In this document: piece after piece, positions 1 to 64,000 of the stretch | How positions within the stretch are numbered: position 1 is the first letter of the stretch | How the letters are laid out: each line of letters opens with the position of its first letter | Source: Bacteroidales bacterium | GTDB taxonomy: Bacteria > Bacteroidota > Bacteroidia > Bacteroidales > Muribaculaceae | DNA length: 64,000 nt | NCBI GenBank assembly: GCA_021205635.1 | Contig: JAJPXC010000095.1 | Location: 15,076 to 79,075, forward strand | Reading direction: 5' to 3' | Made by a program: the position numbers and the translations under genes | The notes under the pieces: model-generated | Databases searched by the model: none | Told to the model about the DNA's origin: nothing | What the model saw: the letters and a program-made list of their open reading frames with translations, nothing else

Positions 1-10
1 ATTTTTAGCT

Positions 11-526
11 ATGAAGAAAATATCGATTCTCCTGATGATTATCGCGGCATGCGCTTTCGGTGCCCGCGCCCAGAAGTTTGCCTTAATCGACATGGAGTAC
101 ATCCTCAAAAACGTCCCCGCCTACGAGATGGCCAACGAGCAGCTGTCGCAGCTCTCCCAGCGCTGGCAGAAAGAGGTGGAGACCAAGGCCAAGGAGGCCG
201 AGACCATGTACAAAAACTACCAGGCCGACATGGTGTTCCTCACCGACGACCAAAAGAAAAAGAAAGAGGAGGAGATCGTGGCCAAGGAAAAAGAGGCAAC
301 CGAGCTCCGTTACAAATATTTCGGCCCCGAGGGCGAACTTTACAAGAAACGCCAGAGCCTGATGAAGCCCATCCAGGACGACATCTACAACGCCGTCAAG
401 AAGATCTCGGAGGAGAAAGGCTACCAAGCCATCTTCGACCGCGCCTCTTCGGCCAACATCATCTACGCGTCGCCCCGCATCGACGTAAGCAACGAGGTTT
501 TGACCCGATTGGGATATTCCAAATAA
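11..526 (+). CDS. ompH: OmpH/Skp-family periplasmic chaperone (copy 1 of tandem pair)
   Basis: ATG ORF, 171 aa; signal peptide MKKISILLMIIAACAFGARAQ; Lys/Glu-rich coiled-coil core; size and layout typical of OmpH; paralog directly downstream. Confidence 0.85.
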   Translation: MKKISILLMIIAACAFGARAQKFALIDMEYILKNVPAYEMANEQLSQLSQRWQKEVETKAKEAETMYKNYQADMVFLTDDQKKKKEEEIVAKEKEATELRYKYFGPEGELYKKRQSLMKPIQDDIYNAVKKISEEKGYQAIFDRASSANIIYASPRIDVSNEVLTRLGYSK

Positions 527-532
527 ATTGCT

Positions 533-540
533 TACCTTTG
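533..540 (+). promoter_or_regulatory. Bacteroidota -7 promoter box TACCTTTG (ompH copy 2)
   Basis: Exact match to TAnnTTTG, 49 nt upstream of the ATG at 589. Confidence 0.45.
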
Positions 541-588
541 CACCCGCAAACTCTTGAATATTAACCATTACAATCCCAATAACGTAAA

Positions 589-1095
589 ATGATCAAAAAA
601 GCACTCAGCGCGCTCTTGATCGCGCTCCCCATGATGGTGGCCGCCCAGGCTCCCAAATTCGGCACCGTAAGCGTAGAGACTGTCTTCGACGCAATGCCCG
701 AGAAAGCCACCATCCAATCCCAGCTTGAAACCGCCTCCAAGACCTACGAGGACGAGTACAAGAAGCTCGCCGACGAGCTCGACAAGAAGTACGCCGAGTA
801 CCAGCAGCTCGACCAGGACGCCTCCACCCCCCAGGCAATCAAGGAGCGTCGCATGCAAGAGATCCAGGAGTTGAACAAGCGCGCCACCCAGTTCGCCCAG
901 ACCGCTCAGCAGGACCTCCAGCGTCAGCAGCAGCAGCTCATGGCTCCCGTTGAGGAGAAGGTGATGAACGCCGTTAAGGCCGTTGGCCAAGAGCAGGGCT
1001 TCCTCTTTATCTTCCCCGACGGATTGAGCGTATACCAGAGCGCCGACGTTGTCGACGTCACCCCCCTGGTTAAAACTAAGCTCGGCCTGAAATAA
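589..1095 (+). CDS. ompH: OmpH/Skp-family periplasmic chaperone (copy 2)
   Basis: ATG ORF, 168 aa; signal peptide; Q/E/K-rich coiled coil; -7-like box TACCTTTG 49 nt upstream. Confidence 0.85.
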   Translation: MIKKALSALLIALPMMVAAQAPKFGTVSVETVFDAMPEKATIQSQLETASKTYEDEYKKLADELDKKYAEYQQLDQDASTPQAIKERRMQEIQELNKRATQFAQTAQQDLQRQQQQLMAPVEEKVMNAVKAVGQEQGFLFIFPDGLSVYQSADVVDVTPLVKTKLGLK

Positions 1096-1157
1096 CCCCC
1101 AAGGAGCCCACGGCCTCCCCGGCCCGCGACACCCATCAATTTACGATTTCGTAATCA

Positions 1158-1185
1158 CGTAATAACGTAATAACGTTATAACGAC
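1158..1185. repeat. (CGTWATAA)x3 array containing the palindromic word CGTTATAACG
   Basis: cgtaataa cgtaataa cgttataa cgac; CGTTATAACG recurs at 53717-53726 and a split version at 46167-46187. Confidence 0.8.
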
Positions 1186-1203
1186 ATCCCCATTCTACGA
1201 AAC

Positions 1204-1233
1204 AGCCCCGCCAGGCAATCGCCTAGCGGGGCT
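1204..1233. terminator. Hairpin AGCCCCGC-N14-GCGGGGCT between convergent genes
   Basis: 8-bp GC stem; no U-tract; member of a conserved-stem hairpin family (see findings). Confidence 0.5.
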
Positions 1234-1257
1234 ATTATACTTAATCACTAATCACTA
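1231..1257. repeat. 27-bp word GCTATTATACTTAATCACTAATCACTA (arm A of a perfect inverted repeat)
   Basis: Exact reverse complement of 2594-2620; a related copy lies at 13737-13766. Confidence 0.9.
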
Positions 1258-1261
1258 ACAC

Positions 1262-1939
1262 CTAAAACTTGATCTTAGTGGCTTTTCCGCCCTGTACCTT
1301 AATGTTGAGGCCCGATGCGGGGTTCTCCACGATACGGCCTTGCAGGTCGTAATAAGTGGCGGGAGCGTCGCTAGCGTCAACCGATACGCCCTTCACGCCG
1401 CCAAGGTTGTCGATCTTGTTTACCGAGAAATAGAGCTTGCAGGAGATGATTTCCAAGCCGCCGCGAACGGTGAACTTGCCCACCCAAGGACCCTTGGTGT
1501 ACTCTTCGGAGTTGATCTCAACAATCGACTCATCCTCATTGGCGAAAACGTAGGCGATATGCTCGGCGTAACCCGAATACGATTCGCCAGCGGCCAATGT
1601 GGCGCTGTTGGTCCAGCCAGCAAGGCAGTTGCCCAAAAGGCAGAAAGAAATGCCGGTGGGCACATCAAGCACCGACTCCTCGGTTACTTCCTCAAGCGTG
1701 GCCGTGACGTTGAGGCTGGTGGTGCCTTGGTTGGCGATCTTGATGTAGCAGGGAAGCTCGTATTCGTAGCCCTCATCGATGTCCTGGGGACCCCAAATGT
1801 TGATCAGGTCGCCGTCGTTGATTTCGGTGTACTCGGTCGACGAGCCGTTCCACTCGGTGGAGTAGCCAACGTAGAGGTTACCGGCGTTGGTGGTGAACAA
1901 GGTGCCCATAAGGGCCGTAGCGAGTAAAATTTTCTTCAT
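1262..1939 (-). CDS. Secreted hypothetical protein with T9SS C-terminal sorting domain
   Basis: ATG ORF 225 aa; signal peptide; last ~30 aa YYDLQGRIVENPASGLNIKVQGGKATKIKF fit the Por/T9SS CTD pattern; no catalytic motif recognised. Confidence 0.7.
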   Translation of the reverse strand: MKKILLATALMGTLFTTNAGNLYVGYSTEWNGSSTEYTEINDGDLINIWGPQDIDEGYEYELPCYIKIANQGTTSLNVTATLEEVTEESVLDVPTGISFCLLGNCLAGWTNSATLAAGESYSGYAEHIAYVFANEDESIVEINSEEYTKGPWVGKFTVRGGLEIISCKLYFSVNKIDNLGGVKGVSVDASDAPATYYDLQGRIVENPASGLNIKVQGGKATKIKF

Positions 1940-1971
1940 ATAGTAATGGTTTTTGAATTTCTAATACGCCA

Positions 1972-1979
1972 CAAAATTA
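1972..1979 (-). promoter_or_regulatory. -7 box TAATTTTG for 1262-1939
   Basis: Reverse complement of caaaatta; 33 nt upstream of the ATG at 1939. Confidence 0.45.
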
Positions 1980-2043
1980 GTGATTTTTGTGGAATATTCG
2001 CGGAAAAATCGTCGAATGTGACCTTAAAGTCAAGAAATGTGCT

Positions 2044-2051
2044 TATCTTTG
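2044..2051 (+). promoter_or_regulatory. -7 box TATCTTTG for the tlpA-like operon
   Basis: Exact TAnnTTTG, 63 nt upstream of the ATG at 2114; a GGCCCCGcttCGGGGTC hairpin lies in the predicted leader. Confidence 0.45.
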
Positions 2052-2113
2052 TCAATTAAATGCATAATCGTATAAACCTCGGCCCCGCTTCGGGGTCTAA
2101 AGAAATAAAACCA

Positions 2114-2596
2114 ATGAAAAAACTGATTTTCGCTATCGTGGCCCTGGCCATCGCTTTTGTCTCCCAAGCCCAACTCCCCTCAGTAAAACTGCGCGACATC
2201 AACGGCCAGACGGTCGATACCTCCACTCTCTCCAACGACGGCAAGCCCATGATTGTGAGCTTCTTCGCCACGTGGTGCAAGCCTTGCCTGCGCGAGTTGA
2301 AAGCAATCAACGAGGTTTACGAGGAGTGGCAGGAGGAAACCGGCGTGCGCCTGATCGCCGTGTCGATCGACGAGGGCCAGAACTCCTCCAAGGTGCGCCC
2401 CCTGGCCGAAAGCGAGGGCTGGGAATACCAAGTGCTACTCGACCCCAACGGCGAGATGAAGCGCGCCCTGGGCATCCAGATGATCCCCTACGTGATGGTG
2501 CTCGACGGCCAAGGCAACATTGTTTACCAGCATAACGGCTACACCGACGGCGGCGAGGAAGAACTGATTTCTAAAGTAAGAAGTCTTAGTGATTAG
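2114..2596 (+). CDS. TlpA/ResA-like periplasmic thiol-disulfide oxidoreductase
   Basis: Internal ATG at 2114 gives signal peptide MKKLIFAIVALAIAFVSQAQ; thioredoxin active site WCKPC; about 160 aa; the upstream 18 codons of the tracked ORF look non-coding. Confidence 0.85.
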   Translation: MKKLIFAIVALAIAFVSQAQLPSVKLRDINGQTVDTSTLSNDGKPMIVSFFATWCKPCLRELKAINEVYEEWQEETGVRLIAVSIDEGQNSSKVRPLAESEGWEYQVLLDPNGEMKRALGIQMIPYVMVLDGQGNIVYQHNGYTDGGEEELISKVRSLSD

Positions 2597-2620
2597 TGAT
2601 TAGTGATTAAGTATAATAGC
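2587..2620. repeat. (TAGTGAT)x3 array plus arm B of the 27-bp inverted repeat
   Basis: ttagtgattagtgattagtgattaagtataatagc; overlaps the tlpA-like stop codon. Confidence 0.9.
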
Positions 2621-2653
2621 TTGGTTATTGGCCAGTTATTACGATTTTATTAG

Positions 2654-4324
2654 ATGAAAGATAAGATATTCATTGCATTATGGATGACGGGGGCCGCGGC
2701 TTTGGGAGCGGCGGCTCAAACGGTCGACGACGGCACGCCCAACAAGGTCACCGTCCACGGCTCGGTGCAGGCCGACATCCTCATCCCCACCGAGGATGTC
2801 ACCTACGGTGGTTACAAGTATAACGACGATGTGATGCTCAATTTCTACACCGACGCGTCGCTCTACTCCAAATTCGTCGACGCCGGCGTGCGTTTCGAGT
2901 ACCTGGAACATCCCCTTCCCGGCTTTGAGCCTGATTTCAAGGGTTGGGGTGTGCCCAACTTCTGGGTGAAAGGCAAATACGGCGGCGTTGAGCTTACCGT
3001 TGGCGATTTCTACGAGCAATTCGGCTCGGGTTTCATCCTGCGCACATACGAGGAGCGTTCCTTGGGCGTGGACAACCCCATGCGCGGCGCTCGCGTCACT
3101 GTCAACTCAATCGCCGGCATGCGATTCACCGCCCTCGGTGGCGTGCAACGCATCTACTGGGATTGGGAGAAGAAAGATATCGACTGGGGATTGAATTACG
3201 AGATTGACCTACAGCACTTTATCAAATCGATGGACAACCATGGCGCCAGCCTGACGCTCGGTGCCTCGTTCGTCGACAAATACGAGAAGGACGAAAACGT
3301 GGTCGTGCCAGGCACCAATTATCGCCTCGACCTTCCCCACCACGTGCCCGCTTGGGACGCCCGCGTGCACTACCTGCAGAACGGATTTGACGTCCTGGCC
3401 GAATACGCCTGGAAAGGCCAAGACCCCTCCCTCGACAATGATTACACCTACGGCAAGGGCTCGGCTGTGATGCTCTCCACCTCCTACTCTCGCTCGGGCC
3501 TTAGCGTATTTGCCCAAGCCAAGCGCTCTGAGAACTTCGCGTTCCGCTCTCGCCGCACCATGACGGGTATCGCCGGCTACATTAACAACATGCCCCCGTT
3601 CGCCTACCAGCACACCTACGCTCTTGCGGCCATGTACCCTTACGCCACGCAAGCCGCTCCCGGCGAGTGGGCATTCCAGGGAGCCGTTGCCTACAAGTTC
3701 AAGAAAGGCACCCCGATGGGTGGCAAATACGGCACCACCTTCCGCTTGAACGGCTCGTGGATCCGCGGCTTGACAGGCACCGAGCCTGAGAAATTCCACG
3801 GCACCTATTACGGCACCGACGGCGTCGACACCAAGTTCTTCGGCATGGGTGCCGGATACTACCACGACATCAACCTGCAGATGGAGAAGCGTATCGTGAG
3901 CAACTGGAACCTCACAGCCATGTACATGAACCAGATGTACAACCAGCAGGTGGTCGAGGGACACGGCGAGCGCTCAATCAAGAGCAACATCTTCGTCGCC
4001 GACTCCAAGGTGAAAATCAACAAGAAGTTCACTCTGCGCAACGAGGTGCAGTACCTGCAGACCAAACAGGACCACGGCGACTGGCTCTATGGCCTAGCCG
4101 AGCTGTCGATCCTCCCCCACTGGATGATCTCGGTCAGCGACCAATGGAATTGCGGCGGTGGCGAGGGGCATTTCTACAATTTCTCCCTTACCGCCAACTT
4201 CAAGAGCAACCGCATCATGGTGGGCTACGGCCGCACCCGAGCTGGCTACAACTGCTCGGGAGGCGTTTGCCGATATGTGCCTGAGACTAAAGGCTTTACC
4301 ATCAACTACAATTACAATTTCTAA
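2654..4324 (+). CDS. Outer-membrane beta-barrel protein, function unknown (DUF6029-like; family name from memory)
   Basis: ATG ORF 556 aa; signal peptide; Gly/Tyr/Asn-rich alternating pattern; ends ...TINYNYNF with terminal aromatic residue as in OM barrels. Confidence 0.55.
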   Translation: MKDKIFIALWMTGAAALGAAAQTVDDGTPNKVTVHGSVQADILIPTEDVTYGGYKYNDDVMLNFYTDASLYSKFVDAGVRFEYLEHPLPGFEPDFKGWGVPNFWVKGKYGGVELTVGDFYEQFGSGFILRTYEERSLGVDNPMRGARVTVNSIAGMRFTALGGVQRIYWDWEKKDIDWGLNYEIDLQHFIKSMDNHGASLTLGASFVDKYEKDENVVVPGTNYRLDLPHHVPAWDARVHYLQNGFDVLAEYAWKGQDPSLDNDYTYGKGSAVMLSTSYSRSGLSVFAQAKRSENFAFRSRRTMTGIAGYINNMPPFAYQHTYALAAMYPYATQAAPGEWAFQGAVAYKFKKGTPMGGKYGTTFRLNGSWIRGLTGTEPEKFHGTYYGTDGVDTKFFGMGAGYYHDINLQMEKRIVSNWNLTAMYMNQMYNQQVVEGHGERSIKSNIFVADSKVKINKKFTLRNEVQYLQTKQDHGDWLYGLAELSILPHWMISVSDQWNCGGGEGHFYNFSLTANFKSNRIMVGYGRTRAGYNCSGGVCRYVPETKGFTINYNYNF

Positions 4325-4413
4325 AGGAGGTTGAAAGTTTAAGGTTTAAGGTTTAAAGTTAATGGCTTTAAAGATTTAAAGGTTTAAAGATTTAAAGGAT
4401 TAAAGAATAAAGG
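4325..4413. repeat. AT-rich cassette of TTTAAGG / TTTAAAG words ending at the start codon of 4419-5255
   Basis: ggaggttgaaagtttaaggtttaaggtttaaagttaatggctttaaagatttaaaggtttaaagatttaaaggattaaagaataaagg; homologous by eye to 41885-41950. Confidence 0.85.
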
Positions 4414-4418
4414 CGATA

Positions 4419-5255
4419 ATGAAGATTACTAGATATATACCCCTTTTGGCGGTGGCCGCGGTGATGTGGAGCTGCGACGAGGTGGACGAGGGCGACCGCT
4501 ACATCGAGATGCCCACCATCGAGGCGCAGAAGGCCGTGCTCGTGCTCGATTTCACAGGCCAGGAGTGCACCAACTGCCCCAAGGCCCACCTCTCGATCGA
4601 ATCGATGGAGGAGCAGTACGGCGACGCGTTCATCCCCGTGTCGATCCACGCCGGAGTGCAGAGCCTTTCCTACACCTCCACCCGCCGCGTGGGCCTGGCC
4701 ACACCGCTTGGCGAGACCTACGACACTTATTTCGGCATCGCTCCCCACGGCTACCCCTCGATCGTGGTGGATTACAACTCGTCGTCGATCTACTCCGGCA
4801 CAAGCAGCGAGTGGGTTGACCCGTGCCGCAATGCCATGGCCAAGGAAGCCGTCGTGCAGATTGAGGCCGAAGCCACCTGGTCGACCGATGCCGACGGCAA
4901 CGTCACCATCGACGTCGCCACCACCATGATGGCCTCGCAGGATCTCAAATGCAAGCTCCAGCTATGGATTATCGAGGATAGCATCGTGGCACCCCAGAAG
5001 GGCGTCGATGACAACCCCGGATGGGACAACACCTACGTGCACAACAACGTGCTCCGCGCCGCCATCAACGGCGATTGGGGACAAGATGTCAACCTCGATG
5101 ACAACGTCTACACTACCTCGTCGGCCTCGTTCACCATCACCACCGACTGGGAGAAAACCTGGGTGGTCGACAACCTGCGCGTAGTGGCCTTCTGCTACAC
5201 CGACGCCGACGGAGTCCTTCAGGCCATCCGCCAGCCCGTCCTCCCGGCCCTTTAA
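4419..5255 (+). CDS. Omp28-related thioredoxin-fold lipoprotein with CxxC
   Basis: ATG ORF 278 aa; lipobox ...AAVMWSC; VLVLDFTGQECTNCPKAH motif typical of Omp28-related proteins. Confidence 0.65.
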   Translation: MKITRYIPLLAVAAVMWSCDEVDEGDRYIEMPTIEAQKAVLVLDFTGQECTNCPKAHLSIESMEEQYGDAFIPVSIHAGVQSLSYTSTRRVGLATPLGETYDTYFGIAPHGYPSIVVDYNSSSIYSGTSSEWVDPCRNAMAKEAVVQIEAEATWSTDADGNVTIDVATTMMASQDLKCKLQLWIIEDSIVAPQKGVDDNPGWDNTYVHNNVLRAAINGDWGQDVNLDDNVYTTSSASFTITTDWEKTWVVDNLRVVAFCYTDADGVLQAIRQPVLPAL

Positions 5256-5283
5256 TCCTTTCCTCCTTTAAAGGATGAAAGGA
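5256..5283. repeat. 28-bp palindrome TCCTTTCCTCCTTT|AAAGGATGAAAGGA
   Basis: 13 of 14 arm positions pair, no loop; begins right after the stop codon of 4419-5255. Confidence 0.85.
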
Positions 5284-5327
5284 ATACAGGAAGAAAGAAA
5301 TCGATCTAAAAACTTAATAAAACGATT

Positions 5328-7739
5328 ATGAAAAAAAGTTTACTATTAGCATCTATGGCCGTTGCGCTGGGATTCATGGCGCAAGGCCAAGCCATCAACC
5401 CCCGCGCCTTGTGGATGGAGGGTGGCAAAATAGAGTCGCCCAAGGCCCAAGCCAAGGCCGTTCAGCCCAAGGCTGAAAGCTCCATGTGGTTCGGCTACTG
5501 CGGCGACCCCTACACCCTTGTGGGCGCCGGCTCCTACTACTGCACCGCCGCTATGGAGATCCCCGCTTCTACCGCCGCGGGCTTCGCCGGCTGCAAGATC
5601 GACGGCTTCCGCATGGTGTTCAAAACCGCTTCCGTCTCCAGCGCCACCCTCTTCGTGGGCAACTCCCTGGATACCGCTCCTAGCAACACCCAAACCATCT
5701 CGGTCGCTCTCAACTCCACCAACTGGCAGGAGTTTACCCTGAGCAACCCCGTCACCCTCGACGGCTCCACCGTATACATCGGCTTCGGCTACCAGGGTGT
5801 ATCGGGTGAGTATCCCATTGTGTTCGACGGATTGACCAACAGCAACAACCTGGGCGCTTGGCTCGGCCTCGGCAGCTCGTTCGCTGAATGCTTTGGCTCC
5901 TTTGACAGCTACACCGCATCCTACGGCAACGTCTGCATCCAGGCCCACATCACCGGCGACTTCCCCGAGGTGAACACCTACATCAGCGCTGTCACCGTTG
6001 ACCGCAACCGCGTGAAGCCCAACACCGCCTTTGACGCTACCGTAACCATCGCCAACATGGGTACCACCGACGTCACCAGCGTCACCGTTGACTACACGAT
6101 TGGCAACATTGCCGACACCTACACCTTCAACACCCCCTCGTTGGCTCCCTTGAAGTTCACCGAGTCGACCTTCTTCACCCTCTCAGGCCTCACGGTGCCC
6201 GATTTCGGCGAATACCCCTTGACCGTGAAATTGACCAAGGTCAACGGCGCCGATTGCGACGAGTCGACCGCCACAGTTAGCATCGTGGGCACTCGCAGCA
6301 ACAATCCCCGCATGATGGTTGTCGAGGAGGCCACCTCCATCGGCTGCGGCTACTGCCCCGTGGGCATCATCGGCCTTGAGTACATGAAGGAGCATTACGG
6401 CGACCAGTTCATCGGTATCGGCGTGCACGGAATCGGTCTGGGTTACGACCCCATGGTAAGCGCCTCCTATCAAGTTATGGACTACTATGTATCGAGCTAT
6501 CCTTCCTGTCTTACCAATCGTAACGACTCCTACGCCACCTATCCCAGCGCCTACTACCTGCTCGACTCCTACACCACCTACTTCAAGGACGCCTACGCAG
6601 CCGCCGACGTTACGATCGACGCCGAGTGGACCACCCAGGAGAAGTCGGGCGTGAAGGTTACCACCAACGCGGTATTCGACCTCGACCACGCCTCGAGCGA
6701 CTACCGCTGGGCTTACGTGGTGATTGAAAATCAAGTAGGTCCCTACAAGCAGTCCAACTATTACAACGGTGAATCGGGTTACGGCGACTGGTCATCCGCT
6801 GGTTCATCGGTATCTTGGTTGTTTGACGAAGTTGGCCGCAGCATCAACTCGTTCTGGGGCGTGCAAGGCTCAGTGCCCTCGGCTATCACCGCCGGCAACA
6901 GCTACGAGAACAGCGGCGAGCTCCAAGTGCTCGACCTGATCAACTACTACGACGAATACGTTGAGGTTAACCCCGAAAACATCGAGGTAATCGGCATGCT
7001 GATCGACTACACAACCGGTGAGGTGGTTACGGCCGCCCGCATCGACGCCGCCGACATCAAGGCTTGCTCCGACCCCAACGCCATGCACTACCAGAAGATC
7101 ATCTTCGACCCCGACCTTGAGGGCAATGTCACCATCGGTTCTTCGTTGACTATCGAAGCAACTTCCACCTCCGGTCTGCCAGTCACCATCGGCATCTCCT
7201 CGGGCGATGAGTACGCTACCCTTGAGGGCAACGTGATCACCTTCAACGCCGCCGGCACCGTAGTTGTCACCCTCTCGCAGGACGGCAACGACACCTATAT
7301 GCCCGCTACCTCGCGCACCATCACCTTCAAGGTGCTCAAGGATCAAACCATCACCTGGGATCAGGACCTCTCCAATTGCGAGATCGGCAAGAGCTACGCC
7401 CTTACCGCCAAGTCGTCGGCCAACCTGACCATCACCTACTCGATCAAGGAGGACACCACCGTCGCCAAGATCCAGAAGACCTCCCGCGGCACCTCGCTCG
7501 TGTTCAATGAGGCTGGCACAGTCACCGTTGTGGCTACTCAGGAAGGCAATTCAACCTACGCTCCCGCGCAAATGGAGAAGGTTGCCTCTACCCAGTCGGG
7601 CGTGATCTCGATTGACGCCGACGAGCTCCAGGATGCCATGCTCTACAACCTCCAGGGCGTTCGCGTCAACAACCCCCAAGCCGGCCGCATCTACATTATG
7701 GTCACCGGCTCCTCCGCCCAGAAAGTCCTAATCATATAG
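5328..7739 (+). CDS. Large T9SS cargo protein with central Omp28-like CxxC thioredoxin-fold domain and Ig-like repeats
   Basis: ATG ORF 803 aa; signal peptide; MMVVEEATSIGCGYCPVG motif; two ~90-aa repeats (ITFN/VFNEAGTV..V..QEGN.TY.PA); CTD ...LYNLQGVRVNNPQAGRIYIMVTGSSAQKVLII. Confidence 0.65.
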   Translation: MKKSLLLASMAVALGFMAQGQAINPRALWMEGGKIESPKAQAKAVQPKAESSMWFGYCGDPYTLVGAGSYYCTAAMEIPASTAAGFAGCKIDGFRMVFKTASVSSATLFVGNSLDTAPSNTQTISVALNSTNWQEFTLSNPVTLDGSTVYIGFGYQGVSGEYPIVFDGLTNSNNLGAWLGLGSSFAECFGSFDSYTASYGNVCIQAHITGDFPEVNTYISAVTVDRNRVKPNTAFDATVTIANMGTTDVTSVTVDYTIGNIADTYTFNTPSLAPLKFTESTFFTLSGLTVPDFGEYPLTVKLTKVNGADCDESTATVSIVGTRSNNPRMMVVEEATSIGCGYCPVGIIGLEYMKEHYGDQFIGIGVHGIGLGYDPMVSASYQVMDYYVSSYPSCLTNRNDSYATYPSAYYLLDSYTTYFKDAYAAADVTIDAEWTTQEKSGVKVTTNAVFDLDHASSDYRWAYVVIENQVGPYKQSNYYNGESGYGDWSSAGSSVSWLFDEVGRSINSFWGVQGSVPSAITAGNSYENSGELQVLDLINYYDEYVEVNPENIEVIGMLIDYTTGEVVTAARIDAADIKACSDPNAMHYQKIIFDPDLEGNVTIGSSLTIEATSTSGLPVTIGISSGDEYATLEGNVITFNAAGTVVVTLSQDGNDTYMPATSRTITFKVLKDQTITWDQDLSNCEIGKSYALTAKSSANLTITYSIKEDTTVAKIQKTSRGTSLVFNEAGTVTVVATQEGNSTYAPAQMEKVASTQSGVISIDADELQDAMLYNLQGVRVNNPQAGRIYIMVTGSSAQKVLII

Positions 7740-7760
7740 TGGTGAGTGGTGAGTGGTGAG
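7740..7760. repeat. (TGGTGAG)x3 heptamer array
   Basis: Starts 1 nt after the stop codon of 5328-7739. Confidence 0.9.
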
Positions 7761-7866
7761 TGACCATTGAATGAGCCGCAACGCGGCGAGTTGGCAATAA
7801 CCCCGGGTGACCGAGCGCAGCGAGGGAACCTGGGGTTAACCATGAGATTTTTAACCTATCTACTTA

Positions 7867-7928
7867 CAGCCCCGAAGGGGCGGTTTGGCTTACCCTCTTG
7901 GGAAGCCCAAATCGTTCCTTTGGGGCTG
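7867..7928. other. 62-nt nested hairpin CAGCCCCGAAGG...CCTTTGGGGCTG
   Basis: Outer stem 11 of 12 bp; inner stem GGTTTGGCTT/AAGCCCAAATC; in a 354-nt gene-free spacer. Confidence 0.6.
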
Positions 7929-8003
7929 ATTTAGTTGTCACTCGTTTCCTCGAAATGTCGTTTACTCTTGCATTCGAGAAATCGATTTCGAATACACGAA
8001 TGC

Positions 8004-8062
8004 ACGAATAAACGAATAAACGACTTCCCCTCACCTAACAACTAACAACTAACAACTAACAA
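8004..8062. repeat. (ACGAATAA)x2 and (CTAACAA)x4 arrays
   Basis: 8004-8023 and 8035-8062, just upstream of the HAD promoter box. Confidence 0.9.
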
Positions 8063-8077
8063 CTTAAGTTTTTTTCG

Positions 8078-8085
8078 TATCTTTG
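8078..8085 (+). promoter_or_regulatory. -7 box TATCTTTG only 8 nt before the HAD start codon
   Basis: Exact TAnnTTTG; the ATG at 8094 implies a leaderless or near-leaderless mRNA. Confidence 0.4.
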
Positions 8086-8093
8086 TAGCCGCA

Positions 8094-8951
8094 ATGCAGA
8101 TTGATACGCTATATGTGACCGATTTGGACGGCACGCTGCTCGGCCCCGACAGCCTCATCAGTCCCCGTTCGGCCGAATTGATCAGCCGACTGGTGGAGGA
8201 AGGCGCCAAGATCACTGTGGCCACCGCGCGCACTCCGGCAACCGTGGAAACCCTCCTTGAGGGCACTTACACCCGCTTGCCGGTGATCGTGCTTACCGGG
8301 GCCGCGATGTGGGATCGCGAGCGACGCCGATACCTGTACCCCCACTTTATCGACAACGACCTCGCGGAAGCCGTCCTTGACGAGTTTCGTCGAGCCAACG
8401 TCGCCCCATTCGTCTACACCTTGCGCGACGACGGCATCCTCCACGTCTACCACAACGGCGAGATGAACGACGTTTCCCGCGAGTTCATGAACGAGCGCCT
8501 CAATCTCCCCCTGAAGAAATTCCACCTCGACCTGCCCGAGATGGACACTGCCCGCTTTATCCCCTCCACCGTCCTCTACTTCGCCATGGGCAAAGCCGAC
8601 AAGGTATACCCCCTGGCCGACGCCATACGCCAGCGTGTCGACTGCTCGGTCTACTCCTATCTCGACATCTTCCACCCCGACGTGGCAATCATCGAGGTAT
8701 TCGCGGCACAGGTGTCCAAGGCCAACGCCGTCAAGAAGCTCGCCCGCCGCGAGGGACTCAAGCGCATCGTCGTCTTCGGCGACTCATCCAACGACGTGCC
8801 CATGATGGACATCGCCGACGTCGCGGTGGCACCCGAGAACGCCATCCTCGACGCCAAGCGAGCCGCCCACGTCATCATCCCCGGCAACGACCACGACTCG
8901 GTGGCCGAATTCATCCTCCACGACTATTATTCAACCGACGTTGACGTATAG
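8094..8951 (+). CDS. HAD-IIB (Cof-type) phosphatase
   Basis: ATG ORF 285 aa; motif I VTDLDGTLL, motif II TARTP, motif IV FGDSSNDVPM. Confidence 0.85.
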   Translation: MQIDTLYVTDLDGTLLGPDSLISPRSAELISRLVEEGAKITVATARTPATVETLLEGTYTRLPVIVLTGAAMWDRERRRYLYPHFIDNDLAEAVLDEFRRANVAPFVYTLRDDGILHVYHNGEMNDVSREFMNERLNLPLKKFHLDLPEMDTARFIPSTVLYFAMGKADKVYPLADAIRQRVDCSVYSYLDIFHPDVAIIEVFAAQVSKANAVKKLARREGLKRIVVFGDSSNDVPMMDIADVAVAPENAILDAKRAAHVIIPGNDHDSVAEFILHDYYSTDVDV

Positions 8952-10166
8952 ATGAGAGATATTTACGCCATACGACGCTACGGCAAGCTGGGATTTCTGG
9001 TGCTCTCAGCCCTGGTGGTGTGCGTGTTCCTCTACTACGGCAACAACTTGGTCGACGACCTCGCCGAGCAGGAGCGCGAGCGCATGCAGATATGGGCCGA
9101 CGCCACCAAGGAGATCGTCAACGCCTCGTCGATGGACTCGGATGACGGTTTCGGCGGGGGCAACGTTGAGTTCCTCCTCTCCATCATCGAGCGCAACCAC
9201 ACCATCCCCGTCCTGCTCACCGACGACGACGGCACAATACTACTACACCGCAACTTCGACCTGCCCGAGCCCCAGGACTCCATGGCGCCCTACTACACCT
9301 CACCCGTCAACGAGGCATTCCTCGAGAAGAAACTGGAGGATCTTAAGGGCACCAACAACGTCATTGAGATCAACATCGGTCCCGACAACCTACAGCGCCT
9401 CTACTACGAGGACTCCACCCTGCTCAAGCGCTTGAGCCTATACCCCTACATCCAGTTGCTGGTGATGCTGGCGTTTATCGCCGTTGTCTACTTCGCCGTC
9501 ACCTCCACCAAGACAGCCGAGCAGAACAAGGTGTGGGTAGGTCTCTCCAAGGAAACCGCTCACCAGCTTGGCACGCCCATCTCCTCGCTATTGGCTTGGG
9601 TGGAACTGCTGGAGAGCCTCGGCGTCGACCAGGAGACCGTCACCGAGATCTCCAAGGACGTCAACCGCCTCAACACCATCGCCTCGCGCTTCAGCAAGAT
9701 TGGCTCGCAGCCACAGATGGAGGCGGCCGACCTTAACGAGGTGGTGGAACGCGCAGCCTCCTATATGCGCACGCGCATCTCCTCGCGTATCAACCTCTCG
9801 ATCAACCTCTACCCCGAGGCGCTGCCAGTGAAGGTGTCGGCACCCCTTTTCGAGTGGGTGATGGAGAACCTTATCAAGAACGCCGTCGACGCCATGGAAG
9901 GCTCCGGCTCGATTACCGTCACCACCGCCGTCGACCCCTCGGGCAAGCCCTACGTTGAGGTGGCCGACACAGGCCGAGGCATTCCCCGCAAGAAGCAAAA
10001 GACCATCTTCAACCCCGGCTACACCACCAAGAAACGCGGCTGGGGCCTAGGCCTGACACTCGCCAAGCGCATCATCGAGCAGTACCACCGCGGACGCATC
10101 TACGTGGCCTCCTCCGAGCCCGGCCGCGGCACCACCTTCCGCATCGACCTCCCCCTCAACTCCTAA
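8952..10166 (+). CDS. Orphan membrane sensor histidine kinase (no receiver gene adjacent)
   Basis: ATG abuts the HAD stop codon (TAG ATG); two TM segments flanking a ~140-aa loop; H-box ETAHQLGTPISS, N-box ENLIKNAVDA, G-boxes ADTGRGIP and GWGLGL. Confidence 0.85.
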   Translation: MRDIYAIRRYGKLGFLVLSALVVCVFLYYGNNLVDDLAEQERERMQIWADATKEIVNASSMDSDDGFGGGNVEFLLSIIERNHTIPVLLTDDDGTILLHRNFDLPEPQDSMAPYYTSPVNEAFLEKKLEDLKGTNNVIEINIGPDNLQRLYYEDSTLLKRLSLYPYIQLLVMLAFIAVVYFAVTSTKTAEQNKVWVGLSKETAHQLGTPISSLLAWVELLESLGVDQETVTEISKDVNRLNTIASRFSKIGSQPQMEAADLNEVVERAASYMRTRISSRINLSINLYPEALPVKVSAPLFEWVMENLIKNAVDAMEGSGSITVTTAVDPSGKPYVEVADTGRGIPRKKQKTIFNPGYTTKKRGWGLGLTLAKRIIEQYHRGRIYVASSEPGRGTTFRIDLPLNS

Positions 10167-10189
10167 TTAGCTTTTCCATCCTCTTGGGG

Positions 10190-10226
10190 GCCACGGTGCC
10201 ACGCGATTCCATCGCGGGGTAGTAAG
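10190..10226. repeat. GC-rich motif GCCACGGTGCC-CGCG..CGCGG..GTAGTAA (copy 1)
   Basis: gccacggtgccacgcgattccatcgcggggtagtaag; a related copy lies at 47146-47178. Confidence 0.7.
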
Positions 10227-10231
10227 CTCCA

Positions 10232-10265
10232 CGAGCGGCTCGTCCCTTTCGGGACGCGCCGCTCG
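10232..10265 (+). terminator. GC-rich nested hairpin downstream of the histidine kinase
   Basis: CGAGCGGC...GCCGCTCG outer stem with an inner GTCCCtttcGGGAC; followed by a T-rich tract (cgtttcaactatttattt). Confidence 0.5.
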
Positions 10266-10552
10266 CTTCGCGTTTCAACTATTTATTTATGAGAGCCTCA
10301 ATATCTAGTATCACTACCTGATATAAAGGACGAGGGATGTAATTAATAAAGCTTGTTTCTATCCTTGATTTATACTTATAACAAGCCAAAAGCCCGATAG
10401 ATAGCCCGATTTGCCCTAAAAGTGTTTAAATAGTGTTTACGCAAGGTCAATTTTAACATAAAATCGCAGGCAGAGCCTTCTACAGCCTTCTTTATTCTTG
10501 TTACATCGTGTTAAATATACTAAAATTTATTGTAAGACTATAAATAAGGTGG

Positions 10553-10560
10553 TAACTTTG
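10553..10560 (+). promoter_or_regulatory. -7 box TAACTTTG for the GHL10 gene
   Basis: Exact TAnnTTTG, 76 nt upstream of the ATG at 10636, inside an AT-rich island. Confidence 0.45.
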
Positions 10561-10635
10561 TGCCGTATTCTGTAATACAGGTTTATACCATCTAAAATAC
10601 AGCAACCTAAACATAAACAACACTTTACAGGACTT

Positions 10636-13600
10636 ATGAAGAAATCGTTACGCGCATTAGCAGCCTTGGCTTTGGCCGCGCTGCTGTCTACGCCAACGCC
10701 CGCCTCTGCCGACACCAAGCGCGAGATGCGCTCCACGTGGCTCGCCACTGTGTGGGCCATCGACTGGCCCTCCTCCACCGGCACCTCCTCCTCTGTGATC
10801 ACAAAGCAGAAAAAGGAACTTACCGACTATCTCGACCAAATGGTCGAAACCAACATGACCTCCGTGTGCTTCCAGGTGCGATCCATGTGCGACGCCATGT
10901 ACAATTCGTCTTACGAGCCTTGGAGCTCTTACCTCACCGGCTCTCGCGGCACCAACCCCGGCTGGGATCCCCTCTCCTTCTGCGTTGAGGAGTGCCACAA
11001 GCGCGGCATCGAGTGCTACGCGTGGGTCAACCCCTACCGCTACTCCACCGGTTCCAACTGGACCACCACGCAGGACAAAGCCCTCGAAAACGGCGGGTAT
11101 ATCCTCACCTACGGCACCACCAAGATCCTCAACCCCGGCCTTGAGTACTGCCGTCAGCGCATCGTGAACGTGTGCCAGGAGATTATCACCAACTACGCTG
11201 TCGACGGTATCCTCTTCGACGACTATTTCTACCCCAACGGTATCCCCGAATCATCCTCGGCCGAGGACTACACCCTGTGGAAAAACTCGGGCACATCCCT
11301 CTCCTTCGGCAACTGGCGCCGCTCCAACGTCAACCAGATGGTGAAGGACGTTTACGACATGATCCAGGCAAGCCGTCCCGACGTGCGGTTCGGTATCGCC
11401 CCCGCCGGTGGTGCTGGTGCCGACTACGCCTCCTATCCCGGCATGCCCAAGCCCGGCACATGGAGCGACTGGCAGTACTCGGGCATCTACTCGGCCCCGC
11501 TGGCGTGGATGAACGCCGGCACGGTCGACTTCATCTCGCCCCAGCTTTACTGGTCGTGCGATCACTCAACCAACCCCTTCGGGCCCATGTGCTCATGGTG
11601 GAGCCAAGCCGCCGAGCTGTTCAACCGCCACTTCTACGCTTCCCACTCGCTGAGCGAGATCGCGTCGTCGTCATCTCCCTCGACCGTCATCGCCGACCGC
11701 GTGCAGCAGGTGGGCTACAACCGTCAATACACCCCCAACAACGCTCCCGGCTCGATCTTCTACTCCCAGAAGAATTTCAACTCGTCGATGCGCGCGGCCC
11801 TGCTTGCCGACTATTTCTCCAAGCCCGCCCTCACCCCGGTAATTACCTGGAAGACCGCCGACAACTACTCGGCTCCCGCCTCCGGCTCCCACTCCGGCAC
11901 CACGTTGACATGGAGCGCAGTCACCAACTCATCTCGCTCCAACGCCATCATCCGCTACTCGGTGTACGCCGTGCCCACCACCACCGACCTTGACAACGCC
12001 AAGGGCGCTGACGGCGACGGTATCTCAGTAGACTACCTCCAAGGAGTAAGCTACTCCACCACCTATACCCTCGACTCATCGAAAAAGAGCGGCTACTGGT
12101 ACGCCATCTGCGTGCTCGACGGCTACGGCAACGAATTTGAGCCGCTGCTCATCGACTATCCCTCCTACAGCGAGACCACCGCTCCCTCCCTCATCTCCCC
12201 GGCCAACGGAGAGGGCCTCGCCGACGAGGTGGCATTCTCGTGGAGCAACGCCGGCGCCGACACTTACGACCTGCAGATTTCGGCCACCTCCGACTTCTCC
12301 ACCATCAAATACTCGCTCAACACCTCCACCACCACCGCTCTCGTGGGTGGCGGATACCTCGGCGTGGGCACCTGGTACTGGCGCGTCGTGGCCAACAAGA
12401 GCGGCTACAAGAGCGCGGCCAGTTCCTCGCGCAAGTTTATCCTCACTTCCATCTCGGTGGGCAGCTATGAGCCGGGCTACTCGATCATCACCGACGGCTG
12501 CGACTACTCAGCGTCAACGGCATTCTCGGTGAAGAACGACTGGATACGCTCCACCGCATCGTCCTTCGGCAACTTCACCACCGAGAGCGACGGCGTGCTC
12601 AACCGCACCTTTGTGGCCGTGGGTGACTACCTCTACCTCTCGGGCCGCACCGAGAACGCATCGTCGGCCACCTGCTACCTCGGCAAGTACGACCGCTACA
12701 CCGGCGAGCACATCTCCGACATCATCCTCGGCTCGGCCGCCTCTATGAGCTATTACCCCTGCAATACCGTGCTCCGCGACGAGGCCGGCCACGTGATGAT
12801 CGCCAACCTCACCCTCAACATCTCCTCCACTCCGCTGGTGATTCAAGCCGTCGACCTTGAGACAGGCGACCTCACCACCCTGGCCTCACTCACCTACTCG
12901 GGTGGCGGCCGCGTGGATCATGCCGCTGTCTATGGCGACATCTCCTCGTCGACCTACTACATCTTCGCTATGGTGGCTTCCTCCAACACGCTGCTGCGCT
13001 GGAAGGTGTCCAACGGCACCGCCAACTCGGGCAATGCCTACACCATGGCTACGCCCTACAACAACGCGGCCAACGTGGGTATCGCCCCGCTGGTAATCCC
13101 CGTAAGCGCTTCGCAGGTACTGATCAACGGCCAAAACATCGCCCTCACCCGCTACAAGGTATCCAACGGCAACATCGTTGGCAGCTTCAACGACGCCGAC
13201 TCGTCGGTCAAGCCCTCGTCGTCAACCGGCAATGGTGGCTCATTCTTCAACCTCGGCGATAGCTACTTTATGGTGTACCCCTCGGATACCGCCGCCGACG
13301 GCCACCACTTCACCATTGTTACCACCGACAGCGACTACTCGTTCGCGTCGATGGCCAACCCCGTGAAGATCCCCGGTTGCGGCCTCGGAACGGTTAACTC
13401 CACCACCGCAATCGCCCAAACCGACTATGTGCTCAACTCCGACGGCACCTCGGCCGGGGTTTACGTCTACGCCCCGGGCAACGGCTTCTCGGCCTACACA
13501 ATCTCCACTGCCACCTCGGGTGTCAACACCATCCAGGGTATCGTCGACTCCACCGCTCCGGTTGAGTACTACAACCTGCAGGGCATCCGCGTGGCCCAGC

Positions 13601-13662
13601 CCACCCCCGGCAACATCTACATCCGCCGCCAAGGCACGCAAGTATCAAAAATCAAGCTTTAA
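10636..13662 (+). CDS. Glycoside-hydrolase-like family 10 (GHL10/DUF187) protein with C-terminal extension, T9SS cargo
   Basis: ATG ORF 1008 aa; signal peptide; REMRSTWLATVWAIDWP and following ~370 aa resemble GHL10 TIM-barrel proteins; long Ser/Thr/Tyr-rich beta region; CTD VEYYNLQGIRVAQPTPGNIYIRRQGTQVSKIKL. Confidence 0.7.
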   Translation: MKKSLRALAALALAALLSTPTPASADTKREMRSTWLATVWAIDWPSSTGTSSSVITKQKKELTDYLDQMVETNMTSVCFQVRSMCDAMYNSSYEPWSSYLTGSRGTNPGWDPLSFCVEECHKRGIECYAWVNPYRYSTGSNWTTTQDKALENGGYILTYGTTKILNPGLEYCRQRIVNVCQEIITNYAVDGILFDDYFYPNGIPESSSAEDYTLWKNSGTSLSFGNWRRSNVNQMVKDVYDMIQASRPDVRFGIAPAGGAGADYASYPGMPKPGTWSDWQYSGIYSAPLAWMNAGTVDFISPQLYWSCDHSTNPFGPMCSWWSQAAELFNRHFYASHSLSEIASSSSPSTVIADRVQQVGYNRQYTPNNAPGSIFYSQKNFNSSMRAALLADYFSKPALTPVITWKTADNYSAPASGSHSGTTLTWSAVTNSSRSNAIIRYSVYAVPTTTDLDNAKGADGDGISVDYLQGVSYSTTYTLDSSKKSGYWYAICVLDGYGNEFEPLLIDYPSYSETTAPSLISPANGEGLADEVAFSWSNAGADTYDLQISATSDFSTIKYSLNTSTTTALVGGGYLGVGTWYWRVVANKSGYKSAASSSRKFILTSISVGSYEPGYSIITDGCDYSASTAFSVKNDWIRSTASSFGNFTTESDGVLNRTFVAVGDYLYLSGRTENASSATCYLGKYDRYTGEHISDIILGSAASMSYYPCNTVLRDEAGHVMIANLTLNISSTPLVIQAVDLETGDLTTLASLTYSGGGRVDHAAVYGDISSSTYYIFAMVASSNTLLRWKVSNGTANSGNAYTMATPYNNAANVGIAPLVIPVSASQVLINGQNIALTRYKVSNGNIVGSFNDADSSVKPSSSTGNGGSFFNLGDSYFMVYPSDTAADGHHFTIVTTDSDYSFASMANPVKIPGCGLGTVNSTTAIAQTDYVLNSDGTSAGVYVYAPGNGFSAYTISTATSGVNTIQGIVDSTAPVEYYNLQGIRVAQPTPGNIYIRRQGTQVSKIKL

Positions 13663-13695
13663 GCTTGATTTTTGATACTTGAGGATAAAGTATCA
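13647..13695 (+). terminator. Two consecutive perfect hairpins spanning the GHL10 stop codon
   Basis: 13-bp arms AAAAATCAAGCTT/AAGCTTGATTTTT around the TAA (13647-13673), then TGATACTT-N7-AAGTATCA (13673-13695). Confidence 0.5.
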
Positions 13696-13709
13696 AGGAT
13701 AAAGGATAC

Positions 13710-13739
13710 AGCCCCGCTTGGTGAACGTCAGGCGGGGCT
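13710..13739 (+). terminator. Hairpin AGCCCCGC-N14-GCGGGGCT
   Basis: Same stem as 1204-1233, different loop; followed by the ATTATA..AATCACTA word. Confidence 0.5.
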
Positions 13740-13766
13740 ATTATATTCAATCACTATTCACTTAAT
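13737..13766. repeat. Third, diverged copy of the GCTATTATA..AATCACTA word
   Basis: GCTATTATATTCAATCACTATTCACTTAAT; about 24 of 27 positions match 1231-1257 by eye. Confidence 0.7.
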
Positions 13767-13870
13767 ACCTTTCCTTTTGTCGCTTGGAGAAAAATGTGTA
13801 ACTTCGCGGGCGAAAAGCCGAGTGACCCGATTTTGGGTCCAAATCAAGGCTTGTTTCTGCGTACATTTCT

Positions 13871-15535
13871 ATGGAATTGATTCAAACATTGCTAGCCCCG
13901 GGCAACGACAACTTGGCGAGTACCATTGTCCTCTACTCGTTTGTGATCGCCTTGGGCGTCTTCCTTGGCAAGATGAAGATCGGAGGCGTGTCGCTCGGCG
14001 TCACCTTCGTCCTCTTCGTGGGCATCCTCATGGGCCACTTGGGATACATCGTCGACGAGATGGTGCTGAAATTCATCCGCGAGTTTGGCCTCATCCTCTT
14101 CATCTTCTCCATCGGTATCCAGGTGGGTCCCGGCTTCTTCTCCTCGTTCAAGAAAGGTGGAGTGAGGCTCAACGCCCTGGCCCTGCTTGTAATCGCGCTC
14201 AACGTGGTAATCGTGCTCTCGATCTACTTCATCGAGGGTGGACACACATCGATCGCCGCCCTGGTGGGCGTGATGTCGGGTGCTGTCACCAACACCCCGG
14301 GCCTCGCCGCCGCCCAGCAGACGGTGGAGACCGCCGAAGCCGCCAACACTATGGCCATGGGCTACGCAGCCGCATATCCCCTTGGCGTTGTGGGCATTAT
14401 CTTGGCAATGTTTATCATCAAGTGGATCTTCCGCATACGCGTCGACGACGAAATCAAGCAATTGGAAAAGGAGCGCGAGGATTCAGCCCTGAAACCTTAC
14501 TTGGTAACCTTTGAGATCACCAACAAGCTGGTCGACGGCCGCACGCTCGTCGAGCTACATCACCTGATCCAATGCAACTTCGTGGTATCCCGCCTGATGA
14601 CCACCGACGGCGAGATCATTATCCCCAAATCCTCCACCCAGATCCACGTTGGCGACAAGCTATTCATCGTGATGTCGAAAAGCGACGAGGACCGCTTCCA
14701 GGCCCTGCTTGGCAACGAGGTGGAATTCAACTGGGACGAGCTTCACGGCCAGAATGCCGCGCCGGTGGTGTCGCGCCGTATCTTGATCACCAAGAGCTCC
14801 TTCAACGGGGTGCCCATCGGCTCGCTGCGCCTCCACAACGGTTACCGCCTCAACGCCACCCGCGTCAACCGCGCCGGTGTCGACCTGCTAGCATCCCCCG
14901 ACCTGCGCCTGCAGATGGGCGACCGCATCACCGTCGTGGGCGACCTCCAGGACATCGACCGCCTCGCCTCCAAGATGGGCAACTCGATGAAGCGCTTGAA
15001 CGAGCCTAACATCATCACCATCTTCGTGGGTATCATGTTCGGTATCATCCTCGGCTCGATCAACATCGGCTTCGGCATGAAGCTCGGTTTGGCTGGCGGA
15101 CCGCTGGTTGTCGCCATCCTCCTCAGCCGCTTCGGATACAAGTTCAAGCTCGTCACCTACACCTCATCGTCGGCATCGCTGCTGATGCGCGAATTGGGCA
15201 TCTGCTTGTTCCTCGCCTCGGTGGGCATCGCCGCCGGCAAGGGATTCGCGGCCACCGTGTTCAACCCCACCGGCATGTGGTGGGTGATCTGGGGCTTCAT
15301 GATCACACTCCTCCCGCTTATTATCGTGGGCATCATCGCCCGCGGCGTGCATAAGATCAATTTCTTGACCATCATGGGTCTGTTCTCGGGCGGCTGCACC
15401 GATCCCCCGGCACTGGCCTACGCCAACAACTCCACCGGCAACGACCAGCCCGCCGTGGCCTACTCGACGGTCTACCCTTTGACCATGTTCCTACGCGTGG
15501 TCGTCGCCCAAGGCCTAATCCTTTGCTTCGCCTAA
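13871..15535 (+). CDS. YidE/YbjL (AspT-like) family transporter with two central TrkA-C/RCK_C domains
   Basis: ATG ORF 554 aa; two ~5-TM halves separated by two soluble repeats (...VGDKLFIVMS..., ...MGDRITVVGD...) as in the YidE/YbjL family. Confidence 0.8.
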   Translation: MELIQTLLAPGNDNLASTIVLYSFVIALGVFLGKMKIGGVSLGVTFVLFVGILMGHLGYIVDEMVLKFIREFGLILFIFSIGIQVGPGFFSSFKKGGVRLNALALLVIALNVVIVLSIYFIEGGHTSIAALVGVMSGAVTNTPGLAAAQQTVETAEAANTMAMGYAAAYPLGVVGIILAMFIIKWIFRIRVDDEIKQLEKEREDSALKPYLVTFEITNKLVDGRTLVELHHLIQCNFVVSRLMTTDGEIIIPKSSTQIHVGDKLFIVMSKSDEDRFQALLGNEVEFNWDELHGQNAAPVVSRRILITKSSFNGVPIGSLRLHNGYRLNATRVNRAGVDLLASPDLRLQMGDRITVVGDLQDIDRLASKMGNSMKRLNEPNIITIFVGIMFGIILGSINIGFGMKLGLAGGPLVVAILLSRFGYKFKLVTYTSSSASLLMRELGICLFLASVGIAAGKGFAATVFNPTGMWWVIWGFMITLLPLIIVGIIARGVHKINFLTIMGLFSGGCTDPPALAYANNSTGNDQPAVAYSTVYPLTMFLRVVVAQGLILCFA

Positions 15536-15571
15536 CGACACATAAGATGCGCAGCCAGCGTGCATGCCAGC

Positions 15572-15606
15572 TGCGCATTGTGCATTGTGCACTGTGCATT
15601 GTGCAC
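15572..15606. repeat. (TGYGCAY)x5 heptamer array
   Basis: tgcgcat tgtgcat tgtgcac tgtgcat tgtgcac; preceded by the hairpin ATGCGCAGC...GCTGCGCAT (15547-15578). Confidence 0.9.
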
Positions 15607-15678
15607 TAATGCAGCCTACCTTACTTGAATGCGCGACGGGAAGGGAGAGAGACTCGGCTTCTCGTCGCTTTTACGTTA

Positions 15679-15996
15679 TCACTTCTCGTCGCTCTTCGTG
15701 CCCTCGTGCTCGTAGATCTTGGCCACGAGCAGTTCGGCCTGCTGAACGCCTACGGTGCGCCATACGGGCTTGCCGCATTTGAACAGGATCAGCGTGGGCA
15801 CTGATTGGACGTGATACTGGGCGGCCAGCTCCTGGTTGCGATCGATGTCGATTTTGACTATCGTGCCGTGGTCGCCGATTTTCTCTTTCACTTGCTCAAG
15901 GATTGGGCTCTGCATCTTGCAAGGGCCGCACCATGTGGCGTAGAAGTCGACCAAGGTCGGCTTTTCGCTGTTGATTATGTCAGTAAACTGGCTCAT
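15679..15996 (-). CDS. trxA: Thioredoxin
   Basis: ATG ORF 105 aa; canonical WCGPCK active site and thioredoxin length. Confidence 0.95.
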   Translation of the reverse strand: MSQFTDIINSEKPTLVDFYATWCGPCKMQSPILEQVKEKIGDHGTIVKIDIDRNQELAAQYHVQSVPTLILFKCGKPVWRTVGVQQAELLVAKIYEHEGTKSDEK

Positions 15997-16005
15997 AGTA
16001 TATAA

Positions 16006-16040
16006 GTTTTCAGTTTTCAGTTGTTAGTTTTTAGTTGTTA
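16006..16040. repeat. (GTTKTYA)x5 heptamer array
   Basis: gttttca gttttca gttgtta gttttta gttgtta; the same word as at 60503-60537. Confidence 0.9.
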
Positions 16041-16061
16041 GGGTCTTCTTTATTCCTTTTG

Positions 16062-16089
16062 TCCTTTCATCCTTTAAAGGATTAAAGGA
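16062..16089. repeat. 28-bp palindrome TCCTTTCATCCTTT|AAAGGATTAAAGGA
   Basis: 13 of 14 arm positions pair; lies in the trxA/dapA divergent region. Confidence 0.85.
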
Positions 16090-16224
16090 GGGGGGCCTGA
16101 GGGCTATTAGTAAAAATAGAACAATATAGGGCGCGGTGGGGTTTTTGGCGTTTCGGGTTTTTAACAAATTTGGCTGAAAAAGGGAAAATCGTTAACTTCG
16201 CGGCGGATTCCAAAAACAATTCCT

Positions 16225-17112
16225 ATGGCGCATATCAATCTCAAAGGCATGGGCGTCGCCTTGATCACTCCGTTCAAGGCCGACAAATCAGTGGATTACG
16301 ACGCTCTGGCCCGGTTGCTAGAATACCAAATCAAGAATGGCGTTGACTACCTCGTGGTGCTGGGGACGACGGCCGAGACGGCCACTTTGACCCCCGAGGA
16401 GAAAAAATCGGTGCGCGAATTTATAGTCGAGCGCGTCGCCGGGCGTGTGCCCTTGGTTATCGGCATCGGCGGCAACAACACCATGGCCGTAATCGCCGAG
16501 ATCAAGTCGACCGACCTGCAGCCGTTTAGCGCCATTCTCTCGGTGGTGCCCTACTACAACAAGCCCTCCCAGGAGGGCATCTACCAGCACTACCGCGCCA
16601 TTGCCTCAGCCTCGCCCCTCCCCATTATCCTGTATAATGTACCGGGACGCACGGGCGTGAACATGGCCGCCGAGACCACCCTGCGCCTGGCCCGCGAGTT
16701 CCCCGAAAAGGTGATCGGCGTGAAAGAGGCCTCGGGCAACATCACCCAGATGGACGACATAATCAAGCGTAAGCCGGCCGACTTCATGGTAATCTCGGGC
16801 GACGACGGCATCACGTTCCCCCTGATCACACTGGGCGCAGTGGGCGTAATCTCGGTGATCGGCAACGCCTTCCCCAAAGAATTCGCCAAGATGGTGCGAC
16901 TCGCCCTCAGCGGCGACTACGCCAACGCGCTGCTGATCCACCACCGTTTCACCGAATTGTTCTCGCTGCTGTTCATCGACGGCAACCCCGCCGGCGTGAA
17001 GTGCCTGCTCAACGCCATGGGCTACATTGAAAACGAGCTGCGCCTCCCTCTCGTCCCCACCCGCATCACCACCTACGAAAAAATCCGCCAGGTACTCGAA
17101 TCCCTCGGCTAA
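16225..17112 (+). CDS. dapA: 4-hydroxy-tetrahydrodipicolinate synthase
   Basis: ATG ORF 295 aa; GVALITPF, VVLGTTAE, YNKPSQEG, YNVPGRTG and KEASG (Schiff-base Lys) motifs. Confidence 0.95.
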   Translation: MAHINLKGMGVALITPFKADKSVDYDALARLLEYQIKNGVDYLVVLGTTAETATLTPEEKKSVREFIVERVAGRVPLVIGIGGNNTMAVIAEIKSTDLQPFSAILSVVPYYNKPSQEGIYQHYRAIASASPLPIILYNVPGRTGVNMAAETTLRLAREFPEKVIGVKEASGNITQMDDIIKRKPADFMVISGDDGITFPLITLGAVGVISVIGNAFPKEFAKMVRLALSGDYANALLIHHRFTELFSLLFIDGNPAGVKCLLNAMGYIENELRLPLVPTRITTYEKIRQVLESLG

Positions 17113-17118
17113 CAAGTT

Positions 17119-18060
17119 ATGTTTAAGAGCAAGAAGACGATGGCCAATTGGGCCATGGGCGTGTCGAAGTTTTTCTCGGGTTTGAACGAGAATGCTTTGC
17201 GCTACCTCTTGCCGGGGTGGATGAACGCCATGTCGGGTGTCGTGTTCCGTATGGGATTCGGTGCCGTCGCCTTTTGGATAATCTCGCTGTTTCGCGGCAA
17301 ACGCAACACCCCCATCACCACCAAGCAAAAACTCATCCTGCTTCTCCTGGGCGCCGTGCCGATGTACGGCTACATGATTTTTCTGCTTTATGGCCTTAGC
17401 TACACCACCCCTATCGCGTCGTCGATCTTCATCTCGCTGGAGTCGGTGGTGGTGTTCATCCTGTGCGTAATCTTTTACCACGAGCATGTGACGGCCAAGA
17501 AGCTGCTGGGCATCGCCTTGGGCTTGGGTGGCGCGTTGCTAATCATCTGCACGCAGAAACAGAGCGACGTGGCCTCCGATCCCCTGCTGGGCGACCTGAT
17601 GTGCGCCGGTTGCTGCCTTTGCTACTCCACCTATCTGGTGCTGTCGGCACGCGTGGTGAAGAAGATCGACAACATCACCGTGTCGAAATGGCAGTTCACC
17701 GGCGGCGCTATTTCGGCCGTGGCGGTGGTCGTGTGCGCCCACAATTGGCACGCGCCGGTGCTGGAGCAGGGAATCTTCTCCGCTCCTATGCTGGTGCTCG
17801 CGTTTGTGTTGATTTTCCCCTCGTGTATCAGTTACATGCTGGTTGACACGGGTTTGCGCTACCTGTCGACGACGGTTGTGGCACTTTACGGCTACCTGAT
17901 CCTCATCGTGGCCACGATCATGAGTTACGTCCTGGGTCAGGACCACTTCGACTGGTACCAGATCGTGGCTATCGCGCTGATCATCGCCTCGGTCTACTTC
18001 GTGGAGGTCGCCGAATCCCGCGACTCCGCCAACACCCCGGTAGCCAAGAATAGCCACTGA
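17119..18060 (+). CDS. DMT-superfamily (EamA) transporter, paralog 1
   Basis: ATG ORF 313 aa; about 10 TM segments in two EamA halves; N-terminus aligns by eye with the paralog at 46195-47103 (RYL.P.W...FGA..FW.ISLF). Confidence 0.8.
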   Translation: MFKSKKTMANWAMGVSKFFSGLNENALRYLLPGWMNAMSGVVFRMGFGAVAFWIISLFRGKRNTPITTKQKLILLLLGAVPMYGYMIFLLYGLSYTTPIASSIFISLESVVVFILCVIFYHEHVTAKKLLGIALGLGGALLIICTQKQSDVASDPLLGDLMCAGCCLCYSTYLVLSARVVKKIDNITVSKWQFTGGAISAVAVVVCAHNWHAPVLEQGIFSAPMLVLAFVLIFPSCISYMLVDTGLRYLSTTVVALYGYLILIVATIMSYVLGQDHFDWYQIVAIALIIASVYFVEVAESRDSANTPVAKNSH

Positions 18061-18069
18061 GGGATTGGA

Positions 18070-18138
18070 TTTTAGCCACGAATTTCACTAATTTACACTA
18101 ATTTAATTTGTGATAATTGGTGAAATTCGTGGCTAAAA
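18070..18138. repeat. Long hairpin element TTTTAGCCACGAATTTCAC-N31-GTGAAATTCGTGGCTAAAA
   Basis: 19-bp perfect arms; the loop is made of CACTAATTT words; lies between convergent EamA and ribD. Confidence 0.85.
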
Positions 18139-18173
18139 TCATTCATGGCTATATTTTTTCATTAGCGGCTTTA

Positions 18174-19091
18174 TTAGCTATTTCGGTAATACCAGGCGAT
18201 GCGATGCCCTCCGAGAGTCTCCTCTTTTATTAGCATAGCCCCAGCGGGGATTCGGGGCGAGGGGAGCGGTTCGCCCGGCTCGGCAAGGGGTTGGGGCGAG
18301 GTTTCTACCCTCAGTTGGTCCCATTGGCCGCTGTCGAGCATGGCCTGCAGGAATCGAGGCCCAGCCTCCACAAGCACCGAAGTCACCCCTTGCTCCCATA
18401 GATCTTGCAAGAACGTATGCTCTATTACATACCTTTTCGGGTTGCGGCCGTCCCAGAGGCGCACGTTGAGCCGGGGATGGTCGATGTCGAAAGTGGCCTG
18501 GGTGGTGACGATGGCGTCGTGCTCGGCCCGTAGTTTGGCGGTGGACAGCGATACGAGCTGGTTGGAGATCCTCACCGACTTTCCCTTCACGCCCATATAT
18601 CCGTCAGCCGTTTGGGCCAGTTTCAGTGTCACGAAAGGGCGTTTTTGGATTTGACACGTCATAAAGCGACGGTTTAGCTCCTTGCACTGCTCCTCGAGGA
18701 TGCCTACCGCGACCTCAGCACCGGCGTCGCGCAACATCTGCACTCCGCGCCCACTCACCCGAGGGTTCGGGTCGAGCGAACCCACCACAACCCGTCGTAT
18801 CCCCTTGTCCACCAGCAATTTGGCGCATGGCGGCGTCTTTCCGTAATGGGAGCACGGCTCCAGCGTCACATACATCGTCGACTTCGGCAGCAGCGTCGCG
18901 TCCTCGGCTGCCACCGAGGCGATAGCGTTGACCTCGGCGTGACCCTCGCCGCAGCGACGGTGGTAACCCTCGCCGATAATACGGCCATCGTGGACGATCA
19001 CCGCCCCCACCATCGGGTTGGGCGACGTGTCCATCCGTCCCAGGCGCGCCAGCTGCAACGCCCGCTCCATATATAAAATGTCACTGTTCAC
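18174..19091 (-). CDS. ribD: Bifunctional riboflavin deaminase/reductase RibD
   Basis: 305 aa; GTG start at 19091 (alternative ATG at 19070); deaminase motifs HAEVNAI and TLEPCSHYGKTPPC; reductase part PFVTLKLAQTADG; N-terminus DILYMERALQLARLG parallels the E. coli RibD N-terminus. Confidence 0.9.
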   Translation of the reverse strand: MNSDILYMERALQLARLGRMDTSPNPMVGAVIVHDGRIIGEGYHRRCGEGHAEVNAIASVAAEDATLLPKSTMYVTLEPCSHYGKTPPCAKLLVDKGIRRVVVGSLDPNPRVSGRGVQMLRDAGAEVAVGILEEQCKELNRRFMTCQIQKRPFVTLKLAQTADGYMGVKGKSVRISNQLVSLSTAKLRAEHDAIVTTQATFDIDHPRLNVRLWDGRNPKRYVIEHTFLQDLWEQGVTSVLVEAGPRFLQAMLDSGQWDQLRVETSPQPLAEPGEPLPSPRIPAGAMLIKEETLGGHRIAWYYRNS

Positions 19092-19244
19092 GCCGCGAAT
19101 TTACAAAAAGAATGTTAAAGATAGGGTACAATTCAAAAAATTACAATATTTTTGCGGTGTGATTTGCTACTTATAGCCTTGAACATAACCATTTGAGCAA
19201 TAAACAGTAACCAAAATAAAATTCCTTAATCCAAAATTCATCAC

Positions 19245-21941
19245 ATGAAAAAAATCTTATTTACTCTCTTAGGGCTCATCGTGGCCTTAGGCGCCAGCGC
19301 CACCAACTACGTTGTGTGGTCGGGCGACGATTTGACCAGCGATGAGGAACAGATTAATACCGCTTTTTATGGATGGTGGAACGTGGCGACCTCTACCGTG
19401 GATGACACCGCTTCCCCCGAGGGAAAGGCACTCAAAATAAATGCCGCTAATGCCTCGTCAAGCACTGCCTATTCTTGCGGCTATGCTCCTACCGATGCCA
19501 CCATTTTGAATTCCCTGGTAGATTATGATTTGGTTTTCTACGTAAAGCGAGAAGGCACAGGCACTTTCTGGATTCGCTTGACTTCTCCCGACACCACTTA
19601 TTACCTAGACAACACTACCCAGATTCCCAATGATGGAGCCTATCATGAGGTTCGCTTGAACATCCGCAATGATTTCGCCGCCATAGTATCTTCTTGGGAA
19701 AACGCTACAACCGAGGTTTTATATTGCTTTGCATGTGGAGGTGACGACATCGATGAGAGCTCCGCTCTCTACTTCGCAAATGTACACTACGAATCCTCCA
19801 TCCCGATGCCCTCGATCACCGCATCGGCCTCCGATATTACCTCTAGCACCGCTACAATCAACTACTCGGTTACCTTCCCCGATGGTTACAGCAACACCGC
19901 AATCACCGTCAATGACGAGGCTGTAACCGACAATCCCGGCACCGTTGCCCTCACTGGCTTGACCGCCAAGACCGATTACTCTTATACAGTTAAAGCCACT
20001 GGCGAGTACGATGGCGAAACCTATTCCGTCTCCAAAGTTGTTTCCTTCACAACCGCTCGCGAGGCTGGCGACGAACCGATGTATTACGGCATTCTGCAAG
20101 GCGCCGATACCGACGACTACGTGGTAACCGCCTACTATTGGGTACGCTATAACACCGACAAGACCGTCACCGTATACGTTGAATACGAGGGCCTTGATAT
20201 CGACCACAACCACAAGATTAACCTCCAAAACGGCGATGACCTCGACAACTGGAAGACTATGACCCAAGAGGGTAACGGCTGGATTTACGATTCCGTGGGC
20301 ACCTTCGAGGAGGGCGAAACTCTGAACGGTTTCTTCTGGTTTGAGTACGCAGGTGGTGTTTGGGGTGGCAACTACCACTTCATTTTCACCATCGGCACCA
20401 CCACCGATCCCTGGGTGAAAGGCCCGAGCCTGAGCGCCTCGGCTGAGAACGTGACCTACAACTCGGCCGATATCGCCTACAAGATTACCGTTCCCGCTGG
20501 TCTGGCCGAAGCCACTACCAAGCTGTACATGGACGATGTTGAGCAAACCATCACCGACCTCACCGGCACCATCGCCCTCACCGGCCTGACCGAGCAAACT
20601 GAATACTCCCACGTGCTGAAAGCCATTTCCACCCTCGATGGTGAGACTTACGAAAGCAAGGAAGTCACCGTTTCCTTCAAGACCAAATCGTCAACTGCCA
20701 AGGATAAGGTGTTCAAGGACTACTGCCCCGCAAAATTCTCCAATGCATATCTCTCTGGAGAAGACTCATCGGCAGCTCGTAACATCTACCTCAACCTTCC
20801 CTTCACTCTCACCTACGACACCGATGGCGTGCTCACATATGAGATCGACCTCACTCAGTGCAAGGATATCGTAGGTCTTTCTCCCCAGATTTACTGGAAT
20901 GGCTTCAAATCCCTTACCCAAGGCGAGAACAATATTTGGTCGTACAACTTCGGCGAACTTACCGAGGATTCGAGTATTGCAATCTCCCACTACCTCGCCT
21001 ATGCCGGTGGTGTGGTTGACCAAAACTTCAGCGCCAAATACCCCACCGTTGGCTTAGAGCAAGATCTCCCCACAATCGGTGAAGCTGTCGAGATTTCCGA
21101 CTTTACCGCTCCTGGCGACCTCGTTGGAACCCAAACCAACCCTTACCACATCTCAGTAGCCGCTTACTCCCCGATCCCCGTAGATATTTGCGGCAAGGAC
21201 GCCAATGGCTACTATGTAACCTCCGATTATACCATGGATATCCCCAATGGCGTGATTTACGAGAACGGATATATTCATGTTACCCAGCATGGTGAGTTTA
21301 CCGTGACTGCCACTTCGGGCACCGCTTCCCGCTCACTCGTAATCAAGTGCCAGCGCAATGCCGAGTCCAAGAATCTTATTGCCAACGTTGAAGGTGATAC
21401 CGATTCGGGCACAGCCGCCAACGCTACCGATGGCAACACCGGCACCGAGTTGCAATGGGCTTGCACCGAAACCGAAGAGCACTATCTCACCCTCAACTTC
21501 GGCGGTAACTACTATGTAGAGTCGATAGAGGTACTGTTCGAGGGTGCTTATGCCACCAACTACTCCCTGAAGCTGTTCAACGCCACCCAGGCCGCTTCGA
21601 TGCTGCGCGAACAGGCCGAGGACAACGTAATCACTGTTGAGGACAACAACACTCCTCTCAACGTTATTCGCAACGACAAGGCCCAAGCAGGCACCTACTC
21701 GGGCGTTACCCTCGAGACCTCCAAGGCCCTCAACACGGGTTGGGGTATCAAGGTGAAGGAGATTCAGGTTTACGGCTCGGAGTCCACTCCCACCGGCGTG
21801 CAGAACGTGGCTGTCGACAACAACGACACCGACGCTCCCGTTGAGTACTACAACCTCCAGGGCATCCGCGTCGCCAACCCCGCCTCCGGCCAAATCCTCA
21901 TCCGCCGCCAAGGCAACAACGTTTCTAAAATCAAGCTTTAG
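19245..21941 (+). CDS. Modular T9SS cargo protein: N-terminal CBM-like domain, 2 x (FN3-like + unknown beta module), F5/8 type C (discoidin) domain, CTD
   Basis: ATG ORF 898 aa; signal peptide; internal duplication visible (..TGTVALTGLTAKTDYSYTVKA.. / ..TGTIALTGLTEQTEYSHVLKA..); discoidin-like ..ATDGNTGTELQW..HYLTLNFGGNYYVESIEVLFEGAYATNYSLKLF; CTD VEYYNLQGIRVANPASGQILIRRQGNNVSKIKL. Confidence 0.7.
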   Translation: MKKILFTLLGLIVALGASATNYVVWSGDDLTSDEEQINTAFYGWWNVATSTVDDTASPEGKALKINAANASSSTAYSCGYAPTDATILNSLVDYDLVFYVKREGTGTFWIRLTSPDTTYYLDNTTQIPNDGAYHEVRLNIRNDFAAIVSSWENATTEVLYCFACGGDDIDESSALYFANVHYESSIPMPSITASASDITSSTATINYSVTFPDGYSNTAITVNDEAVTDNPGTVALTGLTAKTDYSYTVKATGEYDGETYSVSKVVSFTTAREAGDEPMYYGILQGADTDDYVVTAYYWVRYNTDKTVTVYVEYEGLDIDHNHKINLQNGDDLDNWKTMTQEGNGWIYDSVGTFEEGETLNGFFWFEYAGGVWGGNYHFIFTIGTTTDPWVKGPSLSASAENVTYNSADIAYKITVPAGLAEATTKLYMDDVEQTITDLTGTIALTGLTEQTEYSHVLKAISTLDGETYESKEVTVSFKTKSSTAKDKVFKDYCPAKFSNAYLSGEDSSAARNIYLNLPFTLTYDTDGVLTYEIDLTQCKDIVGLSPQIYWNGFKSLTQGENNIWSYNFGELTEDSSIAISHYLAYAGGVVDQNFSAKYPTVGLEQDLPTIGEAVEISDFTAPGDLVGTQTNPYHISVAAYSPIPVDICGKDANGYYVTSDYTMDIPNGVIYENGYIHVTQHGEFTVTATSGTASRSLVIKCQRNAESKNLIANVEGDTDSGTAANATDGNTGTELQWACTETEEHYLTLNFGGNYYVESIEVLFEGAYATNYSLKLFNATQAASMLREQAEDNVITVEDNNTPLNVIRNDKAQAGTYSGVTLETSKALNTGWGIKVKEIQVYGSESTPTGVQNVAVDNNDTDAPVEYYNLQGIRVANPASGQILIRRQGNNVSKIKL

Positions 21942-21992
21942 GCCCCCAAACCCCCGAAACGGGGGCTTGCATAGATGACGGTAACGTCTAAT

Positions 21993-22025
21993 AGCCCCGT
22001 CTGGCACTCGCCAAGCGGGGCTTTT
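21993..22025 (+). terminator. Rho-independent terminator of the 898-aa cargo gene
   Basis: AGCCCCG-N16-CGGGGCT followed by TTTT. Confidence 0.75.
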
Positions 22026-22043
22026 CATAAGCGTCCGCGGATG

Positions 22044-22121
22044 CCTAGGGGGGCCGGCCTTGGACGGCCATCACGCGCCAGCCCTAGGGGGGCCGCCCTT
22101 GGACGGCCATCACGCGCCAGC
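22044..22121. repeat. 39-bp GC-rich tandem duplication (2 copies, 38 of 39 identical)
   Basis: CCTAGGGGGGCCG[G/C]CCTTGGACGGCCATCACGCGCCAGC twice; ends 4 nt before the tatC stop codon. Confidence 0.9.
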
Positions 22122-22125
22122 CCAG

Positions 22126-22911
22126 TTAGGCCGGGACCGCCGCCGCGGAGGCTTCCCAAAGGAGGTAGATGGGAAGAAAGACGACCGCCAGCGAGAAGGG
22201 ATCGCCCGTGGGCGTGATCAATGCGGCCACGATCAGCAACGCCACGATCGCGTGGCGTCGGTACTTGCGGAAGAATCCCCGCTTCAGCACTCCCGCCTTC
22301 CCTAGCAGCCACGCCAGCAACGGCAACTCAAACACGGCACCCATCAACAGGATCATCATCAGGAAATTGTCCATGTAGGAGTCGATAGTGATCGTGTTGG
22401 GGATGTCGGCCGAAAGCTGGTAATCAGCCAGAAACCGCAGCGTCAACGGGAATGCCAGAAAGTACCCCACGGCCATCCCCAGAAAAAACATCACATTGCC
22501 CATCAGGAACGCCATCGACGCGTTCTTCTTCTCCTTGGGGTAAAGCCCCGGACTCACGAACAGCCACAGTTGATAAATGATAATCGGGAACGCCACGATT
22601 ACCCCCAGCCAGCACGACGTGGACATGTGGATGAAGAATTGAGACGCCAGTTGGGTGTTGATCAATGTGACGTGGAAATCGGTGGCCGACGATTGCAGCC
22701 CCATCAACTCGCGTCCCCCCAGGGCGTCAAACAATCGGTACAGCGGGAACGACCCGCGCGTGGGCGCCAGAATCACCGTGTCGAAGATCTGGGGCATGAA
22801 TATGAAGAAAATCACCGCGAGAGCAGTCACTGTCACGGCGATACGGATCAGCGTGGCGCGCAGGGCGTCGAGGTGATCCCAAAATGTCATTTCACCCTGA
22901 GGGTTGGGCAT
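22126..22911 (-). CDS. tatC: Twin-arginine translocase subunit TatC
   Basis: ATG ORF 261 aa; MTFWDHLDALR N-terminus, six TM segments, typical TatC length. Confidence 0.9.
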   Translation of the reverse strand: MPNPQGEMTFWDHLDALRATLIRIAVTVTALAVIFFIFMPQIFDTVILAPTRGSFPLYRLFDALGGRELMGLQSSATDFHVTLINTQLASQFFIHMSTSCWLGVIVAFPIIIYQLWLFVSPGLYPKEKKNASMAFLMGNVMFFLGMAVGYFLAFPLTLRFLADYQLSADIPNTITIDSYMDNFLMMILLMGAVFELPLLAWLLGKAGVLKRGFFRKYRRHAIVALLIVAALITPTGDPFSLAVVFLPIYLLWEASAAAVPA

Positions 22912-22914
22912 GGG

Positions 22915-23133
22915 CTATTTCGCGGGAGCGTCGGGAGTGTCGTCCTTGCGGTTGATTTCCTGTTGCATCTCGTTCATGCCCTGCTTGAACGCGCGGATGC
23001 CTTGGCCGAGGCCTTTCATCAGCTCGGGTATCTTCTTGCCGCCGAACAGCAACAGCACCACGAGCACGATAATCAGCAATTGCCAGCCGCGAATATTGCC
23101 CAAAAAGAGTGGAATTATAGCGAAAGTATTCAT
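22915..23133 (-). CDS. tatA: Twin-arginine translocase subunit TatA/E
   Basis: Internal ATG at 23133 gives 72 aa: one TM ([16 protein letters not shown]) followed by the amphipathic [19 protein letters not shown]; the tracked 150-aa ORF is an upstream extension through non-coding DNA. Confidence 0.85.
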
Positions 23134-23162
23134 GATTGCGCGGGTTAATTGGTTTAATACTG

Positions 23163-23170
23163 CGAAGTTA
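23163..23170 (-). promoter_or_regulatory. -7-like box TAACTTCG for tatA-tatC
   Basis: Reverse complement of cgaagtta; 30 nt upstream of the tatA ATG; the TTCG variant recurs upstream of several other genes here (13799, 16193, 34180, 35613). Confidence 0.35.
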
Positions 23171-23248
23171 CGCGTTTTTTCCCACTCAACCGCCAATTTA
23201 TAGGATTTTAACGAGGAAGACACTCGGCAGCCGAACCTGGGAGGGCGG

Positions 23249-23314
23249 GCTGCCCTCAGCACGCCATATAGCTTGGGGAGGGGAGGCTGCCCTAATGAGG
23301 CCGCTGAGGGCAGC
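23249..23314. other. GC-rich element with two alternative pairing partners for one 3' strand
   Basis: GCTGCCCTCAGC (23249-23260) and GCTGCCCT (23286-23293) can each pair with GCTGAGGGCAGC (23303-23314). Confidence 0.5.
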
Positions 23315-23425
23315 GGCCATCCCAGTTTGGGCTGACGCGCGATTAATAAATTACAAATTTCCATCAAATATTACAATTTCGCGACAATTTGCTAAATTAT
23401 TTTTGGTTTGTAAAGAAATTTGCTT

Positions 23426-23433
23426 TACCTTTG
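23426..23433 (+). promoter_or_regulatory. -7 box TACCTTTG for the porin-glnK-amtB cluster
   Basis: Exact TAnnTTTG, 88 nt upstream of the ATG at 23521. Confidence 0.45.
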
Positions 23434-23520
23434 TGGCGTGAGAATAAAAATTTGTCACACACAACGCAATTTTTCTGACACATTCACCTAAGGTTTCACT
23501 ATTTAAAAATTTCTAAAGGT

Positions 23521-24243
23521 ATGAAAAAGATTGTTTTAGCTCTCTCCTTGATTTCGGCCTTGACGGCGGGTGCCGTCGACATCGACACAGGCAGTGAAGA
23601 TTGGTCGGCCTCGATTACCGGCGACCTTGTAACAAGTTACGTATGGCGCGGCCAGCAACTCGGAGGCTTCAGCATCCAGCCCGGACTCGAGGTGGGCTAC
23701 AAAGGCATAAGCCTTGCCGCCTGGGGCTCCACTTCATGGGAGGACAAATGGAACCGCGAGTTTGACCTCACCCTCGGCTACTCGATCAAGGGCTTCTCGG
23801 TGAGCGTCACCGACTACTGGTTCTCCCGCACTGGCGACGGGGTGTCGGCCCGCTACTTTACCTACGGCACACATAGCGAGTACTGCTCCCACGTGTTTGA
23901 GGCACACCTGGGCTACGACTTCGGTTTCTTGACCGCCGACTGGTACACCAACTTCGCCGGACAGGATGGCGTCGACCATCACGGCCACCGCGCTTATTCG
24001 TCGTATGTGACCCTGGCCGCTCCCTTCTCGGGACTCGGCATCGACTGGGAGGCACGAGTGGGCGCAACCCCCTACTGCACGACATTCTACAACAACGCCA
24101 ACTCATTCGCCGTCACTGAGGTGTCGCTGAAGGCATCCAGGGAGGTAACGATCACCGAAAAGATCCACTTCCCGGTGTGGGTACAGGTAATCGTCAACCC
24201 CCGCGCGAGCGACGCCTACTTCGTGGCCGGAGTATCGTTCTAA
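23521..24243 (+). CDS. Small outer-membrane beta-barrel, TorF/Gcw_chp-like putative porin
   Basis: ATG ORF 240 aa; signal peptide; SYVWRGQQLGG..IQPGLEVGYKGISLAAWGS pattern; ends ..FVAGVSF; sits directly upstream of glnK-amtB. Confidence 0.6.
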   Translation: MKKIVLALSLISALTAGAVDIDTGSEDWSASITGDLVTSYVWRGQQLGGFSIQPGLEVGYKGISLAAWGSTSWEDKWNREFDLTLGYSIKGFSVSVTDYWFSRTGDGVSARYFTYGTHSEYCSHVFEAHLGYDFGFLTADWYTNFAGQDGVDHHGHRAYSSYVTLAAPFSGLGIDWEARVGATPYCTTFYNNANSFAVTEVSLKASREVTITEKIHFPVWVQVIVNPRASDAYFVAGVSF

Positions 24244-24267
24244 CGAAAAGAATGAATCATATAAAAA

Positions 24268-24376
24268 GGATGAAGGATGAAGGATGAAGGGTGAAGGCCC
24301 CGTCTACTCCCCTTCCCTTTCCTCCTTTACTCCTTTCCTCCTTTAACGATTTAACGATTTAACGATTTAACGATTT
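24268..24376. repeat. (GGATGAA)x4 purine arm, CCTTYCCTTT-type pyrimidine arm, then (AACGATTT)x4
   Basis: 24268-24297 purine words; 24308-24344 complementary pyrimidine words; 24345-24376 octamer array; ends 15 nt before the glnK ATG. Confidence 0.85.
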
Positions 24377-24391
24377 AAAAAATCCCCCAAG

Positions 24392-24748
24392 ATGAAAAAA
24401 ATCGAAGCGATTATACGCAAAACCAAGTTTGAGGATGTCAAGGAAGCCCTTCTGGAGGCCGACATCGAGTGGTTCAGCTATTACGAGGTGCGTGGCGTGG
24501 GCAAGACCCGCCAGGCTCGCATCTACCGCGGCGTGATGTACGACACAAGCTCCATCGAGCGCATCCAGCTGTCGATCGTCGTGCGCGACATCAACGCCGA
24601 GAAAACCGTGCGCGCCATCCTCGCGGCGGCCCAGACCGGCGAGATCGGCGACGGCCGCATCTTCGTGCTCCCCGTCGAGGACTCTATCCGTATCCGCACC
24701 GGCGAGCGCGGCGACATCGCCCTTTACAACGCCGAGCATTCCAAGTAA
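24392..24748 (+). CDS. glnK: P-II nitrogen regulatory protein
   Basis: ATG ORF 118 aa; MKKIEAIIR..., T-loop region GVGKTRQARIYRG, C-terminal GDGRIFV..RIRTGE; linked to amtB. Confidence 0.93.
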   Translation: MKKIEAIIRKTKFEDVKEALLEADIEWFSYYEVRGVGKTRQARIYRGVMYDTSSIERIQLSIVVRDINAEKTVRAILAAAQTGEIGDGRIFVLPVEDSIRIRTGERGDIALYNAEHSK

Positions 24749-24780
24749 CCCTCACGTCCAACCTCAAATTTCTAACGATT

Positions 24781-26172
24781 ATGAAAATTCTTACTTCAAA
24801 ATACACACGCCGCGCTGGCCTGCTGCGCGCGGCTACTGTGGCAGCGGCCCTGCTCGCCGCGCCAGCACTGATGGCTGAAGGCCCCGGCACCGACAACCTC
24901 CCCGACCCCTCGGAGACCATCCTCCAACTGTCGGACGGCCTCAACACCGTGTGGATGCTCTTGGCCGCCATGCTCGTGTTCTTCATGCAGCCCGGTTTTG
25001 CCCTCGTGGAGGCCGGCTTCACCCGCACCAAAAATACCGCCAATATCCTTATGAAGAACTTTGTCGACTTCACTCTCGGAGCGTTGCTGTTCTGGTTCAT
25101 CGGCTTCGGGTTGATGTTCGGCGACGGCGGTTTCTTGGGCTGTCCCCACTTGTGCGACTATGAGTTCTGGAGCGGCGACGGGCTACCCTCGGCCGGATTC
25201 CTCGTGTTCCAGACGGTATTCTGCGCCACCGCGGCCACGATCGTATCGGGCGCCATGGCCGAGCGCACCAAGTTCTCGATGTACCTTGTCTACACCGTCT
25301 GCATCTCGGTGATTGTCTACCCCATCTCGGGTCACTGGACCTGGGGCGGTGGCTGGTTGATGAACGACACCGACGGCTCGTTTATGATGGACACCTTCGG
25401 GTGCGCATTCCACGACTTCGCCGGCTCCACAATCGTTCACTCCGTTGGTGGTTGGATCGCCCTTGTTGGCGCCGCCATTCTCGGCCCCCGCATCGGCAAA
25501 TACGGCAAGGACGGCAAGTCGAAAGCCATCCCCGGCCACAACTTGACGATCGCTGCCCTGGGAGTGTTCATCCTGTGGTTCGGGTGGTTCGGCTTCAACC
25601 CCGGCTCACAGCTTGCCGCCGCCACTCCCGACGACCAAGTGGCCATCTCCTCCGTGTTCTTGACCACCAACCTCGCCGCTTGTGCCGGTGGTTTCATGGC
25701 CCTCGCCGTCAGCTGGATCAAGTACGGCAAGCCCTCGCTGTCGCTTACTCTTAACGGTATTCTTGCCGGCTTGGTGGGTATCACCGCCGGGTGCGACGCC
25801 GTAGCCGCTTGGGCCGCAGTAGCAATCGGAGCCATTTGCGGCACCGTGATGATCTTCTCGGTAGAGTTTATTGACCGCGTGCTTAAGATCGACGACCCAG
25901 TGGGCGCAAGCTCAGTGCATGGCGTGTGCGGCTTCTTGGGTACAATCCTCACCGGCTTGTTCGCCACCGAGGGCGGACTGTTCCTCGGCGGAGGCTGGGG
26001 CATGTTCTTCGCTCAGCTCTTTGGAGCCGTGGTAGTGGGTTGCTGGGCAGCCGGCGCTGGCTTCATCATCTTCAAGGTGCTTGACAAGGTACACGGCCTG
26101 CGCGTAGAGCACCGCATCGAGGAGGAAGGCCTCGACATCTACGAGCACGGCGAATCAGCCTACAACATCTAA
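24781..26172 (+). CDS. amtB: Ammonium transporter
   Basis: ATG at 24781 gives a signal-like N-terminus MKILTSKY...; motifs FQTVFCATAATIVSGAMAERTKF and HSVGGWIALVGAAILGPRIGKY; the tracked start at 24469 overlaps glnK in another frame and is rejected. Confidence 0.93.
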   Translation: MKILTSKYTRRAGLLRAATVAAALLAAPALMAEGPGTDNLPDPSETILQLSDGLNTVWMLLAAMLVFFMQPGFALVEAGFTRTKNTANILMKNFVDFTLGALLFWFIGFGLMFGDGGFLGCPHLCDYEFWSGDGLPSAGFLVFQTVFCATAATIVSGAMAERTKFSMYLVYTVCISVIVYPISGHWTWGGGWLMNDTDGSFMMDTFGCAFHDFAGSTIVHSVGGWIALVGAAILGPRIGKYGKDGKSKAIPGHNLTIAALGVFILWFGWFGFNPGSQLAAATPDDQVAISSVFLTTNLAACAGGFMALAVSWIKYGKPSLSLTLNGILAGLVGITAGCDAVAAWAAVAIGAICGTVMIFSVEFIDRVLKIDDPVGASSVHGVCGFLGTILTGLFATEGGLFLGGGWGMFFAQLFGAVVVGCWAAGAGFIIFKVLDKVHGLRVEHRIEEEGLDIYEHGESAYNI

Positions 26173-26290
26173 TCAAGTGATAAGTTTTAGTGATTAGTGA
26201 TACTTAAAACTTATTTTTTCTGCTTTTCATTTTTTGCGAATTACCTGCTGTAAATTTGGGATCCCGTCGAGCCGTCGAGGCTAGGCGGGA

Positions 26291-27859
26291 TCAATTTTTG
26301 TATCGGGTGGGGGTGATGTGGCGGTAGAGGTAGAGGATCCCGTCGCGCCACGAGTCGTAGACAAACTTCACCTCCTTGCGGTAACGTATCGAGCCGATGA
26401 TAATCATCGTGATGATACCTAACAACACAGCCAACGCGAACAACTCCTTCAACGACAGCATCATAGCCTGACGCACAATCTCGCTCATAGCATCGCCAAT
26501 CGGCACATGCGACGACGTAACAGCGTTGGCCGAATTCCCCAGGAGCGCGATATTGTGCTTCAAAGCGCCCTTGAAGAAGAAACCAAACACGGCGCATCCC
26601 AAGGCCGTCCCGGCCCCTATTCGGGCGAAGCCCAGTATCGTCAACGCGTGGAAACGGTGCTCCAACGGCACAACGCCCTCAATATAGGTGGTCAGCACCA
26701 CAAACAAAAGAACATGCCCCATGCCGAAAAGAAACAACGGCAACCACATGTGGTGCAGAGCCGTGTCGGGTGAAATCAGCAGACACATCGAGATGGCGTA
26801 CATCGTCAACAGCAACACGCACAGCAGCGTCAAATTCTTCACGCCAATTCCCAGATGCTCGATAGCATAGTAACCAAACCATCCGCCGGCAATCAACCCC
26901 AACAGCACCGCCACCTTCAGCGAGATTGATCCATAGGGGTCGAAATCCAGCACCTCATGGGTAAAAATATGCTGTAACGTGCTCTCGGTGCTCATCATCA
27001 CGCAAGCAATCAAGAATACCACAGTGATAGTCACCACATTACGGTAGCGGAACGCCTTGAATGGAATATATGCCCCCGGATTGCCCGTCGTGCGGGCAAC
27101 AATCACCCCAAGTGTCAAGAGGATGACACCAACAGCCACATTAATATATGGCGAGTTGAACCAGTCGAGATTGTCGCCATAGACGCAGATGAACGTGAAC
27201 GCCAGCAACACGATGGCCCACAGCACCAAGCCCACCCAGCTGATGCCGGCCAGGCCCTGCTTGGGTATCGGCCGGAAATCGCGCATTCCGAAGAAAGCCA
27301 CGCAGGCCATCACCAATTGCAAGCCAATCGTGAGGTAATGCATGTGCTTCCACGTGGCGATATGCACAATCCACACGCCGATAATTCCCGAAATCTCAAT
27401 TGCGCAGAACACCACAAGGAATACCACAGCCAAAAACGGCGCGAAGTTGTACCTCGGCGCCACCTTGAGCATTATCGACGAGAAGCCCTCAAAGGACCCC
27501 CACAACTTAAGCACGCCAAACAGGAAACTCAAGATTATCAGCACCGGCACGCATCGGATGTGCATGCATATGCAACTGATTGTGGCCATGCCAAGGCACA
27601 CCATCAGGAAAATCTTACGGGTGGTAAAGCGGAATTTCAAGCGGAACAGGATCGGGAACGTCATCGTCACCCCAATCATACCCGCATAGCCGCAGAAAAG
27701 TATATCCTCGTTCCACAGAGACAGCGCCGACGACACCTCGGTGGACAACCCCATAAACATGGGATCGGACATCTGAAACACCAGCGGGAACATCAATATA
27801 ATCCAAAAGCGCCACCCCTCGGGCACGCTCCTGCGGAACATCGGCAGGGAGAAAGCCAT
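26291..27859 (-). CDS. MFS efflux transporter (EmrB/DHA2-like, 14-TM class)
   Basis: ATG ORF 522 aa; polytopic; start overlaps the stop of the upstream HlyD gene by 1 nt (TAATG). Confidence 0.7.
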   Translation of the reverse strand: MAFSLPMFRRSVPEGWRFWIILMFPLVFQMSDPMFMGLSTEVSSALSLWNEDILFCGYAGMIGVTMTFPILFRLKFRFTTRKIFLMVCLGMATISCICMHIRCVPVLIILSFLFGVLKLWGSFEGFSSIMLKVAPRYNFAPFLAVVFLVVFCAIEISGIIGVWIVHIATWKHMHYLTIGLQLVMACVAFFGMRDFRPIPKQGLAGISWVGLVLWAIVLLAFTFICVYGDNLDWFNSPYINVAVGVILLTLGVIVARTTGNPGAYIPFKAFRYRNVVTITVVFLIACVMMSTESTLQHIFTHEVLDFDPYGSISLKVAVLLGLIAGGWFGYYAIEHLGIGVKNLTLLCVLLLTMYAISMCLLISPDTALHHMWLPLFLFGMGHVLLFVVLTTYIEGVVPLEHRFHALTILGFARIGAGTALGCAVFGFFFKGALKHNIALLGNSANAVTSSHVPIGDAMSEIVRQAMMLSLKELFALAVLLGIITMIIIGSIRYRKEVKFVYDSWRDGILYLYRHITPTRYKN

Positions 27860-28902
27860 TATTTCTTGACGTTACATTCCACGTTCAAGCCGCTGCGCAA
27901 CAGGGCCATATCCTCGGGACGGTTGTCGTCGGTGAAAGCGATTCTCACAGGCACGCGCTGCTCCACCTTCACAAAGTTGCCCGTGGCGTTGTCTTGGGGC
28001 ACGAGCGACGTCTGTGAGCCGGTAGCGTTGGAAATCGAGGTGACCACGCCGTTGTATTTCACCCCCTTGATAGCGTCGACTGTGATTTCGATGGGAGTGC
28101 CAACGGAGATGTTGGAAAGTTGCTTCTCGCGATAGTTGGCGATCACCCAGTACTCCTTGTCGTCGAGCAGCGTGAGCAACAACTGTCCGGGCTGTATCAG
28201 CTGGCCCACCTGGATATCCTTGCGGGTGGTATAGCCGTCGCAGGGGGCGATGATTGTGCAATAGGAAAGGTTGAGACGCGCCAAGTCGAGAGCGGCCTTG
28301 GCGGCGTCAATGTTGGCGTCGTTCAGGTCCAACCGGGTCGTCTGCTCCTCCTTCACCAAGCGCGACGAGTCGCGTTGGCGCAACATCGTCTCATACCGCG
28401 CTTTCAACGCCTTGTACTGCGTTTCCACGACGTCAAATTCCTGCTGGGTCACAGCCTCATTTTCAAGCAAGTGGGAGTAACGCTTGTAATTGGTCTCGGC
28501 ATTGTCGAGATTGGCTTTCACCTCCGCGATAGCGGCCTCCGAAACGGCCACGTTGTTGCCGGCTGTGGCCACACCGCTACCGGCCACCGTGCGACCCGCA
28601 AGCGCGCTCTTGTAGTTGGCCTCGGCCTGCGCCACGGCGATCGCGTATTCCGAATCGTCAAGCACCACCAGCGTGTCGCCCTTATGGACATGCGTGTACT
28701 CGTCGAAACGTATATCATTGATAAATCCCTGAGCCTTGGAGTTGACGGCCACCATGTTCTGGCGCACAGAGGCGTTGTCGGTGAACGTGCCGCTTCCGAG
28801 GTCGATGAATTTGGCGCACACCCATACGATGCCGCACACGATAAGAGTGATGGTGATGACGTTGCCTATTACTTTTTTTGATGTCATGTAAGCTGCCGAC
28901 AT
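27859..28902 (-). CDS. HlyD/EmrA-family membrane fusion protein
   Basis: ATG ORF 347 aa; N-terminal TM anchor, long coiled coil (..AQAEANYKSALAGR.. / ..DAAKAALDLARLNL..), beta-barrel C-terminus; no TolC-like gene adjacent. Confidence 0.85.
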   Translation of the reverse strand: MSAAYMTSKKVIGNVITITLIVCGIVWVCAKFIDLGSGTFTDNASVRQNMVAVNSKAQGFINDIRFDEYTHVHKGDTLVVLDDSEYAIAVAQAEANYKSALAGRTVAGSGVATAGNNVAVSEAAIAEVKANLDNAETNYKRYSHLLENEAVTQQEFDVVETQYKALKARYETMLRQRDSSRLVKEEQTTRLDLNDANIDAAKAALDLARLNLSYCTIIAPCDGYTTRKDIQVGQLIQPGQLLLTLLDDKEYWVIANYREKQLSNISVGTPIEITVDAIKGVKYNGVVTSISNATGSQTSLVPQDNATGNFVKVEQRVPVRIAFTDDNRPEDMALLRSGLNVECNVKK

Positions 28903-29122
28903 AAGAGCGAAAACTGATTAATGGTACATTAAAGATTAGCCATCAGGGGCTATGAAGCCCCTGACAGAGGTTATTTTCACGGTCTTATGCTGGAACTCTC
29001 GGTCGCTGCCCTGTCGCGGCGACCGCCTTTATTATACGCTTCAGACGCGTCTTCGGAGCGCAAAGTTACAAAATTTTCTAAATAGATTAGTCGCCTATTT
29101 ACGCGATTACGGAAAAAATTCG

Positions 29123-30499
<1,377 letters not shown>

Positions 30500-30586
30500 T
30501 AAGTAGGTTGGCCCGTCTCGGCCCTGCTAGAAAGGAAGTCAGGCCAGCTCGGACCGACAAAAGCAAGCCTACCCTACAAAATACCA

Positions 30587-30616
30587 AGCGCGACCCCTCC
30601 CCGGGGCCGCGCTTTT
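30587..30616 (+). terminator. Rho-independent terminator of eno
   Basis: AGCGCGACCCC-tccc-GGGGCCGCGCT followed by TTTT. Confidence 0.8.
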
Positions 30617-30629
30617 CTCGTCATATTAC

Positions 30630-30689
30630 AAAAATGCACCATGGAAGGTGCATTTTTGACGAAAATTGCACCGTGGACGGTGTAATTTT
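30630..30689 (-). terminator. Twin related hairpins downstream of the helicase gene
   Basis: AAAAATGCACCatggaaGGTGCATTTTT and AAAATTGCACCGtggaCGGTGTAATTTT; each is A/T-flanked and so could act in either direction. Confidence 0.55.
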
Positions 30690-30707
30690 CAGCCTATGTC
30701 GTTCTGA

Positions 30708-32654
30708 TTAGTGTTTTCGGCCTTTGCGGGAGCCGCCTTTACCGCCCTTTCGGAACTGTGCGAAAGGTTCCTCTTGGCTGACGGCCTCGCGGGCTTTGCG
30801 GGCCGAGGCGCGGGAGTAGTCCTTGTCGGGAGAGGCGATCTCGCAGAACAGGTGCTTACCCATAAACTCGGCACCCTTCAGGGCATTGACCACACGCTTG
30901 GCGTCGCCGCGTTTCACGTCGAACAGCGAGTAGCCCGGCATCAGGTCGATTCGTCCAACGTCCACGCGCTCGCCGGGAACGTTGCGGTTGAGCGTGTCGA
31001 TCAGCGTGCCGGCGTAGAAACCGTCGCGCTTGCCGGCGTTTAGGTAAAGTCGCTCCATGCCTTTGGAGGCCGTGCGACGATCCTTCTCCTCGGCCGAACG
31101 CGGGGCGCGCTCGCCCTTCTTGGGTTTCTCCTTGCGCGGCTTCTCCTCGATGACGTCGATCTTGGGTGCGTCCTTATAGTAGTCGAGCAAGCGGTTGAAC
31201 TCAAGCGACAGCACGCGCTTCAGCAAGTCCTCCTGCGACAGCCAGCCCAGCTTGCGGCTTACACCGTCCACATATTTGTCGATTTCGGCATCGTCAACTT
31301 TCACGCGCTCGATGCGATCGGCGAGGTTATATATCTGTTTCTCGATAATATGCTGAGGCGTAGGCACTTCCTTGCGTTCGAAAGTCTTGCCGATCTTCTT
31401 CTCGATCTCTTTGAGTTTGCCCTTCTCGCGGGAGTGGATGATGGCGACAGAAGTACCCGTCTTGCCAGCGCGGCCTGTACGACCCGAGCGGTGGGTGTAC
31501 ACGGCGGGATCGTCGGGCAATCCGTAGTTGATCACGTGGGTGAGGTCGTCTACGTCAAGGCCACGGGCGGCAACGTCGGTTGCCACCAGCATCTTGATCA
31601 CGCCGTCGCGGAATTTCTTCATCGTGATGTCGCGCTGCTGCTGCGAAAGGTCGCCATGAAGGGCGTCGGCGTTGTAGCCGTCCTGGATCAGCTTGTCGGC
31701 TATCTCCTGCGTGTCGCGGCGCGTACGGCAGAAGATGATTGCGTAGATATTAGGGTTGTCATCGGCTATACGCTTAAGGGCCAAGTACTTGTCCTTAGCG
31801 TTAACCATATAGTAGACGTGCTTTACGTTGGCTGCTCCCTCGTTGCGGGTACCCACCACAAACTCCACGGGATCCTTCATGTACTTCTTGGCGATCTTGG
31901 CGATCTCGTTGGGCATCGTGGCCGAGAACATCAGCATCTTGCGATCATCGGGCACGTGGCTTAGGATCTGGTCGATATCGTCGACAAATCCCATGTTGAG
32001 CATCTCGTCGGCCTCGTCAAGAATCACCGTGTGCACGTCGTTGAGCTTCACCACGCCGCGCTTGATCAGGTCGATCAAACGGCCCGGGGTGGCCACGATA
32101 ATCTGCACGCCTTTCTTCAGCGCCCTAATCTGGCTTTCGATCGACGAGCCGCCATAGACAGGCAGCACCTTCAGGTCGGGGATATATTTCGAGAAATCGG
32201 CAAGGTCGCTACCTATCTGCAAGCACAGCTCGCGGGTAGGCGACAGAATCAGCGCCTGGGGCACGTCGCGCGACGTGTCGATACGCTGGATCACGGGCAG
32301 ACCAAACGCCGCCGTCTTTCCCGTACCTGTCTGGGCCAGAGCCACCACATCGCCCTCCTTCGACAGCAAATGTGGAATCACCTTGGCCTGCACTGGCATA
32401 GGAGTGGCAAAGCCAAGCTCCTCAATCGCCTTCACCAGACGTGGCTCCACGCCCAAGGCCGCGAACGGATTTTGTTGAGGTTTTTCCTCGTCATGGGCGG
32501 GGAGCTCCTCCACGTCGGTGTCAGCGGGGAAGATCTCGATGTCGCCCACGGGACCGTCGACAATGCCCTCAGGGATGGTTTCTACTTGAGAAGCGGGGAT
32601 TGTCTCAATCGGCTCCTCGATAGGATGATTCTCTTGCTCAATAATTTCGCTCAT
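30708..32654 (-). CDS. deaD: DEAD-box ATP-dependent RNA helicase with DbpA-type C-terminal RNA-binding domain and basic tail
   Basis: ATG ORF 648 aa; Q-motif region, AQTGTGKTAAF, DEADEML, SAT, HRSGRTGRAG; C-terminal RGG/K-rich tail. Confidence 0.9.
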   Translation of the reverse strand: MSEIIEQENHPIEEPIETIPASQVETIPEGIVDGPVGDIEIFPADTDVEELPAHDEEKPQQNPFAALGVEPRLVKAIEELGFATPMPVQAKVIPHLLSKEGDVVALAQTGTGKTAAFGLPVIQRIDTSRDVPQALILSPTRELCLQIGSDLADFSKYIPDLKVLPVYGGSSIESQIRALKKGVQIIVATPGRLIDLIKRGVVKLNDVHTVILDEADEMLNMGFVDDIDQILSHVPDDRKMLMFSATMPNEIAKIAKKYMKDPVEFVVGTRNEGAANVKHVYYMVNAKDKYLALKRIADDNPNIYAIIFCRTRRDTQEIADKLIQDGYNADALHGDLSQQQRDITMKKFRDGVIKMLVATDVAARGLDVDDLTHVINYGLPDDPAVYTHRSGRTGRAGKTGTSVAIIHSREKGKLKEIEKKIGKTFERKEVPTPQHIIEKQIYNLADRIERVKVDDAEIDKYVDGVSRKLGWLSQEDLLKRVLSLEFNRLLDYYKDAPKIDVIEEKPRKEKPKKGERAPRSAEEKDRRTASKGMERLYLNAGKRDGFYAGTLIDTLNRNVPGERVDVGRIDLMPGYSLFDVKRGDAKRVVNALKGAEFMGKHLFCEIASPDKDYSRASARKAREAVSQEEPFAQFRKGGKGGSRKGRKH

Positions 32655-32676
32655 AGTCGTTTTTGCAATTTGGGTA

Positions 32677-32684
32677 CAAAGTTA
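32677..32684 (-). promoter_or_regulatory. -7 box TAACTTTG for the DEAD-box helicase
   Basis: Reverse complement of caaagtta; 23 nt upstream of the ATG at 32654. Confidence 0.45.
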
Positions 32685-32763
32685 CAACAACTACAAGCAT
32701 AAAAAAGACGATTCATTAAGTTTTTTAACTTATCCCCGTTAAAAGGCATCTACTCACCGATAA

Positions 32764-32940
32764 AATTTTTAACCACTAAAAACACGAAAAACACAAACTC
32801 GTCTGTCGCAAATCTAAATTTTGGCTCGTAAACTCGCTGAAAAAACACTAACCATCCGGATGGTTAGTGTTTTTGGGAGCTGGCGATCCTTTTCTATATT
32901 ATAAGATTAGTGTTTTTGGTGTTTTTAGTGGTTAAAAATT
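32764..32940. mobile_element. MITE-like nested inverted repeat (33-bp terminal IRs around a perfect 34-bp palindrome)
   Basis: IR-L aatttttaaccactaaaaacacgaaaaacac (32764-32796) versus the reverse complement of IR-R 32907-32940, about 31 of 33 identical; central palindrome at 32841-32874; no ORF. Confidence 0.45.
32841..32874. terminator. Perfect 34-bp palindrome, bidirectional terminator-like
   Basis: AAAAACACTAACCATCC|GGATGGTTAGTGTTTTT; A5/T5 flanks; downstream of the phosphoesterase gene. Confidence 0.7.
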
Positions 32941-32958
32941 CAATTCCTTATGTTTTCA

Positions 32959-33468
32959 TTATATGGGGCGGAGGCGGGTGCCGAGAGTAACGACATCGAG
33001 GTCGCACGGGACGCCCTGGTCGATGGAGAAGCGGATAAGCGTGCGCTCGGTGTGCCATCCCGTATTCCCGGCGGCTCCGGGATTAATATGCAGGCAACCC
33101 CACTTAGGGTCGCGCATCACCCTTAGGATATGGCTGTGGCCGCTTACCCAAATGGTGATCCCATTATCACGGATTAGCCGCTCCACGCCAGGCGCGTATC
33201 TGCCCGGGTAACCGCCGATATGGGTCAACAGCACCTTTGCGCCCTCCACCTCAAATATCTCCACGTCGCGCAACTGACGCGCCACCTCACCCGAGTCGAT
33301 ATTGCCCCTGACGGCCCTCACCACCGGCACGATCTCCCCGAGCCGACGCAACGTGTCGACGCAGCCTATGTCGCCCGCGTGCCATATCTCGTCGCACTCC
33401 TTAAAGTACTTCACATACCTGTCGTCCCAGCAGCTATGCGTATCGCTCAGCAGTCCAATCCTCTTCAT
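32959..33468 (-). CDS. YfcE/MJ0936-family metallophosphoesterase
   Basis: ATG ORF 169 aa; LLSDTHS, HAGDIG, GNID, GHSH metal-binding motifs. Confidence 0.85.
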   Translation of the reverse strand: MKRIGLLSDTHSCWDDRYVKYFKECDEIWHAGDIGCVDTLRRLGEIVPVVRAVRGNIDSGEVARQLRDVEIFEVEGAKVLLTHIGGYPGRYAPGVERLIRDNGITIWVSGHSHILRVMRDPKWGCLHINPGAAGNTGWHTERTLIRFSIDQGVPCDLDVVTLGTRLRPI

Positions 33469-33563
33469 CTCTCATCATTTTTCCACAAAGTTACAAAAAT
33501 CCTCGTTCACCCACTATTTTCAACTTTTTAACTATCGCACTTCCAAATTAAATTGTTATATTC

Positions 33564-33583
33564 GCGTACCATTGCGCGTACCA
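33564..33583 (+). promoter_or_regulatory. Direct repeat GCGTACCA-N4-GCGTACCA, candidate TA operator
   Basis: Two identical octamers 12 nt apart (33564-33571, 33576-33583), abutting a -7-like box TATATTCG (33557-33564) and 16 nt upstream of the antitoxin ATG. Confidence 0.4.
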
Positions 33584-33598
33584 CTAAATTTTAATTAT

Positions 33599-33862
33599 AT
33601 GGCACAATACGTTTATACATCTCGCGAATTCCGTGATCGTCAATCGGAGGCCTTCTCCCGTGTGGACGCTGGTGACCGCGTTATTGTCCGCCCACGCAAC
33701 CGCAGAGGAGGCTACTTAATATTGGGATTCACTGATGATCAAATGATCCCATCACCTGAATTTCTGGCAAAAGTGGAAAAAGGCCGATCAGAATTTTTGC
33801 GTGGGGAAACCTTTAGTTTTGATAACAAGGAGGATATGAATCGCTGGCTGGATTCATTATGA
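33599..33862 (+). CDS. Type II antitoxin (Phd/YefM-like layout)
   Basis: ATG at 33599, 87 aa; overlaps the toxin start by 4 nt (ATGA); N-terminal beta-alpha region then a C-terminal tail, as in YefM; locally low GC. Confidence 0.6.
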   Translation: MAQYVYTSREFRDRQSEAFSRVDAGDRVIVRPRNRRGGYLILGFTDDQMIPSPEFLAKVEKGRSEFLRGETFSFDNKEDMNRWLDSL

Positions 33863-34137
33863 GCTACAAAATTGATTATACCCATGCAGCCAAAGTCGAT
33901 TTGGCATCTCTGAAACGATCTAATCCAATTGGATTTCGTAAGGCTAGAAAGCTCTTGGAAGAGTTGATTGATCATCCCCGAATGGGAACCGGCCACCCCG
34001 AACGCCTCAAATATTTTGGCGATACGGAAACCTGGTCACGCACTATTAACGATAAGGATCGTTTAGTATATGAAATTCACGACGAGGTGGTTACTGTTCT
34101 AGTTCTCTCAGCCTTGGGTCACTACGGCGACAAGTAA
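33859..34137 (+). CDS. yoeB: Txe/YoeB-family type II toxin (mRNA interferase)
   Basis: ATG ORF 92 aa; ..LEELIDHPRMGTGHPERLKY..WSRTINDKDRLVYEI.D..V.VL.ALGHY matches the YoeB pattern. Confidence 0.8.
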   Translation: MSYKIDYTHAAKVDLASLKRSNPIGFRKARKLLEELIDHPRMGTGHPERLKYFGDTETWSRTINDKDRLVYEIHDEVVTVLVLSALGHYGDK

Positions 34138-34268
34138 AACGTCCGTCATTTTTTATTCGCAGGTTAGGGGATTTTCGGTAACTTCGCGGTCGATTAGCTG
34201 TTATATTGATATGGCCAATAACATTCATCAGTTTGTATTTGGCTAATGACGTTTCTAAGGTAACAATT

Positions 34269-35459
34269 ATGGAAGAGGGAAAGGTAAAAGAGAAACTGTG
34301 GAACGCCAACTACCGCAAGGTGTGGGTGGCCAATTTCATGCTGTTCTTCTCGTTCATGCTGTTGACGCCGCTGCTGCCTCTATACTTGCAGGAGGAGTTT
34401 GGGGCCGACAAGGAGGCTATCGGCCTGGTGTTGGCCGGTTACTCCGTAACCACGCTAATAATCAGGCCGTTCAGCGGATATTTTGTGGATTCGTTCCCCC
34501 GCAAAATTGTCCTGCTTACGTGCTATTTGCTGTTCGCGCTGTTCTTCGGAGGATACATTTTGGCTGGCTCGTTGCTGGCGTTCACCTGGGTGAGGACGTT
34601 GCACGGCTTGCCGTTCGGAGCCGCCACGGTGTCCAACTCCACGGTCGCTATCGATGTGTTGCCCTCCTCACGACGTAGCGAAGGTATTGGATATTACGGG
34701 CTTAGCAATAACATAGCCACAGCTATCGGTCCTACGGTCGCATTGTTGATTTGGGCTGAGATCGAGAGTTTCGACTTGTTGTTCTACCTCTCGCTCGGCT
34801 TCGCCCTCATCGGTTTTTGCATCGACTCGACGTTGCAATTGAAGCCGCGACCCACGGTGCAGGGCAAGGAGAAATTGTCGTTCGACCGCTTTATCCTGTT
34901 GAAAGGTTGGAGCCAAGGCGTGGCGATGATTTGCTTCGCTTTCTCCTATGGCGTACTCGCCACATACATAGCTATTTATGGCCAAGAGGAATTGGGTATT
35001 ACCTCGGGAACAGGATTGTTCTTCGCCCTATTGGCCGGTGGCCTAATCCTGTCGCGCTTGACCGGCACCCGCACCCTACGCAAGGGGCAAATCACAAGGA
35101 ACGCTTCGGTGGGTATCGCGGTGTCGCTGCTCGGCTACTTCCTGTTCGCGTCGATGCACAACCTGTGGGGTTACTATGGAGCCGCCTTGATTATAGGCTT
35201 GGGCAACGGCCACATGTTCCCCGCATTCCAGTCGATGTTCATCAACCTCGCGCCCCACGAGCGCCGTGGCACGGCCAACTCCACCCTATTGGTATCCTGG
35301 GACGTGGGCATGGGCCTTGGCACGTTGATAGGAGGTATGGTCGCGCAGTACCACGGTTTCCACGCCGCGTTTTGGTGGGCCTGGGGAGTGAACGCCGCCG
35401 GTGCCGCCCTGTTCTACCTCTACTCCCGCGGCCACTTCCTCCGCAACAAGCTCCGCTAA
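34269..35459 (+). CDS. MFS transporter (12-TM)
   Basis: ATG at 34269 (the tracked start 34206 is TTG); motif-A-like PFSGYFVDSFPRK; 12 predicted TM segments. Confidence 0.8.
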   Translation: MEEGKVKEKLWNANYRKVWVANFMLFFSFMLLTPLLPLYLQEEFGADKEAIGLVLAGYSVTTLIIRPFSGYFVDSFPRKIVLLTCYLLFALFFGGYILAGSLLAFTWVRTLHGLPFGAATVSNSTVAIDVLPSSRRSEGIGYYGLSNNIATAIGPTVALLIWAEIESFDLLFYLSLGFALIGFCIDSTLQLKPRPTVQGKEKLSFDRFILLKGWSQGVAMICFAFSYGVLATYIAIYGQEELGITSGTGLFFALLAGGLILSRLTGTRTLRKGQITRNASVGIAVSLLGYFLFASMHNLWGYYGAALIIGLGNGHMFPAFQSMFINLAPHERRGTANSTLLVSWDVGMGLGTLIGGMVAQYHGFHAAFWWAWGVNAAGAALFYLYSRGHFLRNKLR

Positions 35460-35479
35460 AGCCACGTAGAGGAGGTTTG

Positions 35480-35550
35480 GCCACGAATTTCACGAATTGG
35501 CACTAATTTTCATAATCACTATATTAGTGTAAATTGGTGAAATTCGTGGC
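35480..35550. repeat. Second member of the GCCACGAATTTCAC hairpin family
   Basis: 14-bp perfect arms GCCACGAATTTCAC/GTGAAATTCGTGGC plus an inner imperfect stem (AATTGGCACTAAT/ATTAGTGTAAATT). Confidence 0.85.
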
Positions 35551-35655
35551 TAACCCATAATCAATAATTGGTGGTTAAGTGCTCAGTTATTGGTGGTTTC
35601 GGGGATTTTTCGTAAATTCGCGGCAAAATAACACAAAAATTCCACAAAGACATTT

Positions 35656-36222
35656 ATGGCAACAACAGCTGATTTCAAGAACGGCATGTGCCTCGACATC
35701 GACGGCACCTACTTCACCATCGTTGAATTCCTCCACGTGAAGCCCGGCAAAGGCCCCGCTTTCGTGCGCACCAAGCTCAAGAACCTCAAGAACGGCCGCG
35801 TTATTGACAAGACCTGGAACTCGGGCGTCAAGATCAACGAGGTGCGCGTAGAGCGCCGTCCCTACCAATATCTCTACAAGGACGACATGGGCCTCAACTT
35901 CATGCACACCGAGACTTTCGAGCAGATCTCCCTCCCTGCCGAGGTAATCCAAGGCAGCGAGTTTCTCAAGGAGGGCGAGATTTGCGAGGCTATGGTAGAG
36001 GCTTCCAAGGAGGAGGTGCTCACCTGCGAGATGCCCACCTCGGTAGTTCTCGAGATCACATATACCGAGCCTGGCATCAAGGGCGACACCGCCACCAACA
36101 CCCTCAAGCCCGCTACCGTTGAGACCGGCGCCGAGGTGCGCGTGCCCCTGTTCTGCAACATCGGCGACAAGGTGCGCATCGACACCCGCGACGGCTCCTA
36201 CGTAGAGCGCGTTAAAGCGTAG
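35656..36222 (+). CDS. efp: Elongation factor P
   Basis: ATG ORF 188 aa; [32 protein letters not shown] signature; strong terminator downstream. Confidence 0.97.
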
Positions 36223-36250
36223 CCCACTCCATCTCGGTAATAAAAATCAC

Positions 36251-36296
36251 GCAGATTGAAAGAATTGAAAAAAATATTCTTTCAATCTGCTTTTTT
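36251..36296 (+). terminator. Rho-independent terminator of efp
   Basis: GCAGATTGAAAGAAT-N10-ATTCTTTCAATCTGC followed by TTTTTT. Confidence 0.88.
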
Positions 36297-36350
36297 ATAG
36301 GCAGCCCTAAAGAATCCTTTAAATTCCTTCAATCGGCGTGATCCTATATC

Positions 36351-37541
36351 TTATAGGAGCTGGGCGCCGTGGCCGGGGCCATCGGGGATCACCAGGCGCC
36401 CGTCAACCACCTTTACCCCAGTGAAGCGGTCGTTGAGGATGTCGATGTTGCCGTCGAGATCGGCAAAATCCACAGCTGGCGACAGTTGGGCCGCCGCCGA
36501 GATGCCGCACGATGTCTCGGTCATGCAACCGATCATCACCTTCATCCCTAATGCCTTGGTCAACGTCAACATCTTCCAGGCCTCGCGCATGCCTGTGCAT
36601 TTCATCAACTTGATGTTGATACCTGTGAAGATACCTTTCAGGCGGGGGATGTCGCCAAGGCGCTGCACGCTCTCGTCGGCGAAGATGGGCAGCGGCGACC
36701 GCTCAGCCACCCAGGCGATGTCGTCGAGTTGCGTCTTGGGCATCGGTTGCTCCACCATCACAATATTGCGTTCGGCAAGCCAATTGATCATCTCCAATGC
36801 GTGCTCGCGGTCACGCCAGCCTTGATTGACGTCGACCGCTATTGGCAGGTCGGTAACCTCGCGTATGGTCTCAATCATCTCGCGGTCGTTGTCGCGGCCG
36901 AGTTTCACCTTTAATATATTATAGAGCGACGCGCACTCCTGGGCGTGGGCCATCGTCACCTCTCGGGTGTTGATTGTAATGGTGTAGGTGGTAGAAGGCG
37001 CCTTCTGTGCGTCTAGGCCCCAGATGCGGTGCCACGGTGCGCCAAGCAATTTGCCCACCAAGTCGTGTAAGGCGATGTCGACAGCCGCCTTACCGGCCGA
37101 GTTGGCCTCGTCGAGCGAGTCGATCCAAGCAAGGATGTCCTCCATCTCAAAAGGAGAAGAGAATTGCCCGATGCCATCAGCTACCTTTTGCAGGAACGAG
37201 CACACTGAATCGACAGTACCCAATTCCGCCGCAAGATACGGCGGCATCGACGCCTCGCCGTAGCCCGTGACGCCGTCGTAATGCAACTCACATTGCACGT
37301 CGGGCGTGGTCGTGCGAGAATTGGAGGCGACAGTGAACACGTGTCTCAATTTCAGCTCATAAGGGAAATACGTCAGTGACATGCGCCCCGAGCCGAGGGG
37401 CGTGCTGTTTTGGTTAACGTCCTTGGGCACCGATGCCCCGCGGCCAGTCACAATCCCACCCTCGCCCTTAGCGTTAAGGCCGATTGCGGCGCCCATGGCC
37501 GCCAGCGCCGTTGTTTTAAGAAATTGTCGTCTAGTGCTCAT
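36351..37541 (-). CDS. Dipeptide (L-Ala-D/L-Glu-type) epimerase, enolase superfamily, with Tat signal peptide
   Basis: ATG at 37541 (GTG at 37544 also in frame); STRRQFLKTTALAAMGAAIG twin-arginine signal; catalytic pattern LKVKLG, DVNQGW, VEQP, FADES, KLMKC. Confidence 0.8.
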   Translation of the reverse strand: MSTRRQFLKTTALAAMGAAIGLNAKGEGGIVTGRGASVPKDVNQNSTPLGSGRMSLTYFPYELKLRHVFTVASNSRTTTPDVQCELHYDGVTGYGEASMPPYLAAELGTVDSVCSFLQKVADGIGQFSSPFEMEDILAWIDSLDEANSAGKAAVDIALHDLVGKLLGAPWHRIWGLDAQKAPSTTYTITINTREVTMAHAQECASLYNILKVKLGRDNDREMIETIREVTDLPIAVDVNQGWRDREHALEMINWLAERNIVMVEQPMPKTQLDDIAWVAERSPLPIFADESVQRLGDIPRLKGIFTGINIKLMKCTGMREAWKMLTLTKALGMKVMIGCMTETSCGISAAAQLSPAVDFADLDGNIDILNDRFTGVKVVDGRLVIPDGPGHGAQLL

Positions 37542-37547
37542 CACTTA

Positions 37548-37608
37548 TTTCCTCCTTTAATCCTTTCTTCCTTTACTTTATCCTTTATCCTTCATCCTTC
37601 ATCCTTTT
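37548..37608. repeat. 61-nt polypyrimidine (plus-strand) word array; on the minus strand it is the purine-rich leader of the epimerase gene
   Basis: The minus strand reads aaaaggatgaaggatgaaggataaaggataaagtaaaggaagaaaggattaaaggaggaaataa; it contains (GGATGAA)x2, as at 24268. Confidence 0.85.
37551..37556 (-). promoter_or_regulatory. Canonical Shine-Dalgarno AGGAGG, 9 nt upstream of the epimerase ATG
   Basis: The minus strand reads AAAGGAGGAAATAAGTGATG; this is the only gene in the window where I see a full SD at proper spacing. Confidence 0.5.
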
Positions 37609-37672
37609 GAATCGGTAGAAGGTGTGTTCGATTAAGGCCGCGGTGTCAATCGAATACTCCTTCTACCGATTC
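37609..37672. other. Hairpin with perfect 14-bp stem spanning the mrcA stop codon
   Basis: GAATCGGTAGAAGG (37609-37622) / CCTTCTACCGATTC (37659-37672); inner TTCGATT/AATCGAA stem; the stop codon is at 37646-37648. Confidence 0.6.
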
Positions 37673-40018
37673 AACCACTTCCTCGGGATGCTCATATTCT
37701 CCATAATACTCTTTCTCGCAGAGGTTTAAATCCTCGGGGAACTCAAAGCGGGAATCCTGGGAATACGGCAACGACGGGTCGCGGTATACCTTGGTTATAA
37801 ACTTACCGTAGATAGGCAGCGCCATCGAAGCGCCCTGGCCTTGGGCCATGGAGTTGAAGTGGATGTAGCGCTCCTCGCCTCCTACCCACACGCCCGAAAC
37901 CAGGTCGGGGGTGAAGGCCATAAACCAACCATCGGAATTGGAGTTGGTGGTACCCGTCTTGCCACCCATCTCGGCGGTGATGTTGAACGGCGCGCGGCGC
38001 AGGCGGTTACCCGTACCCGAGTCGACTACATTCAACAGTATCGAGAGGATGCGATAGTAGGCCTTCTCGCCGATCACCTCGGTGTGGCGCGGCGAGAACT
38101 CGGCCAGTGTGTTGCCGTTGGAATCGGTAATGGAGGTTACGAAGATCGGGTCGACGCGCATGCCCTTGTTGGAGAACGCCGAGTAGGCCGTAACCATCTC
38201 CTTCACCGACACGTCGCACGGGCCCAAGCACAACGACTTCACGGCGGGCAACTCGTTGGTAATACCGAAGTTGTGCATATTGCGCACGAGCGTGGCTGGG
38301 TTCAACTCGTTCATCAGTCGGGCCGAAATCCAGTTGTTGGAGTTGGTCAACGCCCATCGTAGGTCGACCATCTCGCCCACGCGTGCCGATCCCGCGTTGC
38401 GGGGCATCCACACGTTACCAGCCTCGTCGGTAATCACCGGCTGGGCGTTAAGCAACTGGTCGCAAGGAGTATACCCTTCTTCCATGGCGTAGGTGTATAG
38501 GAACGGCTTGATAGTCGAACCGATTTGGCGACGTCCCTGCGACACCATATCGTACTGGAAGAAATGGTAGTCGGGACCACCCACGTAGGCCTTCACCTGG
38601 CCGTTCTTGGGGTCCATAGACATGAAGCCCGTGCGCAGGAAGTGCTTGAGATAAAGCAGCGAGTCGCGCGGTGTCATGACGGTGTCAATCGTTCCGTGAT
38701 AGGAGAACACGCTCATCTCCTCGGGGCGGTCGAACGTGGCCAACGCCTCCTGCTCGCTCATGCCGGCGGCGCGCAATGAGCGGAAACGGTCGGTTTGCTT
38801 CATCGACCGCAGGATGATCTGGTCGAGTTGTTTCTGCGACAGCTCCTCGCGGTTGGTGGTGAACGGAGCGCCCTTCACTCCACGTTTCTCGCGGAAGAAC
38901 TGCTGCTGGAGCGACGCCATATGCTCGGCCACGGCCTCCTCGGCATACTGCTGCATGCGGGAGTCGATCGACGTGTGGATCTTCAGGCCATCGGTGTAAA
39001 TGTCGTATTTCGTGCCGTCGGGCTTGGGGTTCTTCTCGATCCAGCCGAACAAGGGGTTGGTCTCCCAAGCGATGGAGTCGTCGATGAATTTTTGTTTCTC
39101 CCAGCCACGGTAGTCGCTGCGGTTGGGCTTCTTGGCGGTAAGCACGCGACGCAGCTCCTCGCGGAAGTAGGGGGCGATACCGTCCTTGTGGTCCACGCGG
39201 TGGAACTCCAACGTCAGCGGCAGGTCGCACAGCGAGTCTAATTCGGCCTTATTGATCTTGCCGTTCTCGTACATCAATTTCAACACCGTGTTGCGGCGCT
39301 GCCGTGTGCGCTCGTTATGGCGTACCGGGTTATAGAACGCGGGGTTCTTAACCATTCCCACGAGCGTGGCCGCTTCCTCGATCTTCAAGTCCTTGGGATC
39401 CTTACCGAAATACACGTAGGATGCCGACTTGATACCCACCGCGTTGTAAAGGAAGTCAAATTGGTTGAGGTACATCCTTATAATCTCGTCCTTGGAGTAG
39501 AAGCGCTCGAGCTTCACGGCGATCATCCACTCGATTGGCTTCTGCAAGGCGCGGTCGATCAACCCCGACGACGACGGCGAATAAAGCTGCTTGGCAAGCT
39601 GCTGGGTGATTGTGGAGCCACCGCCGGCGTTTTTGTTGCCCATCAAAAGGGTTTTGAACAATACGCGACCCATGGCCCGCATGTCGATACCTGAGTGGTC
39701 GAGGAATCGCGAGTCCTCGGTGGCGATCAGCGCGTCCACCACATGGGGAGAGATCTCGTCAAAATCGGCGTACACGCGGTTGCCGGTGTTGCGGAAGTAG
39801 CGACCCATCTCCTGCCCGTCGGCCGAATAGATCACCGAGGCAAACTTGTCATGGGGGTTCTTCAACTCCTCAACGGGGGGCATGTAACCGATCATGCCGT
39901 TGTATATCATGAAGAAAAAGACGATCGCGGCTGCGACGCAACAGCCAAACACCAGCCATAATGTGGTGATAATCGCACGATTGGATCGTTTTTTCACGGG
40001 TGTAGTCGGGGTGGTCAT
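37646..40018 (-). CDS. mrcA: Class A penicillin-binding protein (PBP1A: glycosyltransferase GT51 + transpeptidase)
   Basis: ATG at 40018 preferred over GTG at 40033 given a -7 box at 40044-40051; ATEDSRFLDHSGID, RVLF..L, STIKPF (SxxK), SNN, KTGTTN. Confidence 0.93.
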   Translation of the reverse strand: MTTPTTPVKKRSNRAIITTLWLVFGCCVAAAIVFFFMIYNGMIGYMPPVEELKNPHDKFASVIYSADGQEMGRYFRNTGNRVYADFDEISPHVVDALIATEDSRFLDHSGIDMRAMGRVLFKTLLMGNKNAGGGSTITQQLAKQLYSPSSSGLIDRALQKPIEWMIAVKLERFYSKDEIIRMYLNQFDFLYNAVGIKSASYVYFGKDPKDLKIEEAATLVGMVKNPAFYNPVRHNERTRQRRNTVLKLMYENGKINKAELDSLCDLPLTLEFHRVDHKDGIAPYFREELRRVLTAKKPNRSDYRGWEKQKFIDDSIAWETNPLFGWIEKNPKPDGTKYDIYTDGLKIHTSIDSRMQQYAEEAVAEHMASLQQQFFREKRGVKGAPFTTNREELSQKQLDQIILRSMKQTDRFRSLRAAGMSEQEALATFDRPEEMSVFSYHGTIDTVMTPRDSLLYLKHFLRTGFMSMDPKNGQVKAYVGGPDYHFFQYDMVSQGRRQIGSTIKPFLYTYAMEEGYTPCDQLLNAQPVITDEAGNVWMPRNAGSARVGEMVDLRWALTNSNNWISARLMNELNPATLVRNMHNFGITNELPAVKSLCLGPCDVSVKEMVTAYSAFSNKGMRVDPIFVTSITDSNGNTLAEFSPRHTEVIGEKAYYRILSILLNVVDSGTGNRLRRAPFNITAEMGGKTGTTNSNSDGWFMAFTPDLVSGVWVGGEERYIHFNSMAQGQGASMALPIYGKFITKVYRDPSLPYSQDSRFEFPEDLNLCEKEYYGEYEHPEEVVESVEGVFD

Positions 40019-40043
40019 AATTGATATCCTCACTTTAATTTCG

Positions 40044-40051
40044 CAAAATTA
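40044..40051 (-). promoter_or_regulatory. -7 box TAATTTTG for mrcA
   Basis: Reverse complement of caaaatta; 26 nt upstream of the ATG at 40018. Confidence 0.4.
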
Positions 40052-40072
40052 CGAAAATTCTGCGATTTTGCG

Positions 40073-40080
40073 TAAATTTG
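40073..40080 (+). promoter_or_regulatory. -7 box TAAATTTG for the fur-like gene
   Basis: Exact TAnnTTTG, 10 nt upstream of the ATG at 40090 (very short leader). Confidence 0.4.
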
Positions 40081-40089
40081 TAGCGGATT

Positions 40090-40572
40090 ATGAGCGACAC
40101 CGCTACCATATCGCAAGCCGAGGAGAGCCTGGGGCTCTACCTCGCTCAACATCGTATGCGCTTCACCCCGGAGCGCCGCGAGCTTGTGCGCATGGTCGAT
40201 CGCCAAGAGGGCCACTTCACCCCGGCCGAGCTCATGCAGCAGATGGAGCAGGAGGGACACCGCGTTAGCCTCGCCACTGTGTACAACGCCCTGTCGTTGA
40301 TGCTCAAAGCCTCGGTAGTGAAGCGTCACCAGTTCTCATCCTCGCAAGTTACTTACGAGAAGGTGGTGCGCCACTCCCCCGGCTCGGGACGCTTCCAGCT
40401 CGTGTGCAACTTCTGCGGCCGTATCCGCGAGATCAAGGACACCCACGTGGCGCGTTTGCTGCGCCGGCAGGACTTTGGGTCGTTCCACCCCGCCTGTTAC
40501 ACGCTTCACGTGTACGGGATATGCAACAGCTGCTACCGAAAACAGCGCAAAAACAAGAACCAAAACGTTTAA
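40090..40572 (+). CDS. Fur-family transcriptional regulator
   Basis: ATG ORF 160 aa; winged-helix N-domain (SLATVYNAL); two CxxC pairs (CNFCG ... CNSC) of the structural Zn site; His-rich regulatory site not obvious. Confidence 0.8.
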   Translation: MSDTATISQAEESLGLYLAQHRMRFTPERRELVRMVDRQEGHFTPAELMQQMEQEGHRVSLATVYNALSLMLKASVVKRHQFSSSQVTYEKVVRHSPGSGRFQLVCNFCGRIREIKDTHVARLLRRQDFGSFHPACYTLHVYGICNSCYRKQRKNKNQNV

Positions 40573-40604
40573 CTAGAAATATAACAATCGTTTTTCAGCA
40601 AATT

Positions 40605-41879
40605 ATGAAAGTAGACGTGCTTTTAGGCCTCCAATGGGGCGACGAGGGTAAAGGGAAGGTAGTCGATGTGCTCACCCCCCGTTACGACGCTGTAGCCCGC
40701 TTCCAAGGCGGACCCAACGCTGGCCACACTCTTGAGTTTGAGGGCAAAAAATATGTGCTCCGCTCAATCCCCTCGGGCATTTTCCAACATGGCCAAATCA
40801 ATATCATCGGCAACGGCGTCGTGCTCGACCCCGTGCTCTTCGCCGAGGAGGCACGCGCCCTCGAGGCAAGCGGTGTCGACCTCAAAAAGGTGCTCAAAAT
40901 ATCCCGCAAGGCCCACCTGATACTCCCTACCCACCGCCTGCTCGACGCCGCCAACGAGCGTGCCAAGGGAGGCGCAAAAATCGGCACCACCGGAAAGGGC
41001 ATCGGTCCCACATATACCGACAAGGTGAGCCGCAACGGCCTGCGCTTGGGCGACATCGACCTCGATTTCGACACCCGTTACGCCGCAGCTCGCGACCGTC
41101 ACCTGCGCCAATTGGAGCAGATGGGTGACGCGGCCGACATGGAGGCGTTGCGTCAAGCCGAGGTCAAGTTCATGGAGGCCATCGACTACATCCGCGGATA
41201 TGAAATCGTCGATTCCGAGTGGCTAATCAACGACCTCCTGACTCAGGGCAAGAGCGTGCTTTGCGAGGGCGCCCAGGGCACCATGCTCGACGTTGATTTC
41301 GGCTCCTACCCGTTCGTCACCTCCAGCAACACGGTCTGCGCCGGCGCCTGCTCAGGCCTTGGCGTGGCTCCCAACCGCATCGGGGACGTTTTCGGCATCT
41401 TCAAGGCTTACTGCACCCGCGTAGGCTCCGGCCCGTTCCCCACCGAGCTCCACGACGAGACCGGCAAGCGCATCCGCGACCTCGGCCACGAATACGGCGC
41501 CGTCACCGGTCGTGAGCGCCGTTGCGGATGGATCGACCTCGTCGCCCTGCGCTACGCAATCATGATCAACGGCGTCACCAAGCTCATCATGATGAAGAGC
41601 GACGTCCTCGACGACTTCGATACAATCAAGGCCTGCGTGGGCTACGAAATCGACGGCAAGGTCACCGACCGCTTCCCCTACTCTATCGACGACGAGGCCG
41701 CGATCAAGCCCGTCTACGAGGAACTCCCCGGCTGGAAGACCGACATGACCAAAATGCGATCCGAGCAGGAGTTCCCACAGGAGTTCAGCGATTATCTGGC
41801 GTTCCTCGAGTGCAAGCTCGGAGTGCCTATCGCAATCGTCTCCATCGGCCCCGACCGCGAGCAAACAATTCTGAGATAA
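40605..41879 (+). CDS. purA: Adenylosuccinate synthetase
   Basis: ATG at 40605; MKVDVLLGLQWGDEGKGKVVD, GTTGKGIGPTY, TGRERRCGWID. Confidence 0.97.
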   Translation: MKVDVLLGLQWGDEGKGKVVDVLTPRYDAVARFQGGPNAGHTLEFEGKKYVLRSIPSGIFQHGQINIIGNGVVLDPVLFAEEARALEASGVDLKKVLKISRKAHLILPTHRLLDAANERAKGGAKIGTTGKGIGPTYTDKVSRNGLRLGDIDLDFDTRYAAARDRHLRQLEQMGDAADMEALRQAEVKFMEAIDYIRGYEIVDSEWLINDLLTQGKSVLCEGAQGTMLDVDFGSYPFVTSSNTVCAGACSGLGVAPNRIGDVFGIFKAYCTRVGSGPFPTELHDETGKRIRDLGHEYGAVTGRERRCGWIDLVALRYAIMINGVTKLIMMKSDVLDDFDTIKACVGYEIDGKVTDRFPYSIDDEAAIKPVYEELPGWKTDMTKMRSEQEFPQEFSDYLAFLECKLGVPIAIVSIGPDREQTILR

Positions 41880-41884
41880 AGTTG

Positions 41885-41986
41885 TAAGTTAAAAGTTGAA
41901 AGTTAAAGGTTTAAGGTTAAATGATTAATAGATTAAAGCTTTAAAGAATAAGCCATTAACCATTAACCATTGACCATTAACCATTA
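41885..41986. repeat. Second copy of the AT-rich cassette plus a (CCATTRA)x5 array, ending at the DUF1015 start codon
   Basis: aagttaaaagttgaaagttaaaggtttaaggttaaatgattaatagattaaagctttaaagaataa, then ccattaa ccattaa ccattga ccattaa ccattaa. Confidence 0.85.
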
Positions 41987-42000
41987 AATAACCGATTACC

Positions 42001-43248
42001 ATGGCAAAAGTTAAACCTTTCCGCGGCGTGCGTCCGCCGCGCGAGATGGTCACCGAGGTGGCCTCCCGCCCTTATGACGTGCTCAATTCCGACGAAGCCC
42101 GAGCCGAGGCCGCCGGCAACCCCAAGAGCCTGTATCACATCATAAAGCCCGAAATCGACTTCCCCGTGGGCACCGACGAGCACGACCCCCGCGTCTACGA
42201 CAAAGCTGTGGAGAATTTCCACGCCTTCCAGGACAAGGGTTGGCTCGTACAGGACGAAAAGGAGCACTACTATATCTACGCCCAGACGATGGACGGGCGC
42301 ACCCAATACGGCATCGTGATCGCCGCCAACGTCGACGACTACATGGAGCAGCGCATCAAAAAGCACGAGCTCACCCGTCGTGACAAGGAGGAGGATCGAA
42401 TGAAGCACGTGCGCGTAAACGACGCCAACATCGAGCCGGTGTTCTTCGCCTTCCCCGACAACGCCGCCCTCGAGCAGATCATCCGTGACGTCACCCAGGG
42501 CGAGCCCGAATACGACTTCACCGCTCCCGACGGCTTCGGTCACCATTTCTGGGTGATCGACGACGACGCCACTATCCAAAAAATCACCGAGGAGTTCGCC
42601 AAAATTCCCTACCTGTATATCGCCGACGGTCATCACCGCACAGCCGCAGCCGCTCTCGTGGGCGCCGAGAAAGCCAAGGCCAACCCCAACCACCGAGGCG
42701 ACGAGGAGTACAACTATTTCCTGGCCGTTGCCTTCCCCGCCTCCCATCTTAAGATCATCGACTACAACCGCGTGGTAAAGGATCTCAACGGCTTGACCCC
42801 CACCCAGTTCCTCGACAAGATTAAGGAGCATTTCACCGTTGAGCCTAAAGGCACTGAGATCTATCACCCTCAGCACCTGCACAACTTCTCGCTCTACCTC
42901 GACGGGCAGTGGTACTCGCTCACAGCCAAGGAGGGAACCTACGACGACAACGACCCCATCGGCGTGCTCGACGTGACCATCTCCTCCGACCTTATCCTGC
43001 GCGACATCCTGGGTATCACCGACTTGCGCTCCGACAAACGTATCGACTTCGTGGGGGGCATCCGAGGTCTCGAGGAGCTGAAACGCCGCGTCGACTCAGG
43101 AGAAATGGCTATGGCCCTCGCGCTCTACCCCGTGTCGATGGACCAACTGATCAACATCGCCGACACCGGCAACATCATGCCCCCGAAGACCACTTGGTTT
43201 GAACCCAAGTTGCGCTCGGGCCTCGTTATCCACAAGCTTGAATCATAA
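42001..43248 (+). CDS. DUF1015-family protein
   Basis: ATG ORF 415 aa; MAKVKPFRGVRP N-terminus and IADGHHR motif as I recall for DUF1015; function unknown. Confidence 0.7.
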   Translation: MAKVKPFRGVRPPREMVTEVASRPYDVLNSDEARAEAAGNPKSLYHIIKPEIDFPVGTDEHDPRVYDKAVENFHAFQDKGWLVQDEKEHYYIYAQTMDGRTQYGIVIAANVDDYMEQRIKKHELTRRDKEEDRMKHVRVNDANIEPVFFAFPDNAALEQIIRDVTQGEPEYDFTAPDGFGHHFWVIDDDATIQKITEEFAKIPYLYIADGHHRTAAAALVGAEKAKANPNHRGDEEYNYFLAVAFPASHLKIIDYNRVVKDLNGLTPTQFLDKIKEHFTVEPKGTEIYHPQHLHNFSLYLDGQWYSLTAKEGTYDDNDPIGVLDVTISSDLILRDILGITDLRSDKRIDFVGGIRGLEELKRRVDSGEMAMALALYPVSMDQLINIADTGNIMPPKTTWFEPKLRSGLVIHKLES

Positions 43249-43252
43249 CGAC

Positions 43253-43933
43253 ATGACTTTCGGAATTATTGTAGCCATGAGCAAGGAGCTTCAGCTCCTG
43301 CTCGGGCTTCTTGACGAGCCTCGCGAGGTGACAATCAACGACGTGACGTTCCATCTTGGCGACCTGGCCGGACACCAGATAGTGGCCATGCAATCAGGCA
43401 TCGGCAAGGTTAACGCCGCAGTAGGCGCTCTTACCCTTATCGAGAATTTCCACCCCGCGCTGGTGATCAACACGGGCGTGGCTGGCGGCGCTGATGGTGG
43501 TGCTGACGTATTGGATGTAGTCGTGGGCGAGCGTGTCGCCTACCACGACACCTATTGCGGTCCCGGCACTCAATGGGGCGAGATCCAAGGGCAGCCCCGA
43601 TACTTCGAGGCTCCGGCCGACCTGCTGTCGCTCGAGTGCTTGCAACCTTCCGAGCACGTCAAGCGAGGCCTCATCGCCTCGGGCGACATCTTCGTCAGCA
43701 CCGTTATGGAGCTGGAGCGAATCAAGGAGATCCACCCCGACGTGATGGCCGTCGACATGGAAAGCGCAGCCATAGCCCACGTGTGCGCCCTGAAGAGCGT
43801 GCCGTTCCTGTCGGTGCGCGTAATCAGCGACACCCCGGGACATGCCGACAACATCTCCCAATACGAAAACTTCTGGGAGTTGGCTCCGCGCCACACGTTT
43901 GAGATCCTTAATACCCTTTTGCGCAGCATTTAA
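43253..43933 (+). CDS. mtnN: 5'-methylthioadenosine/S-adenosylhomocysteine nucleosidase
   Basis: ATG at 43253, 4 nt after the DUF1015 stop; GIIVAMSKE, GIGKVNAA, INTGVAGG, DMESAAIAHVC. Confidence 0.9.
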   Translation: MTFGIIVAMSKELQLLLGLLDEPREVTINDVTFHLGDLAGHQIVAMQSGIGKVNAAVGALTLIENFHPALVINTGVAGGADGGADVLDVVVGERVAYHDTYCGPGTQWGEIQGQPRYFEAPADLLSLECLQPSEHVKRGLIASGDIFVSTVMELERIKEIHPDVMAVDMESAAIAHVCALKSVPFLSVRVISDTPGHADNISQYENFWELAPRHTFEILNTLLRSI

Positions 43934-44421
43934 TGGAAAAAATCGCCAGTTTTCAGGTCAATCACCTGCTCTTAAAGCGCGGCGTGTACGTGTCGCGCCG
44001 CGATGTTACACCAGCCAACGAGGTGATCACAACCTTCGACATCCGCATGAAGGAACCTAACCGAGAGCCTGCCCTCTCGGGAGCCGCAATCCACACCATC
44101 GAGCACCTCGCCGCCACCTTCCTGCGCAATCACCCCACATGGCGTCACCGCATAATTTACTGGGGACCAATGGGTTGCCTTACTGGCAATTATCTCATCG
44201 TCTCAGGCGATTACAAAAGCGAGGACATCCTGCCGCTGATGCAGGAGACATTCCAATTCATCGCCGACTACGAGGGTGAAATCCCCGGAGCCACTCCCCA
44301 CGACTGCGGCAACTACACTTTCATGGACCTCCCCGCAGCCCGCGCCGAAGCCCGCCGCTACCTCACCGAAATCCTCCTTTCCCCTACCCCCGCCAACCTC
44401 CGATATCCCACCGAAGCATGA
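43933..44421 (+). CDS. luxS: S-ribosylhomocysteine lyase (AI-2 synthase)
   Basis: ATG overlaps the pfs stop (TAATG); 162 aa; metal-binding HTIEHL and GC.TG motifs. Confidence 0.93.
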   Translation: MEKIASFQVNHLLLKRGVYVSRRDVTPANEVITTFDIRMKEPNREPALSGAAIHTIEHLAATFLRNHPTWRHRIIYWGPMGCLTGNYLIVSGDYKSEDILPLMQETFQFIADYEGEIPGATPHDCGNYTFMDLPAARAEARRYLTEILLSPTPANLRYPTEA

Positions 44422-46094
44422 CCCCCTCGCCATCTTCCGCCCTTTCACGCAACCACTTGACAATCGGCCTATTCTTAGCGATAGTGACCGTATCGATGTG
44501 GGTATACAGCAAGGATAGGGTTCTATATGGCGATGAGGTATTCTATTGTTACAATCTTAGCAATCAGGATATTACTCCTTTCTCTACCGAGTTTCCCTAC
44601 CAAGGGATTCCTATCAACACGCTGGGAGACGTGGTAGAGTCGCTTACTTGGCATTACTTTTGCTGGAACGGCCGCATTGTGCCTCACTTCATCCAGCAAA
44701 CTTTCTCAGGAATTTTGCCGCTGGAAGCGTTTTATGTGCTAAATGCCCTGGTTTTCGGCCTCACGCTCTACCTGATGGCCTATATTGCCACCAACCGTCG
44801 ACCATGGAAACGTATATGGGTGTGGGTGACTATTATGGCCACTATGATGCTATATCCCAACTGGCCCCGAGTCTTCGCATCCAACAACTTGAGCGTTAAT
44901 TACTTATGGCCGCTTACAATGGGATGCATCATCTGGATATGGTGGGTAAAATTACGTGACGGGAAGATTAAATACCCTTGGTGGAAAGGGCTCCTGACGC
45001 TTATAGCAGCCTTCTTGATGGGCTGGACCCACGAGGCTATGGTGGTGCCAATGTGCGCCACAATCCTCCTTTGGTACGTTTGGCATAAGCGATTGCCTAA
45101 ACACGCCGAGGCTTGGCTTGTGTCAGGATTTGTGGCCGGAAGCTTGATAGAGATTTTCGCCCCGGGAAATTTAGGACGATTCGACGTTCACGCCAAGCAT
45201 CTCGACACCTTGGCCTCACCTTTTATCGTGGCGCTCCTTGGGACTTTTGTGGCTATTGCCTTCGTGGCGCTATATGCAATCTTTTGGAAACGACGGCCCG
45301 CTTTGGCCCAGCATTGGCTCAAGGAGCGGGCGTGGGGTGGGGTTTTATTGCTTTTCGCCTGGGCTTTCATTCTCGCGATCCACACGGGCACCCATTGCTT
45401 CGGTTATGCCAACACGGTGGCTCTCTTATTGGTAATCAACATGTTGATCCAGTGGCATCCATGGAAATCCGTTTCCGATGTGGCAACCCGCTGGTGGGCT
45501 GCGGCGCTTCTACTCCTAGGTGTACACTTCGGATGTACGGCCTACGATCAAAATCACACCGACACGCTAATTCACCAGGCACTGGATAGATACGTCAATG
45601 CTGAGGATGACCTGATGATTATCCCCTATGACCAATTCGGCCATTGGTGGACACGCCCATGGTTGCGACTACGTTATGAATACCAATGCCGCCACACCAT
45701 CCCGCTATTGTACGCCAACGGCCAGAAAACCCTCCAGATGGTCGACCAATCGATGTTTGACGCTATCGCCGACAGCGCCAATTTCTTCGTGCCCGAGAAT
45801 CGTCTCCCGGGCGACGGGCCCTATTACTGGCGCAAAGGGATGGAACAAATCGTGTGCCACCCCGACTCGATGGGGCGTCAAGCTGTGGTCATTAAGCTCC
45901 AGCGATTTGCTGTATTCGATCCCGACATACCCATGAAGGAGCGCCTTAGATGCATCCTGCAACCCCAGCAAGCCGACGATGAATTCTACGCCGTGCCCCA
46001 CCCCACCCCGAGCCCCATCGGTCCCATCCAATTCGCGACCCTACCTCCCGACCGCCGTCCCCTCCACGTCTACTACTTCCACGGCGAATACTAG
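44418..46094 (+). CDS. Polytopic membrane protein, function unknown (GT-C-like / DUF6056-like; weak call)
   Basis: ATG overlaps the luxS stop (ATGA); 558 aa; about 10-11 TM segments; acidic YGDEVFY in the first loop; ~170-aa soluble C-terminal domain; visibly lower GC than its neighbours. Confidence 0.4.
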   Translation: MTPSPSSALSRNHLTIGLFLAIVTVSMWVYSKDRVLYGDEVFYCYNLSNQDITPFSTEFPYQGIPINTLGDVVESLTWHYFCWNGRIVPHFIQQTFSGILPLEAFYVLNALVFGLTLYLMAYIATNRRPWKRIWVWVTIMATMMLYPNWPRVFASNNLSVNYLWPLTMGCIIWIWWVKLRDGKIKYPWWKGLLTLIAAFLMGWTHEAMVVPMCATILLWYVWHKRLPKHAEAWLVSGFVAGSLIEIFAPGNLGRFDVHAKHLDTLASPFIVALLGTFVAIAFVALYAIFWKRRPALAQHWLKERAWGGVLLLFAWAFILAIHTGTHCFGYANTVALLLVINMLIQWHPWKSVSDVATRWWAAALLLLGVHFGCTAYDQNHTDTLIHQALDRYVNAEDDLMIIPYDQFGHWWTRPWLRLRYEYQCRHTIPLLYANGQKTLQMVDQSMFDAIADSANFFVPENRLPGDGPYYWRKGMEQIVCHPDSMGRQAVVIKLQRFAVFDPDIPMKERLRCILQPQQADDEFYAVPHPTPSPIGPIQFATLPPDRRPLHVYYFHGEY

Positions 46095-46194
46095 CCCCTG
46101 GATAGTGTACCGTCCCCCCTACCCGCGGCCCCGAAGGGGTGGCAGAAAACTTTCCATATCCCCATTCGTTATAATGCTATAACGACGTTTCGAC

Positions 46195-47103
46195 ATGAAA
46201 AAATGGGGTAATCTTCTGAAAGGCAATGTGAACATGCTCTTGGCCAAGCTGACGTACGGCTTGGACTATAACTGTATACGCTATCTGCAGCCTCGGTGGG
46301 TCGATCCTCGCGGAATGACAGTCGTGAGACTCGTTTGGGGAGCGTTATCGTTTTGGGCGATATCCCTGTTTTACAAGCCTGCGCGTGAGGGATTCACAAC
46401 CGCCGCCAAGTGGAAACTGATGGGCTTGGGCGCAGGGGTGTTCTTCTTCTACATCTTCTGCTTGAATGAGGCGTTGACCTACACCAGCCCAATTCCCGTT
46501 ACGCTGATTATGAATATCGACCCTGTGTGGGTGTTCATCCTCTCCTTAATTTTCCTTGGAGAGAGAGGCACGAAGCTGAAATACATTGGATTGGCTATTG
46601 GCCTTATTGGAGGCGGACTATGTCTATTGGGCGAACATAGCCACGGGCATGCGTCGGATCCTCTCCTTGGCGATATCTTCGCATTTGTGGCGTCGATTCT
46701 GTTCAGCATCTACATCGTGTGGAGTCACAGGGCGCTGCGTAATGCCAACCCTCTGGGGACACTGAAATGGGTGTTCACCGGAGCCGCAGTGCCCGCATTG
46801 GTGATGGCTCTTATATGGGGCGTGAAGTTGCCGGTGTTACACGAGGGATTGTTCTCAACGCCGATGCTGGTGCTGATTTTCGTGTGTGTATGCTCGACCA
46901 CGCTGGGTTACATCTTCTTTTACGCCGCGGTGAAGTACCTCAAAGCCACAGTGGTGGCGGTTTACGGCTACCTCAATCTAATCATCACGGCCATCGCCAG
47001 TTACATCCTTGGTCAGGATCACTTCGAGTGGTGGCAGCTCATCAGCTTCCTTCTCATCGTCCTCTCCATCTACTTGATGGAGATAGCCGAACGAAAAACC
47101 TAA
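46195..47103 (+). CDS. DMT-superfamily (EamA) transporter, paralog 2
   Basis: ATG ORF 302 aa; about 10 TM segments; aligns by eye with 17119-18060. Confidence 0.8.
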   Translation: MKKWGNLLKGNVNMLLAKLTYGLDYNCIRYLQPRWVDPRGMTVVRLVWGALSFWAISLFYKPAREGFTTAAKWKLMGLGAGVFFFYIFCLNEALTYTSPIPVTLIMNIDPVWVFILSLIFLGERGTKLKYIGLAIGLIGGGLCLLGEHSHGHASDPLLGDIFAFVASILFSIYIVWSHRALRNANPLGTLKWVFTGAAVPALVMALIWGVKLPVLHEGLFSTPMLVLIFVCVCSTTLGYIFFYAAVKYLKATVVAVYGYLNLIITAIASYILGQDHFEWWQLISFLLIVLSIYLMEIAERKT

Positions 47104-47145
47104 GGCGCCTTAGGCGTGAAAGATGGTAGTCGCAGGCAACAGCGA

Positions 47146-47178
47146 GCCACGGTGCCCCGCGGTTTGCCGCGGTGGTAA
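47146..47178. repeat. GC-rich motif (copy 2)
   Basis: gccacggtgccccgcggtttgccgcggtggtaac; downstream of EamA paralog 2. Confidence 0.7.
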
Positions 47179-47181
47179 CTA

Positions 47182-49371
47182 TTATCGATACAGCACCTTT
47201 TTGTATTCGGTGCCGCGGCGGAGGATGTAGAGGTGGCCCGATTGAGGCTGGGATACCAAGCGGCCGTCGATAGTGTAATAGCGTGGCTCGAGAGTGTAGG
47301 AGTTCTCGGCCTGAAGATCGACAGCGCCTGTCAGGTCCTTCTCGGTGATGGTGATGGTGTTGTTGGCGAAATTAACGGTCACGTCGTAGGTGCCGGGGTT
47401 AACAGCCCAGGAATAGGTGCTCGAGGCAGCCGAGCCTGTGTTGCGTACGAACGTCGTGGGAGTATCCTTCACCAACTCGGCGTTGTTGCTGGCCGCTCCG
47501 TAGCGGTCGGAGGCGTTTACCGTGTCCCAATCGGTTGACGACGAGCCAAGCACCGACGCGAGGTTGAAGTAGGCTTTCTCGTTGCCGTCAACAGCCTTGA
47601 AGGTGACATAGGATGCCGTGAACACCTTGCCGTTCTTGGCCATGTAAATGCCTGCGCTTGGATCCCAGCTATTGGAATCGAGATTACCCAAAATGTACAA
47701 CTCGTTCGGGATCAACAGCGCCCCCGCGGGATAGATGGTGATAGTCATCGCCGACAGGTCGACCTCAATATCGTAAGTGCCGGAGAGGATCTTCCAAGAA
47801 GTAGCGCTCCCAGGATTGTCAGAGAATTGTTTTACGGTCTGAGTATCACCCTGGGCAATAAGGAGATCGGAAGAAGTTGAGCCGTACCGCACGGAGGCAT
47901 TCACCGTGTCCCAATCGCTTGCGGTTGAGGCCAATTTGGTCACTAACGAGAAATAGGAGTAGCTGCTCCCGCTAAGCGTGAAGGTGACGTTGGAGGCAGT
48001 GTATACGCTACCCTTCTTGGTCATCTGCACGCCCACGTTGGTGGCCCAGCTACCGGCCTCGAGGTTACCCATGATATAAAGATTTGAGGGATAGTTGTCG
48101 CTGGCGCTGCTCTTGGTCCAAATGCAGTAGTCGGTGCCGTAGCAGTATTGGTCGCTGTCGCTGTAGCCATCGGGGGTGACCATTTCCGAACCGATTTTGA
48201 CAGCCAACGTGCCCTTTGTACCATACACCTCAGCCATATAACATGTTGAGGTTGTGCGCAATACCTTCACCTCCGAGGTGTTGGTGATACCCACCGAGTT
48301 GCGAGCCGAGATCATGCGGGCTATCTGGTCGCCGCAAGCCGTCCAGTGGGGCCAGAACACGCAAGGAGTGCCCGGGGAGCAAATCATGAACGCATTGGCG
48401 GCCGCCCAGTTGCCGTTAAACTTGTCGCCGTCGGTGCGATATGTGTCGTGGTTGTCGATAAATGTCACGGCCAACTGCTGGTACCAATGGTGGATCATAC
48501 CCGCCGGCTTGGGCGTCGTGCCGTTCTCGTACCATACGAGCTTCGACAAGTCGCCCGAATGGAACGCCGAGTTGACAGCGTATTTGAACGGGAAGTCAAA
48601 CGCCGCCGACTCGCCCCCAGTATTCTCAATCCAAGTTGCCACGGCGTCGTAAGAGGAATCCCAATACTCACCCACGCTGTAGGTGGGATTGGCATAGGTG
48701 TTATACATTTTTGTATAATATCCAGCGTAACCTTTCACCATGTCCAGGCGGAAGCCCACATAGCCCCACGTGTCGAGCAAGCATTTGCAGTAAGCCTTGC
48801 AATTGGTTTGCACGTTGGCGTTGGTATGGTCAAGGTCGCGCGAGCCGTCAAAATCGTCCCCCTCGTCGGCCGCACCGCGGGCCATGTTGGCGTAATAGTC
48901 GCCACCCTGGCTCCACACCTCATCGGTGGAGCAGATACCGTCGGTGCCGATTTGATAAGTCACGCCGTTCCACGTCTCGGCAGGGAAGTCTACCCAGTTG
49001 CTCACCCCGTTACGGTGATTTATCACCACGTCGGCGATAAAGCCAACGCCCTTATATTTATAGGTGGAGATCATGGTTTTCAGCTCTGTCTCGGTGCCCA
49101 TGTCGCTATTATGGTTAGTGAACCAATAGATAGGCATATATCCTTGACCACCAGTCGACTTAGCGCTGTTTGGCACCCATATAAGCTTGAAATAGGGCGC
49201 CAATTCGTCAGCCTTGGCCGTGAGTTGCGTCCACTTGGTCTCCGTTTGGTAAGAATCCCAGTAGAAACCTTGCAACATCACACCCTCGTAGGCCGCCGGC
49301 CAGCCAATCGCCCCGGCGGTGGCCGTAGCCAACAAGCCCAGCCCGAGTAAAAGCACTTTTCCTGTTCTCAT
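47182..49371 (-). CDS. GH13 alpha-amylase with two tandem starch-binding-like modules and T9SS CTD
   Basis: ATG at 49371 gives signal peptide MRTGKVLLLGLGLLATATAGA; GH13 regions DVVINH, GFRLDMVKG, VGEYWD, FIDNHD; duplicated ~115-aa modules (LYIMGNLEAGSW... / LYILGNLDSNSW...); CTD ..YYTIDGRLVSQPQSGHLYILRRGTEYKKVLYR. Confidence 0.88.
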   Translation of the reverse strand: MRTGKVLLLGLGLLATATAGAIGWPAAYEGVMLQGFYWDSYQTETKWTQLTAKADELAPYFKLIWVPNSAKSTGGQGYMPIYWFTNHNSDMGTETELKTMISTYKYKGVGFIADVVINHRNGVSNWVDFPAETWNGVTYQIGTDGICSTDEVWSQGGDYYANMARGAADEGDDFDGSRDLDHTNANVQTNCKAYCKCLLDTWGYVGFRLDMVKGYAGYYTKMYNTYANPTYSVGEYWDSSYDAVATWIENTGGESAAFDFPFKYAVNSAFHSGDLSKLVWYENGTTPKPAGMIHHWYQQLAVTFIDNHDTYRTDGDKFNGNWAAANAFMICSPGTPCVFWPHWTACGDQIARMISARNSVGITNTSEVKVLRTTSTCYMAEVYGTKGTLAVKIGSEMVTPDGYSDSDQYCYGTDYCIWTKSSASDNYPSNLYIMGNLEAGSWATNVGVQMTKKGSVYTASNVTFTLSGSSYSYFSLVTKLASTASDWDTVNASVRYGSTSSDLLIAQGDTQTVKQFSDNPGSATSWKILSGTYDIEVDLSAMTITIYPAGALLIPNELYILGNLDSNSWDPSAGIYMAKNGKVFTASYVTFKAVDGNEKAYFNLASVLGSSSTDWDTVNASDRYGAASNNAELVKDTPTTFVRNTGSAASSTYSWAVNPGTYDVTVNFANNTITITEKDLTGAVDLQAENSYTLEPRYYTIDGRLVSQPQSGHLYILRRGTEYKKVLYR

Positions 49372-49575
49372 ATCTCTATCTTGGTATTTAGTGTATGGTA
49401 TTATGGTCGCGAAGTTAATAAATATCTCCAAATAGGTAAATAAATTTTTTCACAAGCGGCTAATTAAAGAAAAATTTCACTAATTTCGCGTCGGCGTAGA
49501 CCATGCGCCAGCAAATGACCTTAAAATCATTCCAACGACTGACATAAATCATCATTATTTTACAGTATACCTAAA

Positions 49576-51435
49576 ATGGCAGAAAACAAAGAACGACTGT
49601 TCGACCAGTTCCCTCCGGTCACTACCGAGGAATGGCGAGCAAAAGTGGACGCCGACCTTAAAGGCGTGCCATTTGAGAAGAAGCTCGTTTGGCGCACGAA
49701 CGAAGGCTTCAACGTACAGCCAATGTACAGGGCCGAGGATATCGAGGGCCTCAAAACCACCGATTCCCTCCCTGGCGAATTCCCCTACGTGCGCGGTACC
49801 CGTAGCGACAACAACGATTGGCTCGTCCGCCAAAACATCAACGGCGACACCCCCGAGCAGTGTAACGCCACCGCCCTCGACGTGCTCAACAAGGGCGTCA
49901 CCTCGCTGGGCTTCCGCGTGGAGGATCCCGCCGAGTTGCGCACCCTGCTGAAGGACATCTACCTCCCCGCCGTCGAGATCAACATCCACTGCTGCGGCCG
50001 CAAAGCCTTAGCCGTGGCCAAAGAGCTCGTCGCTATCGCCAAGGAGCAGGGTTGCCTCGAGCAACTTCACGGCTCGATCGGCTTCAACCCCTTCGGCCGC
50101 ATCCTCAAGAAAGGCAAAGAGATGACCGCCCACGATATTGCGGCCCTCGCCAAGCCCTTGATCGAGGCCTTGAAGGATGCCCCCAAGATGCGTTGCCTGG
50201 CCGTTGACTCGGTAATGCTCACCAACTCGGGCGCCTACATTTTCCAGGAGCTGGGCTACGCCCTCGCTTGGGGAGCAGAGTGGCTCACTATCCTCACCGA
50301 CGCCGGCATCCCGGCCGACGAGGTAGCCAATCGCATCAAGTTCAACATGGGAGTGTCGAGCAACTACTTCATGGAGCTGGCCAAATTCCGCGCCGCACGC
50401 ATGCTCTGGGCACAAGTTGCCAAGCAGTACGGCTGCTCCGACGAGGCTTGCAAGATGATGGTTCAGGCCGAGACCTCGCGCTTCAACCAGACCATCTACG
50501 ACGCCCACGTCAACCTGCTGCGCTCACAGACCGAGGCCATGTCAGCCGCCCTGGCCGGTGTCGACTCGATCACCGTTACCCCCTTCGACATGCCTTACAA
50601 GCGTCCCGACGAGTTCTCGGAGCGCATCGCTCGCAACCAGCAACACCTGCTCAAGGAGGAAAGCCACCTCGACAAGGTGGTCGACCCCGCCGGTGGCTCC
50701 TACTACGTGGAGACACTCACCCTATCCATCGCCCAAGAGGCTTGGAAGCTCTTCCTCGCCGTTGAGGACAAGGGCGGCTTCCTCGCTTGCACCAACGACG
50801 GCAACGTTCAGGCCGAGGTGAAAGCATCCTCCGAAAAACGCCACACCGACATGGCCCGCCGCAAAGAGATCCTGCTCGGCACCAACCAGTTCCCCAACTT
50901 CAACGAGATGGCCGCCGAGAAGATCGAGATCCAGGAGTGCACCGGGCATTGCGGGTGTTCCAAGGAGGGCTGCGAGGCTCCCGCTGTGGAGACCCTGTCG
51001 TTCAAGCGTCAAGCCAGCGACTTCGAGGACCTGCGCCTCGCCACCGAGCACGCCCATAACCGTCCCAAGGTGTTCATGCTCACGATCGGCAACTTGGCCA
51101 TGCGCCTGGCTCGCGCCCAGTTCTCCAGCAACTTCTTCGGTTGCGCCGGATACGAGATCATCGACAACATTGGCTTCGACACTGTTGAGGCCGGCATCAA
51201 CGCCGCCATGGAGAAGGGCGCCGACGTGGTTGTCCTCTGCTCCTCCGACGACGAATACGCCACCTACGCCTCCGAGGCGTTCAAGCTGTTGAACGGCCGC
51301 GCAGAATTCGTGGTCGCCGGTGCCCCCGCTTGCACCGACGAGCTCAAGGCACAGGGCATCGAGAACTTCATCCACGTGCGTTCCAACGTCCTTGAGACCC
51401 TCCAGGGCTTCAACGACCGCCTGCTCAAAAAATAA
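49576..51435 (+). CDS. mutA: Methylmalonyl-CoA mutase small (beta) subunit
   Basis: ATG ORF 619 aa; mutase-like barrel (RIARNQQHLLKEES) and a C-terminal domain lacking the DxHxxG B12 motif; precedes mutB by 24 nt. Confidence 0.88.
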   Translation: MAENKERLFDQFPPVTTEEWRAKVDADLKGVPFEKKLVWRTNEGFNVQPMYRAEDIEGLKTTDSLPGEFPYVRGTRSDNNDWLVRQNINGDTPEQCNATALDVLNKGVTSLGFRVEDPAELRTLLKDIYLPAVEINIHCCGRKALAVAKELVAIAKEQGCLEQLHGSIGFNPFGRILKKGKEMTAHDIAALAKPLIEALKDAPKMRCLAVDSVMLTNSGAYIFQELGYALAWGAEWLTILTDAGIPADEVANRIKFNMGVSSNYFMELAKFRAARMLWAQVAKQYGCSDEACKMMVQAETSRFNQTIYDAHVNLLRSQTEAMSAALAGVDSITVTPFDMPYKRPDEFSERIARNQQHLLKEESHLDKVVDPAGGSYYVETLTLSIAQEAWKLFLAVEDKGGFLACTNDGNVQAEVKASSEKRHTDMARRKEILLGTNQFPNFNEMAAEKIEIQECTGHCGCSKEGCEAPAVETLSFKRQASDFEDLRLATEHAHNRPKVFMLTIGNLAMRLARAQFSSNFFGCAGYEIIDNIGFDTVEAGINAAMEKGADVVVLCSSDDEYATYASEAFKLLNGRAEFVVAGAPACTDELKAQGIENFIHVRSNVLETLQGFNDRLLKK

Positions 51436-51459
51436 TTCACATCAAATAGCTGAAAAATC

Positions 51460-53592
<2,133 letters not shown>

Positions 53593-53640
53593 CCACCAGG
53601 GGACCAATGCGCAGCCCTGGCGCCCCGGCTCTTGGGCGCC

Positions 53641-53679
53641 CCTCACGCGGCAGCCTCACGCGGCAGCCTCACGCGGCAG
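53641..53679. repeat. (CCTCACGCGGCAG)x3 13-mer tandem array
   Basis: Three perfect copies downstream of mutB. Confidence 0.9.
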
Positions 53680-53747
53680 CCCTCATTAAATTGCGTCTTT
53701 CGTTATCACATAATTACGTTATAACGTTATTACGACTCTACCAATCC

Positions 53748-53795
53748 AAAGCGAAGCGCGGCTCAGTTTTCGAGCCGCACTTCGCTTTTCTTTTA
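53748..53795 (+). terminator. Rho-independent terminator of mutAB
   Basis: AAAGCGAAGCGCGGCTC-N7-GAGCCGCACTTCGCTTT followed by a T-rich run. Confidence 0.75.
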
Positions 53796-53975
53796 ACAAA
53801 ATGTTGTTAAAACCACTCTTTTCGCGCTCAAAATGCCACAAAATTCGCCCTAATTCACCAAAAAGCAATCAAAACATTTGCAATGTCAATTTTTCTGCAT
53901 ATATTCGCGCATTACATTACGATAACCCTTTTACAGAGAAAAAAACGATATAATAAAAAACTAAAAGTTAAGTGT

Positions 53976-55460
53976 ATGAGAAAAATTTACGCTCTTGCCC
54001 TTTTGGCCGCCTCGACTCTCGCCGCCTCGGCCAACGGCACAACCGACATCCTCAACCAGGTCGCTCCCCAGCGCGCCGTTTTCCCTGAGAAAACAGCCAC
54101 CCTCACCCGTCATGACATGACAAAGGGCGCCCCCGCAAAGGCCGCATCCGCCTCCGAGATCGCCGGCGTATACGACGCCAAGTATTATGGCCCCCTCAGC
54201 AGCAACTCGGGTTGGAACACCGCCCAGTTCACCATCTCAGCCACCTCCGACACCGAGCTGTCGATTGTGGGCTTCTATAGCATCTACCCCGTAACCGGCA
54301 CCTACGATTCCGAGGCTGGCACTATCACCATGGCCACCAATCAGGTGATGCTCCACAACACTTATTATGACGAGGATGTCTACTTCACTACCGGCCGATG
54401 GAACGACAGCGGACAAGGTTTCTACGCCACCGAATCACTCGTTGGCACAGTGGAAGAGGACGGCTCTATCTCCTTTGACAGCGACGACCTCTTCTTCGTA
54501 CAGGTCACCGCAGGTTACTTCAACGCCGGTTACTACCTCAGCCTCACCCCATACGTGGAGCCTACCTACTCGTTCTCGGTAACCAACTGCCTCTGCGCCG
54601 ACGACAACCTGTTCTCCGCCACCATCGAGGCCGAAAACGTGGCCGATATTAAGGTTGGCCTTTTCCTCGGTAAATACTCCGCATCCGACTCCAACTTTAG
54701 CTATGTGGCCACCAACGGCTCATCTATCCAGCCCGGTGATTTCTCCTTTAGCTTCGATGGCAAAGACGCCGGCGCAGCCACCATCTTCTTCGTAGCCCTT
54801 GACGAAAGCGGCAACGTGCTTGAGGGAGTAGGCTGCCGATTCTACATCACCTACGACAACGACGACGAATGGGAGCTCCTCGGCAAAGCCACCTACACCG
54901 ACAATATCGTCACCTCGTCTTACAACTTCGGTGTCACCAGCATCGACTATGAGGTGGAAGTTCAGCAGTCAACCGGCATCGAGAATTACTACCGTATCGT
55001 CAACCCCTATGGTGCATCGACTCCGTTTAGCAACTACTCACTCACCGACCACAACCATTACCTCTACATCAACGCTTACGACCCCGAGGCCGTCGTGATC
55101 GAGGAAAGCCCCATTGGCATTGACGTCGAGGACGACGACAGTGAGATGTGGGTTGTAGGCCTGGCACCTACTTACGGAACTACCTACGGCACCATGGTCG
55201 ACAACGTAATCACCTTCCCCGCCAGCTCAATCCTCGTGGGTTACGGTAACGGATCATCCCTATACTACAGCAACAAGAACGGCCTTTTCTCCCTCATCCT
55301 CCCCGAGGGCGACTCCGGAGTAAAAGACCTAACCACTCACAACTCACACCTCACCACTCCCGTTTACTACAACCTCCAGGGCCAAATCGTCACCAACCCC
55401 GTCGCCGGCCAGCTCTACATCGAAAAGACCGGCTCCGAAGCTCGCAAAATCATCTACTAA
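53976..55460 (+). CDS. Secreted hypothetical protein with T9SS CTD
   Basis: ATG at 53976 gives signal peptide MRKIYALALLAASTLAASANG; 494 aa, beta-rich, no recognised motif; CTD PVYYNLQGQIVTNPVAGQLYIEKTGSEARKIIY. Confidence 0.65.
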   Translation: MRKIYALALLAASTLAASANGTTDILNQVAPQRAVFPEKTATLTRHDMTKGAPAKAASASEIAGVYDAKYYGPLSSNSGWNTAQFTISATSDTELSIVGFYSIYPVTGTYDSEAGTITMATNQVMLHNTYYDEDVYFTTGRWNDSGQGFYATESLVGTVEEDGSISFDSDDLFFVQVTAGYFNAGYYLSLTPYVEPTYSFSVTNCLCADDNLFSATIEAENVADIKVGLFLGKYSASDSNFSYVATNGSSIQPGDFSFSFDGKDAGAATIFFVALDESGNVLEGVGCRFYITYDNDDEWELLGKATYTDNIVTSSYNFGVTSIDYEVEVQQSTGIENYYRIVNPYGASTPFSNYSLTDHNHYLYINAYDPEAVVIEESPIGIDVEDDDSEMWVVGLAPTYGTTYGTMVDNVITFPASSILVGYGNGSSLYYSNKNGLFSLILPEGDSGVKDLTTHNSHLTTPVYYNLQGQIVTNPVAGQLYIEKTGSEARKIIY

Positions 55461-55475
55461 TCTCCTCACTTTATA

Positions 55476-56531
55476 CTACGAGGCATCGGTCACACTGGCC
55501 GGTGCCTCGTTTTTATTGGTGCGGTAACCCAGGCGGTTGATGAAGGCGAGCATGGTGGAGAGCACGGCTTGCTCCACGCGGGACTCCGACAGCACAAGGT
55601 CGTGAAGACCTCCCTTGACCGTGACCTCCGTGACCGACGGGCCAAGCCGGCGCCCGTACTTGGATATGTCGTCAACCGAAAGCACAGCGTCGCCGTGATT
55701 GAAATCCTCGGTCCACTCGTTCCCGTATACCGAGCGGTCGCTATGCATCAACAGGATAGGGATTTTGATGGTGTTGCCCCGCTGCACCACAGCCTGGGCG
55801 TCGTCGATGGCCCTAATCCACCCGGCGTCGACATCGGGCGACGATTTCAATTTCCAGTCGGTATTATAGCTCCAACGTCCATGCTCTCCGGCCAGCAGGC
55901 TTTCACTGTAAGCCGTCGAGTCGCCTTGCTTGATGCGCAGGTTGGGGGACGATCCTGCCACGCAGTCGACCATGGGGATAAGCACCCGCTCTTGCGTTTT
56001 CGACAGGTTCCAGTCGAGGAAAGGCGAGTTGAGTATCAACCCCTTGACCATAGGCGCTGGCTCTTCGCTGAGATAATAAGACGTGACAAGGCCGCCTGTG
56101 GAGTGTCCCATTAGAATCACGTCGCTGATTCCCGATTGCCGCATCACCGACAGCGCCGAATCGATGTCGGCGAAATACTCGCGCAGGTCTCTCACTTGAA
56201 ACATCTTATTTCCAGGCAGAATCGATCGGCCGTATTTACGCAGATCGACGGCATAGAAATCGATGCCGTGCCGGGCGAAGAAATCGGCCATGTCGGTCTG
56301 GAAAAAGTAATCGTTGAACCCGTGCACGTAGAGGATAGCCACATGCTGGGGAATTGGGTCGGGATCAAGATGTCGCACAACTGTACAGCACGCTTTTCCC
56401 GCGTAATCGTCCGGCTGATCGATGCGTGCCATCTCGTACCCCGGGCCCAGCGTGTCAGGTTGCCAAGTTACCGCGCTCGCCCCGAGTGCCCATATGATCG
56501 ACCACGCCGCTAAAAATCTCTTGATCTTCAT
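55476..56531 (-). CDS. Secreted alpha/beta-hydrolase (lysophospholipase / S33-like)
   Basis: ATG ORF 351 aa; signal peptide; oxyanion HGFND; nucleophile elbow GHSTGG; C-terminal His region GGLHD. Confidence 0.8.
   Translation of the reverse strand: MKIKRFLAAWSIIWALGASAVTWQPDTLGPGYEMARIDQPDDYAGKACCTVVRHLDPDPIPQHVAILYVHGFNDYFFQTDMADFFARHGIDFYAVDLRKYGRSILPGNKMFQVRDLREYFADIDSALSVMRQSGISDVILMGHSTGGLVTSYYLSEEPAPMVKGLILNSPFLDWNLSKTQERVLIPMVDCVAGSSPNLRIKQGDSTAYSESLLAGEHGRWSYNTDWKLKSSPDVDAGWIRAIDDAQAVVQRGNTIKIPILLMHSDRSVYGNEWTEDFNHGDAVLSVDDISKYGRRLGPSVTEVTVKGGLHDLVLSESRVEQAVLSTMLAFINRLGYRTNKNEAPASVTDAS
55478..55514 (+). terminator. Terminator of 53976-55460 embedded in the 3' coding end of the convergent hydrolase gene
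   Basis: ACGAGGCA..-loop-..TGCCTCGT followed by TTTT; the two convergent genes are only 15 nt apart. Confidence 0.6.
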
Positions 56532-56666
56532 AATCCTATATATTTCCTCGCCTGCGAAATTACAAAAAATCCCTCATAGCGCAAAAACAGCTGTCTAGGG
56601 ACCTGCCTGAGGATGTCCGGGGAATTAAGTTTTGAATAAAAAGAACTGGATTTCACGAAAAATCAT

Positions 56667-56674
56667 TATATTTG
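56667..56674 (+). promoter_or_regulatory. -7 box TATATTTG for the Rpn-family gene
   Basis: Exact TAnnTTTG, 31 nt upstream of the ATG at 56705. Confidence 0.45.
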
Positions 56675-56704
56675 CGGTGAACTCACCAACACCACACCAC
56701 CATC

Positions 56705-57604
56705 ATGTGCACCGAGCGATATATCCACCCATTTACCGACTTTGGTTTCAAACGCCTTTTCGGCAACGAGCATCACAAAGAGTTTATGATCGATTTCCTC
56801 AACTCTCTCCTGGAGGACGAGGAGCCGATCAAGGACATCACGTATATGCCCACTGAGCAGTTGAGCCGTATCACAGGCGAACGCAATGCCATTTTTGACG
56901 TGTATTGCACCACCGAGAAGGGCCAACACTTTATCGTGGAGATGCAAAACGCCTACCAGCCTTATTTCGCCGACCGAAGCATCTTCTACGCCACCTTCCC
57001 CATGCATGAAATAGCACAAAAAGGCGACTGGAACTTCAATCTCCCAAGGATCTACACGGTGTCGTTCCTTAATTTCAACATGCCTGAGTTCGAGGATCTG
57101 CCAGATGCCAAGCACGTGGTGAAACTCACCGACATCGACACCAAGAAGGTGTTCTCCAACAAGCTCACTCTCATATTCCTGGAGATGAAGAAATTCACCA
57201 AGGATATTGACGAGCTGGAGAACAACTTTGAGAAATGGCTCTACGTGATCAAAAACATGAATCAGCTCGACAGCTTCCCCGACCGCCTCAAGAGCAAATT
57301 GTTGGAACGGTTCTTCAAGGCCGCCGAGATCTTCGCGTTCAACGCCTCGGAGCGACGGGCATATGAAGGGAGCCTCAAGGCTATGCGCGACTACAACAAC
57401 ACTATGCGCGCCGGAATTGATGAGGGTTATGAAACAGGATTTTCTCTCGGCAAAGAGGAAGGCCTGGCGGAAGGACGTGAGGAAGGACGTGCGGAAGGAC
57501 GTGCGGAACTTTTGCGGCAATTCAAGGAGGCAGGGATGAGCGTTGAGGATATCGCCAAGTACACCAAGCTCTCGGTAGACGTGGTGGAGGACATGCTTAG
57601 ATAA
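56705..57604 (+). CDS. Rpn-family (YhgA-like) PD-(D/E)XK recombination-promoting nuclease / putative transposase
   Basis: ATG ORF 299 aa; YIHPFTDFGFKRLFG N-terminus, D..EMQ nuclease core (FDVYC..HFIVEMQ), C-terminal EGLAEGREEGRAEGRAE repeat tail typical of the family. Confidence 0.85.
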   Translation: MCTERYIHPFTDFGFKRLFGNEHHKEFMIDFLNSLLEDEEPIKDITYMPTEQLSRITGERNAIFDVYCTTEKGQHFIVEMQNAYQPYFADRSIFYATFPMHEIAQKGDWNFNLPRIYTVSFLNFNMPEFEDLPDAKHVVKLTDIDTKKVFSNKLTLIFLEMKKFTKDIDELENNFEKWLYVIKNMNQLDSFPDRLKSKLLERFFKAAEIFAFNASERRAYEGSLKAMRDYNNTMRAGIDEGYETGFSLGKEEGLAEGREEGRAEGRAELLRQFKEAGMSVEDIAKYTKLSVDVVEDMLR

Positions 57605-57648
57605 ATATATGTGGATTCGGAGCCTTCTACTCCCTGTCCTAAATAATT

Positions 57649-57695
57649 AGCCCACCATCGCATGAGTTGATGCTCGTGATGATGGTGGGCTTTTT
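57649..57695. terminator. Bidirectional terminator between the Rpn gene and the GH13 gene
   Basis: AGCCCACCATC-N21-GATGGTGGGCT followed by TTTTT; A/T-rich on the other side. Confidence 0.8.
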
Positions 57696-57735
57696 CTGTC
57701 GGGCCGGGGACGACCCGGCTTCCGTTCTAGGGGTA

Positions 57736-60468
57736 TTATTTCACAATGACCTTGGTGGCGACGCCGTCGACACGGACGATATAGAGGCCGGCGGGAACGT
57801 TCAACGACGGCATCTGCATGCCGTTGGCGTTGTAGACCTCGGCGCGGGTGTAGTCACCCTCGATCACGACGCGGCCTTCAGCGCCGTAAACGGCGGGACC
57901 GGCGGTCAAGTCGGCTGCGATGCTCTCAGTGGCGGCAACGCTCTTGGTGCCGTAGATGGCGTAGCAGTGGCCGGGGATGGTAGCCGATAGGCTGGTGCCG
58001 TCGAAGGTGGGCACAGGCTCAGCCATGCCGTGGGAGTAGGACATGATCTGGTAGTTACCCTCCGAGATGTGGCTCGAAGAGAAGGAGATGGTGCGTGAAG
58101 TGGCGCTAGGGTTGGCCAACAGGACGATCTCCTTGGTGCCGTTTTTGATCTGTGCCGTGCGGCGGATAGAGCCGGAGAACACAAAGTTCTGCGTGACGTC
58201 TCCACCGGGTTGCACGAACATATCCTGGTTTAAGCGGCGGATCCACAGCAGGTCGCGGTAGGTGTCATGCAGACCCTTGCGGTTGTCGTCGTCGAGGTAG
58301 CTCCAAATCACCTTCTTGGGGTCGGTGTTGTTGTCCGAGCCGTTCTTGGTGGTCTCGTCGGCTGCTAGCTCAATGAATTGCCACAGCATCTGGGGGCCAG
58401 GGGTGAGCAGCTGCATGGCGGTGAGGGTGCCCAGGCGCTGGGTGCGCACCTCGAGGTTGTTCTTTATGTCGTTGGAGTTGCCGTTCTTCATCGCATAGTA
58501 AGCGACGCGCTCCTCGTCGTGGCTCTCCTGGTAGGACACGCAGCCTCCCCATGGGCGCGAACAAGCTGTGGATGAGAAGTAACCGGTGCTAGCTGATGCC
58601 AAGCCGCCGGCGAACTGCTGGGAGAGGCTTGCCTGGTTGTTCCAGTTCATCTGGCCATCGTTGCAGTATTCAACCTCCTCGGTGGTGTCGCCCAGGAATT
58701 CGTTGATGTGGATAGCGTTGGGGTTTACCTCGGTGAGGTAGCCGTGGATCTGCTTCATCACAGCGATACGCTTGGCGTTGTAGCCGTCGGTCGAGCCGTA
58801 CTCGGCCGAGGTAGAGCCGGTGCCCAGACCCTTCACGAGGTCAAAGCGGAAGCCGTCGACCTTGTACTCGCTCATCCACCACTGCAGGCAGTCCTTCCAC
58901 TGCTGCTGCACAAGGGGATTCTCCTGTTTCCAGTCGTTGAGCACGCTCCAGGAATGGGGCGCGGTGGCGTTGTAGAAGGGATTGGAGGCGATGGGGTACA
59001 TCTGGTACCAGGGATGCAAGCCATCCGACTGGTTGAACACGATGTCGAGGATCACGGCTATGCCGTTCTGGTGGCATAGGTCCACGAATTTCTTCAACTC
59101 GGTAGGTGACCCGTAAGCCTTGTCGAGGGCAAAATAGAAGTTGGTGTTATAGCCCCAAGAATTGTTGCCGTTGAACTCCATGATAGGCATCAACTCTACG
59201 GCGTTGACGCCGAGGTCAACAAGATAGGGGATTTTTTCGATGGCCTTGGCGATGGTGCCGTTACCCTCGGAAGCGCCCTCGGTGCCGGTGAAGTCGCGGA
59301 ACAGCATCTCGTAGATCAAGAGCTGGTCGTGGGCGGGAATCTCGAAGTTGGTCACCTGCCAGTTGTAGGGGTAGAAGTTGCCGCGATATACAGCGATTTG
59401 GCGCCCGTCGCCGTAGCGAGAGTAGGGATAGGCGGGACGATCGGGGAAAACGGTGTCGTCGAGCCACTTGTCGCTATAGCCGTCGAGGTTGAGCTTGGCG
59501 TAGGGGTCACCCACGTGGGTAGCGCCGTCAACGGTGAAGAAATAGAGATAGTCGGTGTTGTCGTCCAGGCCCGAGACGGTGGTCCAGAAATAGCGGTAGC
59601 CGTTATAGTCCTGATACGACATTACGTTCTTGTCCAACGATTGGTAGTCGTCCCACGAGCCCACGATCATGACATTGCTCTTGCCGGGGGCAGCGATACA
59701 GAAGGTGACAGTACCGTCGGCGTTCTTCACCGGCCCCATCTTGGGCACGCCACCGGGATAATTGGCCTGGGGCGAGTTGGAGATGTAAACGATGTTGATG
59801 GTCTCCGTAAGGGTCTCGCCATTGGCGGTAGCTGTGCCTACAACCTCGTACGAGCCCTTGGCCGTAAAGGAGTAGTCCTTGGTCAAGGTGGTGCCGTTTC
59901 CCGAGGCGATTTGCGAGCCGTTAACCGAGAGGGTAAGGGCGGCGGTCTGGGTGGTGTTGATGGTGAAGGTGATGGTGGTGTTGTTCAACAGCACGGTTGA
60001 GGATGCGTTGGACGACAGTTGCATCTGGAAACCGTCCTCCATCACGTCGATGAAGCAGTCGGCGGTTTGCACCGATCCGGCCTTGTTACGGGCGATCAAG
60101 CATAGCTTGGTGATATGCTCGTCGGCGTCGGTGATGCCGAAATAGGTGCGCATATCACCAAGGGAAAGGCTCCAGAGGTTTTCGGATACGTAGGTGAACT
60201 TTTTGTTCTCGGTATTGGTGGTCCAGGAGCCGATAACATGCGACCAAGTGTCGGGGCTAAAGTTGGTGTAGCACCCGATATGGGCGTACAGTTCGGTGGT
60301 GGAGGACAGGTTCTGGAGCCCGGCCACACCCGATTCGTCGGCATGGAAATATATGACGACGTTCTGCGACGACTCCTGCAACGGAGCGGGCGACGAGGTG
60401 AACACGTCGGCCCACGCGGCGCTGGCGGTCATCAGCAAAGCAGCAAGCGTGAATAAAGCTTTTTTCAT
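57736..60468 (-). CDS. GH13-family alpha-glucan hydrolase with N-terminal beta domains, E-set/CBM48-like module and T9SS CTD
   Basis: ATG ORF 910 aa; signal peptide; GH13 regions ILDIVFNQ (I), GFRFDLVKG (II), HINEFLG (III), YQESHDEE (IV); CTD ..VYNANGMQMPSLNVPAGLYIVRVDGVATKVIVK. Confidence 0.85.
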   Translation of the reverse strand: MKKALFTLAALLMTASAAWADVFTSSPAPLQESSQNVVIYFHADESGVAGLQNLSSTTELYAHIGCYTNFSPDTWSHVIGSWTTNTENKKFTYVSENLWSLSLGDMRTYFGITDADEHITKLCLIARNKAGSVQTADCFIDVMEDGFQMQLSSNASSTVLLNNTTITFTINTTQTAALTLSVNGSQIASGNGTTLTKDYSFTAKGSYEVVGTATANGETLTETINIVYISNSPQANYPGGVPKMGPVKNADGTVTFCIAAPGKSNVMIVGSWDDYQSLDKNVMSYQDYNGYRYFWTTVSGLDDNTDYLYFFTVDGATHVGDPYAKLNLDGYSDKWLDDTVFPDRPAYPYSRYGDGRQIAVYRGNFYPYNWQVTNFEIPAHDQLLIYEMLFRDFTGTEGASEGNGTIAKAIEKIPYLVDLGVNAVELMPIMEFNGNNSWGYNTNFYFALDKAYGSPTELKKFVDLCHQNGIAVILDIVFNQSDGLHPWYQMYPIASNPFYNATAPHSWSVLNDWKQENPLVQQQWKDCLQWWMSEYKVDGFRFDLVKGLGTGSTSAEYGSTDGYNAKRIAVMKQIHGYLTEVNPNAIHINEFLGDTTEEVEYCNDGQMNWNNQASLSQQFAGGLASASTGYFSSTACSRPWGGCVSYQESHDEERVAYYAMKNGNSNDIKNNLEVRTQRLGTLTAMQLLTPGPQMLWQFIELAADETTKNGSDNNTDPKKVIWSYLDDDNRKGLHDTYRDLLWIRRLNQDMFVQPGGDVTQNFVFSGSIRRTAQIKNGTKEIVLLANPSATSRTISFSSSHISEGNYQIMSYSHGMAEPVPTFDGTSLSATIPGHCYAIYGTKSVAATESIAADLTAGPAVYGAEGRVVIEGDYTRAEVYNANGMQMPSLNVPAGLYIVRVDGVATKVIVK

Positions 60469-60502
60469 GAAAAGATGGAATTATGGTTTAAGATTTTACT
60501 AA

Positions 60503-60537
60503 GTTTTCAGTCTTCAGTTTTCAGTTTTCAGTCTTCA
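60503..60537. repeat. (GTYTTCA)x5 heptamer array
   Basis: gttttca gtcttca gttttca gttttca gtcttca. Confidence 0.9.
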
Positions 60538-60551
60538 GTATAGGGGCTTAA

Positions 60552-60613
60552 CTCCTTTAATCCTTTTCTCCTTTCCTCCTTTAAAGGAAGAAAGGATTAA
60601 AGGAGAAAAGGGG
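60552..60613. repeat. 62-nt imperfect palindrome with core TCCTTTCCTCCTTT|AAAGGAAGAAAGGA
   Basis: Core at 60569-60596 (13 of 14); about 25 of 31 arm positions pair overall; lies between the MFS stop and the GH13 start. Confidence 0.8.
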
Positions 60614-60617
60614 ACTA

Positions 60618-62093
60618 TCAGGCCAGCTCGAGCTCTCCTTCGGCGGCTTCCTCCTCCACTTTCTTGGTGTTGGGGAGCTCGAGGCCGTAGTGACGCTTGG
60701 CGTCGAGGGCTTTCAGCCAGATGCCGAAGATCAAGGCCAGTACACCCAATGAGGCGAAAAGCACCATCGGCCACATGTAGTTGTAGGCCAACGGGTCGGT
60801 AACGCCCGGGTTGGCGGCCGTCAGCACAGCTCCGATGATCATCGGGAAGGCGTAGAGGCCGATATTTTGGATCCAGAAGATAACAGCGTAAGCCGAGCCG
60901 AGCAACTTGCCGTCAACCAATTTGGGAACGGAGGGCCACAGCGAAGCGGGCACCAGCGAGAACGAGATGCCCAGCAACACGATAGCGGCGTAGGCGATCA
61001 CGGCCGAGCGCGTGGCGGGAAGCACGAATGCGAAGGTCAAGTGGCAGCAAATCATCAAGATAGCGCCCAGAATGAGCATCGAGGCACCCTTGCCGTGCTT
61101 GTCGAGGTAACGACCCAGGAACGGGGTGATCGCCGCGGCTCCCAAGGGAAACACGAAGAACACCTGGCCGGCTTGCTCGGCAGTGATACCGAGGTTGCAC
61201 TGAAGCATGTTGTTGGCGTACTTCTGGAACGGGAAAATAGCCGAGTAGTAAAGCACACAAAGCAGGGCTACCAGCCAGAACACTTGTGAGCTGAAAATAT
61301 ATTTCAGGTCGGAAACCTTGAACGGGTCGTCCTTCTCCTCGTTGTTGCCTATCTGGCTCTCAAGCTTGCGGTCCATGAACGAGTAAACGATGAAGCAAAT
61401 CAAGCCAATGAGCAACAGCAGCACGGCCAACCCAACGGGACGGGAAACGCTCAAATTACCACCTATTGCGGCGATAGCTGGCGAGCCAAGGAACACAACG
61501 GCCACGCCCACGCGGGCAATCGCCATCTCCACGCCCATCGCGAGGGCCATCTCCTTGCCTTGGAACCACTTGACGATGCCGCGGCTAACGGTGATGCCAG
61601 CCATCTCTACGCCGCATCCGAATATCATGAAGCCCAGAGCCGACAATTTGGCCGACGCCGGCATCCCTTTGTAGAACGGGGTGATGTTCCACCACGCGTC
61701 GGGAAGGTTAATAAAGCCCTCCATCCACCCGGCGAACGAGCTCTCTTGGAACAACGGGGTAAGCGCCAGATAGTTGACCAACGCTCCGAGGAACATTACC
61801 GAGCCCGAGAGGATGGCTGTGAAGCGCACGCCCATCTTGTCCAAGATGATGCCGGCAAATATCAAGAAGAATACAAATACGTTAAGGAACGTCTCCGAGC
61901 CGGCGAAACGGCCGTAGGACATCGGGTCCCATCCCTTGGTTTCCTGCAGGGCCTCCTGCAGGGGCGACAGCACATCCATGAAGATGTAGCCGAAGAACAT
62001 GGCCGAGGCCAGCAGCGTCAGGGCGAGCCAACGCATAGCCTTGGAATCGCTGATGTTGCGAGCCACGGCGCCAGAAAGATTGTTGTTACTCAT
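60618..62093 (-). CDS. MFS transporter, immediately upstream of the GH13 gene on the same strand
   Basis: ATG ORF 491 aa; 12 TM segments; acidic C-terminal tail; substrate not inferable from sequence alone. Confidence 0.75.
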   Translation of the reverse strand: MSNNNLSGAVARNISDSKAMRWLALTLLASAMFFGYIFMDVLSPLQEALQETKGWDPMSYGRFAGSETFLNVFVFFLIFAGIILDKMGVRFTAILSGSVMFLGALVNYLALTPLFQESSFAGWMEGFINLPDAWWNITPFYKGMPASAKLSALGFMIFGCGVEMAGITVSRGIVKWFQGKEMALAMGVEMAIARVGVAVVFLGSPAIAAIGGNLSVSRPVGLAVLLLLIGLICFIVYSFMDRKLESQIGNNEEKDDPFKVSDLKYIFSSQVFWLVALLCVLYYSAIFPFQKYANNMLQCNLGITAEQAGQVFFVFPLGAAAITPFLGRYLDKHGKGASMLILGAILMICCHLTFAFVLPATRSAVIAYAAIVLLGISFSLVPASLWPSVPKLVDGKLLGSAYAVIFWIQNIGLYAFPMIIGAVLTAANPGVTDPLAYNYMWPMVLFASLGVLALIFGIWLKALDAKRHYGLELPNTKKVEEEAAEGELELA

Positions 62094-62279
62094 TTCTATG
62101 ATGGTTGATAATTACTATTTCAATTGCTCGGTATGATACGATCTCAGGTCGATAAGTGCCTTCATGGGCAAATATTGCGACAAATTTACGGAAAATCAAT
62201 GTAATGCGAAAATGTTTTTGTAAATTCGTGCCGTGTTTTACATTATTTAGCAAGCCTAAAATCCATATTTTACTCAACA

Positions 62280-63425
62280 ATGCCTAATAGCTGGAGCCAA
62301 CCATATACGTTCGACCGCGTTGTCCGCCTGGTCATCACCATCATCATAATCCTCGGGGCGATATGGCTTATCAACGTGTTGAAAAGCGTGTTGCTGCCAT
62401 TCTGCGTAGCCTGCCTCGTGGCCTATATCTTCGAGCCGTTCGTGCAGTACAACCGGAGGATGCTGCGCCTAAAGGGTCGCATCGTGGCGATATTTGTCAC
62501 CCTGTTTGAGGCCACCACAGTGTTCGGCATCTTGTGTTGGTTCTTTATCCCCTCGATTGTGGAGGAGACCCAGCAGATGGCTGTATTGCTGCGGCGCTAC
62601 GCCGAGACCGAGATGGACGTGCCCTTCCTCCCCGAGGGAATGCACCACTTCCTCAAGCGCATCATCGACTTCAACTATCTGAGCGACGTGTTGACCACCC
62701 AGGACATCGAGCGTGTGCTCGAGCGCGCCGTTGCCGTGCTGTCGTCGGGCGTGGATATCATCATGGGAGTGTTCTCATGGTTCATCGTCCTGCTCTACGT
62801 GGTGTTTATAATGCTTGACTATGACCGACTTATGGAAGGCTTCCGCATGCTCGTGCCGCCCAAGTACCGCAAGTTGACGTTCAAGATCGGCCGCGACATC
62901 AAAACGTCCATGAACCACTATTTCCGTGGCCAAGCGCTTGTGGCGTTCATCGTGGGGATACTGTTCTCCATCGGCTTCCTCATCGTGGGATTGCCTCTTG
63001 CCGTTGTCCTCGGCCTGTTCATCGGCTTGCTCAACATGGTGCCCTATCTGCAGTTGATCTCTATTATCCCAACCACGTTACTTTGCCTGGTCTACTCTGT
63101 GGACCACAACGCGGGATTCTGGACGATATGGTGGGAATGCATCGCCGTTTACTGCATTGTGCAATTGATCCAGGATCTGTTCCTTACCCCCAAGATCATG
63201 GGCAAAGCCATGGGACTGAATCCGGCCATCATCCTATTGTCGCTATCGGTGTGGGGCACACTCCTTGGCCTTATCGGACTTATTATCGCCCTGCCGTTAA
63301 CCACCTTGCTGATAGCATATTACGACCAATACGTGCTTCATCGACCCCGCGACGGCTTCACACCCGAGGAACGCCACCGCCAGCAAGAAGACCTCCGCGA
63401 AATCACCCGCTTCCCCGACGACTAA
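62280..63425 (+). CDS. AI-2E family (PerM/YdiK/TqsA-like, UPF0118) transporter
   Basis: ATG ORF 381 aa; about 8 TM segments; LLPFCVACLVAYIFEPFV N-terminal region and overall layout typical of the family. Confidence 0.75.
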   Translation: MPNSWSQPYTFDRVVRLVITIIIILGAIWLINVLKSVLLPFCVACLVAYIFEPFVQYNRRMLRLKGRIVAIFVTLFEATTVFGILCWFFIPSIVEETQQMAVLLRRYAETEMDVPFLPEGMHHFLKRIIDFNYLSDVLTTQDIERVLERAVAVLSSGVDIIMGVFSWFIVLLYVVFIMLDYDRLMEGFRMLVPPKYRKLTFKIGRDIKTSMNHYFRGQALVAFIVGILFSIGFLIVGLPLAVVLGLFIGLLNMVPYLQLISIIPTTLLCLVYSVDHNAGFWTIWWECIAVYCIVQLIQDLFLTPKIMGKAMGLNPAIILLSLSVWGTLLGLIGLIIALPLTTLLIAYYDQYVLHRPRDGFTPEERHRQQEDLREITRFPDD

Positions 63426-63436
63426 CGGCATAAAAA

Positions 63437-63472
63437 GATCCGCGCAGCCAATGGCCGCGCGGATCTTTTTTT
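63437..63472. terminator. Bidirectional rho-independent terminator
   Basis: AAAAA-GATCCGCGC-N11-GCGCGGATC-TTTTTTT between convergent genes. Confidence 0.88.
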
Positions 63473-63486
63473 CTTCGAATATTTCC

Positions 63487-64000
63487 TCATAGACGGAAGT
63501 TCCAGAACAGGGAGATGCCTAGGCTGTGGTAACGGTTCTTGGCCTTGGCCGGCAGGTAACCGCCACCCATATTGTCGGTGCTGATATAGATCTGGTCGAT
63601 GTCGGTGTTACCTATCTGGTTCTTATAGTAAATGGACAGCTCCATTTTCTCCAAGCCCACACCCAGACCGATTGCACCAGCAAATAGTTTCTGCTTATAT
63701 TGGGTTTTGTGCATGGGGTTGAAGTAGATACGCCCATCAGCATACAGGCGGGCTTTCTGACCCAGGTCGCAAATATATAGCTTGCCGCGCAAGAACAGCG
63801 GGATCTGGAAATTGTTCTGGTAGGCCTGAGTCTTGAAATCATTTAGCTCTTTCCCTTTCCAGCGGTGAAGGAACATGCCTAGCATAACGCCGGCCTCCAA
63901 GTTGAATCGGTCGCGGAACTGGCCATAGCGGGCTGCCACACCAGCCATGATGTCCATATAGTCGTATTCGTTGTCGCCAAGGTTGAACGTATAGTCGGGC
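63487..64000 (-). CDS. Outer-membrane beta-barrel protein, N-terminus beyond window edge
   Basis: The frame stays open upstream of the first Met to the window end (..PDYTFNLGDNEYDY-M..); alternating beta pattern; ends ..SLFWNFRL. Confidence 0.5.
   Translation of the reverse strand, partial: PDYTFNLGDNEYDYMDIMAGVAARYGQFRDRFNLEAGVMLGMFLHRWKGKELNDFKTQAYQNNFQIPLFLRGKLYICDLGQKARLYADGRIYFNPMHKTQYKQKLFAGAIGLGVGLEKMELSIYYKNQIGNTDIDQIYISTDNMGGGYLPAKAKNRYHSLGISLFWNFRL

Follow-up and report, generated by a model that had tools for sequence, protein, structure and literature searches.

A Muribaculaceae locus represents a conserved Bacteroidota envelope operon encoding a TlpA-like protein, a DUF6029 barrel, an Omp28 lipoprotein and a PorA-family protein

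Introduction

What could a thioredoxin-like protein, an outer-membrane barrel and two Omp28-type CxxC proteins do together when they are encoded side by side? The question is raised by a locus within the window analyzed here, a 64,000-nt stretch of DNA from a member of the Muribaculaceae. A first-pass annotation had read four of its genes as a possible redox module reaching from the periplasm to the cell surface. In this study, we identified the locus as the Muribaculaceae version of an envelope operon that is deeply conserved across Bacteroidota and had not been described as a unit.

Results

Layout of the locus

All four ORFs (g1 to g4) were found at 2114-7739 on the same strand. Their close spacing, given as 57-94 nt in the first-pass annotation, was reproduced with gaps of 57, 94 and 72 nt (Table 1). 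Upstream of g1, the putative promoter element TATCTTTG was assigned by means of TAnnTTTG, which we take to be the Bacteroidota -7 consensus. The hairpin GCCCCGAAGGGGC likely marks the end of the transcription unit; the count of terminator-like hairpins detected by pattern matching in the region is not above shuffled expectation.

Table 1 Features of the locus. Nucleotide positions refer to the window, residue numbers to the respective protein.
Feature	Position	Strand	Basis or remark
g0, PorA-family small secreted protein, 225 aa	1262..1939	-	hhalign vs A4
CLLGNC of g0, aa 100-105	1625-1642	-	
Intergenic region (g0/g1)	1940..2113	.	174 nt, divergent
Bacteroidota-type -7 box TATCTTTG	2044-2051	+	~60 nt 5' of g1 start; direct sequence reading; putative
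g1, TlpA/ResA-like periplasmic thiol:disulfide oxidoreductase, 160 aa	2114..2596	+	Pfam, motif, synteny
WCKPC active site of g1, aa 54-58	2273-2287	+	
g2, DUF6029 outer-membrane beta-barrel, 556 aa	2654..4324	+	Pfam, AF2 model, Foldseek
CSGGVC of g2, aa 534-539	4253-4270	+	last hairpin and loop
g3, Omp28-family lipoprotein, 278 aa	4419..5255	+	NF033782, AF2, Foldseek
Lipobox Cys19 of g3	4473-4475	+	
CTNCP of g3, aa 50-54	4566-4580	+	
g4, secreted multidomain protein, 803 aa	5328..7739	+	hhalign, PDB profile match, repeat alignment
CGYCP of g4, aa 340-344	6345-6359	+	
Terminator-like GC hairpin GCCCCGAAGGGGC and T-rich tail	7869..7895	+	130 nt past g4 stop; pattern match only

Conservation of the operon

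We found tlpA directly upstream of the DUF6029 gene in 79/79 species and omp28 directly downstream of it in 80/80, an arrangement far beyond chance that bears out the proposal of a conserved functional unit. The same tlpA-DUF6029-omp28 order recurs in four distant loci (Omp28 identity 29-33%), one of them from activated sludge; one distant locus has no adjacent TlpA. The operon has a fifth member, a PorA-family gene of ~230 aa, which follows omp28 in 71/78 species with a median gap of 27 nt. In Porphyromonas gingivalis, the order is identical, and omp28 and porA are joined by a TAATG stop/start overlap. The conserved core in these gene orders is tlpA-DUF6029-omp28-porA.

According to the sequence comparisons described below, each of the five components carries a conserved Cys pair: WCKPC, CSGGVC, CxNCP, CxGGxC/CLLGNC and CGYCP. 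The expectation that the CxxC cysteines are kept in orthologues was confirmed for the Omp28-domain proteins, of which 89 small and 60 large ones were examined and all 149 have the motif, and WCKPC is kept in ~77/80 orthologues of g1. Conserved cysteines and conserved synteny were found, and a Trx fold and a barrel are predicted, so that nothing the first-pass annotation had named as refuting it was observed.

The core proteins

The HMM searches that had been proposed returned the anticipated families for g1, g2 and g3. The signal peptide and thioredoxin site noted earlier in g1 are both present, the former ending in SQA with Q as the next residue. g1 matches the Pfam families AhpC-TSA (76.7 bits, 1.9e-21) and Redoxin (68.3 bits, 7.9e-19), and it scores far below the NCBIfam equivalog cut-offs for ResA, TlpA and DsbE.

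g2 belongs to Pfam DUF6029 (554 bits, E 4e-166) and ends in YNYNF. It closes into a barrel, as had been surmised from its composition, in an AF2 model of 24 strands and medium confidence (pLDDT 65, pTM 0.62); the Wzi barrel, for comparison, has 18 strands. Neither a TonB box nor a plug domain was found in the barrel by Pfam or in the model. The best Foldseek matches are barrels of 22-26 strands, namely FimD/PapC ushers, TonB-dependent transporters and LptD. The loops 120-142, 294-337 and 529-544, which are the least confident parts of the model and are assigned to the extracellular side from strand parity alone, are more conserved (0.82-0.92) than the strands (0.73). This suggests that the outer loops may be covered by a partner or folded into the lumen. 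The Cys pair C[SA]GGVC occurs in 80/80 DUF6029 proteins, and its position in g2 is predicted to be extracellular.

g3 matches the NCBIfam Omp28 lipoprotein model NF033782 with 243 bits (cut-off 150), and its lipobox and CxxC motif are as first described. In the AF2 model (pLDDT 92.3), the CxxC sits at the N-terminus of a helix (53-70) of a Trx fold, in agreement with the placement at helix 1 that had been put up for checking, and a beta-sandwich follows at aa 146-276. Foldseek returned HBP35 of P. gingivalis (5y1a) as the best match (E 4e-10, TMq 0.62), followed by 2axo and 2r2c. Residues conserved across Omp28 homologues are the CxxC, H77, P113, Q193, R213 and His208. NCBIfam also includes a selenoprotein variant of the family (NF045500), which argues for catalytic redox chemistry. 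The acidic stretch DEVDEGDRYIE comes directly after the lipid Cys of g3, and 2-4 D/E residues are found behind this Cys in 71/75 Omp28 homologues (CDEVDE in g3). Because this stretch resembles the lipoprotein export signal (LES) (PMC6222051), the Omp28 lipoprotein is predicted to be exposed at the cell surface. The earlier distribution of CxxC folds over three successive compartments is therefore doubtful, and a predicted layout of periplasm and surface takes its place.

The secreted proteins g0 and g4

The suspicion that the divergent gene at 1262-1939 belongs to the module was borne out by its family assignment. We compared g0 with alignment A4, which comprises the small gene found after omp28 in 71/78 species, and obtained a match that spans 191 columns and aligns the C..G.C motifs with each other (hhalign probability 97.1%, E 5e-11); P. 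gingivalis PorA matches the same alignment (probability 98.8%). The CxGGxC motif is invariant in 70/70 aligned proteins of this small post-omp28 group. A direct BLASTP comparison of g0 and PorA gave no significant similarity, and g0 has no match in Pfam or NCBIfam. It consists of a signal peptide, a beta domain of ~140 aa and a short T9SS-like C-terminal tail. PorA is a ligand of PorY, and this signaling role is independent of its four cysteines (PMC12152298).

g4 is composed of an N-terminal domain, a CARDB-like Ig domain, an HBP35/Omp28-type Trx and beta-sandwich module (aa 323-580), two Ig-like repeats (~aa 590-760; 39% identical to each other, E 6e-15) and a short T9SS-like tail. The module is homologous to the entire Omp28 and to HBP35: the g4-family alignment (A3) matches the Omp28 alignment (A1) with a probability of 99.6% (E 2e-23), and the best PDB match of the A3 profile is 5y1a (E 1.4e-9). 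The mid-protein CxxC and the two repeats noted earlier in g4 thus stand. The T9SS sorting domain assigned to it fails the curated models, as does the tail of g0, which had likewise been read as T9SS cargo: with a threshold as loose as E<=10, neither PF18962 nor TIGR04183 matches either tail, and both resemble T9SS CTDs only by remote profile homology and a common motif.

Large CxxC cargo with the same Trx module lies near the core in 36/50 loci, in two independent architectures (25 times downstream and 11 times divergently upstream), and also in distant loci. By its distribution, cargo such as g4 is a lineage-variable add-on outside the conserved core. In the window, the PorA-like g0 has moved to the divergent upstream site, with the HBP35-like g4 placed after omp28. 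Large cargos of this kind are exported by the T9SS (PMC9477747, PMC7712824). Because they leave by this route, the feature common to core and cargo is the CxxC module, not the export route.

Discussion

The first-pass annotation holds with respect to the unit, its cysteines, its predicted folds and the divergent gene, whereas its three compartments and the sorting domain of g4 had to be revised. The same is true of its statement that the Omp28-related family has no assigned biochemistry. HBP35, which shares the fold and has the WCGYCP motif found in the g4 class, reduces insulin in a C48/C51-dependent manner, complements an E. coli dsbA mutant and binds hemin (PMC2907840), and PROKKA_00502 (00502) of Paraprevotella clara, an Omp28-related T9SS surface protein, recruits trypsin and promotes its autodegradation (PMC9477747). 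Hemin binding and thioredoxin activity are properties of HBP35 and, by analogy, only candidate functions of g3 and g4.

We tentatively favor a thiol-disulfide system that would extend from the periplasm to the surface on a barrel-Omp28 complex. Reducing equivalents in the periplasm would come from the TlpA-like protein, which a CcdA/DsbD-type transporter of the inner membrane, with its gene outside the locus, would keep reduced. DUF6029 and Omp28 would associate, in the manner of LptDE or SusCD, into a barrel-lipoprotein complex with the conserved "extracellular" barrel loops and the likewise conserved Omp28 linker DRYIE as contact surfaces, and the wide lumen could bring the Omp28 CxxC within reach of TlpA. 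Omp28 would then recycle or exchange disulfides with surface Trx modules and Cys pairs (g4, HBP35, 00502-type proteins, CxGGxC of PorA, CSGGVC of the barrel). The output may be reduction or isomerization of surface disulfides, with surface proteins of the bacterium itself or proteins of the host as targets. The conserved order and cysteines, the link of cargo and core, the chemistry of HBP35, the usher- or LptD-sized barrel and the predicted orientation of Omp28 support this proposal. Against it stands that, to our knowledge, thiol-disulfide transfer across the outer membrane is without precedent. Further points against such a relay are the distant locus without TlpA, the lack of a CcdA/DsbD gene within the locus, the lack of TlpA or Omp28 fusions among the best 150 DUF6029 representatives and the medium confidence of the barrel. 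In addition, the PorA cysteines are dispensable for signaling (PMC12152298), and recombinant 00502 on beads promotes the degradation of trypsin without an added partner (PMC9477747).

The main alternative, which we regard as somewhat less likely, is that the operon provides PorA and Omp28 with an export and maturation route of their own. DUF6029 would serve as an usher-sized conduit or assembly platform by which Omp28 and the PorA-family protein reach the surface without the T9SS translocon. The TlpA-like protein would act in transit only, keeping CxGGxC and CxxC reduced and the substrates export-competent, and surface Omp28 would oxidize or isomerize them, so that a standing electron flow to the surface would be unneeded. 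TlpA-family proteins typically serve one co-encoded substrate in maturation (ResA/CcmG, TlpA/Sco), which favors this route. It is also consistent with porA being the last operon gene in P. gingivalis and its family following omp28 so closely (71/78, median gap 27 nt). FimD/PapC ushers are the best matches of the barrel model (TMq 0.45-0.51), but the match is generic, as TonB-dependent transporters and LptD score similarly. The FimH-lectin-like N-domain of PorA would fit an usher, yet PorA also uses PorV and PorU (PMC7712824). Complementation of dsbA by HBP35 indicates an oxidase-type activity (PMC2907840). The route leaves unexplained why T9SS-dependent large cargo clusters with the core (36/50 loci), and many Bacteroidota surface lipoproteins need no dedicated barrel.

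Nutrient capture or uptake (heme, iron, another metal or a disulfide compound) is improbable. Omp28 and g4-type proteins would bind a ligand to be reduced or released by the CxxC, with DUF6029 as a passive channel and TlpA resetting the system in the periplasm. The barrel and surface lipoprotein do resemble the SusCD and BtuBG uptake pairs, but the barrel lacks a TonB box and plug domain. The conservation of His77 and His208 in Omp28 would suit ligand binding, yet the cargo classes have Phe in place of the second His. The beta-sandwich region of HBP35 (aa 135-344) binds hemin, and growth of hbp35 mutants is poor under hemin limitation (PMC2907840); this binding is Cys-independent, whereas no other feature here is as conserved as the cysteines. 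For an HBP35-like T9SS protein of Muribaculaceae with a thioredoxin domain, a role related to iron was proposed in a 2026 preprint (PMC13404670), but heme or iron transport genes do not recur in the loci examined.

Slightly more doubtful is a surface antioxidant defense, in which an anaerobe would use the same hardware on its outer surface to repair oxidized Cys/Met or to eliminate peroxides, without specific protein substrates. A peroxiredoxin-type catalytic signature was not seen apart from the CxxC. The match of g1 to AhpC/TSA and Redoxin families is in line with it, as is the association of Muribaculaceae thioredoxin-domain surface proteins with high-fat diet, for which ROS protection was proposed (PMC13404670), although that association concerns other, unverified proteins. 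The PorA-family member and the invariant Cys pairs in barrel and PorA would be left without explanation. We strongly disfavor the view of DUF6029 as a polysaccharide-export porin with functionally unrelated redox neighbors, which draws on an HHpred likeness between plug-less Wzi-like barrels and DUF6029 and the polysaccharide secretion suggested from it (PMC9603273), since conservation of the neighbors is strict and their translation is coupled (79/79, 80/80, 71/78), OPX, Wzx and glycosyltransferase genes are missing from the annotated contexts, and the 24 modeled strands disagree with the 18 of Wzi.

With regard to known systems, the locus has partial counterparts. Like the proteins of the DsbD/CcdA to TlpA/ResA/CcmG pathways, g1 is a secreted AhpC-TSA/Redoxin protein of Trx fold with a CxxC, encoded beside its presumed substrates; these are an outer-membrane barrel, a lipoprotein and surface proteins instead of cytochromes or copper proteins. 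The LptDE plug-and-barrel, the SusCD/BtuBG lids and chaperone-usher pores share with the locus a large barrel of 22-26 strands encoded beside a lipoprotein. This analogy is architectural only: g2 has neither sequence homology to these families nor a plug, TonB box, POTRA or usher plug domain.

Among individual proteins, HBP35 (PG0616; PDB 5y1a), in which a WCGYCP-bearing Trx fold is combined with a beta-sandwich and a T9SS CTD, is closest to the g3 model and the g4 profile. g4 differs from it by ~320 extra N-terminal residues, two extra Ig repeats, GCGYCP in place of WCGYCP and a CTD missed by curated models. 00502 has the same Omp28-type Trx and beta-sandwich module (EFTGTDCPNCP) and carries N-terminal beta-propeller, choice-of-anchor J and Big_5 domains, so that g4 shares only the Trx module with it (26% identity). 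Its gene is oriented divergently to tlpA-DUF6029-omp28-porA-like genes at a distance of 170 nt, and this 1260-aa class holds the divergent upstream position in 11/50 loci. The study of 00502 does not mention thioredoxin and mutated 00503-00508 on the other side, not the redox operon (PMC9477747).

A close counterpart is the P. gingivalis porA locus (PG2175-PG2172 / PGN_0123 region), with a tlpA-like gene (160 aa), DUF6029 (PG2174, 581 aa, NCSGGVC) and Omp28 (290 aa, CLNCP) in the order of the window, followed by PorA, whose operon partners are not mentioned in the papers on PorA that we consulted. The window differs in its divergent upstream PorA-like gene and the 803-aa HBP35-like gene after omp28. 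PorA (PDB 6KJK) and g0 share a signal peptide, a ~140-aa beta domain with a CxxxxC pair, a CTD, which is shortened in g0, and the match to A4, while pairwise similarity is not detectable. Overall, the operon ties together several proteins that have until now been studied singly.

Gene order and conservation of the operon

The four co-directional open reading frames described in the first-pass annotation are all present on the plus strand and are separated by short spacers of 57, 94 and 72 nt; their coordinates, together with those of the neighbouring features discussed below, are listed in the table. We analyzed the conservation of this arrangement in a synteny scan with one genome per species, which yielded 80 DUF6029 loci, mostly from Muribaculaceae, Paraprevotella, and Prevotellaceae. 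In 79/79 species, a TlpA-like gene of the same orientation is located directly upstream of the DUF6029 gene, and in 80/80 an Omp28 lipoprotein gene is located directly downstream; the core reading frames frequently overlap. This strict synteny led us to reject a chance neighbourhood. The arrangement extends to distant relatives: four Omp28 lipoproteins, including one from activated sludge, share only 29-33% identity with gene 3 and are all encoded directly after a DUF6029 gene, and a TlpA gene adjoins in three of these four loci.

Features of the locus and its surroundings (positions in the window, nt)
Feature	Position	Strand	Remarks
Gene 0	1262-1939	-	ORF, 174 nt upstream of gene 1; tail motif
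Gene 1	2114-2596	+	ORF
Gene 2	2654-4324	+	ORF
Gene 3	4419-5255	+	ORF
Omp28 linker of gene 3 (aa 19-39)	4473-4535	+	
Gene 4	5328-7739	+	ORF; tail motif
OmpH/Skp gene, first	11-526	+	
OmpH/Skp gene, second	589-1095	+	
Cof-type HAD-IIB hydrolase gene	8094-8951	+	
Histidine-kinase gene	8952-10166	+	
GHL10 protein	10636-13662	+	tail motif
Thioredoxin gene	~15679-15996	-	converted from the public contig
898-aa protein	19245-21941	+	tail motif
Secreted protein	53883-55460	+	tail motif

The conservation of the cysteines is equally strict. The CxxC motif is found in 89/89 small and 60/60 large Omp28-domain proteins, the WCKPC active site of gene 1 (aa 54-58) is kept in about 77 of 80 orthologues, and a cysteine motif of the barrel, C[SA]GGVC, is present in 80/80 DUF6029 sequences. 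Overall, the locus represents a conserved five-part unit with a cysteine pair conserved in every part. The first-pass annotation had named unconserved cysteines, missing synteny, and the absence of a thioredoxin (Trx) fold or barrel as grounds against the module; we found the cysteines and the gene order conserved in the relatives and both the Trx fold and the barrel in the predicted structures.

Among the 50 loci flanked by 5 kb or more on each side, 36 encode a large Omp28-domain protein beside the core. Twenty-five of these proteins are of a WCGYCP type of about 650 aa and encoded downstream like gene 4, while 11 are of a CxNCP type of about 1260 aa and encoded divergently upstream. At one distant locus (L089:7001-11864), three tandem Omp28-domain genes coding for 334, 616, and 445 aa follow the DUF6029 gene, and the 616-aa protein additionally contains a BACON-like segment. 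In many Muribaculaceae genomes (L065:7624-9321, L035:7550-9247, and about 20 other loci), tlpA is closely preceded by a co-directional gene for a protein of about 570 aa that has a T9SS tail, lacks any other Pfam domain, and could be a further accessory member.

Two tandem OmpH/Skp genes are located directly upstream of the module, and genes for UppS and BamA precede them on the public contig of the window (L001:1096-5741). The redox operon thus abuts a bamA-skp-skp envelope-biogenesis cluster. Right after the terminator-like hairpin of the module, the genes for a Cof-type HAD-IIB hydrolase and a histidine kinase follow each other with zero spacer; we found no evidence that they are part of the module. 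A classical cytoplasmic-type thioredoxin of 105 aa is encoded about 8 kb downstream. No Rfam family was matched in the window, and hits in a sigma-70 promoter scan were at or below the shuffled expectation.

The core proteins

The first-pass annotation of gene 1 as a TlpA-like protein with signal peptide and WCKPC site is corroborated by matches to Pfam AhpC-TSA (76.7 bits, gathering score 26) and Redoxin (68.3 bits, gathering score 26.6). The signal peptide (MKKLIFAIVALAIAFVSQA, followed by Q) was read from the sequence. Gene 1 stays far below the NCBIfam equivalog cut-offs for ResA (71.8 of 170 bits), TlpA (42.4 of 230), DsbE (53.5 of 123), and StoA (59.9 of 210) and is therefore a member of the TlpA-like family, but an orthologue of no characterised enzyme.

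Gene 2 matches DUF6029 (PF19494) over its full length, with 554.1 bits (cut-off 27) and coverage of profile positions 13-538 of 538, and ends in the aromatic residues YNYNF. Its AlphaFold2 (AF2) model, which is of medium quality (pLDDT 65, pTM 0.62), contains 24 long antiparallel strands, and Foldseek matched it with probability 1.0 to barrels of 22-26 strands, so that the barrel proposed earlier is reproduced with moderate confidence. Since FimD/PapC ushers (TMq 0.45-0.51), TonB-dependent transporters, and LptD are all among the matches, we regard gene 2 as a large barrel to which no known protein is specifically related. Searching the PDB with the DUF6029 sequence yielded spurious RecA-fusion matches only. 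When loop sides were assigned by strand count from an assumed periplasmic N-terminus, segments 120-142 and 294-337 and the hairpin 529-544 were placed outside. These segments, which are the lowest-confidence parts of the model, are more conserved than the strands (0.92, 0.82, and 0.89, respectively, versus 0.73) over 90 DUF6029 sequences with 28-100% identity to gene 2. Ordinary porins display the reverse pattern.

Gene 3 exceeds the cut-offs of both the NCBIfam Omp28 lipoprotein model NF033782 (243.3 bits, cut-off 150) and Pfam Omp28 (109 bits, cut-off 34.9), and its C-terminal half matches the solved Omp28 domain of Porphyromonas gingivalis (PDB 2r2c, E 5e-14). The lipobox cysteine C19 as well as C50 and C53 are each conserved in at least 90% of the aligned sequences. 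In a confident AF2 model (pLDDT 92.3), a strand (40-46) leads to C50/C53 at the start of a helix (53-70), which is followed by the remaining Trx fold and a beta-sandwich (146-276); this agrees with the proposed placement of CxxC at the N-terminus of helix 1. Pro113 does not vary in the alignment and immediately precedes strand 114-117, at the site expected for the cis-proline of Trx folds. The best whole-length match among solved structures is P. gingivalis HBP35 (5y1a, E 4e-10, TMq 0.62), followed by the DUF1223 protein 2axo and then 2r2c. An acidic stretch after the lipid-bearing cysteine of Bacteroidota lipoproteins (LES) is a signal for surface exposure (PMC6222051). The corresponding stretch of gene 3, CDEVDE, is LES-like, and two to four D/E residues occur in this position in 71/75 homologues. 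Besides these acidic residues, the Omp28 linker contains a conserved D-R-Y-I-E motif, which suggests a specific docking segment.

A PorA-family member of the operon

A gene for a protein of about 230 aa follows omp28 in 71/78 species with a median gap of 27 nt. The protein consists of a signal peptide, a beta domain of about 135 aa, and a C-terminal sorting domain (CTD) that matches solved T9SS sorting domains; the profile of its alignment, which was built without gene 0, matched 8glk_D, 8glj_D, and the RgpB CTD. The two cysteines of its CxGGxC pair are conserved in 70/70 and 69/70 sequences, respectively. P. gingivalis contigs, recovered by a search with the 2r2c fragment, show the order tlpA-like (NCKPC in place of WCKPC), DUF6029 (NCSGGVC), Omp28 (CLNCP), and an ORF of 249 aa that is PorA (PDB 6KJK, E 7.5e-80). 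The start codon of porA overlaps the stop codon of omp28 (TAATG), and PorA matches the alignment of the small proteins with a probability of 98.8%. The profile did not match the PorA PDB chain, which covers the N-domain only.

Whereas the PorA-family gene follows omp28 in P. gingivalis and 71 other species, gene 0 is divergent and located upstream of tlpA, both in the window and in locus L008. It matches the small-protein alignment with a probability of 97.1% (E 5e-11), with its CLLGNC in register with CxGGxC, and in a remote profile comparison its tail could be aligned to the CTD part once a deletion was allowed for. The link to PorA is transitive through this alignment: gene 0 and PorA showed no significant similarity in a direct BLASTP comparison (E 0.5), and phmmer of gene 0 against the PDB matched nothing. 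An N-domain-only HMM built without gene 0 misses it and reaches its L008 orthologue at E 0.0085, and hhalign restricted to the N-domain gave a weak match (probability 42%, E 2.6e-4). An iterated full-length HMM match (4e-21) was discounted, because gene 0 had entered the model. These profile matches speak for the earlier suspicion that gene 0 belongs to the module, and it is probably the relocated PorA-family member of the locus; we do not put it more firmly since the direct and N-domain comparisons are weak beside the profile matches. The CTD of P. gingivalis PorA binds PorY and activates PorXY-SigP, for which the PorA cysteines are dispensable (PMC12152298). Both the role of the CTD as PorY ligand and the T9SS-independent surface localisation are known for PorA of P. 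gingivalis only (PMC7712824, PMC12152298).

Gene 4 carries an HBP35-type thioredoxin module

Gene 4 has no Pfam match, and its match to Omp28, around CGYCP, is weak. A comparison by hhalign of the alignment of its family against that of Omp28 showed that aa 323-580 correspond to the whole mature Omp28 (aa 33-278; probability 99.6%, E 2e-23), and the family profile matched HBP35 in the PDB via VVLEVFTAEWCGYCPGG (5y1a, E 1.4e-9). HBP35 reduces insulin, for which C48/C51 are needed, and complements an E. coli dsbA mutant (PMC2907840). The gene 4 and Omp28 families have in common the CxxC, a His after strand 2, the proline equivalent to Pro113, and a Gln and an Arg of the sandwich. As the whole protein reaches 25.7 bits against the NF033782 cut-off of 150, gene 4 has the Omp28 domain in common with the lipoproteins of that name without being one of them. 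The two Ig-like repeats reported earlier are real (39% identity, E 6e-15).

For gene 4, to which the first-pass annotation assigned a T9SS sorting domain, and for gene 0, which it called T9SS cargo, the curated models gave no match: even at E<=10, PF18962 and TIGR04183 missed the last 68-72 residues of both proteins and of the GHL10 protein. What these tails do have is a motif, YYNLQGxRVxxPxxGxxYIxxxGxxxxKI, that occurs in at least five secreted proteins of the window (table). The tail has the appearance of a truncated, Muribaculaceae-type sorting domain, which would escape standard annotation. For one of the five, the 898-aa protein, Pfam gave no domain at E<=1e-5. No genes for the T9SS machinery were found among the window ORFs scanned.

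The upstream type of large protein has a characterised representative in Paraprevotella clara. The published peptide FTDQATLQNM and the 00502 primers map to L087:5493-9284 (-) of strain YIT 11840 (NZ_JH376591), which identifies the large protein of this locus as PROKKA_00502. This T9SS-dependent protein recruits trypsin and promotes its autodegradation (Li et al. 2022, PMC9477747). We found that it carries a thioredoxin-type EFTGTDCPNCP and a Pfam Omp28 domain, and that 170 nt separate its gene from a divergent tlpA-DUF6029-omp28-porA-like operon; thioredoxin is nowhere mentioned in the text of Li et al. The genes 00503-00508 of that study are not tlpA, DUF6029, and omp28, as the primers place them on the opposite side of 00502, in a group of SusC-like genes and their neighbours; Li et al. 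thus never mutated the redox operon next to 00502. In the 00502 family, an N-terminal beta-propeller, a choice-of-anchor J domain, and Big_5 precede the Omp28 module and CTD, whereas gene 4 lacks propeller, anchor J, and Big_5. BLASTP similarity between gene 4 and 00502 (26% over 333 aa) is restricted to the Trx module, and the two are not orthologues.

A possible envelope-spanning thiol-disulfide system

The mechanism that we favour, at somewhat less than an even chance, is a thiol-disulfide system that spans the envelope. The TlpA-like protein would act as periplasmic reductant, DUF6029 and Omp28 would form a barrel-lipoprotein complex, and this complex would service surface-displayed Trx modules and cysteine pairs. 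The variable cargo is exported by the T9SS, so that the CxxC module, and not the export route, is what cargo and core have in common. The strongest argument for such a relay is that T9SS cargo with CxxC has been recruited beside the core at least twice independently. Against it stand the lack of DUF6029-TlpA or DUF6029-Omp28 fusions among the best 150 of 1209 representatives, the one distant locus without adjacent TlpA, and the medium confidence of the barrel model. To our knowledge, nothing comparable exists at an outer membrane, which also counts against a relay. In a specific form that we consider conceivable but doubtful, the operon would provide a trans-outer-membrane conduit, leading from a TlpA-type reductase via a DUF6029 barrel holding Omp28 to surface Trx modules (HBP35, 00502, gene 4), which would reduce or isomerise disulfides on host or bacterial surfaces. 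The inactivation of trypsin by 00502 would then be disulfide chemistry. The same barrel may possibly also be the T9SS-independent surface route of PorA, as a second function that the conduit does not require.

In the main alternative, which has a limited though real chance of being correct, DUF6029 would itself serve PorA and Omp28 as the missing route that bypasses the T9SS, or as their assembly platform, and TlpA would act on nothing but substrates in transit. This explanation accounts for the behaviour of PorA and fits the usher-like size of the barrel, but leaves the clustering of cargo unexplained. A role in heme or metal uptake is rather unlikely; HBP35 binds hemin via aa 135-344 (PMC2907840). 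Surface antioxidant repair is likewise improbable, and slightly more so; a July 2026 preprint on HBP35-like T9SS thioredoxin proteins in Muribaculaceae speculates on protection from reactive oxygen as well as on iron (PMC13404670). A polysaccharide porin, an HHpred-based suggestion that was the sole item found in a search for functional work on DUF6029 and PG2173-2175/PGN_0124-0126, is rejected on the strict synteny and has hardly any likelihood left.

Relation to known systems

Four proteins that were studied separately belong to, or adjoin, one conserved operon: PorA, a regulatory ligand of the T9SS; the immunoreactive lipoprotein Omp28; HBP35, a thioredoxin of the cell surface that binds hemin; and 00502, a factor of a gut commensal that removes trypsin and influences IgA and viral infection. 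Our search found no literature treating DUF6029, PG2174/PG2175, or the operon as a unit. The families are each catalogued and three relatives are characterised, while the operon is undescribed as a system and two core members, the TlpA-like protein and DUF6029, are unstudied. The connection makes testable how PorA gets to the surface when the T9SS translocon is not used, by what means HBP35 or another surface thioredoxin could be recycled beyond the periplasm, and whether 00502 uses its CxxC module to act on trypsin. If reducing power does cross the outer membrane, envelope biology would gain a new principle, in a phylum that is dominant in the gut and the oral cavity. Compared to known systems, the operon combines extracytoplasmic pathways of the TlpA/Dsb type with surface proteins of the T9SS type.

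What the first reader, a model, noticed from the sequence alone, without database searches (positions are those of the whole stretch)
24268..24376. Intergenic spacers are filled with 7-8 nt period micro-tandem arrays that reuse the same words at distant loci
Seen: short perfect or near-perfect tandem arrays occupy many spacers. They are (CGTWATAA)x3 1158-1181, (TAGTGAT)x3 2587-2607, (TGGTGAG)x3 7740-7760, (ACGAATAA)x2 8004-8023, (CTAACAA)x4 8035-8062, (TGYGCAY)x5 15572-15606, (GTTKTYA)x5 16006-16040, (GGATGAA)x4 24268-24297, (AACGATTT)x4 24345-24376, (TAGTGAT)x2 26188-26201, (GGATGAA)x2 on the minus strand 37589-37604, (CCATTRA)x5 41952-41986 and (GTYTTCA)x5 60503-60537. Identical words recur at unlinked loci: GTTTTCA at 16006 and 60503, GGATGAA at 24268 and 37589, TAGTGAT at 2587, 26188 and inverted at 1241. 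Arrays start within 0-2 nt of stop codons or end right at start codons, and they are AT-rich in a GC-rich genome. Inference: simple slippage would not reuse the same words at different loci. The pattern suggests dispersed elements or selection, for example for unstructured AT-rich translation-initiation leaders in an SD-independent organism, for protein or RNA binding sites, or for copy-number variable spacers.
Basis: partly seen in the sequence, partly recalled or inferred. Interest (0 to 1): 0.6.

Follow-up and report, generated by a model that had tools for sequence, protein, structure and literature searches.

The report
Heptamer arrays: arms of IVS-like cassettes
The short 7-8-base tandem repeats that fill the gene spacers of this gut Muribaculaceae genome are real and genome-wide, and most look like the paired or orphaned arms of small selfish gene cassettes, which suggests where the long-unexplained bacterial heptamer repeats may come from.

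Summary
The pattern is genome-wide in this 3.0 Mb, 55% GC Muribaculaceae MAG. About 680 period-7/8/14/16 arrays cover 5.4% of intergenic DNA. They are 23-36 times denser there than in genes and 10-25 times above dinucleotide shuffles. A small vocabulary is reused: 81% of heptamer arrays lie within one mismatch of ten words.

Eight of those ten words are the inverted arms of intact, low-GC cassettes. Each cassette carries a PF05635 (23S-rRNA-IVS/Avd-like) ORF and sits between co-directional genes. The T/G-rich 5' arm is fused to the upstream stop codon. The A/C-rich 3' arm ends a few bases before the downstream ATG. Solo arrays follow the same geometry (93:8 versus 23:95, p=1e-29).

The start-proximal class, (AAACTGA)n/(AAACTAG)n, is strand-specific and predicted unstructured. 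It almost never shares a spacer with a promoter motif.

Arrays are confined to three species of one genus. They turn over between species but are identical among strains.

Verdict: a new variant of known heptamer repeats (TAACTGA, STRR, GGGAATC) with a testable origin. No reads or RNA data were available.

The parts
1150..1183 (.). (CGTAATAA)x4.2 octamer array in a convergent spacer
   Evidence: TRF. It lies 54 nt after the stop at 1095 and 78 nt from the stop of gene 1262-1939(-).
1242..1258 (-). (TAATCAC)x2.4, read as (TTAGTGA)n on the minus strand. A solo 5'-arm-type array 3 nt after the stop of gene 1262-1939(-).
   Evidence: The same word plus the AGTATAATAGC tail forms the 5' arm of PF05635 cassettes in G013 and G043.
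2586..2609 (+). (TTAGTGA)x3.4 solo 5'-arm-type array. It contains the TAG stop codon (2594-2596) of gene 2114-2596.
   Evidence: It is the exact inverse of 1231-1257 because both follow the stops of genes on opposite strands.
4337..4413 (+). (GTTTAAAG/ATTTAAAG)n self-complementary octamer array, 12 nt after the stop at 4324
   Evidence: TRF. Palindromic pairs are reported.
5249..5271 (+). (CCTTTAAT)x2.9 array overlapping the stop codon of gene 4464-5255
7738..7762 (+). (AGTGGTG)x3.6 stop-fused heptamer array. TGA occurs in all three frames.
   Evidence: The array begins inside the TAG stop codon at 7737-7739.
7958..8023 (+). Inverted pair of (TCGTKYAY)/(CGAATRMA) octamer arms, 28 nt each and 82% complementary, forming an ORF-less hairpin
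   Evidence: the repeat finder. TRF gives 7989-8023.
8035..8064 (+). (CTAACAA)x4.3 3'-arm/leader-type array, 29 nt before the ATG at 8094
   Evidence: The same word is the 3' arm of the intact cassette G043:C42.
13682..13708 (+). (AGGATAA)x3.9 purine-rich array, 19 nt after the stop at 13662
   Evidence: The orthologous spacer in species L001 has an expanded (AAGGATA)n array.
15575..15605 (.). (GCATTGT)x4.4 array in a convergent spacer
   Evidence: In the sister species L001 it is replaced by (TTGACTC)n and CGTGTATT arrays.
16003..16041 (-). (TGAAAAC/TAACAAC/TAAAAAC)n leader array on the minus strand, ending 6 nt before the thioredoxin ATG at 15996
   Evidence: It is identical in 6 other assemblies and is replaced by a GC-rich palindrome in the sister species.
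16045..16090 (-). CCTTT/AAAGG octamer hairpin, 14-15 nt arms, 87-93% complementary
   Evidence: TRF gives 16054-16089.
24266..24297 (+). (AAGGATG)x4.6 purine-rich 5' arm, the array named in the finding
   Evidence: It pairs with 24316-24345 in the RNA fold (whole spacer -37 kcal/mol). The same word pair flanks a PF05635 ORF in G013:C4.
24316..24345 (+). (CCTTTMCT/CCTCCTTT)x3.8 pyrimidine-rich 3' arm of the same ORF-less hairpin
   Evidence: It is kept in the orthologous spacers of G013 and G043. About 50 dispersed matches per relative genome.
24342..24378 (+). (TTTAACGA)x4.6 octamer array, 13 nt before the P-II (glnB-like) ATG at 24392
   Evidence: The array is orthologous in G013 and G043 with 3 copies and unit variants.
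26176..26201 (+). (AGTGATT)x3.9 5'-arm-type array, 3 nt after the ammonium-transporter stop at 26172
37553..37607 (-). (TCCTTTA/TCCTTCA)x7.9 on the plus strand, read as (TAAAGGA/TGAAGGA)n on the transcribed minus strand, 38 nt after the stop at 37646
41878..41928 (+). (AAAGTTG TAAGTTA)n 5'-arm-type array starting inside the stop codon at 41877-41879
   Evidence: It is 79% complementary to 41963-41981.
41953..41987 (+). (CCATTAA)x5 3'-arm-type array, 13 nt before the ATG at 42001
   Evidence: The same word is the 3' arm of the intact cassette at G000 contig C21.
53701..53734 (+). (CGTTATWA)x4 octamer array
60500..60541 (-). (CTGAAAA/CTGAAGA)x6 leader array on the minus strand, 31 nt before the GH13 alpha-amylase ATG at 60468
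   Evidence: It is predicted unpaired in the spacer fold.
60547..60611 (-). CCTTT/AAAGG octamer hairpin, 28-29 nt arms, 83-86% complementary, 6 nt after the MFS-transporter stop

Best explanation
The micro-arrays are a clade-specific family of heptamer and octamer tandem repeats.

Shown:
- In their complete form, two arrays form the inverted arms of a small selfish cassette resembling a 23S-rRNA intervening sequence. The cassette is a low-GC, roughly 100-125 aa PF05635 (S23p/Avd-like four-helix-bundle) ORF. It sits in a spacer between co-directional genes and relies on their transcription.
- Its 30-70 nt arms can pair into a stem of about 50 bp.
- The 5' arm is T/G-rich, carries stop codons in all three frames and is fused to the upstream gene's stop codon. 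The 3' arm is its A/C-rich complement and ends a few bases before the downstream ATG.
- Most of the roughly 680 arrays are now ORF-less hairpins or solo arms, yet they keep this position and orientation.

Inferred:
- Arms spread with the cassettes. They then grow, shrink and homogenise by slippage.
- Selection keeps only what an operon junction tolerates: stop-bearing words after ORFs, and ATG-free, G-poor, unstructured A-rich words before start codons. In an organism that does not use Shine-Dalgarno pairing, the latter can serve as ribosome loading leaders.
- How the cassettes move is unknown.
For: 1. Intact cassettes exist.
- G000 has 7 PF05635 hits; 4 score 100-135 bits against a cut-off of 33.8.
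- The hit DNA is 31-40% GC. The ORFs are co-directional with both neighbouring genes.
- They are flanked by inverted arrays: (AGTTTCT)n/(AAACTAG)n, (TGGTTAA)9/(CCATTAA)7 and (AGCATTT)n/(GCTAAAT)n.
- The C21 cassette folds with a stem of about 52 bp (-148 kcal/mol).
- G013 and G043 carry 5-6 cassettes each. Their arms are (TTAGTTG)/(CAACTAA), (AAAGTTT)/(AAACTTT), (AAGGATK)/(MATCCTT), (TTAGTGA)/(TAATCAC) and (ATTTCAC)/(GTGAAAT).

2. 316 of 389 heptamer arrays lie within one mismatch of ten arm words.

3. Solo arrays follow the cassette geometry. Arrays in 5'-arm orientation sit next to a stop 93 times and a start 8 times. Arrays in 3'-arm orientation sit next to a stop 23 times and a start 95 times (odds ratio 48, p=1.3e-29).

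4. Arms travel with the ORF. At one orthologous spacer, G000 has one ORF variant with TGGTTAA arms. G013 and G043 have another variant with TTAGTGA arms.

5. Cassette count tracks array density within the genus.
- Cassette hits: 7, 5 and 6 in the array-rich G000, G013 and G043, against 1, 0 and 1 (weak) in G071, G095 and G118.
- Array density was measured by TRF only in G000, G013, G043 and G071. For G095 and G118 only the absence of (AAACTGA)3 was checked.

6. Arrays are insertions. Junctions that are 60-136 nt and array-filled in G000 are plain 13-51 nt spacers in the array-free congener G071.

7. Signs of selection.
- 85% of stop-proximal and start-proximal units carry a sense-strand stop codon, against 46% expected.
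- Sense ATG occurs in 4.5% of start-proximal units, against 12% expected.
- The leader class is always the last array before the ATG (C>E 19:0, B>E 12:0, D>E 8:0).
- Leaders are predicted unpaired (0.70 versus 0.50, p=3e-25).
- A TAnnTT[TC]G promoter motif occurs in 3 of 74 leader-array spacers against 267 of 902 others (p=1e-7).
Against: - Only 3 same-word inverted pairs enclose an ORF, and only 17 are tight hairpins. More than 90% of arrays are solo, and how solo arms arise is not shown.
- No intact cassette with the commonest word, AAACTGA, was seen. Only ORF-less (TCAGTTT)n...(CTGAAAA)n hairpins were found.
- The tight CCTCCTTT->AAAGGAKK hairpins have the opposite arm order to the one purine/pyrimidine cassette seen.
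- PF05635 has no known mobility function.
- No RNase III domain was detected in five genomes of the genus. IVS-type excision is therefore not supported here.
- Cassettes might instead insert into arrays that were already there.
- Promoter and leader inferences rest on motif and folding predictions and on my own gene calls.
Confidence: 0.58

Rival explanations
1. The arrays are an independent, selected punctuation system for operon junctions: stop arrays, hairpins and unstructured leaders. They are made by slippage and spread by gene conversion. The PF05635 cassettes are secondary guests that insert into the loops of pre-existing inverted arrays.
For: - Most arrays are solo or ORF-less.
- The order of array classes is kept at orthologous spacers while the words change.
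- Leaders are predicted unstructured and avoid promoter-bearing spacers.
- AAACTGA has no intact cassette.
Against: - Arms co-vary with the ORF variant at the same site.
- Eight of the ten main words are cassette arms.
- Array-free congeners manage with plain 13-51 nt junctions, so no general need for such punctuation is evident.
Confidence: 0.2
2. The arrays are a neutral by-product of a lineage-specific slippage or template-switch bias for 7-8 nt units. Selection removes them only from coding DNA.
For: - Heptamers are the commonest long simple-sequence repeat in many bacteria, and a polymerase-slippage cause has been proposed (Mrazek 2007, as cited in PMC4679880 and PMC4692102).
- Turnover between species is fast.
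- Periods 9 and 10 are also 4-6 times above shuffles.
Against: - The same words occur at 20-70 loci without any enrichment of single copies.
- The bias in strand and position is strong.
- ATG is depleted and stop codons are enriched.
- Arrays are identical across 16 strain-level assemblies, so they are not hypermutable.
Confidence: 0.1
3. The arrays are multimeric binding sites for a global RNA- or DNA-binding regulator. This was suggested for TAACTGA repeats, and heptad repeats are known at a toxin-gene promoter in Vibrio.
For: - Exact words are repeated in register close to start codons.
- MacGregor 2015 proposed S1, Csp or CsrA binding for TAACTGA.
- PF05635 proteins are Avd-like (PMC10053308). 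From memory, Avd is basic and binds nucleic acid, so the cassette protein could itself be the binder.
Against: - No CsrA and no RRM_1 protein in G000, G013, G043 or G071.
- At least ten unrelated words would need ten specificities.
- No binding data exist.
Confidence: 0.08
4. The arrays are phase-variable contingency loci whose copy number switches expression of the neighbouring gene.
For: The unit length is not a multiple of three, and the arrays lie near start codons.
Against: - Array sequences are identical in 10 + 6 independent assemblies or contigs of the species.
- The neighbouring genes are housekeeping genes: thioredoxin, P-II, dapA and a GH13 amylase.
- Hundreds of loci are involved.
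Confidence: 0.03

Closest known systems
TAACTGA intergenic heptamer direct repeats of marine Beggiatoaceae, some cyanobacteria and five Bacteroidetes (MacGregor 2015, PMC4679880)
   Same: - Heptamer tandem sets of 2-6 or more copies, intergenic, in forward orientation, ending a few nt before start codons.
- No link between single-copy occurrences and repeat sets.
- Patchy lineage distribution.
- The main word here, AAACTGA, differs from TAACTGA by one base.
   Different: - Here there is a vocabulary of about ten words, not one.
- There is a second, complementary set fused to stop codons.
- There are hairpin-forming octamers.
- There is a demonstrated association with PF05635 cassettes.
- (AAACTGA)3 is essentially private to three species.
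G-rich heptamer SSRs GGGAATC / GGGGA(C/T)T of Xanthomonas and Nostoc (Rehm 2015, PMC4692102), and cyanobacterial STRR heptamers (Calothrix PCC7601, cited there)
   Same: - Over-represented intergenic heptamer arrays using one word at more than 100 loci.
- They lie close to the 3' end of the upstream ORF, mostly between co-directional genes.
- Length and sequence vary between close species at conserved sites.
   Different: - Those repeats are G-rich and quadruplex-prone. These are AT-rich, carry stop codons, and come in complementary pairs.
- No cassette link is mentioned in the passages I read.
23S rRNA intervening sequence (IVS) with an S23p ORF (Coxiella burnetii, Leptospira; Warrier 2016, PMC4990558)
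   Same: - A selfish element of about 430 nt.
- A PF05635 ORF in the loop.
- Terminal inverted repeats forming a long stem. The Coxiella stem is 28 bp; here it is up to about 52 bp.
   Different: - It sits in mRNA spacers between protein genes, not in 23S helices.
- The stems are built from tandem heptamers.
- No RNase III domain was detected in this genus, so excision is doubtful.
- Hundreds of ORF-less and solo derivatives exist.
REP/BIME elements of enterobacteria (from memory)
   Same: Hundreds of short, hairpin-forming mosaic modules sit in intergenic regions of operons and after stop codons.
   Different: REPs are unique palindromes of about 35 nt mobilised by RAYT transposases. They are not tandem 7-8 nt arrays. 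RAYT genes were not searched for here.

Membership tests
Bacterial long simple-sequence repeats of 5-11 nt (heptamer SSR / STRR type) | Head-to-tail tandem copies of a 5-11 nt unit, well above chance | tested here: met
   TRF found 333 period-7 and 226 period-8 intergenic arrays. Shuffles gave 6-18 and 16-25.
Bacterial long simple-sequence repeats of 5-11 nt (heptamer SSR / STRR type) | Strong intergenic bias for units whose length is not a multiple of 3 | tested here: met
   Periods 7 and 8 are 36 and 23 times denser in intergenic DNA. Periods 6, 9 and 12 show ratios of only 0.5-1.6.
Bacterial long simple-sequence repeats of 5-11 nt (heptamer SSR / STRR type) | The same unit reused at many unlinked loci in a restricted lineage | tested here: met
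   AAACTGA forms 70 arrays and AAACTAG 38. (AAACTGA)3 is abundant in only 3 of 301 Muribaculaceae genomes and occurs in 1 of 200 other Bacteroidota genomes.
TAACTGA repeat family (MacGregor 2015) | Unit sequence TAACTGA | tested here: not met
   The main unit is AAACTGA, with variants AAACTAG and AAACTAA. It differs from TAACTGA at one base.
TAACTGA repeat family (MacGregor 2015) | Forward orientation, ending within a few nt upstream of a start codon | tested here: met
   Orientation is 47 sense to 3 antisense, with a median of 9 nt to the ATG. 83 of 157 arrays end within 30 nt of a same-strand start.
23S rRNA IVS-type selfish element | PF05635 (S23p) ORF inside the element | tested here: met
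   Four hits of 100-135 bits (cut-off 33.8) in G000, and 5-6 hits each in G013 and G043. This holds for about 1% of arrays only; the rest are ORF-less.
23S rRNA IVS-type selfish element | Terminal inverted repeats forming a long stem | tested here: met
   Inverted heptamer arms flank the ORFs. The C21 cassette forms a stem of about 52 bp.
23S rRNA IVS-type selfish element | Inserted in a 23S rRNA helix | tested here: not met
   All cassettes lie between protein-coding genes. A pattern for the conserved 16S 3' end found nothing in the MAG. 23S rRNA genes were not searched for, so rRNA copies cannot be judged.
23S rRNA IVS-type selfish element | Excised from the transcript by RNase III | tested here: inconclusive
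   No PF14622 match in G000, and no PF00636 match in G000, G013, G043, G071 or G095. Both searches hit the B. thetaiotaomicron control. No RNA data were available.
Phase-variable contingency SSR | Copy number differs among strains or within populations | tested here: not met
   The P-II spacer is identical in 10 contigs. The trx spacer is identical in 6 contigs from other samples. Reads were not available.
MITE | Defined terminal inverted repeats with target-site duplication and a conserved internal sequence | tested here: inconclusive
   Inverted arms are present. The flanks next to the arrays are not conserved between loci. Target-site duplications cannot be read within repeats.
Intrinsic terminator | GC-rich stem followed by a U tract | tested here: not met
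   CCTTT/AAAGG stems are AU-rich and are followed by A-rich arrays. A separate GC-rich hairpin family occupies that role after many stops.

The most novel reading that the evidence does not exclude
Heptamer repeat arrays, an unexplained and widespread feature of bacterial genomes (STRR, TAACTGA, GGGAATC), are in origin the tandem-repeat stems of mobile Avd-like (PF05635) four-helix-bundle cassettes. The cassette protein recognises or propagates its own heptamer arms. Orphaned arms are then co-opted as stop-insulators, mRNA hairpins and Shine-Dalgarno-independent ribosome loading leaders at operon junctions.
Probability: 0.35. Interest if true: 0.8.

Novelty: new variant of a known kind. Interest (0 to 1): 0.62.

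Why it matters
Intergenic heptamer repeats have been reported for about 35 years in cyanobacteria, Xanthomonas, Beggiatoaceae and some Bacteroidetes. The papers I read give no accepted origin or function.

This genome offers an unusually dense and orderly case:
- About 680 arrays drawn from roughly ten words.
- A fixed order of array classes along each spacer.
- Intact PF05635 cassettes, ORF-less hairpins and solo arms side by side.
- Array-free congeners available for comparison.

This makes the origin question directly testable by a cassette-versus-array census and by occupied/empty site comparisons. It also supplies natural test sequences for how Bacteroidota start translation of internal cistrons without Shine-Dalgarno pairing.

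For annotation, the results explain several apparent inverted repeats and odd spacers in this window.

Tried and rejected
Copy-number heterogeneity, transcription and RNA ends could not be examined.
- CsrA titration (the AAGGATG arrays resemble CsrB repeats) and Bacteroides-type RRM proteins as binders: neither family is present in G000, G013, G043 or G071.
- Amplification of a pre-existing leader motif: AAACT and ACTGA are not enriched as single copies in array-free leaders.
- Phase variation: arrays are identical in 16 strain-level assemblies.
- Hairpins as intrinsic terminators: there is no U tract, and almost no promoter motif downstream.
- My first promoter test used only TAnnTTTG and gave 0 of 74. 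The clade also uses TAnnTTCG. With both motifs the depletion is 3 of 74 against 267 of 902, still strong but not absolute.
- RNase III processing, by analogy with the IVS: no RNase III domain was found in the genus.
- Literature: I found no paper linking Muribaculaceae or PF05635 to heptamer arrays.
- A sequence look-up in earlier scan notes found nothing.
- My first gene caller missed the low-GC PF05635 ORFs, and an early locus-file path failed.
Full report
**Source and gene calls**

The window is C89:15076-79075 of a 3,000,873-bp, 172-contig, 55.4% GC assembly. A DapA search places it in Muribaculaceae. The best match is 97% to an 'uncultured Muribaculaceae' MAG, and Candidatus Homeothermus arabinoxylanisolvens matches at 85%. 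No gene caller was available. I built a crude one from ORFs and codon log-odds with start trimming. Stop positions are exact; start positions are approximate.

**Observation**

The pattern is genome-wide.

| Period | Intergenic arrays | Coding arrays | Density ratio |
|---|---|---|---|
| 7 | 338 | 51 | 36x |
| 8 | 229 | 54 | 23x |
| 14 | 71 | 8 | 46x |
| 16 | 44 | 4 | 54x |

- Periods 6, 9 and 12 show no such intergenic bias.
- These arrays cover 5.4% of intergenic DNA. About 30% of spacers longer than 60 nt carry at least one.
- Five dinucleotide shuffles of all intergenic DNA gave 6-18 period-7 arrays against 333 observed, and 16-25 period-8 arrays against 226.
- The vocabulary is small. AAACTGA forms 70 arrays, AAACTAG 38, AAAGGAGG 37, AAACTTT 35, AAAGGATT 24, AAATGCT 23, AACCATT 22 and AATCACT 20.

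**Position, strand and order**

Words are not placed at random.
- (AAACTGA)n and its relatives lie on the sense strand 47:3 and end a median of 9 nt before a start codon. Of 157 such arrays, 83 end within 30 nt of a same-strand start.
- T/G-rich words begin a median of 3-9 nt after stop codons. These include (TAGCATT)n, (TAATGGT/TAGTGGT)n, (TGAGTGG)n, (TAAAGTT)n and (TAGTGAT)n. Of 144 stop-proximal arrays, 67 include the stop codon itself.
- 85% of stop-proximal and start-proximal units contain a sense-strand stop codon, against 46% expected from composition. Because the period is 7 or 8, this gives stops in all three frames.
- Sense ATG is depleted in start-proximal units (7 of 155, against 12% expected).
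- In co-directional spacers the order is fixed: stop-fused heptamers, then (CCTCCTTT)n, then (AAAGGAKK)n or (TTTAAAGN)n, then (AAACTGA)n, then 3-10 nt, then ATG. The leader class is always last (19:0, 12:0, 8:0, 22:2).
- The CCTTT/AAAGG modules fold into imperfect hairpins of 20-25 bp. The leader arrays stay unpaired.
- Predicted unpaired probability over -25..+10 is 0.70 for 69 leader-array genes and 0.50 for 1,217 others (p=3e-25). Leader composition is 51% A and 9% G.
- Leader arrays are rare in divergent spacers (8 of 420, against 74 of 976 in co-directional ones).
- They almost never share a spacer with the Bacteroidota -7 promoter motif. With TAnnTT[TC]G the count is 3 of 74 against 267 of 902 (p=1e-7). 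They therefore mark promoter-less junctions that probably lie inside operons.

**Distribution and dynamics**

- (AAACTGA)3 occurs 48 times in this genome, 29 times in G043 and 12 times in G013, all of one genus and about 56% GC. It is absent from six other genomes of the genus, almost absent from 290 other Muribaculaceae, and present once in 200 other Bacteroidota.
- Sampled DNA of G013 and G043 has 31-33 period-7/8 arrays per 100 kb with the same words. The congener G071 (50.5% GC) has 6 per 100 kb with unrelated words.
- Between species (85-95% nt identity in genes), spacers without arrays are 95-100% conserved. Array spacers turn over: copy numbers differ and words are swapped (AAACTAG<->AAACTGA, TGGTTAA<->TGGTGAG, AAGGATA<->AGCATTT). 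The class at each position is usually kept.
- In the finding's own spacer, (AACGATTT/AAAGATTT)3-4 and (CCTCCTTT)n are present in all three species. (AGGATGA)n is replaced in G043 by (GCATTTA)4 fused to the stop codon.
- Within the species, 10 contigs covering the P-II spacer and 6 covering the trx spacer, from other samples and MAGs, are identical to the window. The arrays are therefore real and not hypermutable.
- In array-free G071 the orthologous junctions are plain 13-51 nt spacers where G000 has 60-136 nt of arrays. The arrays are derived insertions.

**Origin**

I tested that idea here.
- G000 has seven PF05635 hits, four of them at 100-135 bits. My caller had missed them because they are 31-40% GC.
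- Each strong hit is a 99-125 aa ORF lying between two co-directional genes and on the same strand as them.
- Each is flanked by inverted arrays from the main vocabulary:
  - C144: (AGTTTCT)n ... (AAACTAG)n-ATG.
  - C21: stop-(TGGTTAA)9 ... (CCATTAA)7-AAA-ATG.
  - C117: (AGCATTT)n ... (GCTAAAT)n.
  - C112: 19-mer arms.
- The C21 element folds with a stem of about 52 bp.
- G013 and G043 hold 5-6 cassettes each. Their arms are (TTAGTTG)/(CAACTAA), (AAAGTTT)/(AAACTTT), (AAGGATK)/(MATCCTT), (TTAGTGA)/(TAATCAC) and (ATTTCAC)/(GTGAAAT). G071, G095 and G118 have 1, 0 and 1 (weak) hits, and the G071 copy lacks heptamer arms.
- At the C21 site, G000 carries one ORF variant with TGGTTAA arms. G013 and G043 carry a different variant with TTAGTGA arms. 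Arms and ORF therefore travel together.
- Ten arm words account for 316 of 389 heptamer arrays.
- Solo arrays obey the cassette geometry. The 5'-arm orientation lies beside stops 93:8 and the 3'-arm orientation beside starts 95:23 (odds ratio 48, p=1.3e-29).
- This also explains features of the window:
  - 1242-1258 and 2586-2609 are two solo 5' arms after the stops of oppositely oriented genes.
  - 24266-24345 is an ORF-less purine/pyrimidine hairpin.
  - 8035-8064, 41953-41987, 16003-16041 and 60500-60541 are 3'-arm/leader arrays.

**Limits**

- Only 27 same-word inverted pairs were detected: 17 tight hairpins and 3 ORF-bearing cassettes. Most arrays are solo, and how solo arms arise is inferred, not shown.
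- AAACTGA has no intact cassette in the sampled DNA.
- PF05635 is Avd-like (PMC10053308) but has no known mobility function.
- In Coxiella the IVS is cut by RNase III in its 28-bp stem (PMC4990558). Here no RNase III domain was found in five genomes of the genus.
- CsrA and RRM proteins are absent.
- Reads and RNA data could not be used.

**Comparison with known systems**

The closest described systems are:
- TAACTGA repeats (PMC4679880). They have the same placement before start codons, and the unit differs from AAACTGA by one base.
- GGGAATC / GGGGAYT repeats and STRR (PMC4692102).
- The S23p-bearing 23S IVS (PMC4990558).

This case is a new variant. It has a multi-word vocabulary, strand-specific placement with a fixed class order, confinement to one Muribaculaceae sub-clade, and a physical link to PF05635 cassettes. 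Literature searches found no report of that link. Earlier notes of this scan describe similar arrays in at least 28 other Bacteroidales genomes. I treated those notes as leads only.

**Verdict**

The best explanation is that the arrays are arms and remnants of IVS-like cassettes, filtered by what operon junctions tolerate (confidence about 0.58). Interest is 0.62.

Noticed in passing
whole genome G000 and congeners G013, G043, G071, G095: No RNase III domain was detected: PF14622 searched in G000 only, PF00636 in all five genomes (each at least 96% complete). Both searches hit B. thetaiotaomicron and seven other controls. The genus may lack canonical rnc.
   Followed up: partly
G000 contigs C1:4497-4642, C29:18554-18688, C52:19294-19425 and 26245-26578; L126 (sister species, trx-dapA spacer): A GC-rich dispersed hairpin, GGCCCCCAACCCCCGAAACGGGGGC(TTCCCATCCGGATGG), recurs just after stop codons, sometimes in tandem. 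In the sister species a palindromic copy replaces the whole array module upstream of trx.
   Followed up: partly
G013 loci L093, L094, L108 (orthologues of G000 C126, C141, C151 spacers): G013 spacers carry tandem copies of another hairpin element, (GTAGGAAGTCCCGCCGTGCCGGCGGGAC). It is absent from the orthologous G000 spacers. Each species therefore has its own extra repeat families.
   Followed up: no
window 1231-1257 and 2594-2620: Another reader noted a 'perfect 27-bp inverted repeat bracketing a divergent gene pair'. It is two solo 5' arms of the TTAGTGA + AGTATAATAGC family, each following the stop codon of a gene on the opposite strand. It is not one element enclosing the genes.
   Followed up: partly
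genome-wide upstream regions; e.g. window 16190-16210: The -7 promoter motif of this clade is often TAnnTTCG (as in TAACTTCGCG) rather than TAnnTTTG. In the sense strand of upstream regions, TAnnTT is followed by CG 164 times, against 89 in antisense.
   Followed up: partly
G000 contig C21:3245-3610 (minus strand): The PF05635 ORF runs into its own 3' arm. Its last residues, ...KPLTINH, are encoded by (CCATTAA)n, so part of an array is translated.
   Followed up: no
window 22044-22123 and 53641-53681: GC-rich tandem repeats of a different kind: 39 bp x2.1 at 97% identity, and a perfect 13-mer x3.2. They do not belong to the AT-rich 7-8 nt vocabulary.
   Followed up: no
L007, L021, L024, L072, L077 (other Bacteroidales dapA loci): Isolated heptamer arrays occur next to dapA in unrelated Bacteroidales. 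Examples are (CAATTAT)x9 right after the dapA stop in two Paludibacter-like MAGs and (AATTGTC)x4.6 before dapA in Parabacteroides massiliensis. The phenomenon exists at low density well beyond this clade.
   Followed up: no

Follow-up and report, generated by a model that had tools for sequence, protein, structure and literature searches.

We analysed a 64,000-nt stretch of DNA from an uncultured Bacteroidales bacterium (hereafter the window), in which a gene for a 558-residue membrane protein follows luxS at the end of a tightly packed four-gene block. The flanks consist of housekeeping genes (PBP1a, Fur, PurA, DUF1015, pfs, luxS, EamA, amylase and methylmalonyl-CoA mutase), and no integrase or phage gene adjoins the membrane-protein gene, giving it no prophage or mobile-element context. 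The locus is laid out as follows.

41878..42000, no strand: AT-rich intergenic region upstream of the DUF1015 gene, with 7-nt tandem repeats
42001..43248, + strand: DUF1015 family protein, 415 aa (Pfam PF06245, E = 1e-116), first gene of the tightly packed block
43253..43933, + strand: pfs/mtnN, 5'-methylthioadenosine/S-adenosylhomocysteine nucleosidase, 226 aa (NCBIfam NF004079)
43933..44421, + strand: luxS, S-ribosylhomocysteine lyase, 162 aa (NCBIfam NF002604)
44418..46094, + strand: probable GtrC-type (DUF6056 / GT_STM0557_N) GT-C-fold membrane glycosyltransferase gene, 558 aa (Pfam PF19528)
46095..46194, no strand: gap 3' of the glycosyltransferase gene, 100 nt, with a GC-rich hairpin
46195..47103, + strand: EamA/DMT transporter, 302 aa (Pfam EamA, E = 8e-34)

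The junctions described in the first-pass annotation were read directly from the sequence and stand as described: the DUF1015 stop and the pfs start are 4 nt apart (TAA-cgac-ATG), pfs and luxS overlap by 1 nt (TAATG), luxS and the membrane-protein gene overlap by 4 nt (ATGA), and EamA starts 100 nt further on. The overlaps had been taken as a sign of functional linkage; they are real, but closely packed stops and starts are usual within an operon, and by themselves they therefore do not exceed expectation. From DUF1015 through the membrane-protein gene there is no internal gap and no promoter recognisable by a generic sigma-70 scan, and we infer that the four genes are co-transcribed. Their promoter region is likely 41878..42000, because this is the only sizeable gap 5' of the block; here GC falls to about 0.48, and AAAGTTA occurs in about six copies and CCATTAA in five. 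The 7-nt repeats are kept in the sister species (locus L001), where the spacer is longer (386 nt). At the other end, the hairpin in 46095..46194 (GCCCC-GAA-GGGG core, from sequence and fold) likely marks the end of the operon. A generic scan, not calibrated for Bacteroidota, detected no canonical T-tract terminator in this gap, and the generic sigma-70 and terminator scans as a whole, likewise uncalibrated for this phylum, remained at background level.

The genes upstream of the membrane protein are readily assigned. Both pfs (193 bits against an equivalog cutoff of 169) and luxS (201 bits against 158) clear their NCBIfam thresholds, the catalytic HxxEH and Cys residues of LuxS are retained in the alignment, and most other Bacteroidales loci that we inspected also have a pfs-luxS pair. 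Pfs is 98% identical to its sister-species counterpart and the DUF1015 protein 99% identical, with a dN/dS of 0.013 for the latter. LuxS is 84% identical, with a dN/dS of 0.17 and a dS equal to that of the adjacent genes; its amino-acid sequence evolves unusually fast inside this clade. The presence of DUF1015 next to pfs had been called unexplained. A role as serine kinases (SerBK) has since been proposed for members of this family (bioRxiv 10.1101/2024.10.14.618325), while the position beside pfs is specific to the clade, with no DUF1015 gene found at 110 other pfs/luxS loci.

Searches of Pfam and NCBIfam with the membrane protein returned a single family, DUF6056 (PF19528, now labelled GT_STM0557_N), which matched residues 12-377 at 112.2 bits against a cutoff of 27 (E = 3.5e-32), as the first-pass annotation had suspected. 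The sister allele scores 110 bits on the same model, and the GT_STM0557_N label also appears in the contig annotation. Homology to Salmonella STM0557 was tested through this Pfam label and through GtrC of phage ε34 (gp20), which is annotated as similar to NP_459550 and matches PF19528 at E = 3.7e-67. The ε34 gene 20 has been described as similar to STM0557, the two products being 30-40% identical (PMC2629481), and the STM0557-0559 locus is responsible for alpha-1,4 glucosylation of the O-antigen galactose (PMC3688519). An exhaustive homolog search gave a family of 1,323 representatives; word-indexed searches, even with a profile, gave 5-6 proteins. When a profile of 69 family sequences was compared with ε34 GtrC using hhalign, the match reached 98.4% probability (E = 6e-15), with the motifs DE/DD, HY..NGR, NYLW, GW(T/S)HE and APGN..R in register and with confident alignment limited to the N-terminal ~230 residues. 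Neither the protein nor the 69-sequence profile found a sequence match in the PDB. By tblastn, a phage collection yielded one weak unannotated match and a plasmid collection none.

Residues D39, G85, R86, Y162 and E206 are invariant in the 69 family members, and these residues and the family motifs are present in all three alleles found at this locus. D39 lies within the acidic 'YGDEVFY' loop motif that had been singled out from the sequence, and aligns with the 'DD' of ε34 GtrC. The AlphaFold model (pLDDT 87, pTM 0.89) comprises about 11 transmembrane helices and a soluble part at about residues 395-558, in agreement with the 10-11 segments and soluble C-terminal domain described earlier. Two features of the protein are of particular concern.

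44532..44537, + strand: codons of D39-E40, acidic motif of the first periplasmic loop, holding the candidate catalytic residue of a GT-C enzyme
45600..46094, + strand: soluble C-terminal domain, about residues 395-558, delimited from AlphaFold secondary structure

All high-probability Foldseek matches in the PDB were GT-C enzymes, namely ALG12 (1.00, TM-score 0.40/0.45), two STT3 proteins (0.98 and 0.94) and Pmt4 (0.91), followed by non-GT-C folds at a probability of 0.15 or below. These matches are modest (TM-score 0.36-0.45, best E = 9e-3, sequence identity 11-15%); together with the invariant Asp in the first outer loop, they bear out the earlier guess of a GT-C enzyme. The first outer loop is net negative (8 D/E vs 3 K/R) and the loops placed inside are rich in K/R, a distribution that suggests an N-in/C-out topology. 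The C-terminal domain is alpha/beta, has no Pfam match and no recognised fold, and contains the block that is best conserved between alleles (residues 442-490); it is predicted to be periplasmic and is possibly the acceptor-binding part.

Our preferred reading, to which we assign a probability of about 0.66, is that the 558-residue protein is a GtrC-type GT-C-fold glycosyltransferase of the DUF6056 / GT_STM0557_N family, acting on a surface glycan and captured at the end of a housekeeping operon. D39 would take part in catalysis and the target of sugar transfer would be a surface glycan such as an O-antigen, a capsule or a glycoprotein glycan, with the C-terminal periplasmic domain contributing to acceptor choice. 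By overlapping the luxS stop, the gene would most likely just obtain transcription and translation from the housekeeping operon. Both donor and acceptor are putative. A lipid-phosphate-linked sugar donor receives indirect support by analogy, as two distant family members directly adjoin GtrB homologs that are 36-38% identical to ε34 GtrB. Within the 64-kb window, tblastn with two GtrB-type proteins gave nothing for GtrB (best E 0.8), and neither a GT2 nor a GtrA family was among the best 25 Pfam families listed for the 35 window proteins; donor-supplying genes, if any, would lie elsewhere in the genome.

The genomic surroundings of other family members bear on which reaction the protein may catalyse. 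The gene for its nearest outside relative is part of a polysaccharide locus, alongside GT1, GT2 and GT4 genes, epimerase genes and genes of the Wzx and WecA types, and another relative adjoins an Acyl_transf_3 gene and a hexapeptide-repeat (Hexapep) gene. The former locus holds no other Pfam-labelled polymerase candidate, and for some of the family members encoded in polysaccharide loci a polymerase activity is conceivable instead of side-chain transfer. This raises an alternative within the same superfamily, in which the window protein would work on a lipid-linked oligosaccharide, as a glycan polymerase, a ligase or an oligosaccharyltransferase (Wzy/WaaL/OTase-like), instead of transferring a single side-chain sugar. 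The lack of a nearby GtrA or GtrB in the searches above, the presence of the oligosaccharyltransferase STT3 among the PDB matches, and the occurrence of YfhO, a predicted oligosaccharyltransferase, as a luxS neighbour in Bacteroidaceae would fit such an activity. However, the only family members tied to experiment are the GtrC proteins of gtrABC operons, two distant members sit directly beside GtrB homologs, and the protein has no Wzy_C or O-antigen-ligase Pfam match. Nor does it appear to be a diverged YfhO, a candidate that we rejected upon finding no PF09586 match at E<0.1 and an hhalign probability of 1% against a YfhO from another locus (L025). We therefore regard this alternative as rather unlikely.

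The glycosyltransferase gene was found 3' of luxS only in one narrow uncultured Bacteroidales clade, comprising the window species, its sister species and a third lineage (L108), which have the gene order and the overlap in common. The membrane-gene start overlaps the luxS stop in all three, through the junctions ATGA, ATGA and TAATG. By contrast, the gene is absent from the 110 other Bacteroidales pfs/luxS loci compared (80 + 30), and a metagenome scan with pfs recovered no further clade members. The EamA gene is a neighbour and not a conserved partner of the glycosyltransferase gene, because in the sister species its C-terminal half alone remains, inverted, 24 nt past the glycosyltransferase stop and with stop codons upstream. 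The inversion, and the many contigs that break nearby, led us to consider an invertible segment around EamA, for which no convincing inverted repeats were found. In the window species the contigs break within the glycosyltransferase gene, at a C-rich tract, with 99.5-100% identity up to the break, and these breaks look like assembly artefacts.

As had been pointed out, the membrane-protein gene is less GC-rich than pfs and luxS (0.527 vs 0.589 and 0.577). Overall GC was set aside as a weak sign of horizontal origin: the conserved, native EamA gene is equally GC-poor, and for this reason we used GC3 and silent-site divergence instead. The GC3 of the gene, 0.633, is the lowest among the sizeable genes of the window (z ~ -2.8). 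Most flanking proteins are 97-99% identical between the window and the sister species, whereas the membrane protein is 53% identical to that of L001 and 51% to that of L108, the three alleles being mutually 51-65% identical. At the nucleotide level, the alignment with L001 passes through luxS and ends at 44558, dividing the gene into two parts with a divergence boundary near codon 50.

44418..44558, + strand: 5' part of the glycosyltransferase gene, encoding TM1 and the beginning of the first loop (about codons 1-47), with divergence like that of the flanks
44559..46094, + strand: divergent allele body, or cassette, with nearly saturated silent sites in comparison with either of the other known alleles

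Codons 1-50 show a four-fold-site divergence of 0.36, on 14 sites only. In the allele body, 85 of 129 four-fold sites differ from the sister species (0.66, with an expected saturation of about 0.75), compared with 331 of 956 in the flanks (0.35; Fisher p = 2e-11), although part of this excess could stem from weaker codon bias and not from greater age. At least three anciently diverged alleles occupy the same site, as would be expected if a surface-antigen gene were exchanged or maintained as a polymorphism. The absence from 110 loci, the atypical GC3 and the saturation of silent sites, unlike the flanks, argue for gene capture, the second of two options that the first-pass annotation had offered. 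As no close relative with an empty site was found, insertion and loss are told apart by parsimony.

The low identity might instead reflect a decaying passenger, that is, a relic under relaxed selection drifting toward a pseudogene. The third allele carries an in-frame stop at a codon that encodes Cys in L001, GC3 is low, and the dN/dS of 0.17 is ten-fold above that of the neighbours. Yet this value is well below 1, two species have an uninterrupted frame of 552-558 aa, and nine further same-species contigs carry the gene at 99.5-100% nucleotide identity. None of the three alleles has lost a family-invariant residue or motif, and drift would not saturate silent sites solely past codon 50. Decay is accordingly an improbable account of the divergence, and maintained allelic diversity of a captured glycosyltransferase gene the preferred one.

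The other option in the first-pass annotation, a membrane enzyme or carrier tied stoichiometrically to the activated methyl cycle and DPD production, was not supported: only a single narrow clade shows the linkage, and relatives of the gene lie in polysaccharide loci or beside GtrB. The statement that no luxS-coupled membrane partner is known nevertheless needs an update, since a 2026 preprint reports yfhO, encoding a predicted protein O-oligosaccharyltransferase, beside mtnN-luxS or sahH in Bacteroides, Parabacteroides and Phocaeicola, with yfhO expression changing when sahH replaced mtnN-luxS (bioRxiv 10.64898/2026.07.27.740950); this concerns another family in another geometry. A LuxS-proportioned protein that uses, exports or senses a Pfs/LuxS product, or a glycan modification tuned to flux through the cycle, would be in keeping with these observations, with the luxS overlap kept in three lineages despite differing junction sequences, and with the uninterrupted run from DUF1015 to the end of the gene. 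Against this stand the absence of the gene from the 110 other loci, the membership in a glycosyltransferase family found elsewhere in polysaccharide or gtr contexts, the occurrence of yfhO also beside sahH, which makes no DPD, and an extreme allele divergence typical of surface-antigen genes and not of metabolic partners. Furthermore, Pfam and NCBIfam searches revealed no similarity to transporters or to AI-2 handling families (AI-2E/TqsA exporter, Lsr transporter), and transporter folds reached at most 0.15 in Foldseek. We consider such coupling very improbable; most likely, the membrane protein has no part in recycling SAH or in making AI-2. The overlap in three lineages and the placement of yfhO beside mtnN-luxS leave some room for a real functional link. 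As a long shot, the presence of two unrelated GT-C-like genes (YfhO and DUF6056) beside SAH-recycling genes would not be due to chance: envelope glycosylation would by design be expressed together with, or adjusted to, methyl-cycle flux, possibly on account of SAM-dependent modifications on glycans, and the hypervariable cassette would be a glycan-type switch tied to LuxS output.

In summary, the membrane gene gains a testable assignment as a probable GtrC-type GT-C glycosyltransferase with a candidate catalytic Asp. Its apparent partnership with luxS is best read as a clade-specific capture and not as AI-2 biology, which warns against over-reading luxS neighbourhoods. The locus, in an uncultured gut-type Bacteroidales, would be a natural example of a surface-glycan diversity cassette, with at least three ancient alleles at one site and with a housekeeping operon, not a prophage or a polysaccharide locus, as its setting. 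Should the alleles yield different glycans, it could serve as a strain or serotype marker and could matter for phage and antibody recognition. It also adds a second, independent case of GT-C-like genes beside SAH-recycling genes in Bacteroidales.

Several known systems resemble the window protein in part. YfhO (PF09586) is likewise a large polytopic GT-C-like membrane protein encoded directly beside Bacteroidales SAH-recycling genes; however, it has ~830 aa and is divergently transcribed upstream of pfs, whereas the 558-aa window protein is encoded co-directionally downstream of luxS, and it is reported to be conserved and probably essential (bioRxiv 10.64898/2026.07.27.740950), whereas the window gene is clade-restricted and hypervariable. 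ALG12, the STT3/PglB-type oligosaccharyltransferases and the PMT O-mannosyltransferases share with it a polytopic N-terminal domain whose first extracytoplasmic loop bears an acidic residue, plus an extracytoplasmic soluble domain, but its C-terminal domain, without a recognised fold, sets it apart from solved GT-C enzymes, to which it is related at TM-scores of 0.36-0.45 and with no sequence-level PDB match. The DUF6056 genes of capsule- or O-antigen-like loci (P0007 in L141 and P0004 in L085) encode full-length homologs of 515-556 aa with 26-30% identity and the same architecture; these are ringed by sugar-nucleotide and glycosyltransferase genes, whereas the window gene has none within 64 kb. 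Finally, the ε34 / STM0557-type GtrC proteins (Salmonella GtrC family III, gtrABC operons) belong to the same Pfam family PF19528, have nearly the same length (551 vs 558 aa) and share the motifs DE/DD, HY..(N/S)GR, NYLW, G.(T/S).E and PGN..R. The window locus differs from gtrABC in having no adjacent gtrA or gtrB, no prophage context and an uncultured Bacteroidales host instead of an enterobacterium, and in being joined to a housekeeping operon by a stop/start overlap. In both, however, highly variable alleles lie next to conserved neighbour genes, as described for gtr (PMC3688519).

Direct reading of the window verified the gene packing and overlaps described in the first-pass annotation. 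The genes concerned are listed below.

42001-43248, DUF1015 gene, from the ORF list (E=1e-116)
43253-43933, pfs, with an ATG start as in the public assembly; passes the NCBIfam equivalog cutoff
43933-44421, luxS; passes the NCBIfam equivalog cutoff
44418-46094, 558-aa membrane protein; Pfam PF19528 (DUF6056), E=3.5e-32
46195-47103, EamA gene (E=8e-34)

The junctions read TAA-cgac-ATG (DUF1015/pfs), TAATG (pfs/luxS) and ATGA (luxS/membrane gene), every intergenic gap within 42001-46094 is at most 4 nt, and EamA follows the 558-aa gene after 100 nt. An AT-rich repeat region of 121 nt forms the upstream boundary and the 100-nt gap, which carries a hairpin, the downstream one; DUF1015, pfs, luxS and the membrane gene probably constitute one operon, on whose boundaries generic scans for promoters and terminators gave no information. 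Operons commonly have their stops and starts packed this tightly, and the overlaps by themselves are therefore unremarkable. The lower GC of the membrane gene was confirmed (0.527 versus 0.589 and 0.577 for its upstream neighbours pfs and luxS), and no other sizeable gene in the window has a GC3 as low as its 0.633 (z ~-2.8). Between PurA and DUF1015, the spacer is made up of 7-nt tandem repeats (41878-41987) of two partly reverse-complementary types (GGTTAA / TTAACC), AAAGTTA (about 6 copies, 41878-41921) and CCATTAA (5 copies, 41953-41987); these repeats are also present in the sister species (contigs L001 and L002), where the spacer is 386 nt long, compared with 121 nt in the window.

HMM and structure searches of the 558-aa protein supported the earlier guess of a GT-C glycosyltransferase, returning both the DUF6056 match and GT-C folds. 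PF19528 is labelled 'GT_STM0557_N' in the contig annotation. In Salmonella Typhimurium, STM0557-STM0559 make up the gtr(LT2_I) operon (GtrC family III), which adds glucose alpha-1,4 onto O-antigen galactose (PMC3688519). STM0557 shares 30-40% identity with gene 20 of phage ε34, the gene at the gtrC position in a gtrABC operon (PMC2629481; record EU570103). The ε34 GtrC (551 aa) matched PF19528 (E=3.7e-67) and a profile of 69 sequences centred on the window protein (98.4% probability, E=6e-15), with DE/DD, HY..(N/S)GR, NYLW, GW(T/S)HE and (A/S)PGN..R in register. At E<=1e-3, an exhaustive HMMER search yielded 1,323 cluster representatives, most of about 540-560 aa and many aligned over their full length, and the best match of the window protein outside its own clade reached only ~27% identity. 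The top viral match was an uncharacterised membrane protein from an Oenococcus phage (E=4e-7). AlphaFold predicts, with good confidence (pLDDT 87.2, pTM 0.89), some 11 TM helices followed by an alpha/beta domain that occupies the C-terminal part from about residue 395. The charges of the loops are consistent with an N-in/C-out topology, which would place D39, G85, R86, Y162 and E206, the residues invariant in the 69 members, all on the periplasmic face. PDB sequence searches with the protein and the profile gave no match; all four high-probability Foldseek matches were GT-C enzymes (ALG12, two STT3 subunits and Pmt4), with modest TM-scores of 0.36-0.45.

The genomic settings of relatives point to surface-glycan synthesis or modification as the family context. 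Two distant members directly adjoin genes for 322-aa GT2 proteins with 36-38% full-length identity to ε34 GtrB. The gene of the nearest full-length outside relative belongs to a polysaccharide locus that also encodes GT1, GT2 and GT4 proteins, epimerases, a flippase of the Wzx type and an initiating transferase of the WecA type; another relative has an Acyl_transf_3 gene on one side and a hexapeptide-repeat (Hexapep) gene on the other. Antiphage defence by a DUF6056 protein assayed in Enterococcus was weak to negligible. Separately, an orphan DUF6056 gene (L140:1516-3192, Logan SRR32209729; 558 aa, 26% identical to the window protein) starts 11 nt after a gene for a PyrK-like dihydroorotate dehydrogenase electron-transfer subunit (pyrimidine biosynthesis), indicating that DUF6056 genes are attached to housekeeping genes elsewhere too.

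Our preferred reading, to which we assign a probability of roughly two in three, is that the gene encodes a predicted GtrC-type GT-C surface-glycan glycosyltransferase: the enzyme would take its sugar from a polyprenyl-phosphate-sugar donor and modify a surface glycan, and, in one clade, a housekeeping operon would have captured its gene at the 3' end, where it would be maintained as divergent alleles. Its main weaknesses, in our view, are the modest structural matches and the fact that gtrA and gtrB were not found in the 64-kb window, either by tblastn with two GtrB-type proteins or among the Pfam matches listed. A rival reading, that the same fold performs another reaction, that of a polymerase, ligase or OTase, we consider unlikely.

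Conservation of the linkage between luxS and the glycosyltransferase gene is limited to a narrow clade. The source organism is an uncultured 'Bacteroidales bacterium', and in 9 further contigs of its species the covered region is 99.5-100% identical at the nucleotide level, indicating that the gene is stable. The sister species, with flanks at ~87-88% nucleotide identity to the window, has the identical DUF1015-pfs-luxS-membrane gene order and the ATGA overlap; a third lineage (L108, a 1.7-kb contig starting in the luxS tail) has a TAATG junction, and its allele is 51% identical to that of the window and 65% to that of L001. The membrane gene and DUF1015 were both absent near luxS in 80/80 Bacteroidales loci from species-representative genomes (luxS at most 74% identical to that of the window), and likewise from 30/30 metagenome pfs loci, the downstream neighbour of luxS being highly variable across these loci. 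Conservation of the luxS overlap in relatives, raised in the first-pass annotation, thus held for the sister species and the third lineage and failed in the 80 luxS and 30 pfs loci. Another recurrent downstream neighbour, distinct from the membrane gene, is a conserved protein of ~220 aa beginning 'MKDIKAIKGKYYI..LIEEGEHEHQDFK', encoded on the same strand 3-30 nt after luxS in L004, L006, L012, L021, L023 and L027, which are among the closest luxS loci outside the clade (Muribaculaceae-like).

Divergence between the window and the sister species, as amino acid identity and dN/dS:
PBP1a, 98%, 0.017
PurA, 97%, 0.039
DUF1015, 99%, 0.013
pfs, 98%, 0.016
EamA C-terminal half, 97% (identity only)
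luxS, 84%, 0.17
Membrane protein, 53%, 0.17 (dS saturated)

Silent divergence was measured at four-fold degenerate sites within identical amino acids, for which the composition-expected saturation is ~0.75. Differences occurred at 331/956 sites (0.35) in the flanks together with membrane gene codons 1-50, and at 85/129 (0.66) in codons 51-558 (Fisher's exact p = 2e-11); the nucleotide alignment to the sister species covers luxS and ends at 44558. Since silent sites are near saturation among all three alleles (pairwise 0.63-0.71) with the flanks at 0.35, the gene body appears much older than the host genomes, which suggests that recombination replaced alleles or that a polymorphism was maintained for a long time, the 5' boundary lying near codon 50. 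Together with the clade-restricted linkage and the low GC3, this upholds the captured horizontal gene that had been offered as an alternative. A decaying passenger gene is improbable: two species retain an uninterrupted reading frame and the family motifs are complete in all three alleles, so the gene is not simply decaying. A real coupling of the membrane protein to the methyl cycle or AI-2, one of the two alternatives offered in the first-pass annotation, is not supported and is improbable, the linkage being confined to a narrow clade and the family context being surface glycans.

In L108 (L108:1-1730, Logan SRR15219682), an in-frame stop at about codon 364, a Cys in L001, caused two ORFs to be called; the allele may be a genuine pseudogene, or this low-coverage contig may contain a sequencing error. 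Inside the 3' end of the glycosyltransferase gene (45996-46016), 8/10 independent assemblies of the species stop at the C-rich tract GTGCCCCACCCCACCCCGAGCCCC or close to it, and three of them continue into unrelated stretches of poly-C or poly-G; an artefact of coverage or assembly is the probable cause, which we favour over a variable junction.

EamA is not a conserved partner of the glycosyltransferase gene. The sister species has only its C-terminal half (from 'LLGDIF...'), inverted (L001:11660-12165, L002:3396-3876), starting 24 nt after the glycosyltransferase stop and with stop codons upstream; both assemblies end ~60 nt beyond this remnant in sequence unrelated to the window, which suggests a rearrangement or a repeat/mobile-element junction. 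A paralog of EamA (313 aa) lies at 17119-18060 (~69-72% nucleotide identity over ~145 nt). DUF1015 proteins, usually beside serA/serC, have been proposed to be serine kinases (SerBK) (2026 preprint; bioRxiv 10.1101/2024.10.14.618325), and the position of DUF1015 next to pfs is specific to the window clade relative to the comparison loci. LuxS itself evolves unusually fast at the amino acid level in the clade (43933-44421 versus L001:9519-10004), with a dN/dS of 0.17 against 0.01-0.04 for the 97-99% identical pfs, DUF1015, PBP1a and PurA at equal dS; the catalytic HxxEH and Cys are retained, the substitutions are scattered, and the order-wide trend is the opposite, luxS being more conserved than pfs. 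One window protein, probably that at 62280-63425, matches the AI-2E transporter family (PF01594, E=1e-51); we claim no link to luxS because the family is widespread and the distance is ~16 kb.

The statement that no luxS-coupled membrane partner was known needs revision, as yfhO, albeit of a different family and geometry, has been reported adjacent to pfs-luxS (mtnN-luxS) or sahH in Bacteroidaceae and is predicted to be the oligosaccharyltransferase of the Bacteroidota protein-glycosylation system (bioRxiv 10.64898/2026.07.27.740950). In ~22 of our loci, from Bacteroidaceae and Prevotella (including L016, L018, L019, L022, L025, L030, L031, L032, L034, L035, L050, L052, L055, L062, L071 and L074), ~830-980-aa polytopic ORFs with ~13 TM segments lie divergently upstream of pfs (~100 nt, opposite strand), and all three scanned against Pfam matched YfhO close to the gathering score, independently reproducing that adjacency. 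The window protein is not YfhO (no Pfam match to YfhO; hhalign probability 1%), and its gene, unlike those divergent ORFs, lies downstream of luxS. A polytopic glycosyltransferase beside luxS is thus not unprecedented, and the window gene is a separate case. What makes the locus notable is chiefly its clean three-allele cassette inside a housekeeping operon, together with this parallel to yfhO. The pattern of its alleles matches that of the Salmonella GtrC families, in which identity between families is very low while gtrA and gtrB are conserved (PMC3688519).
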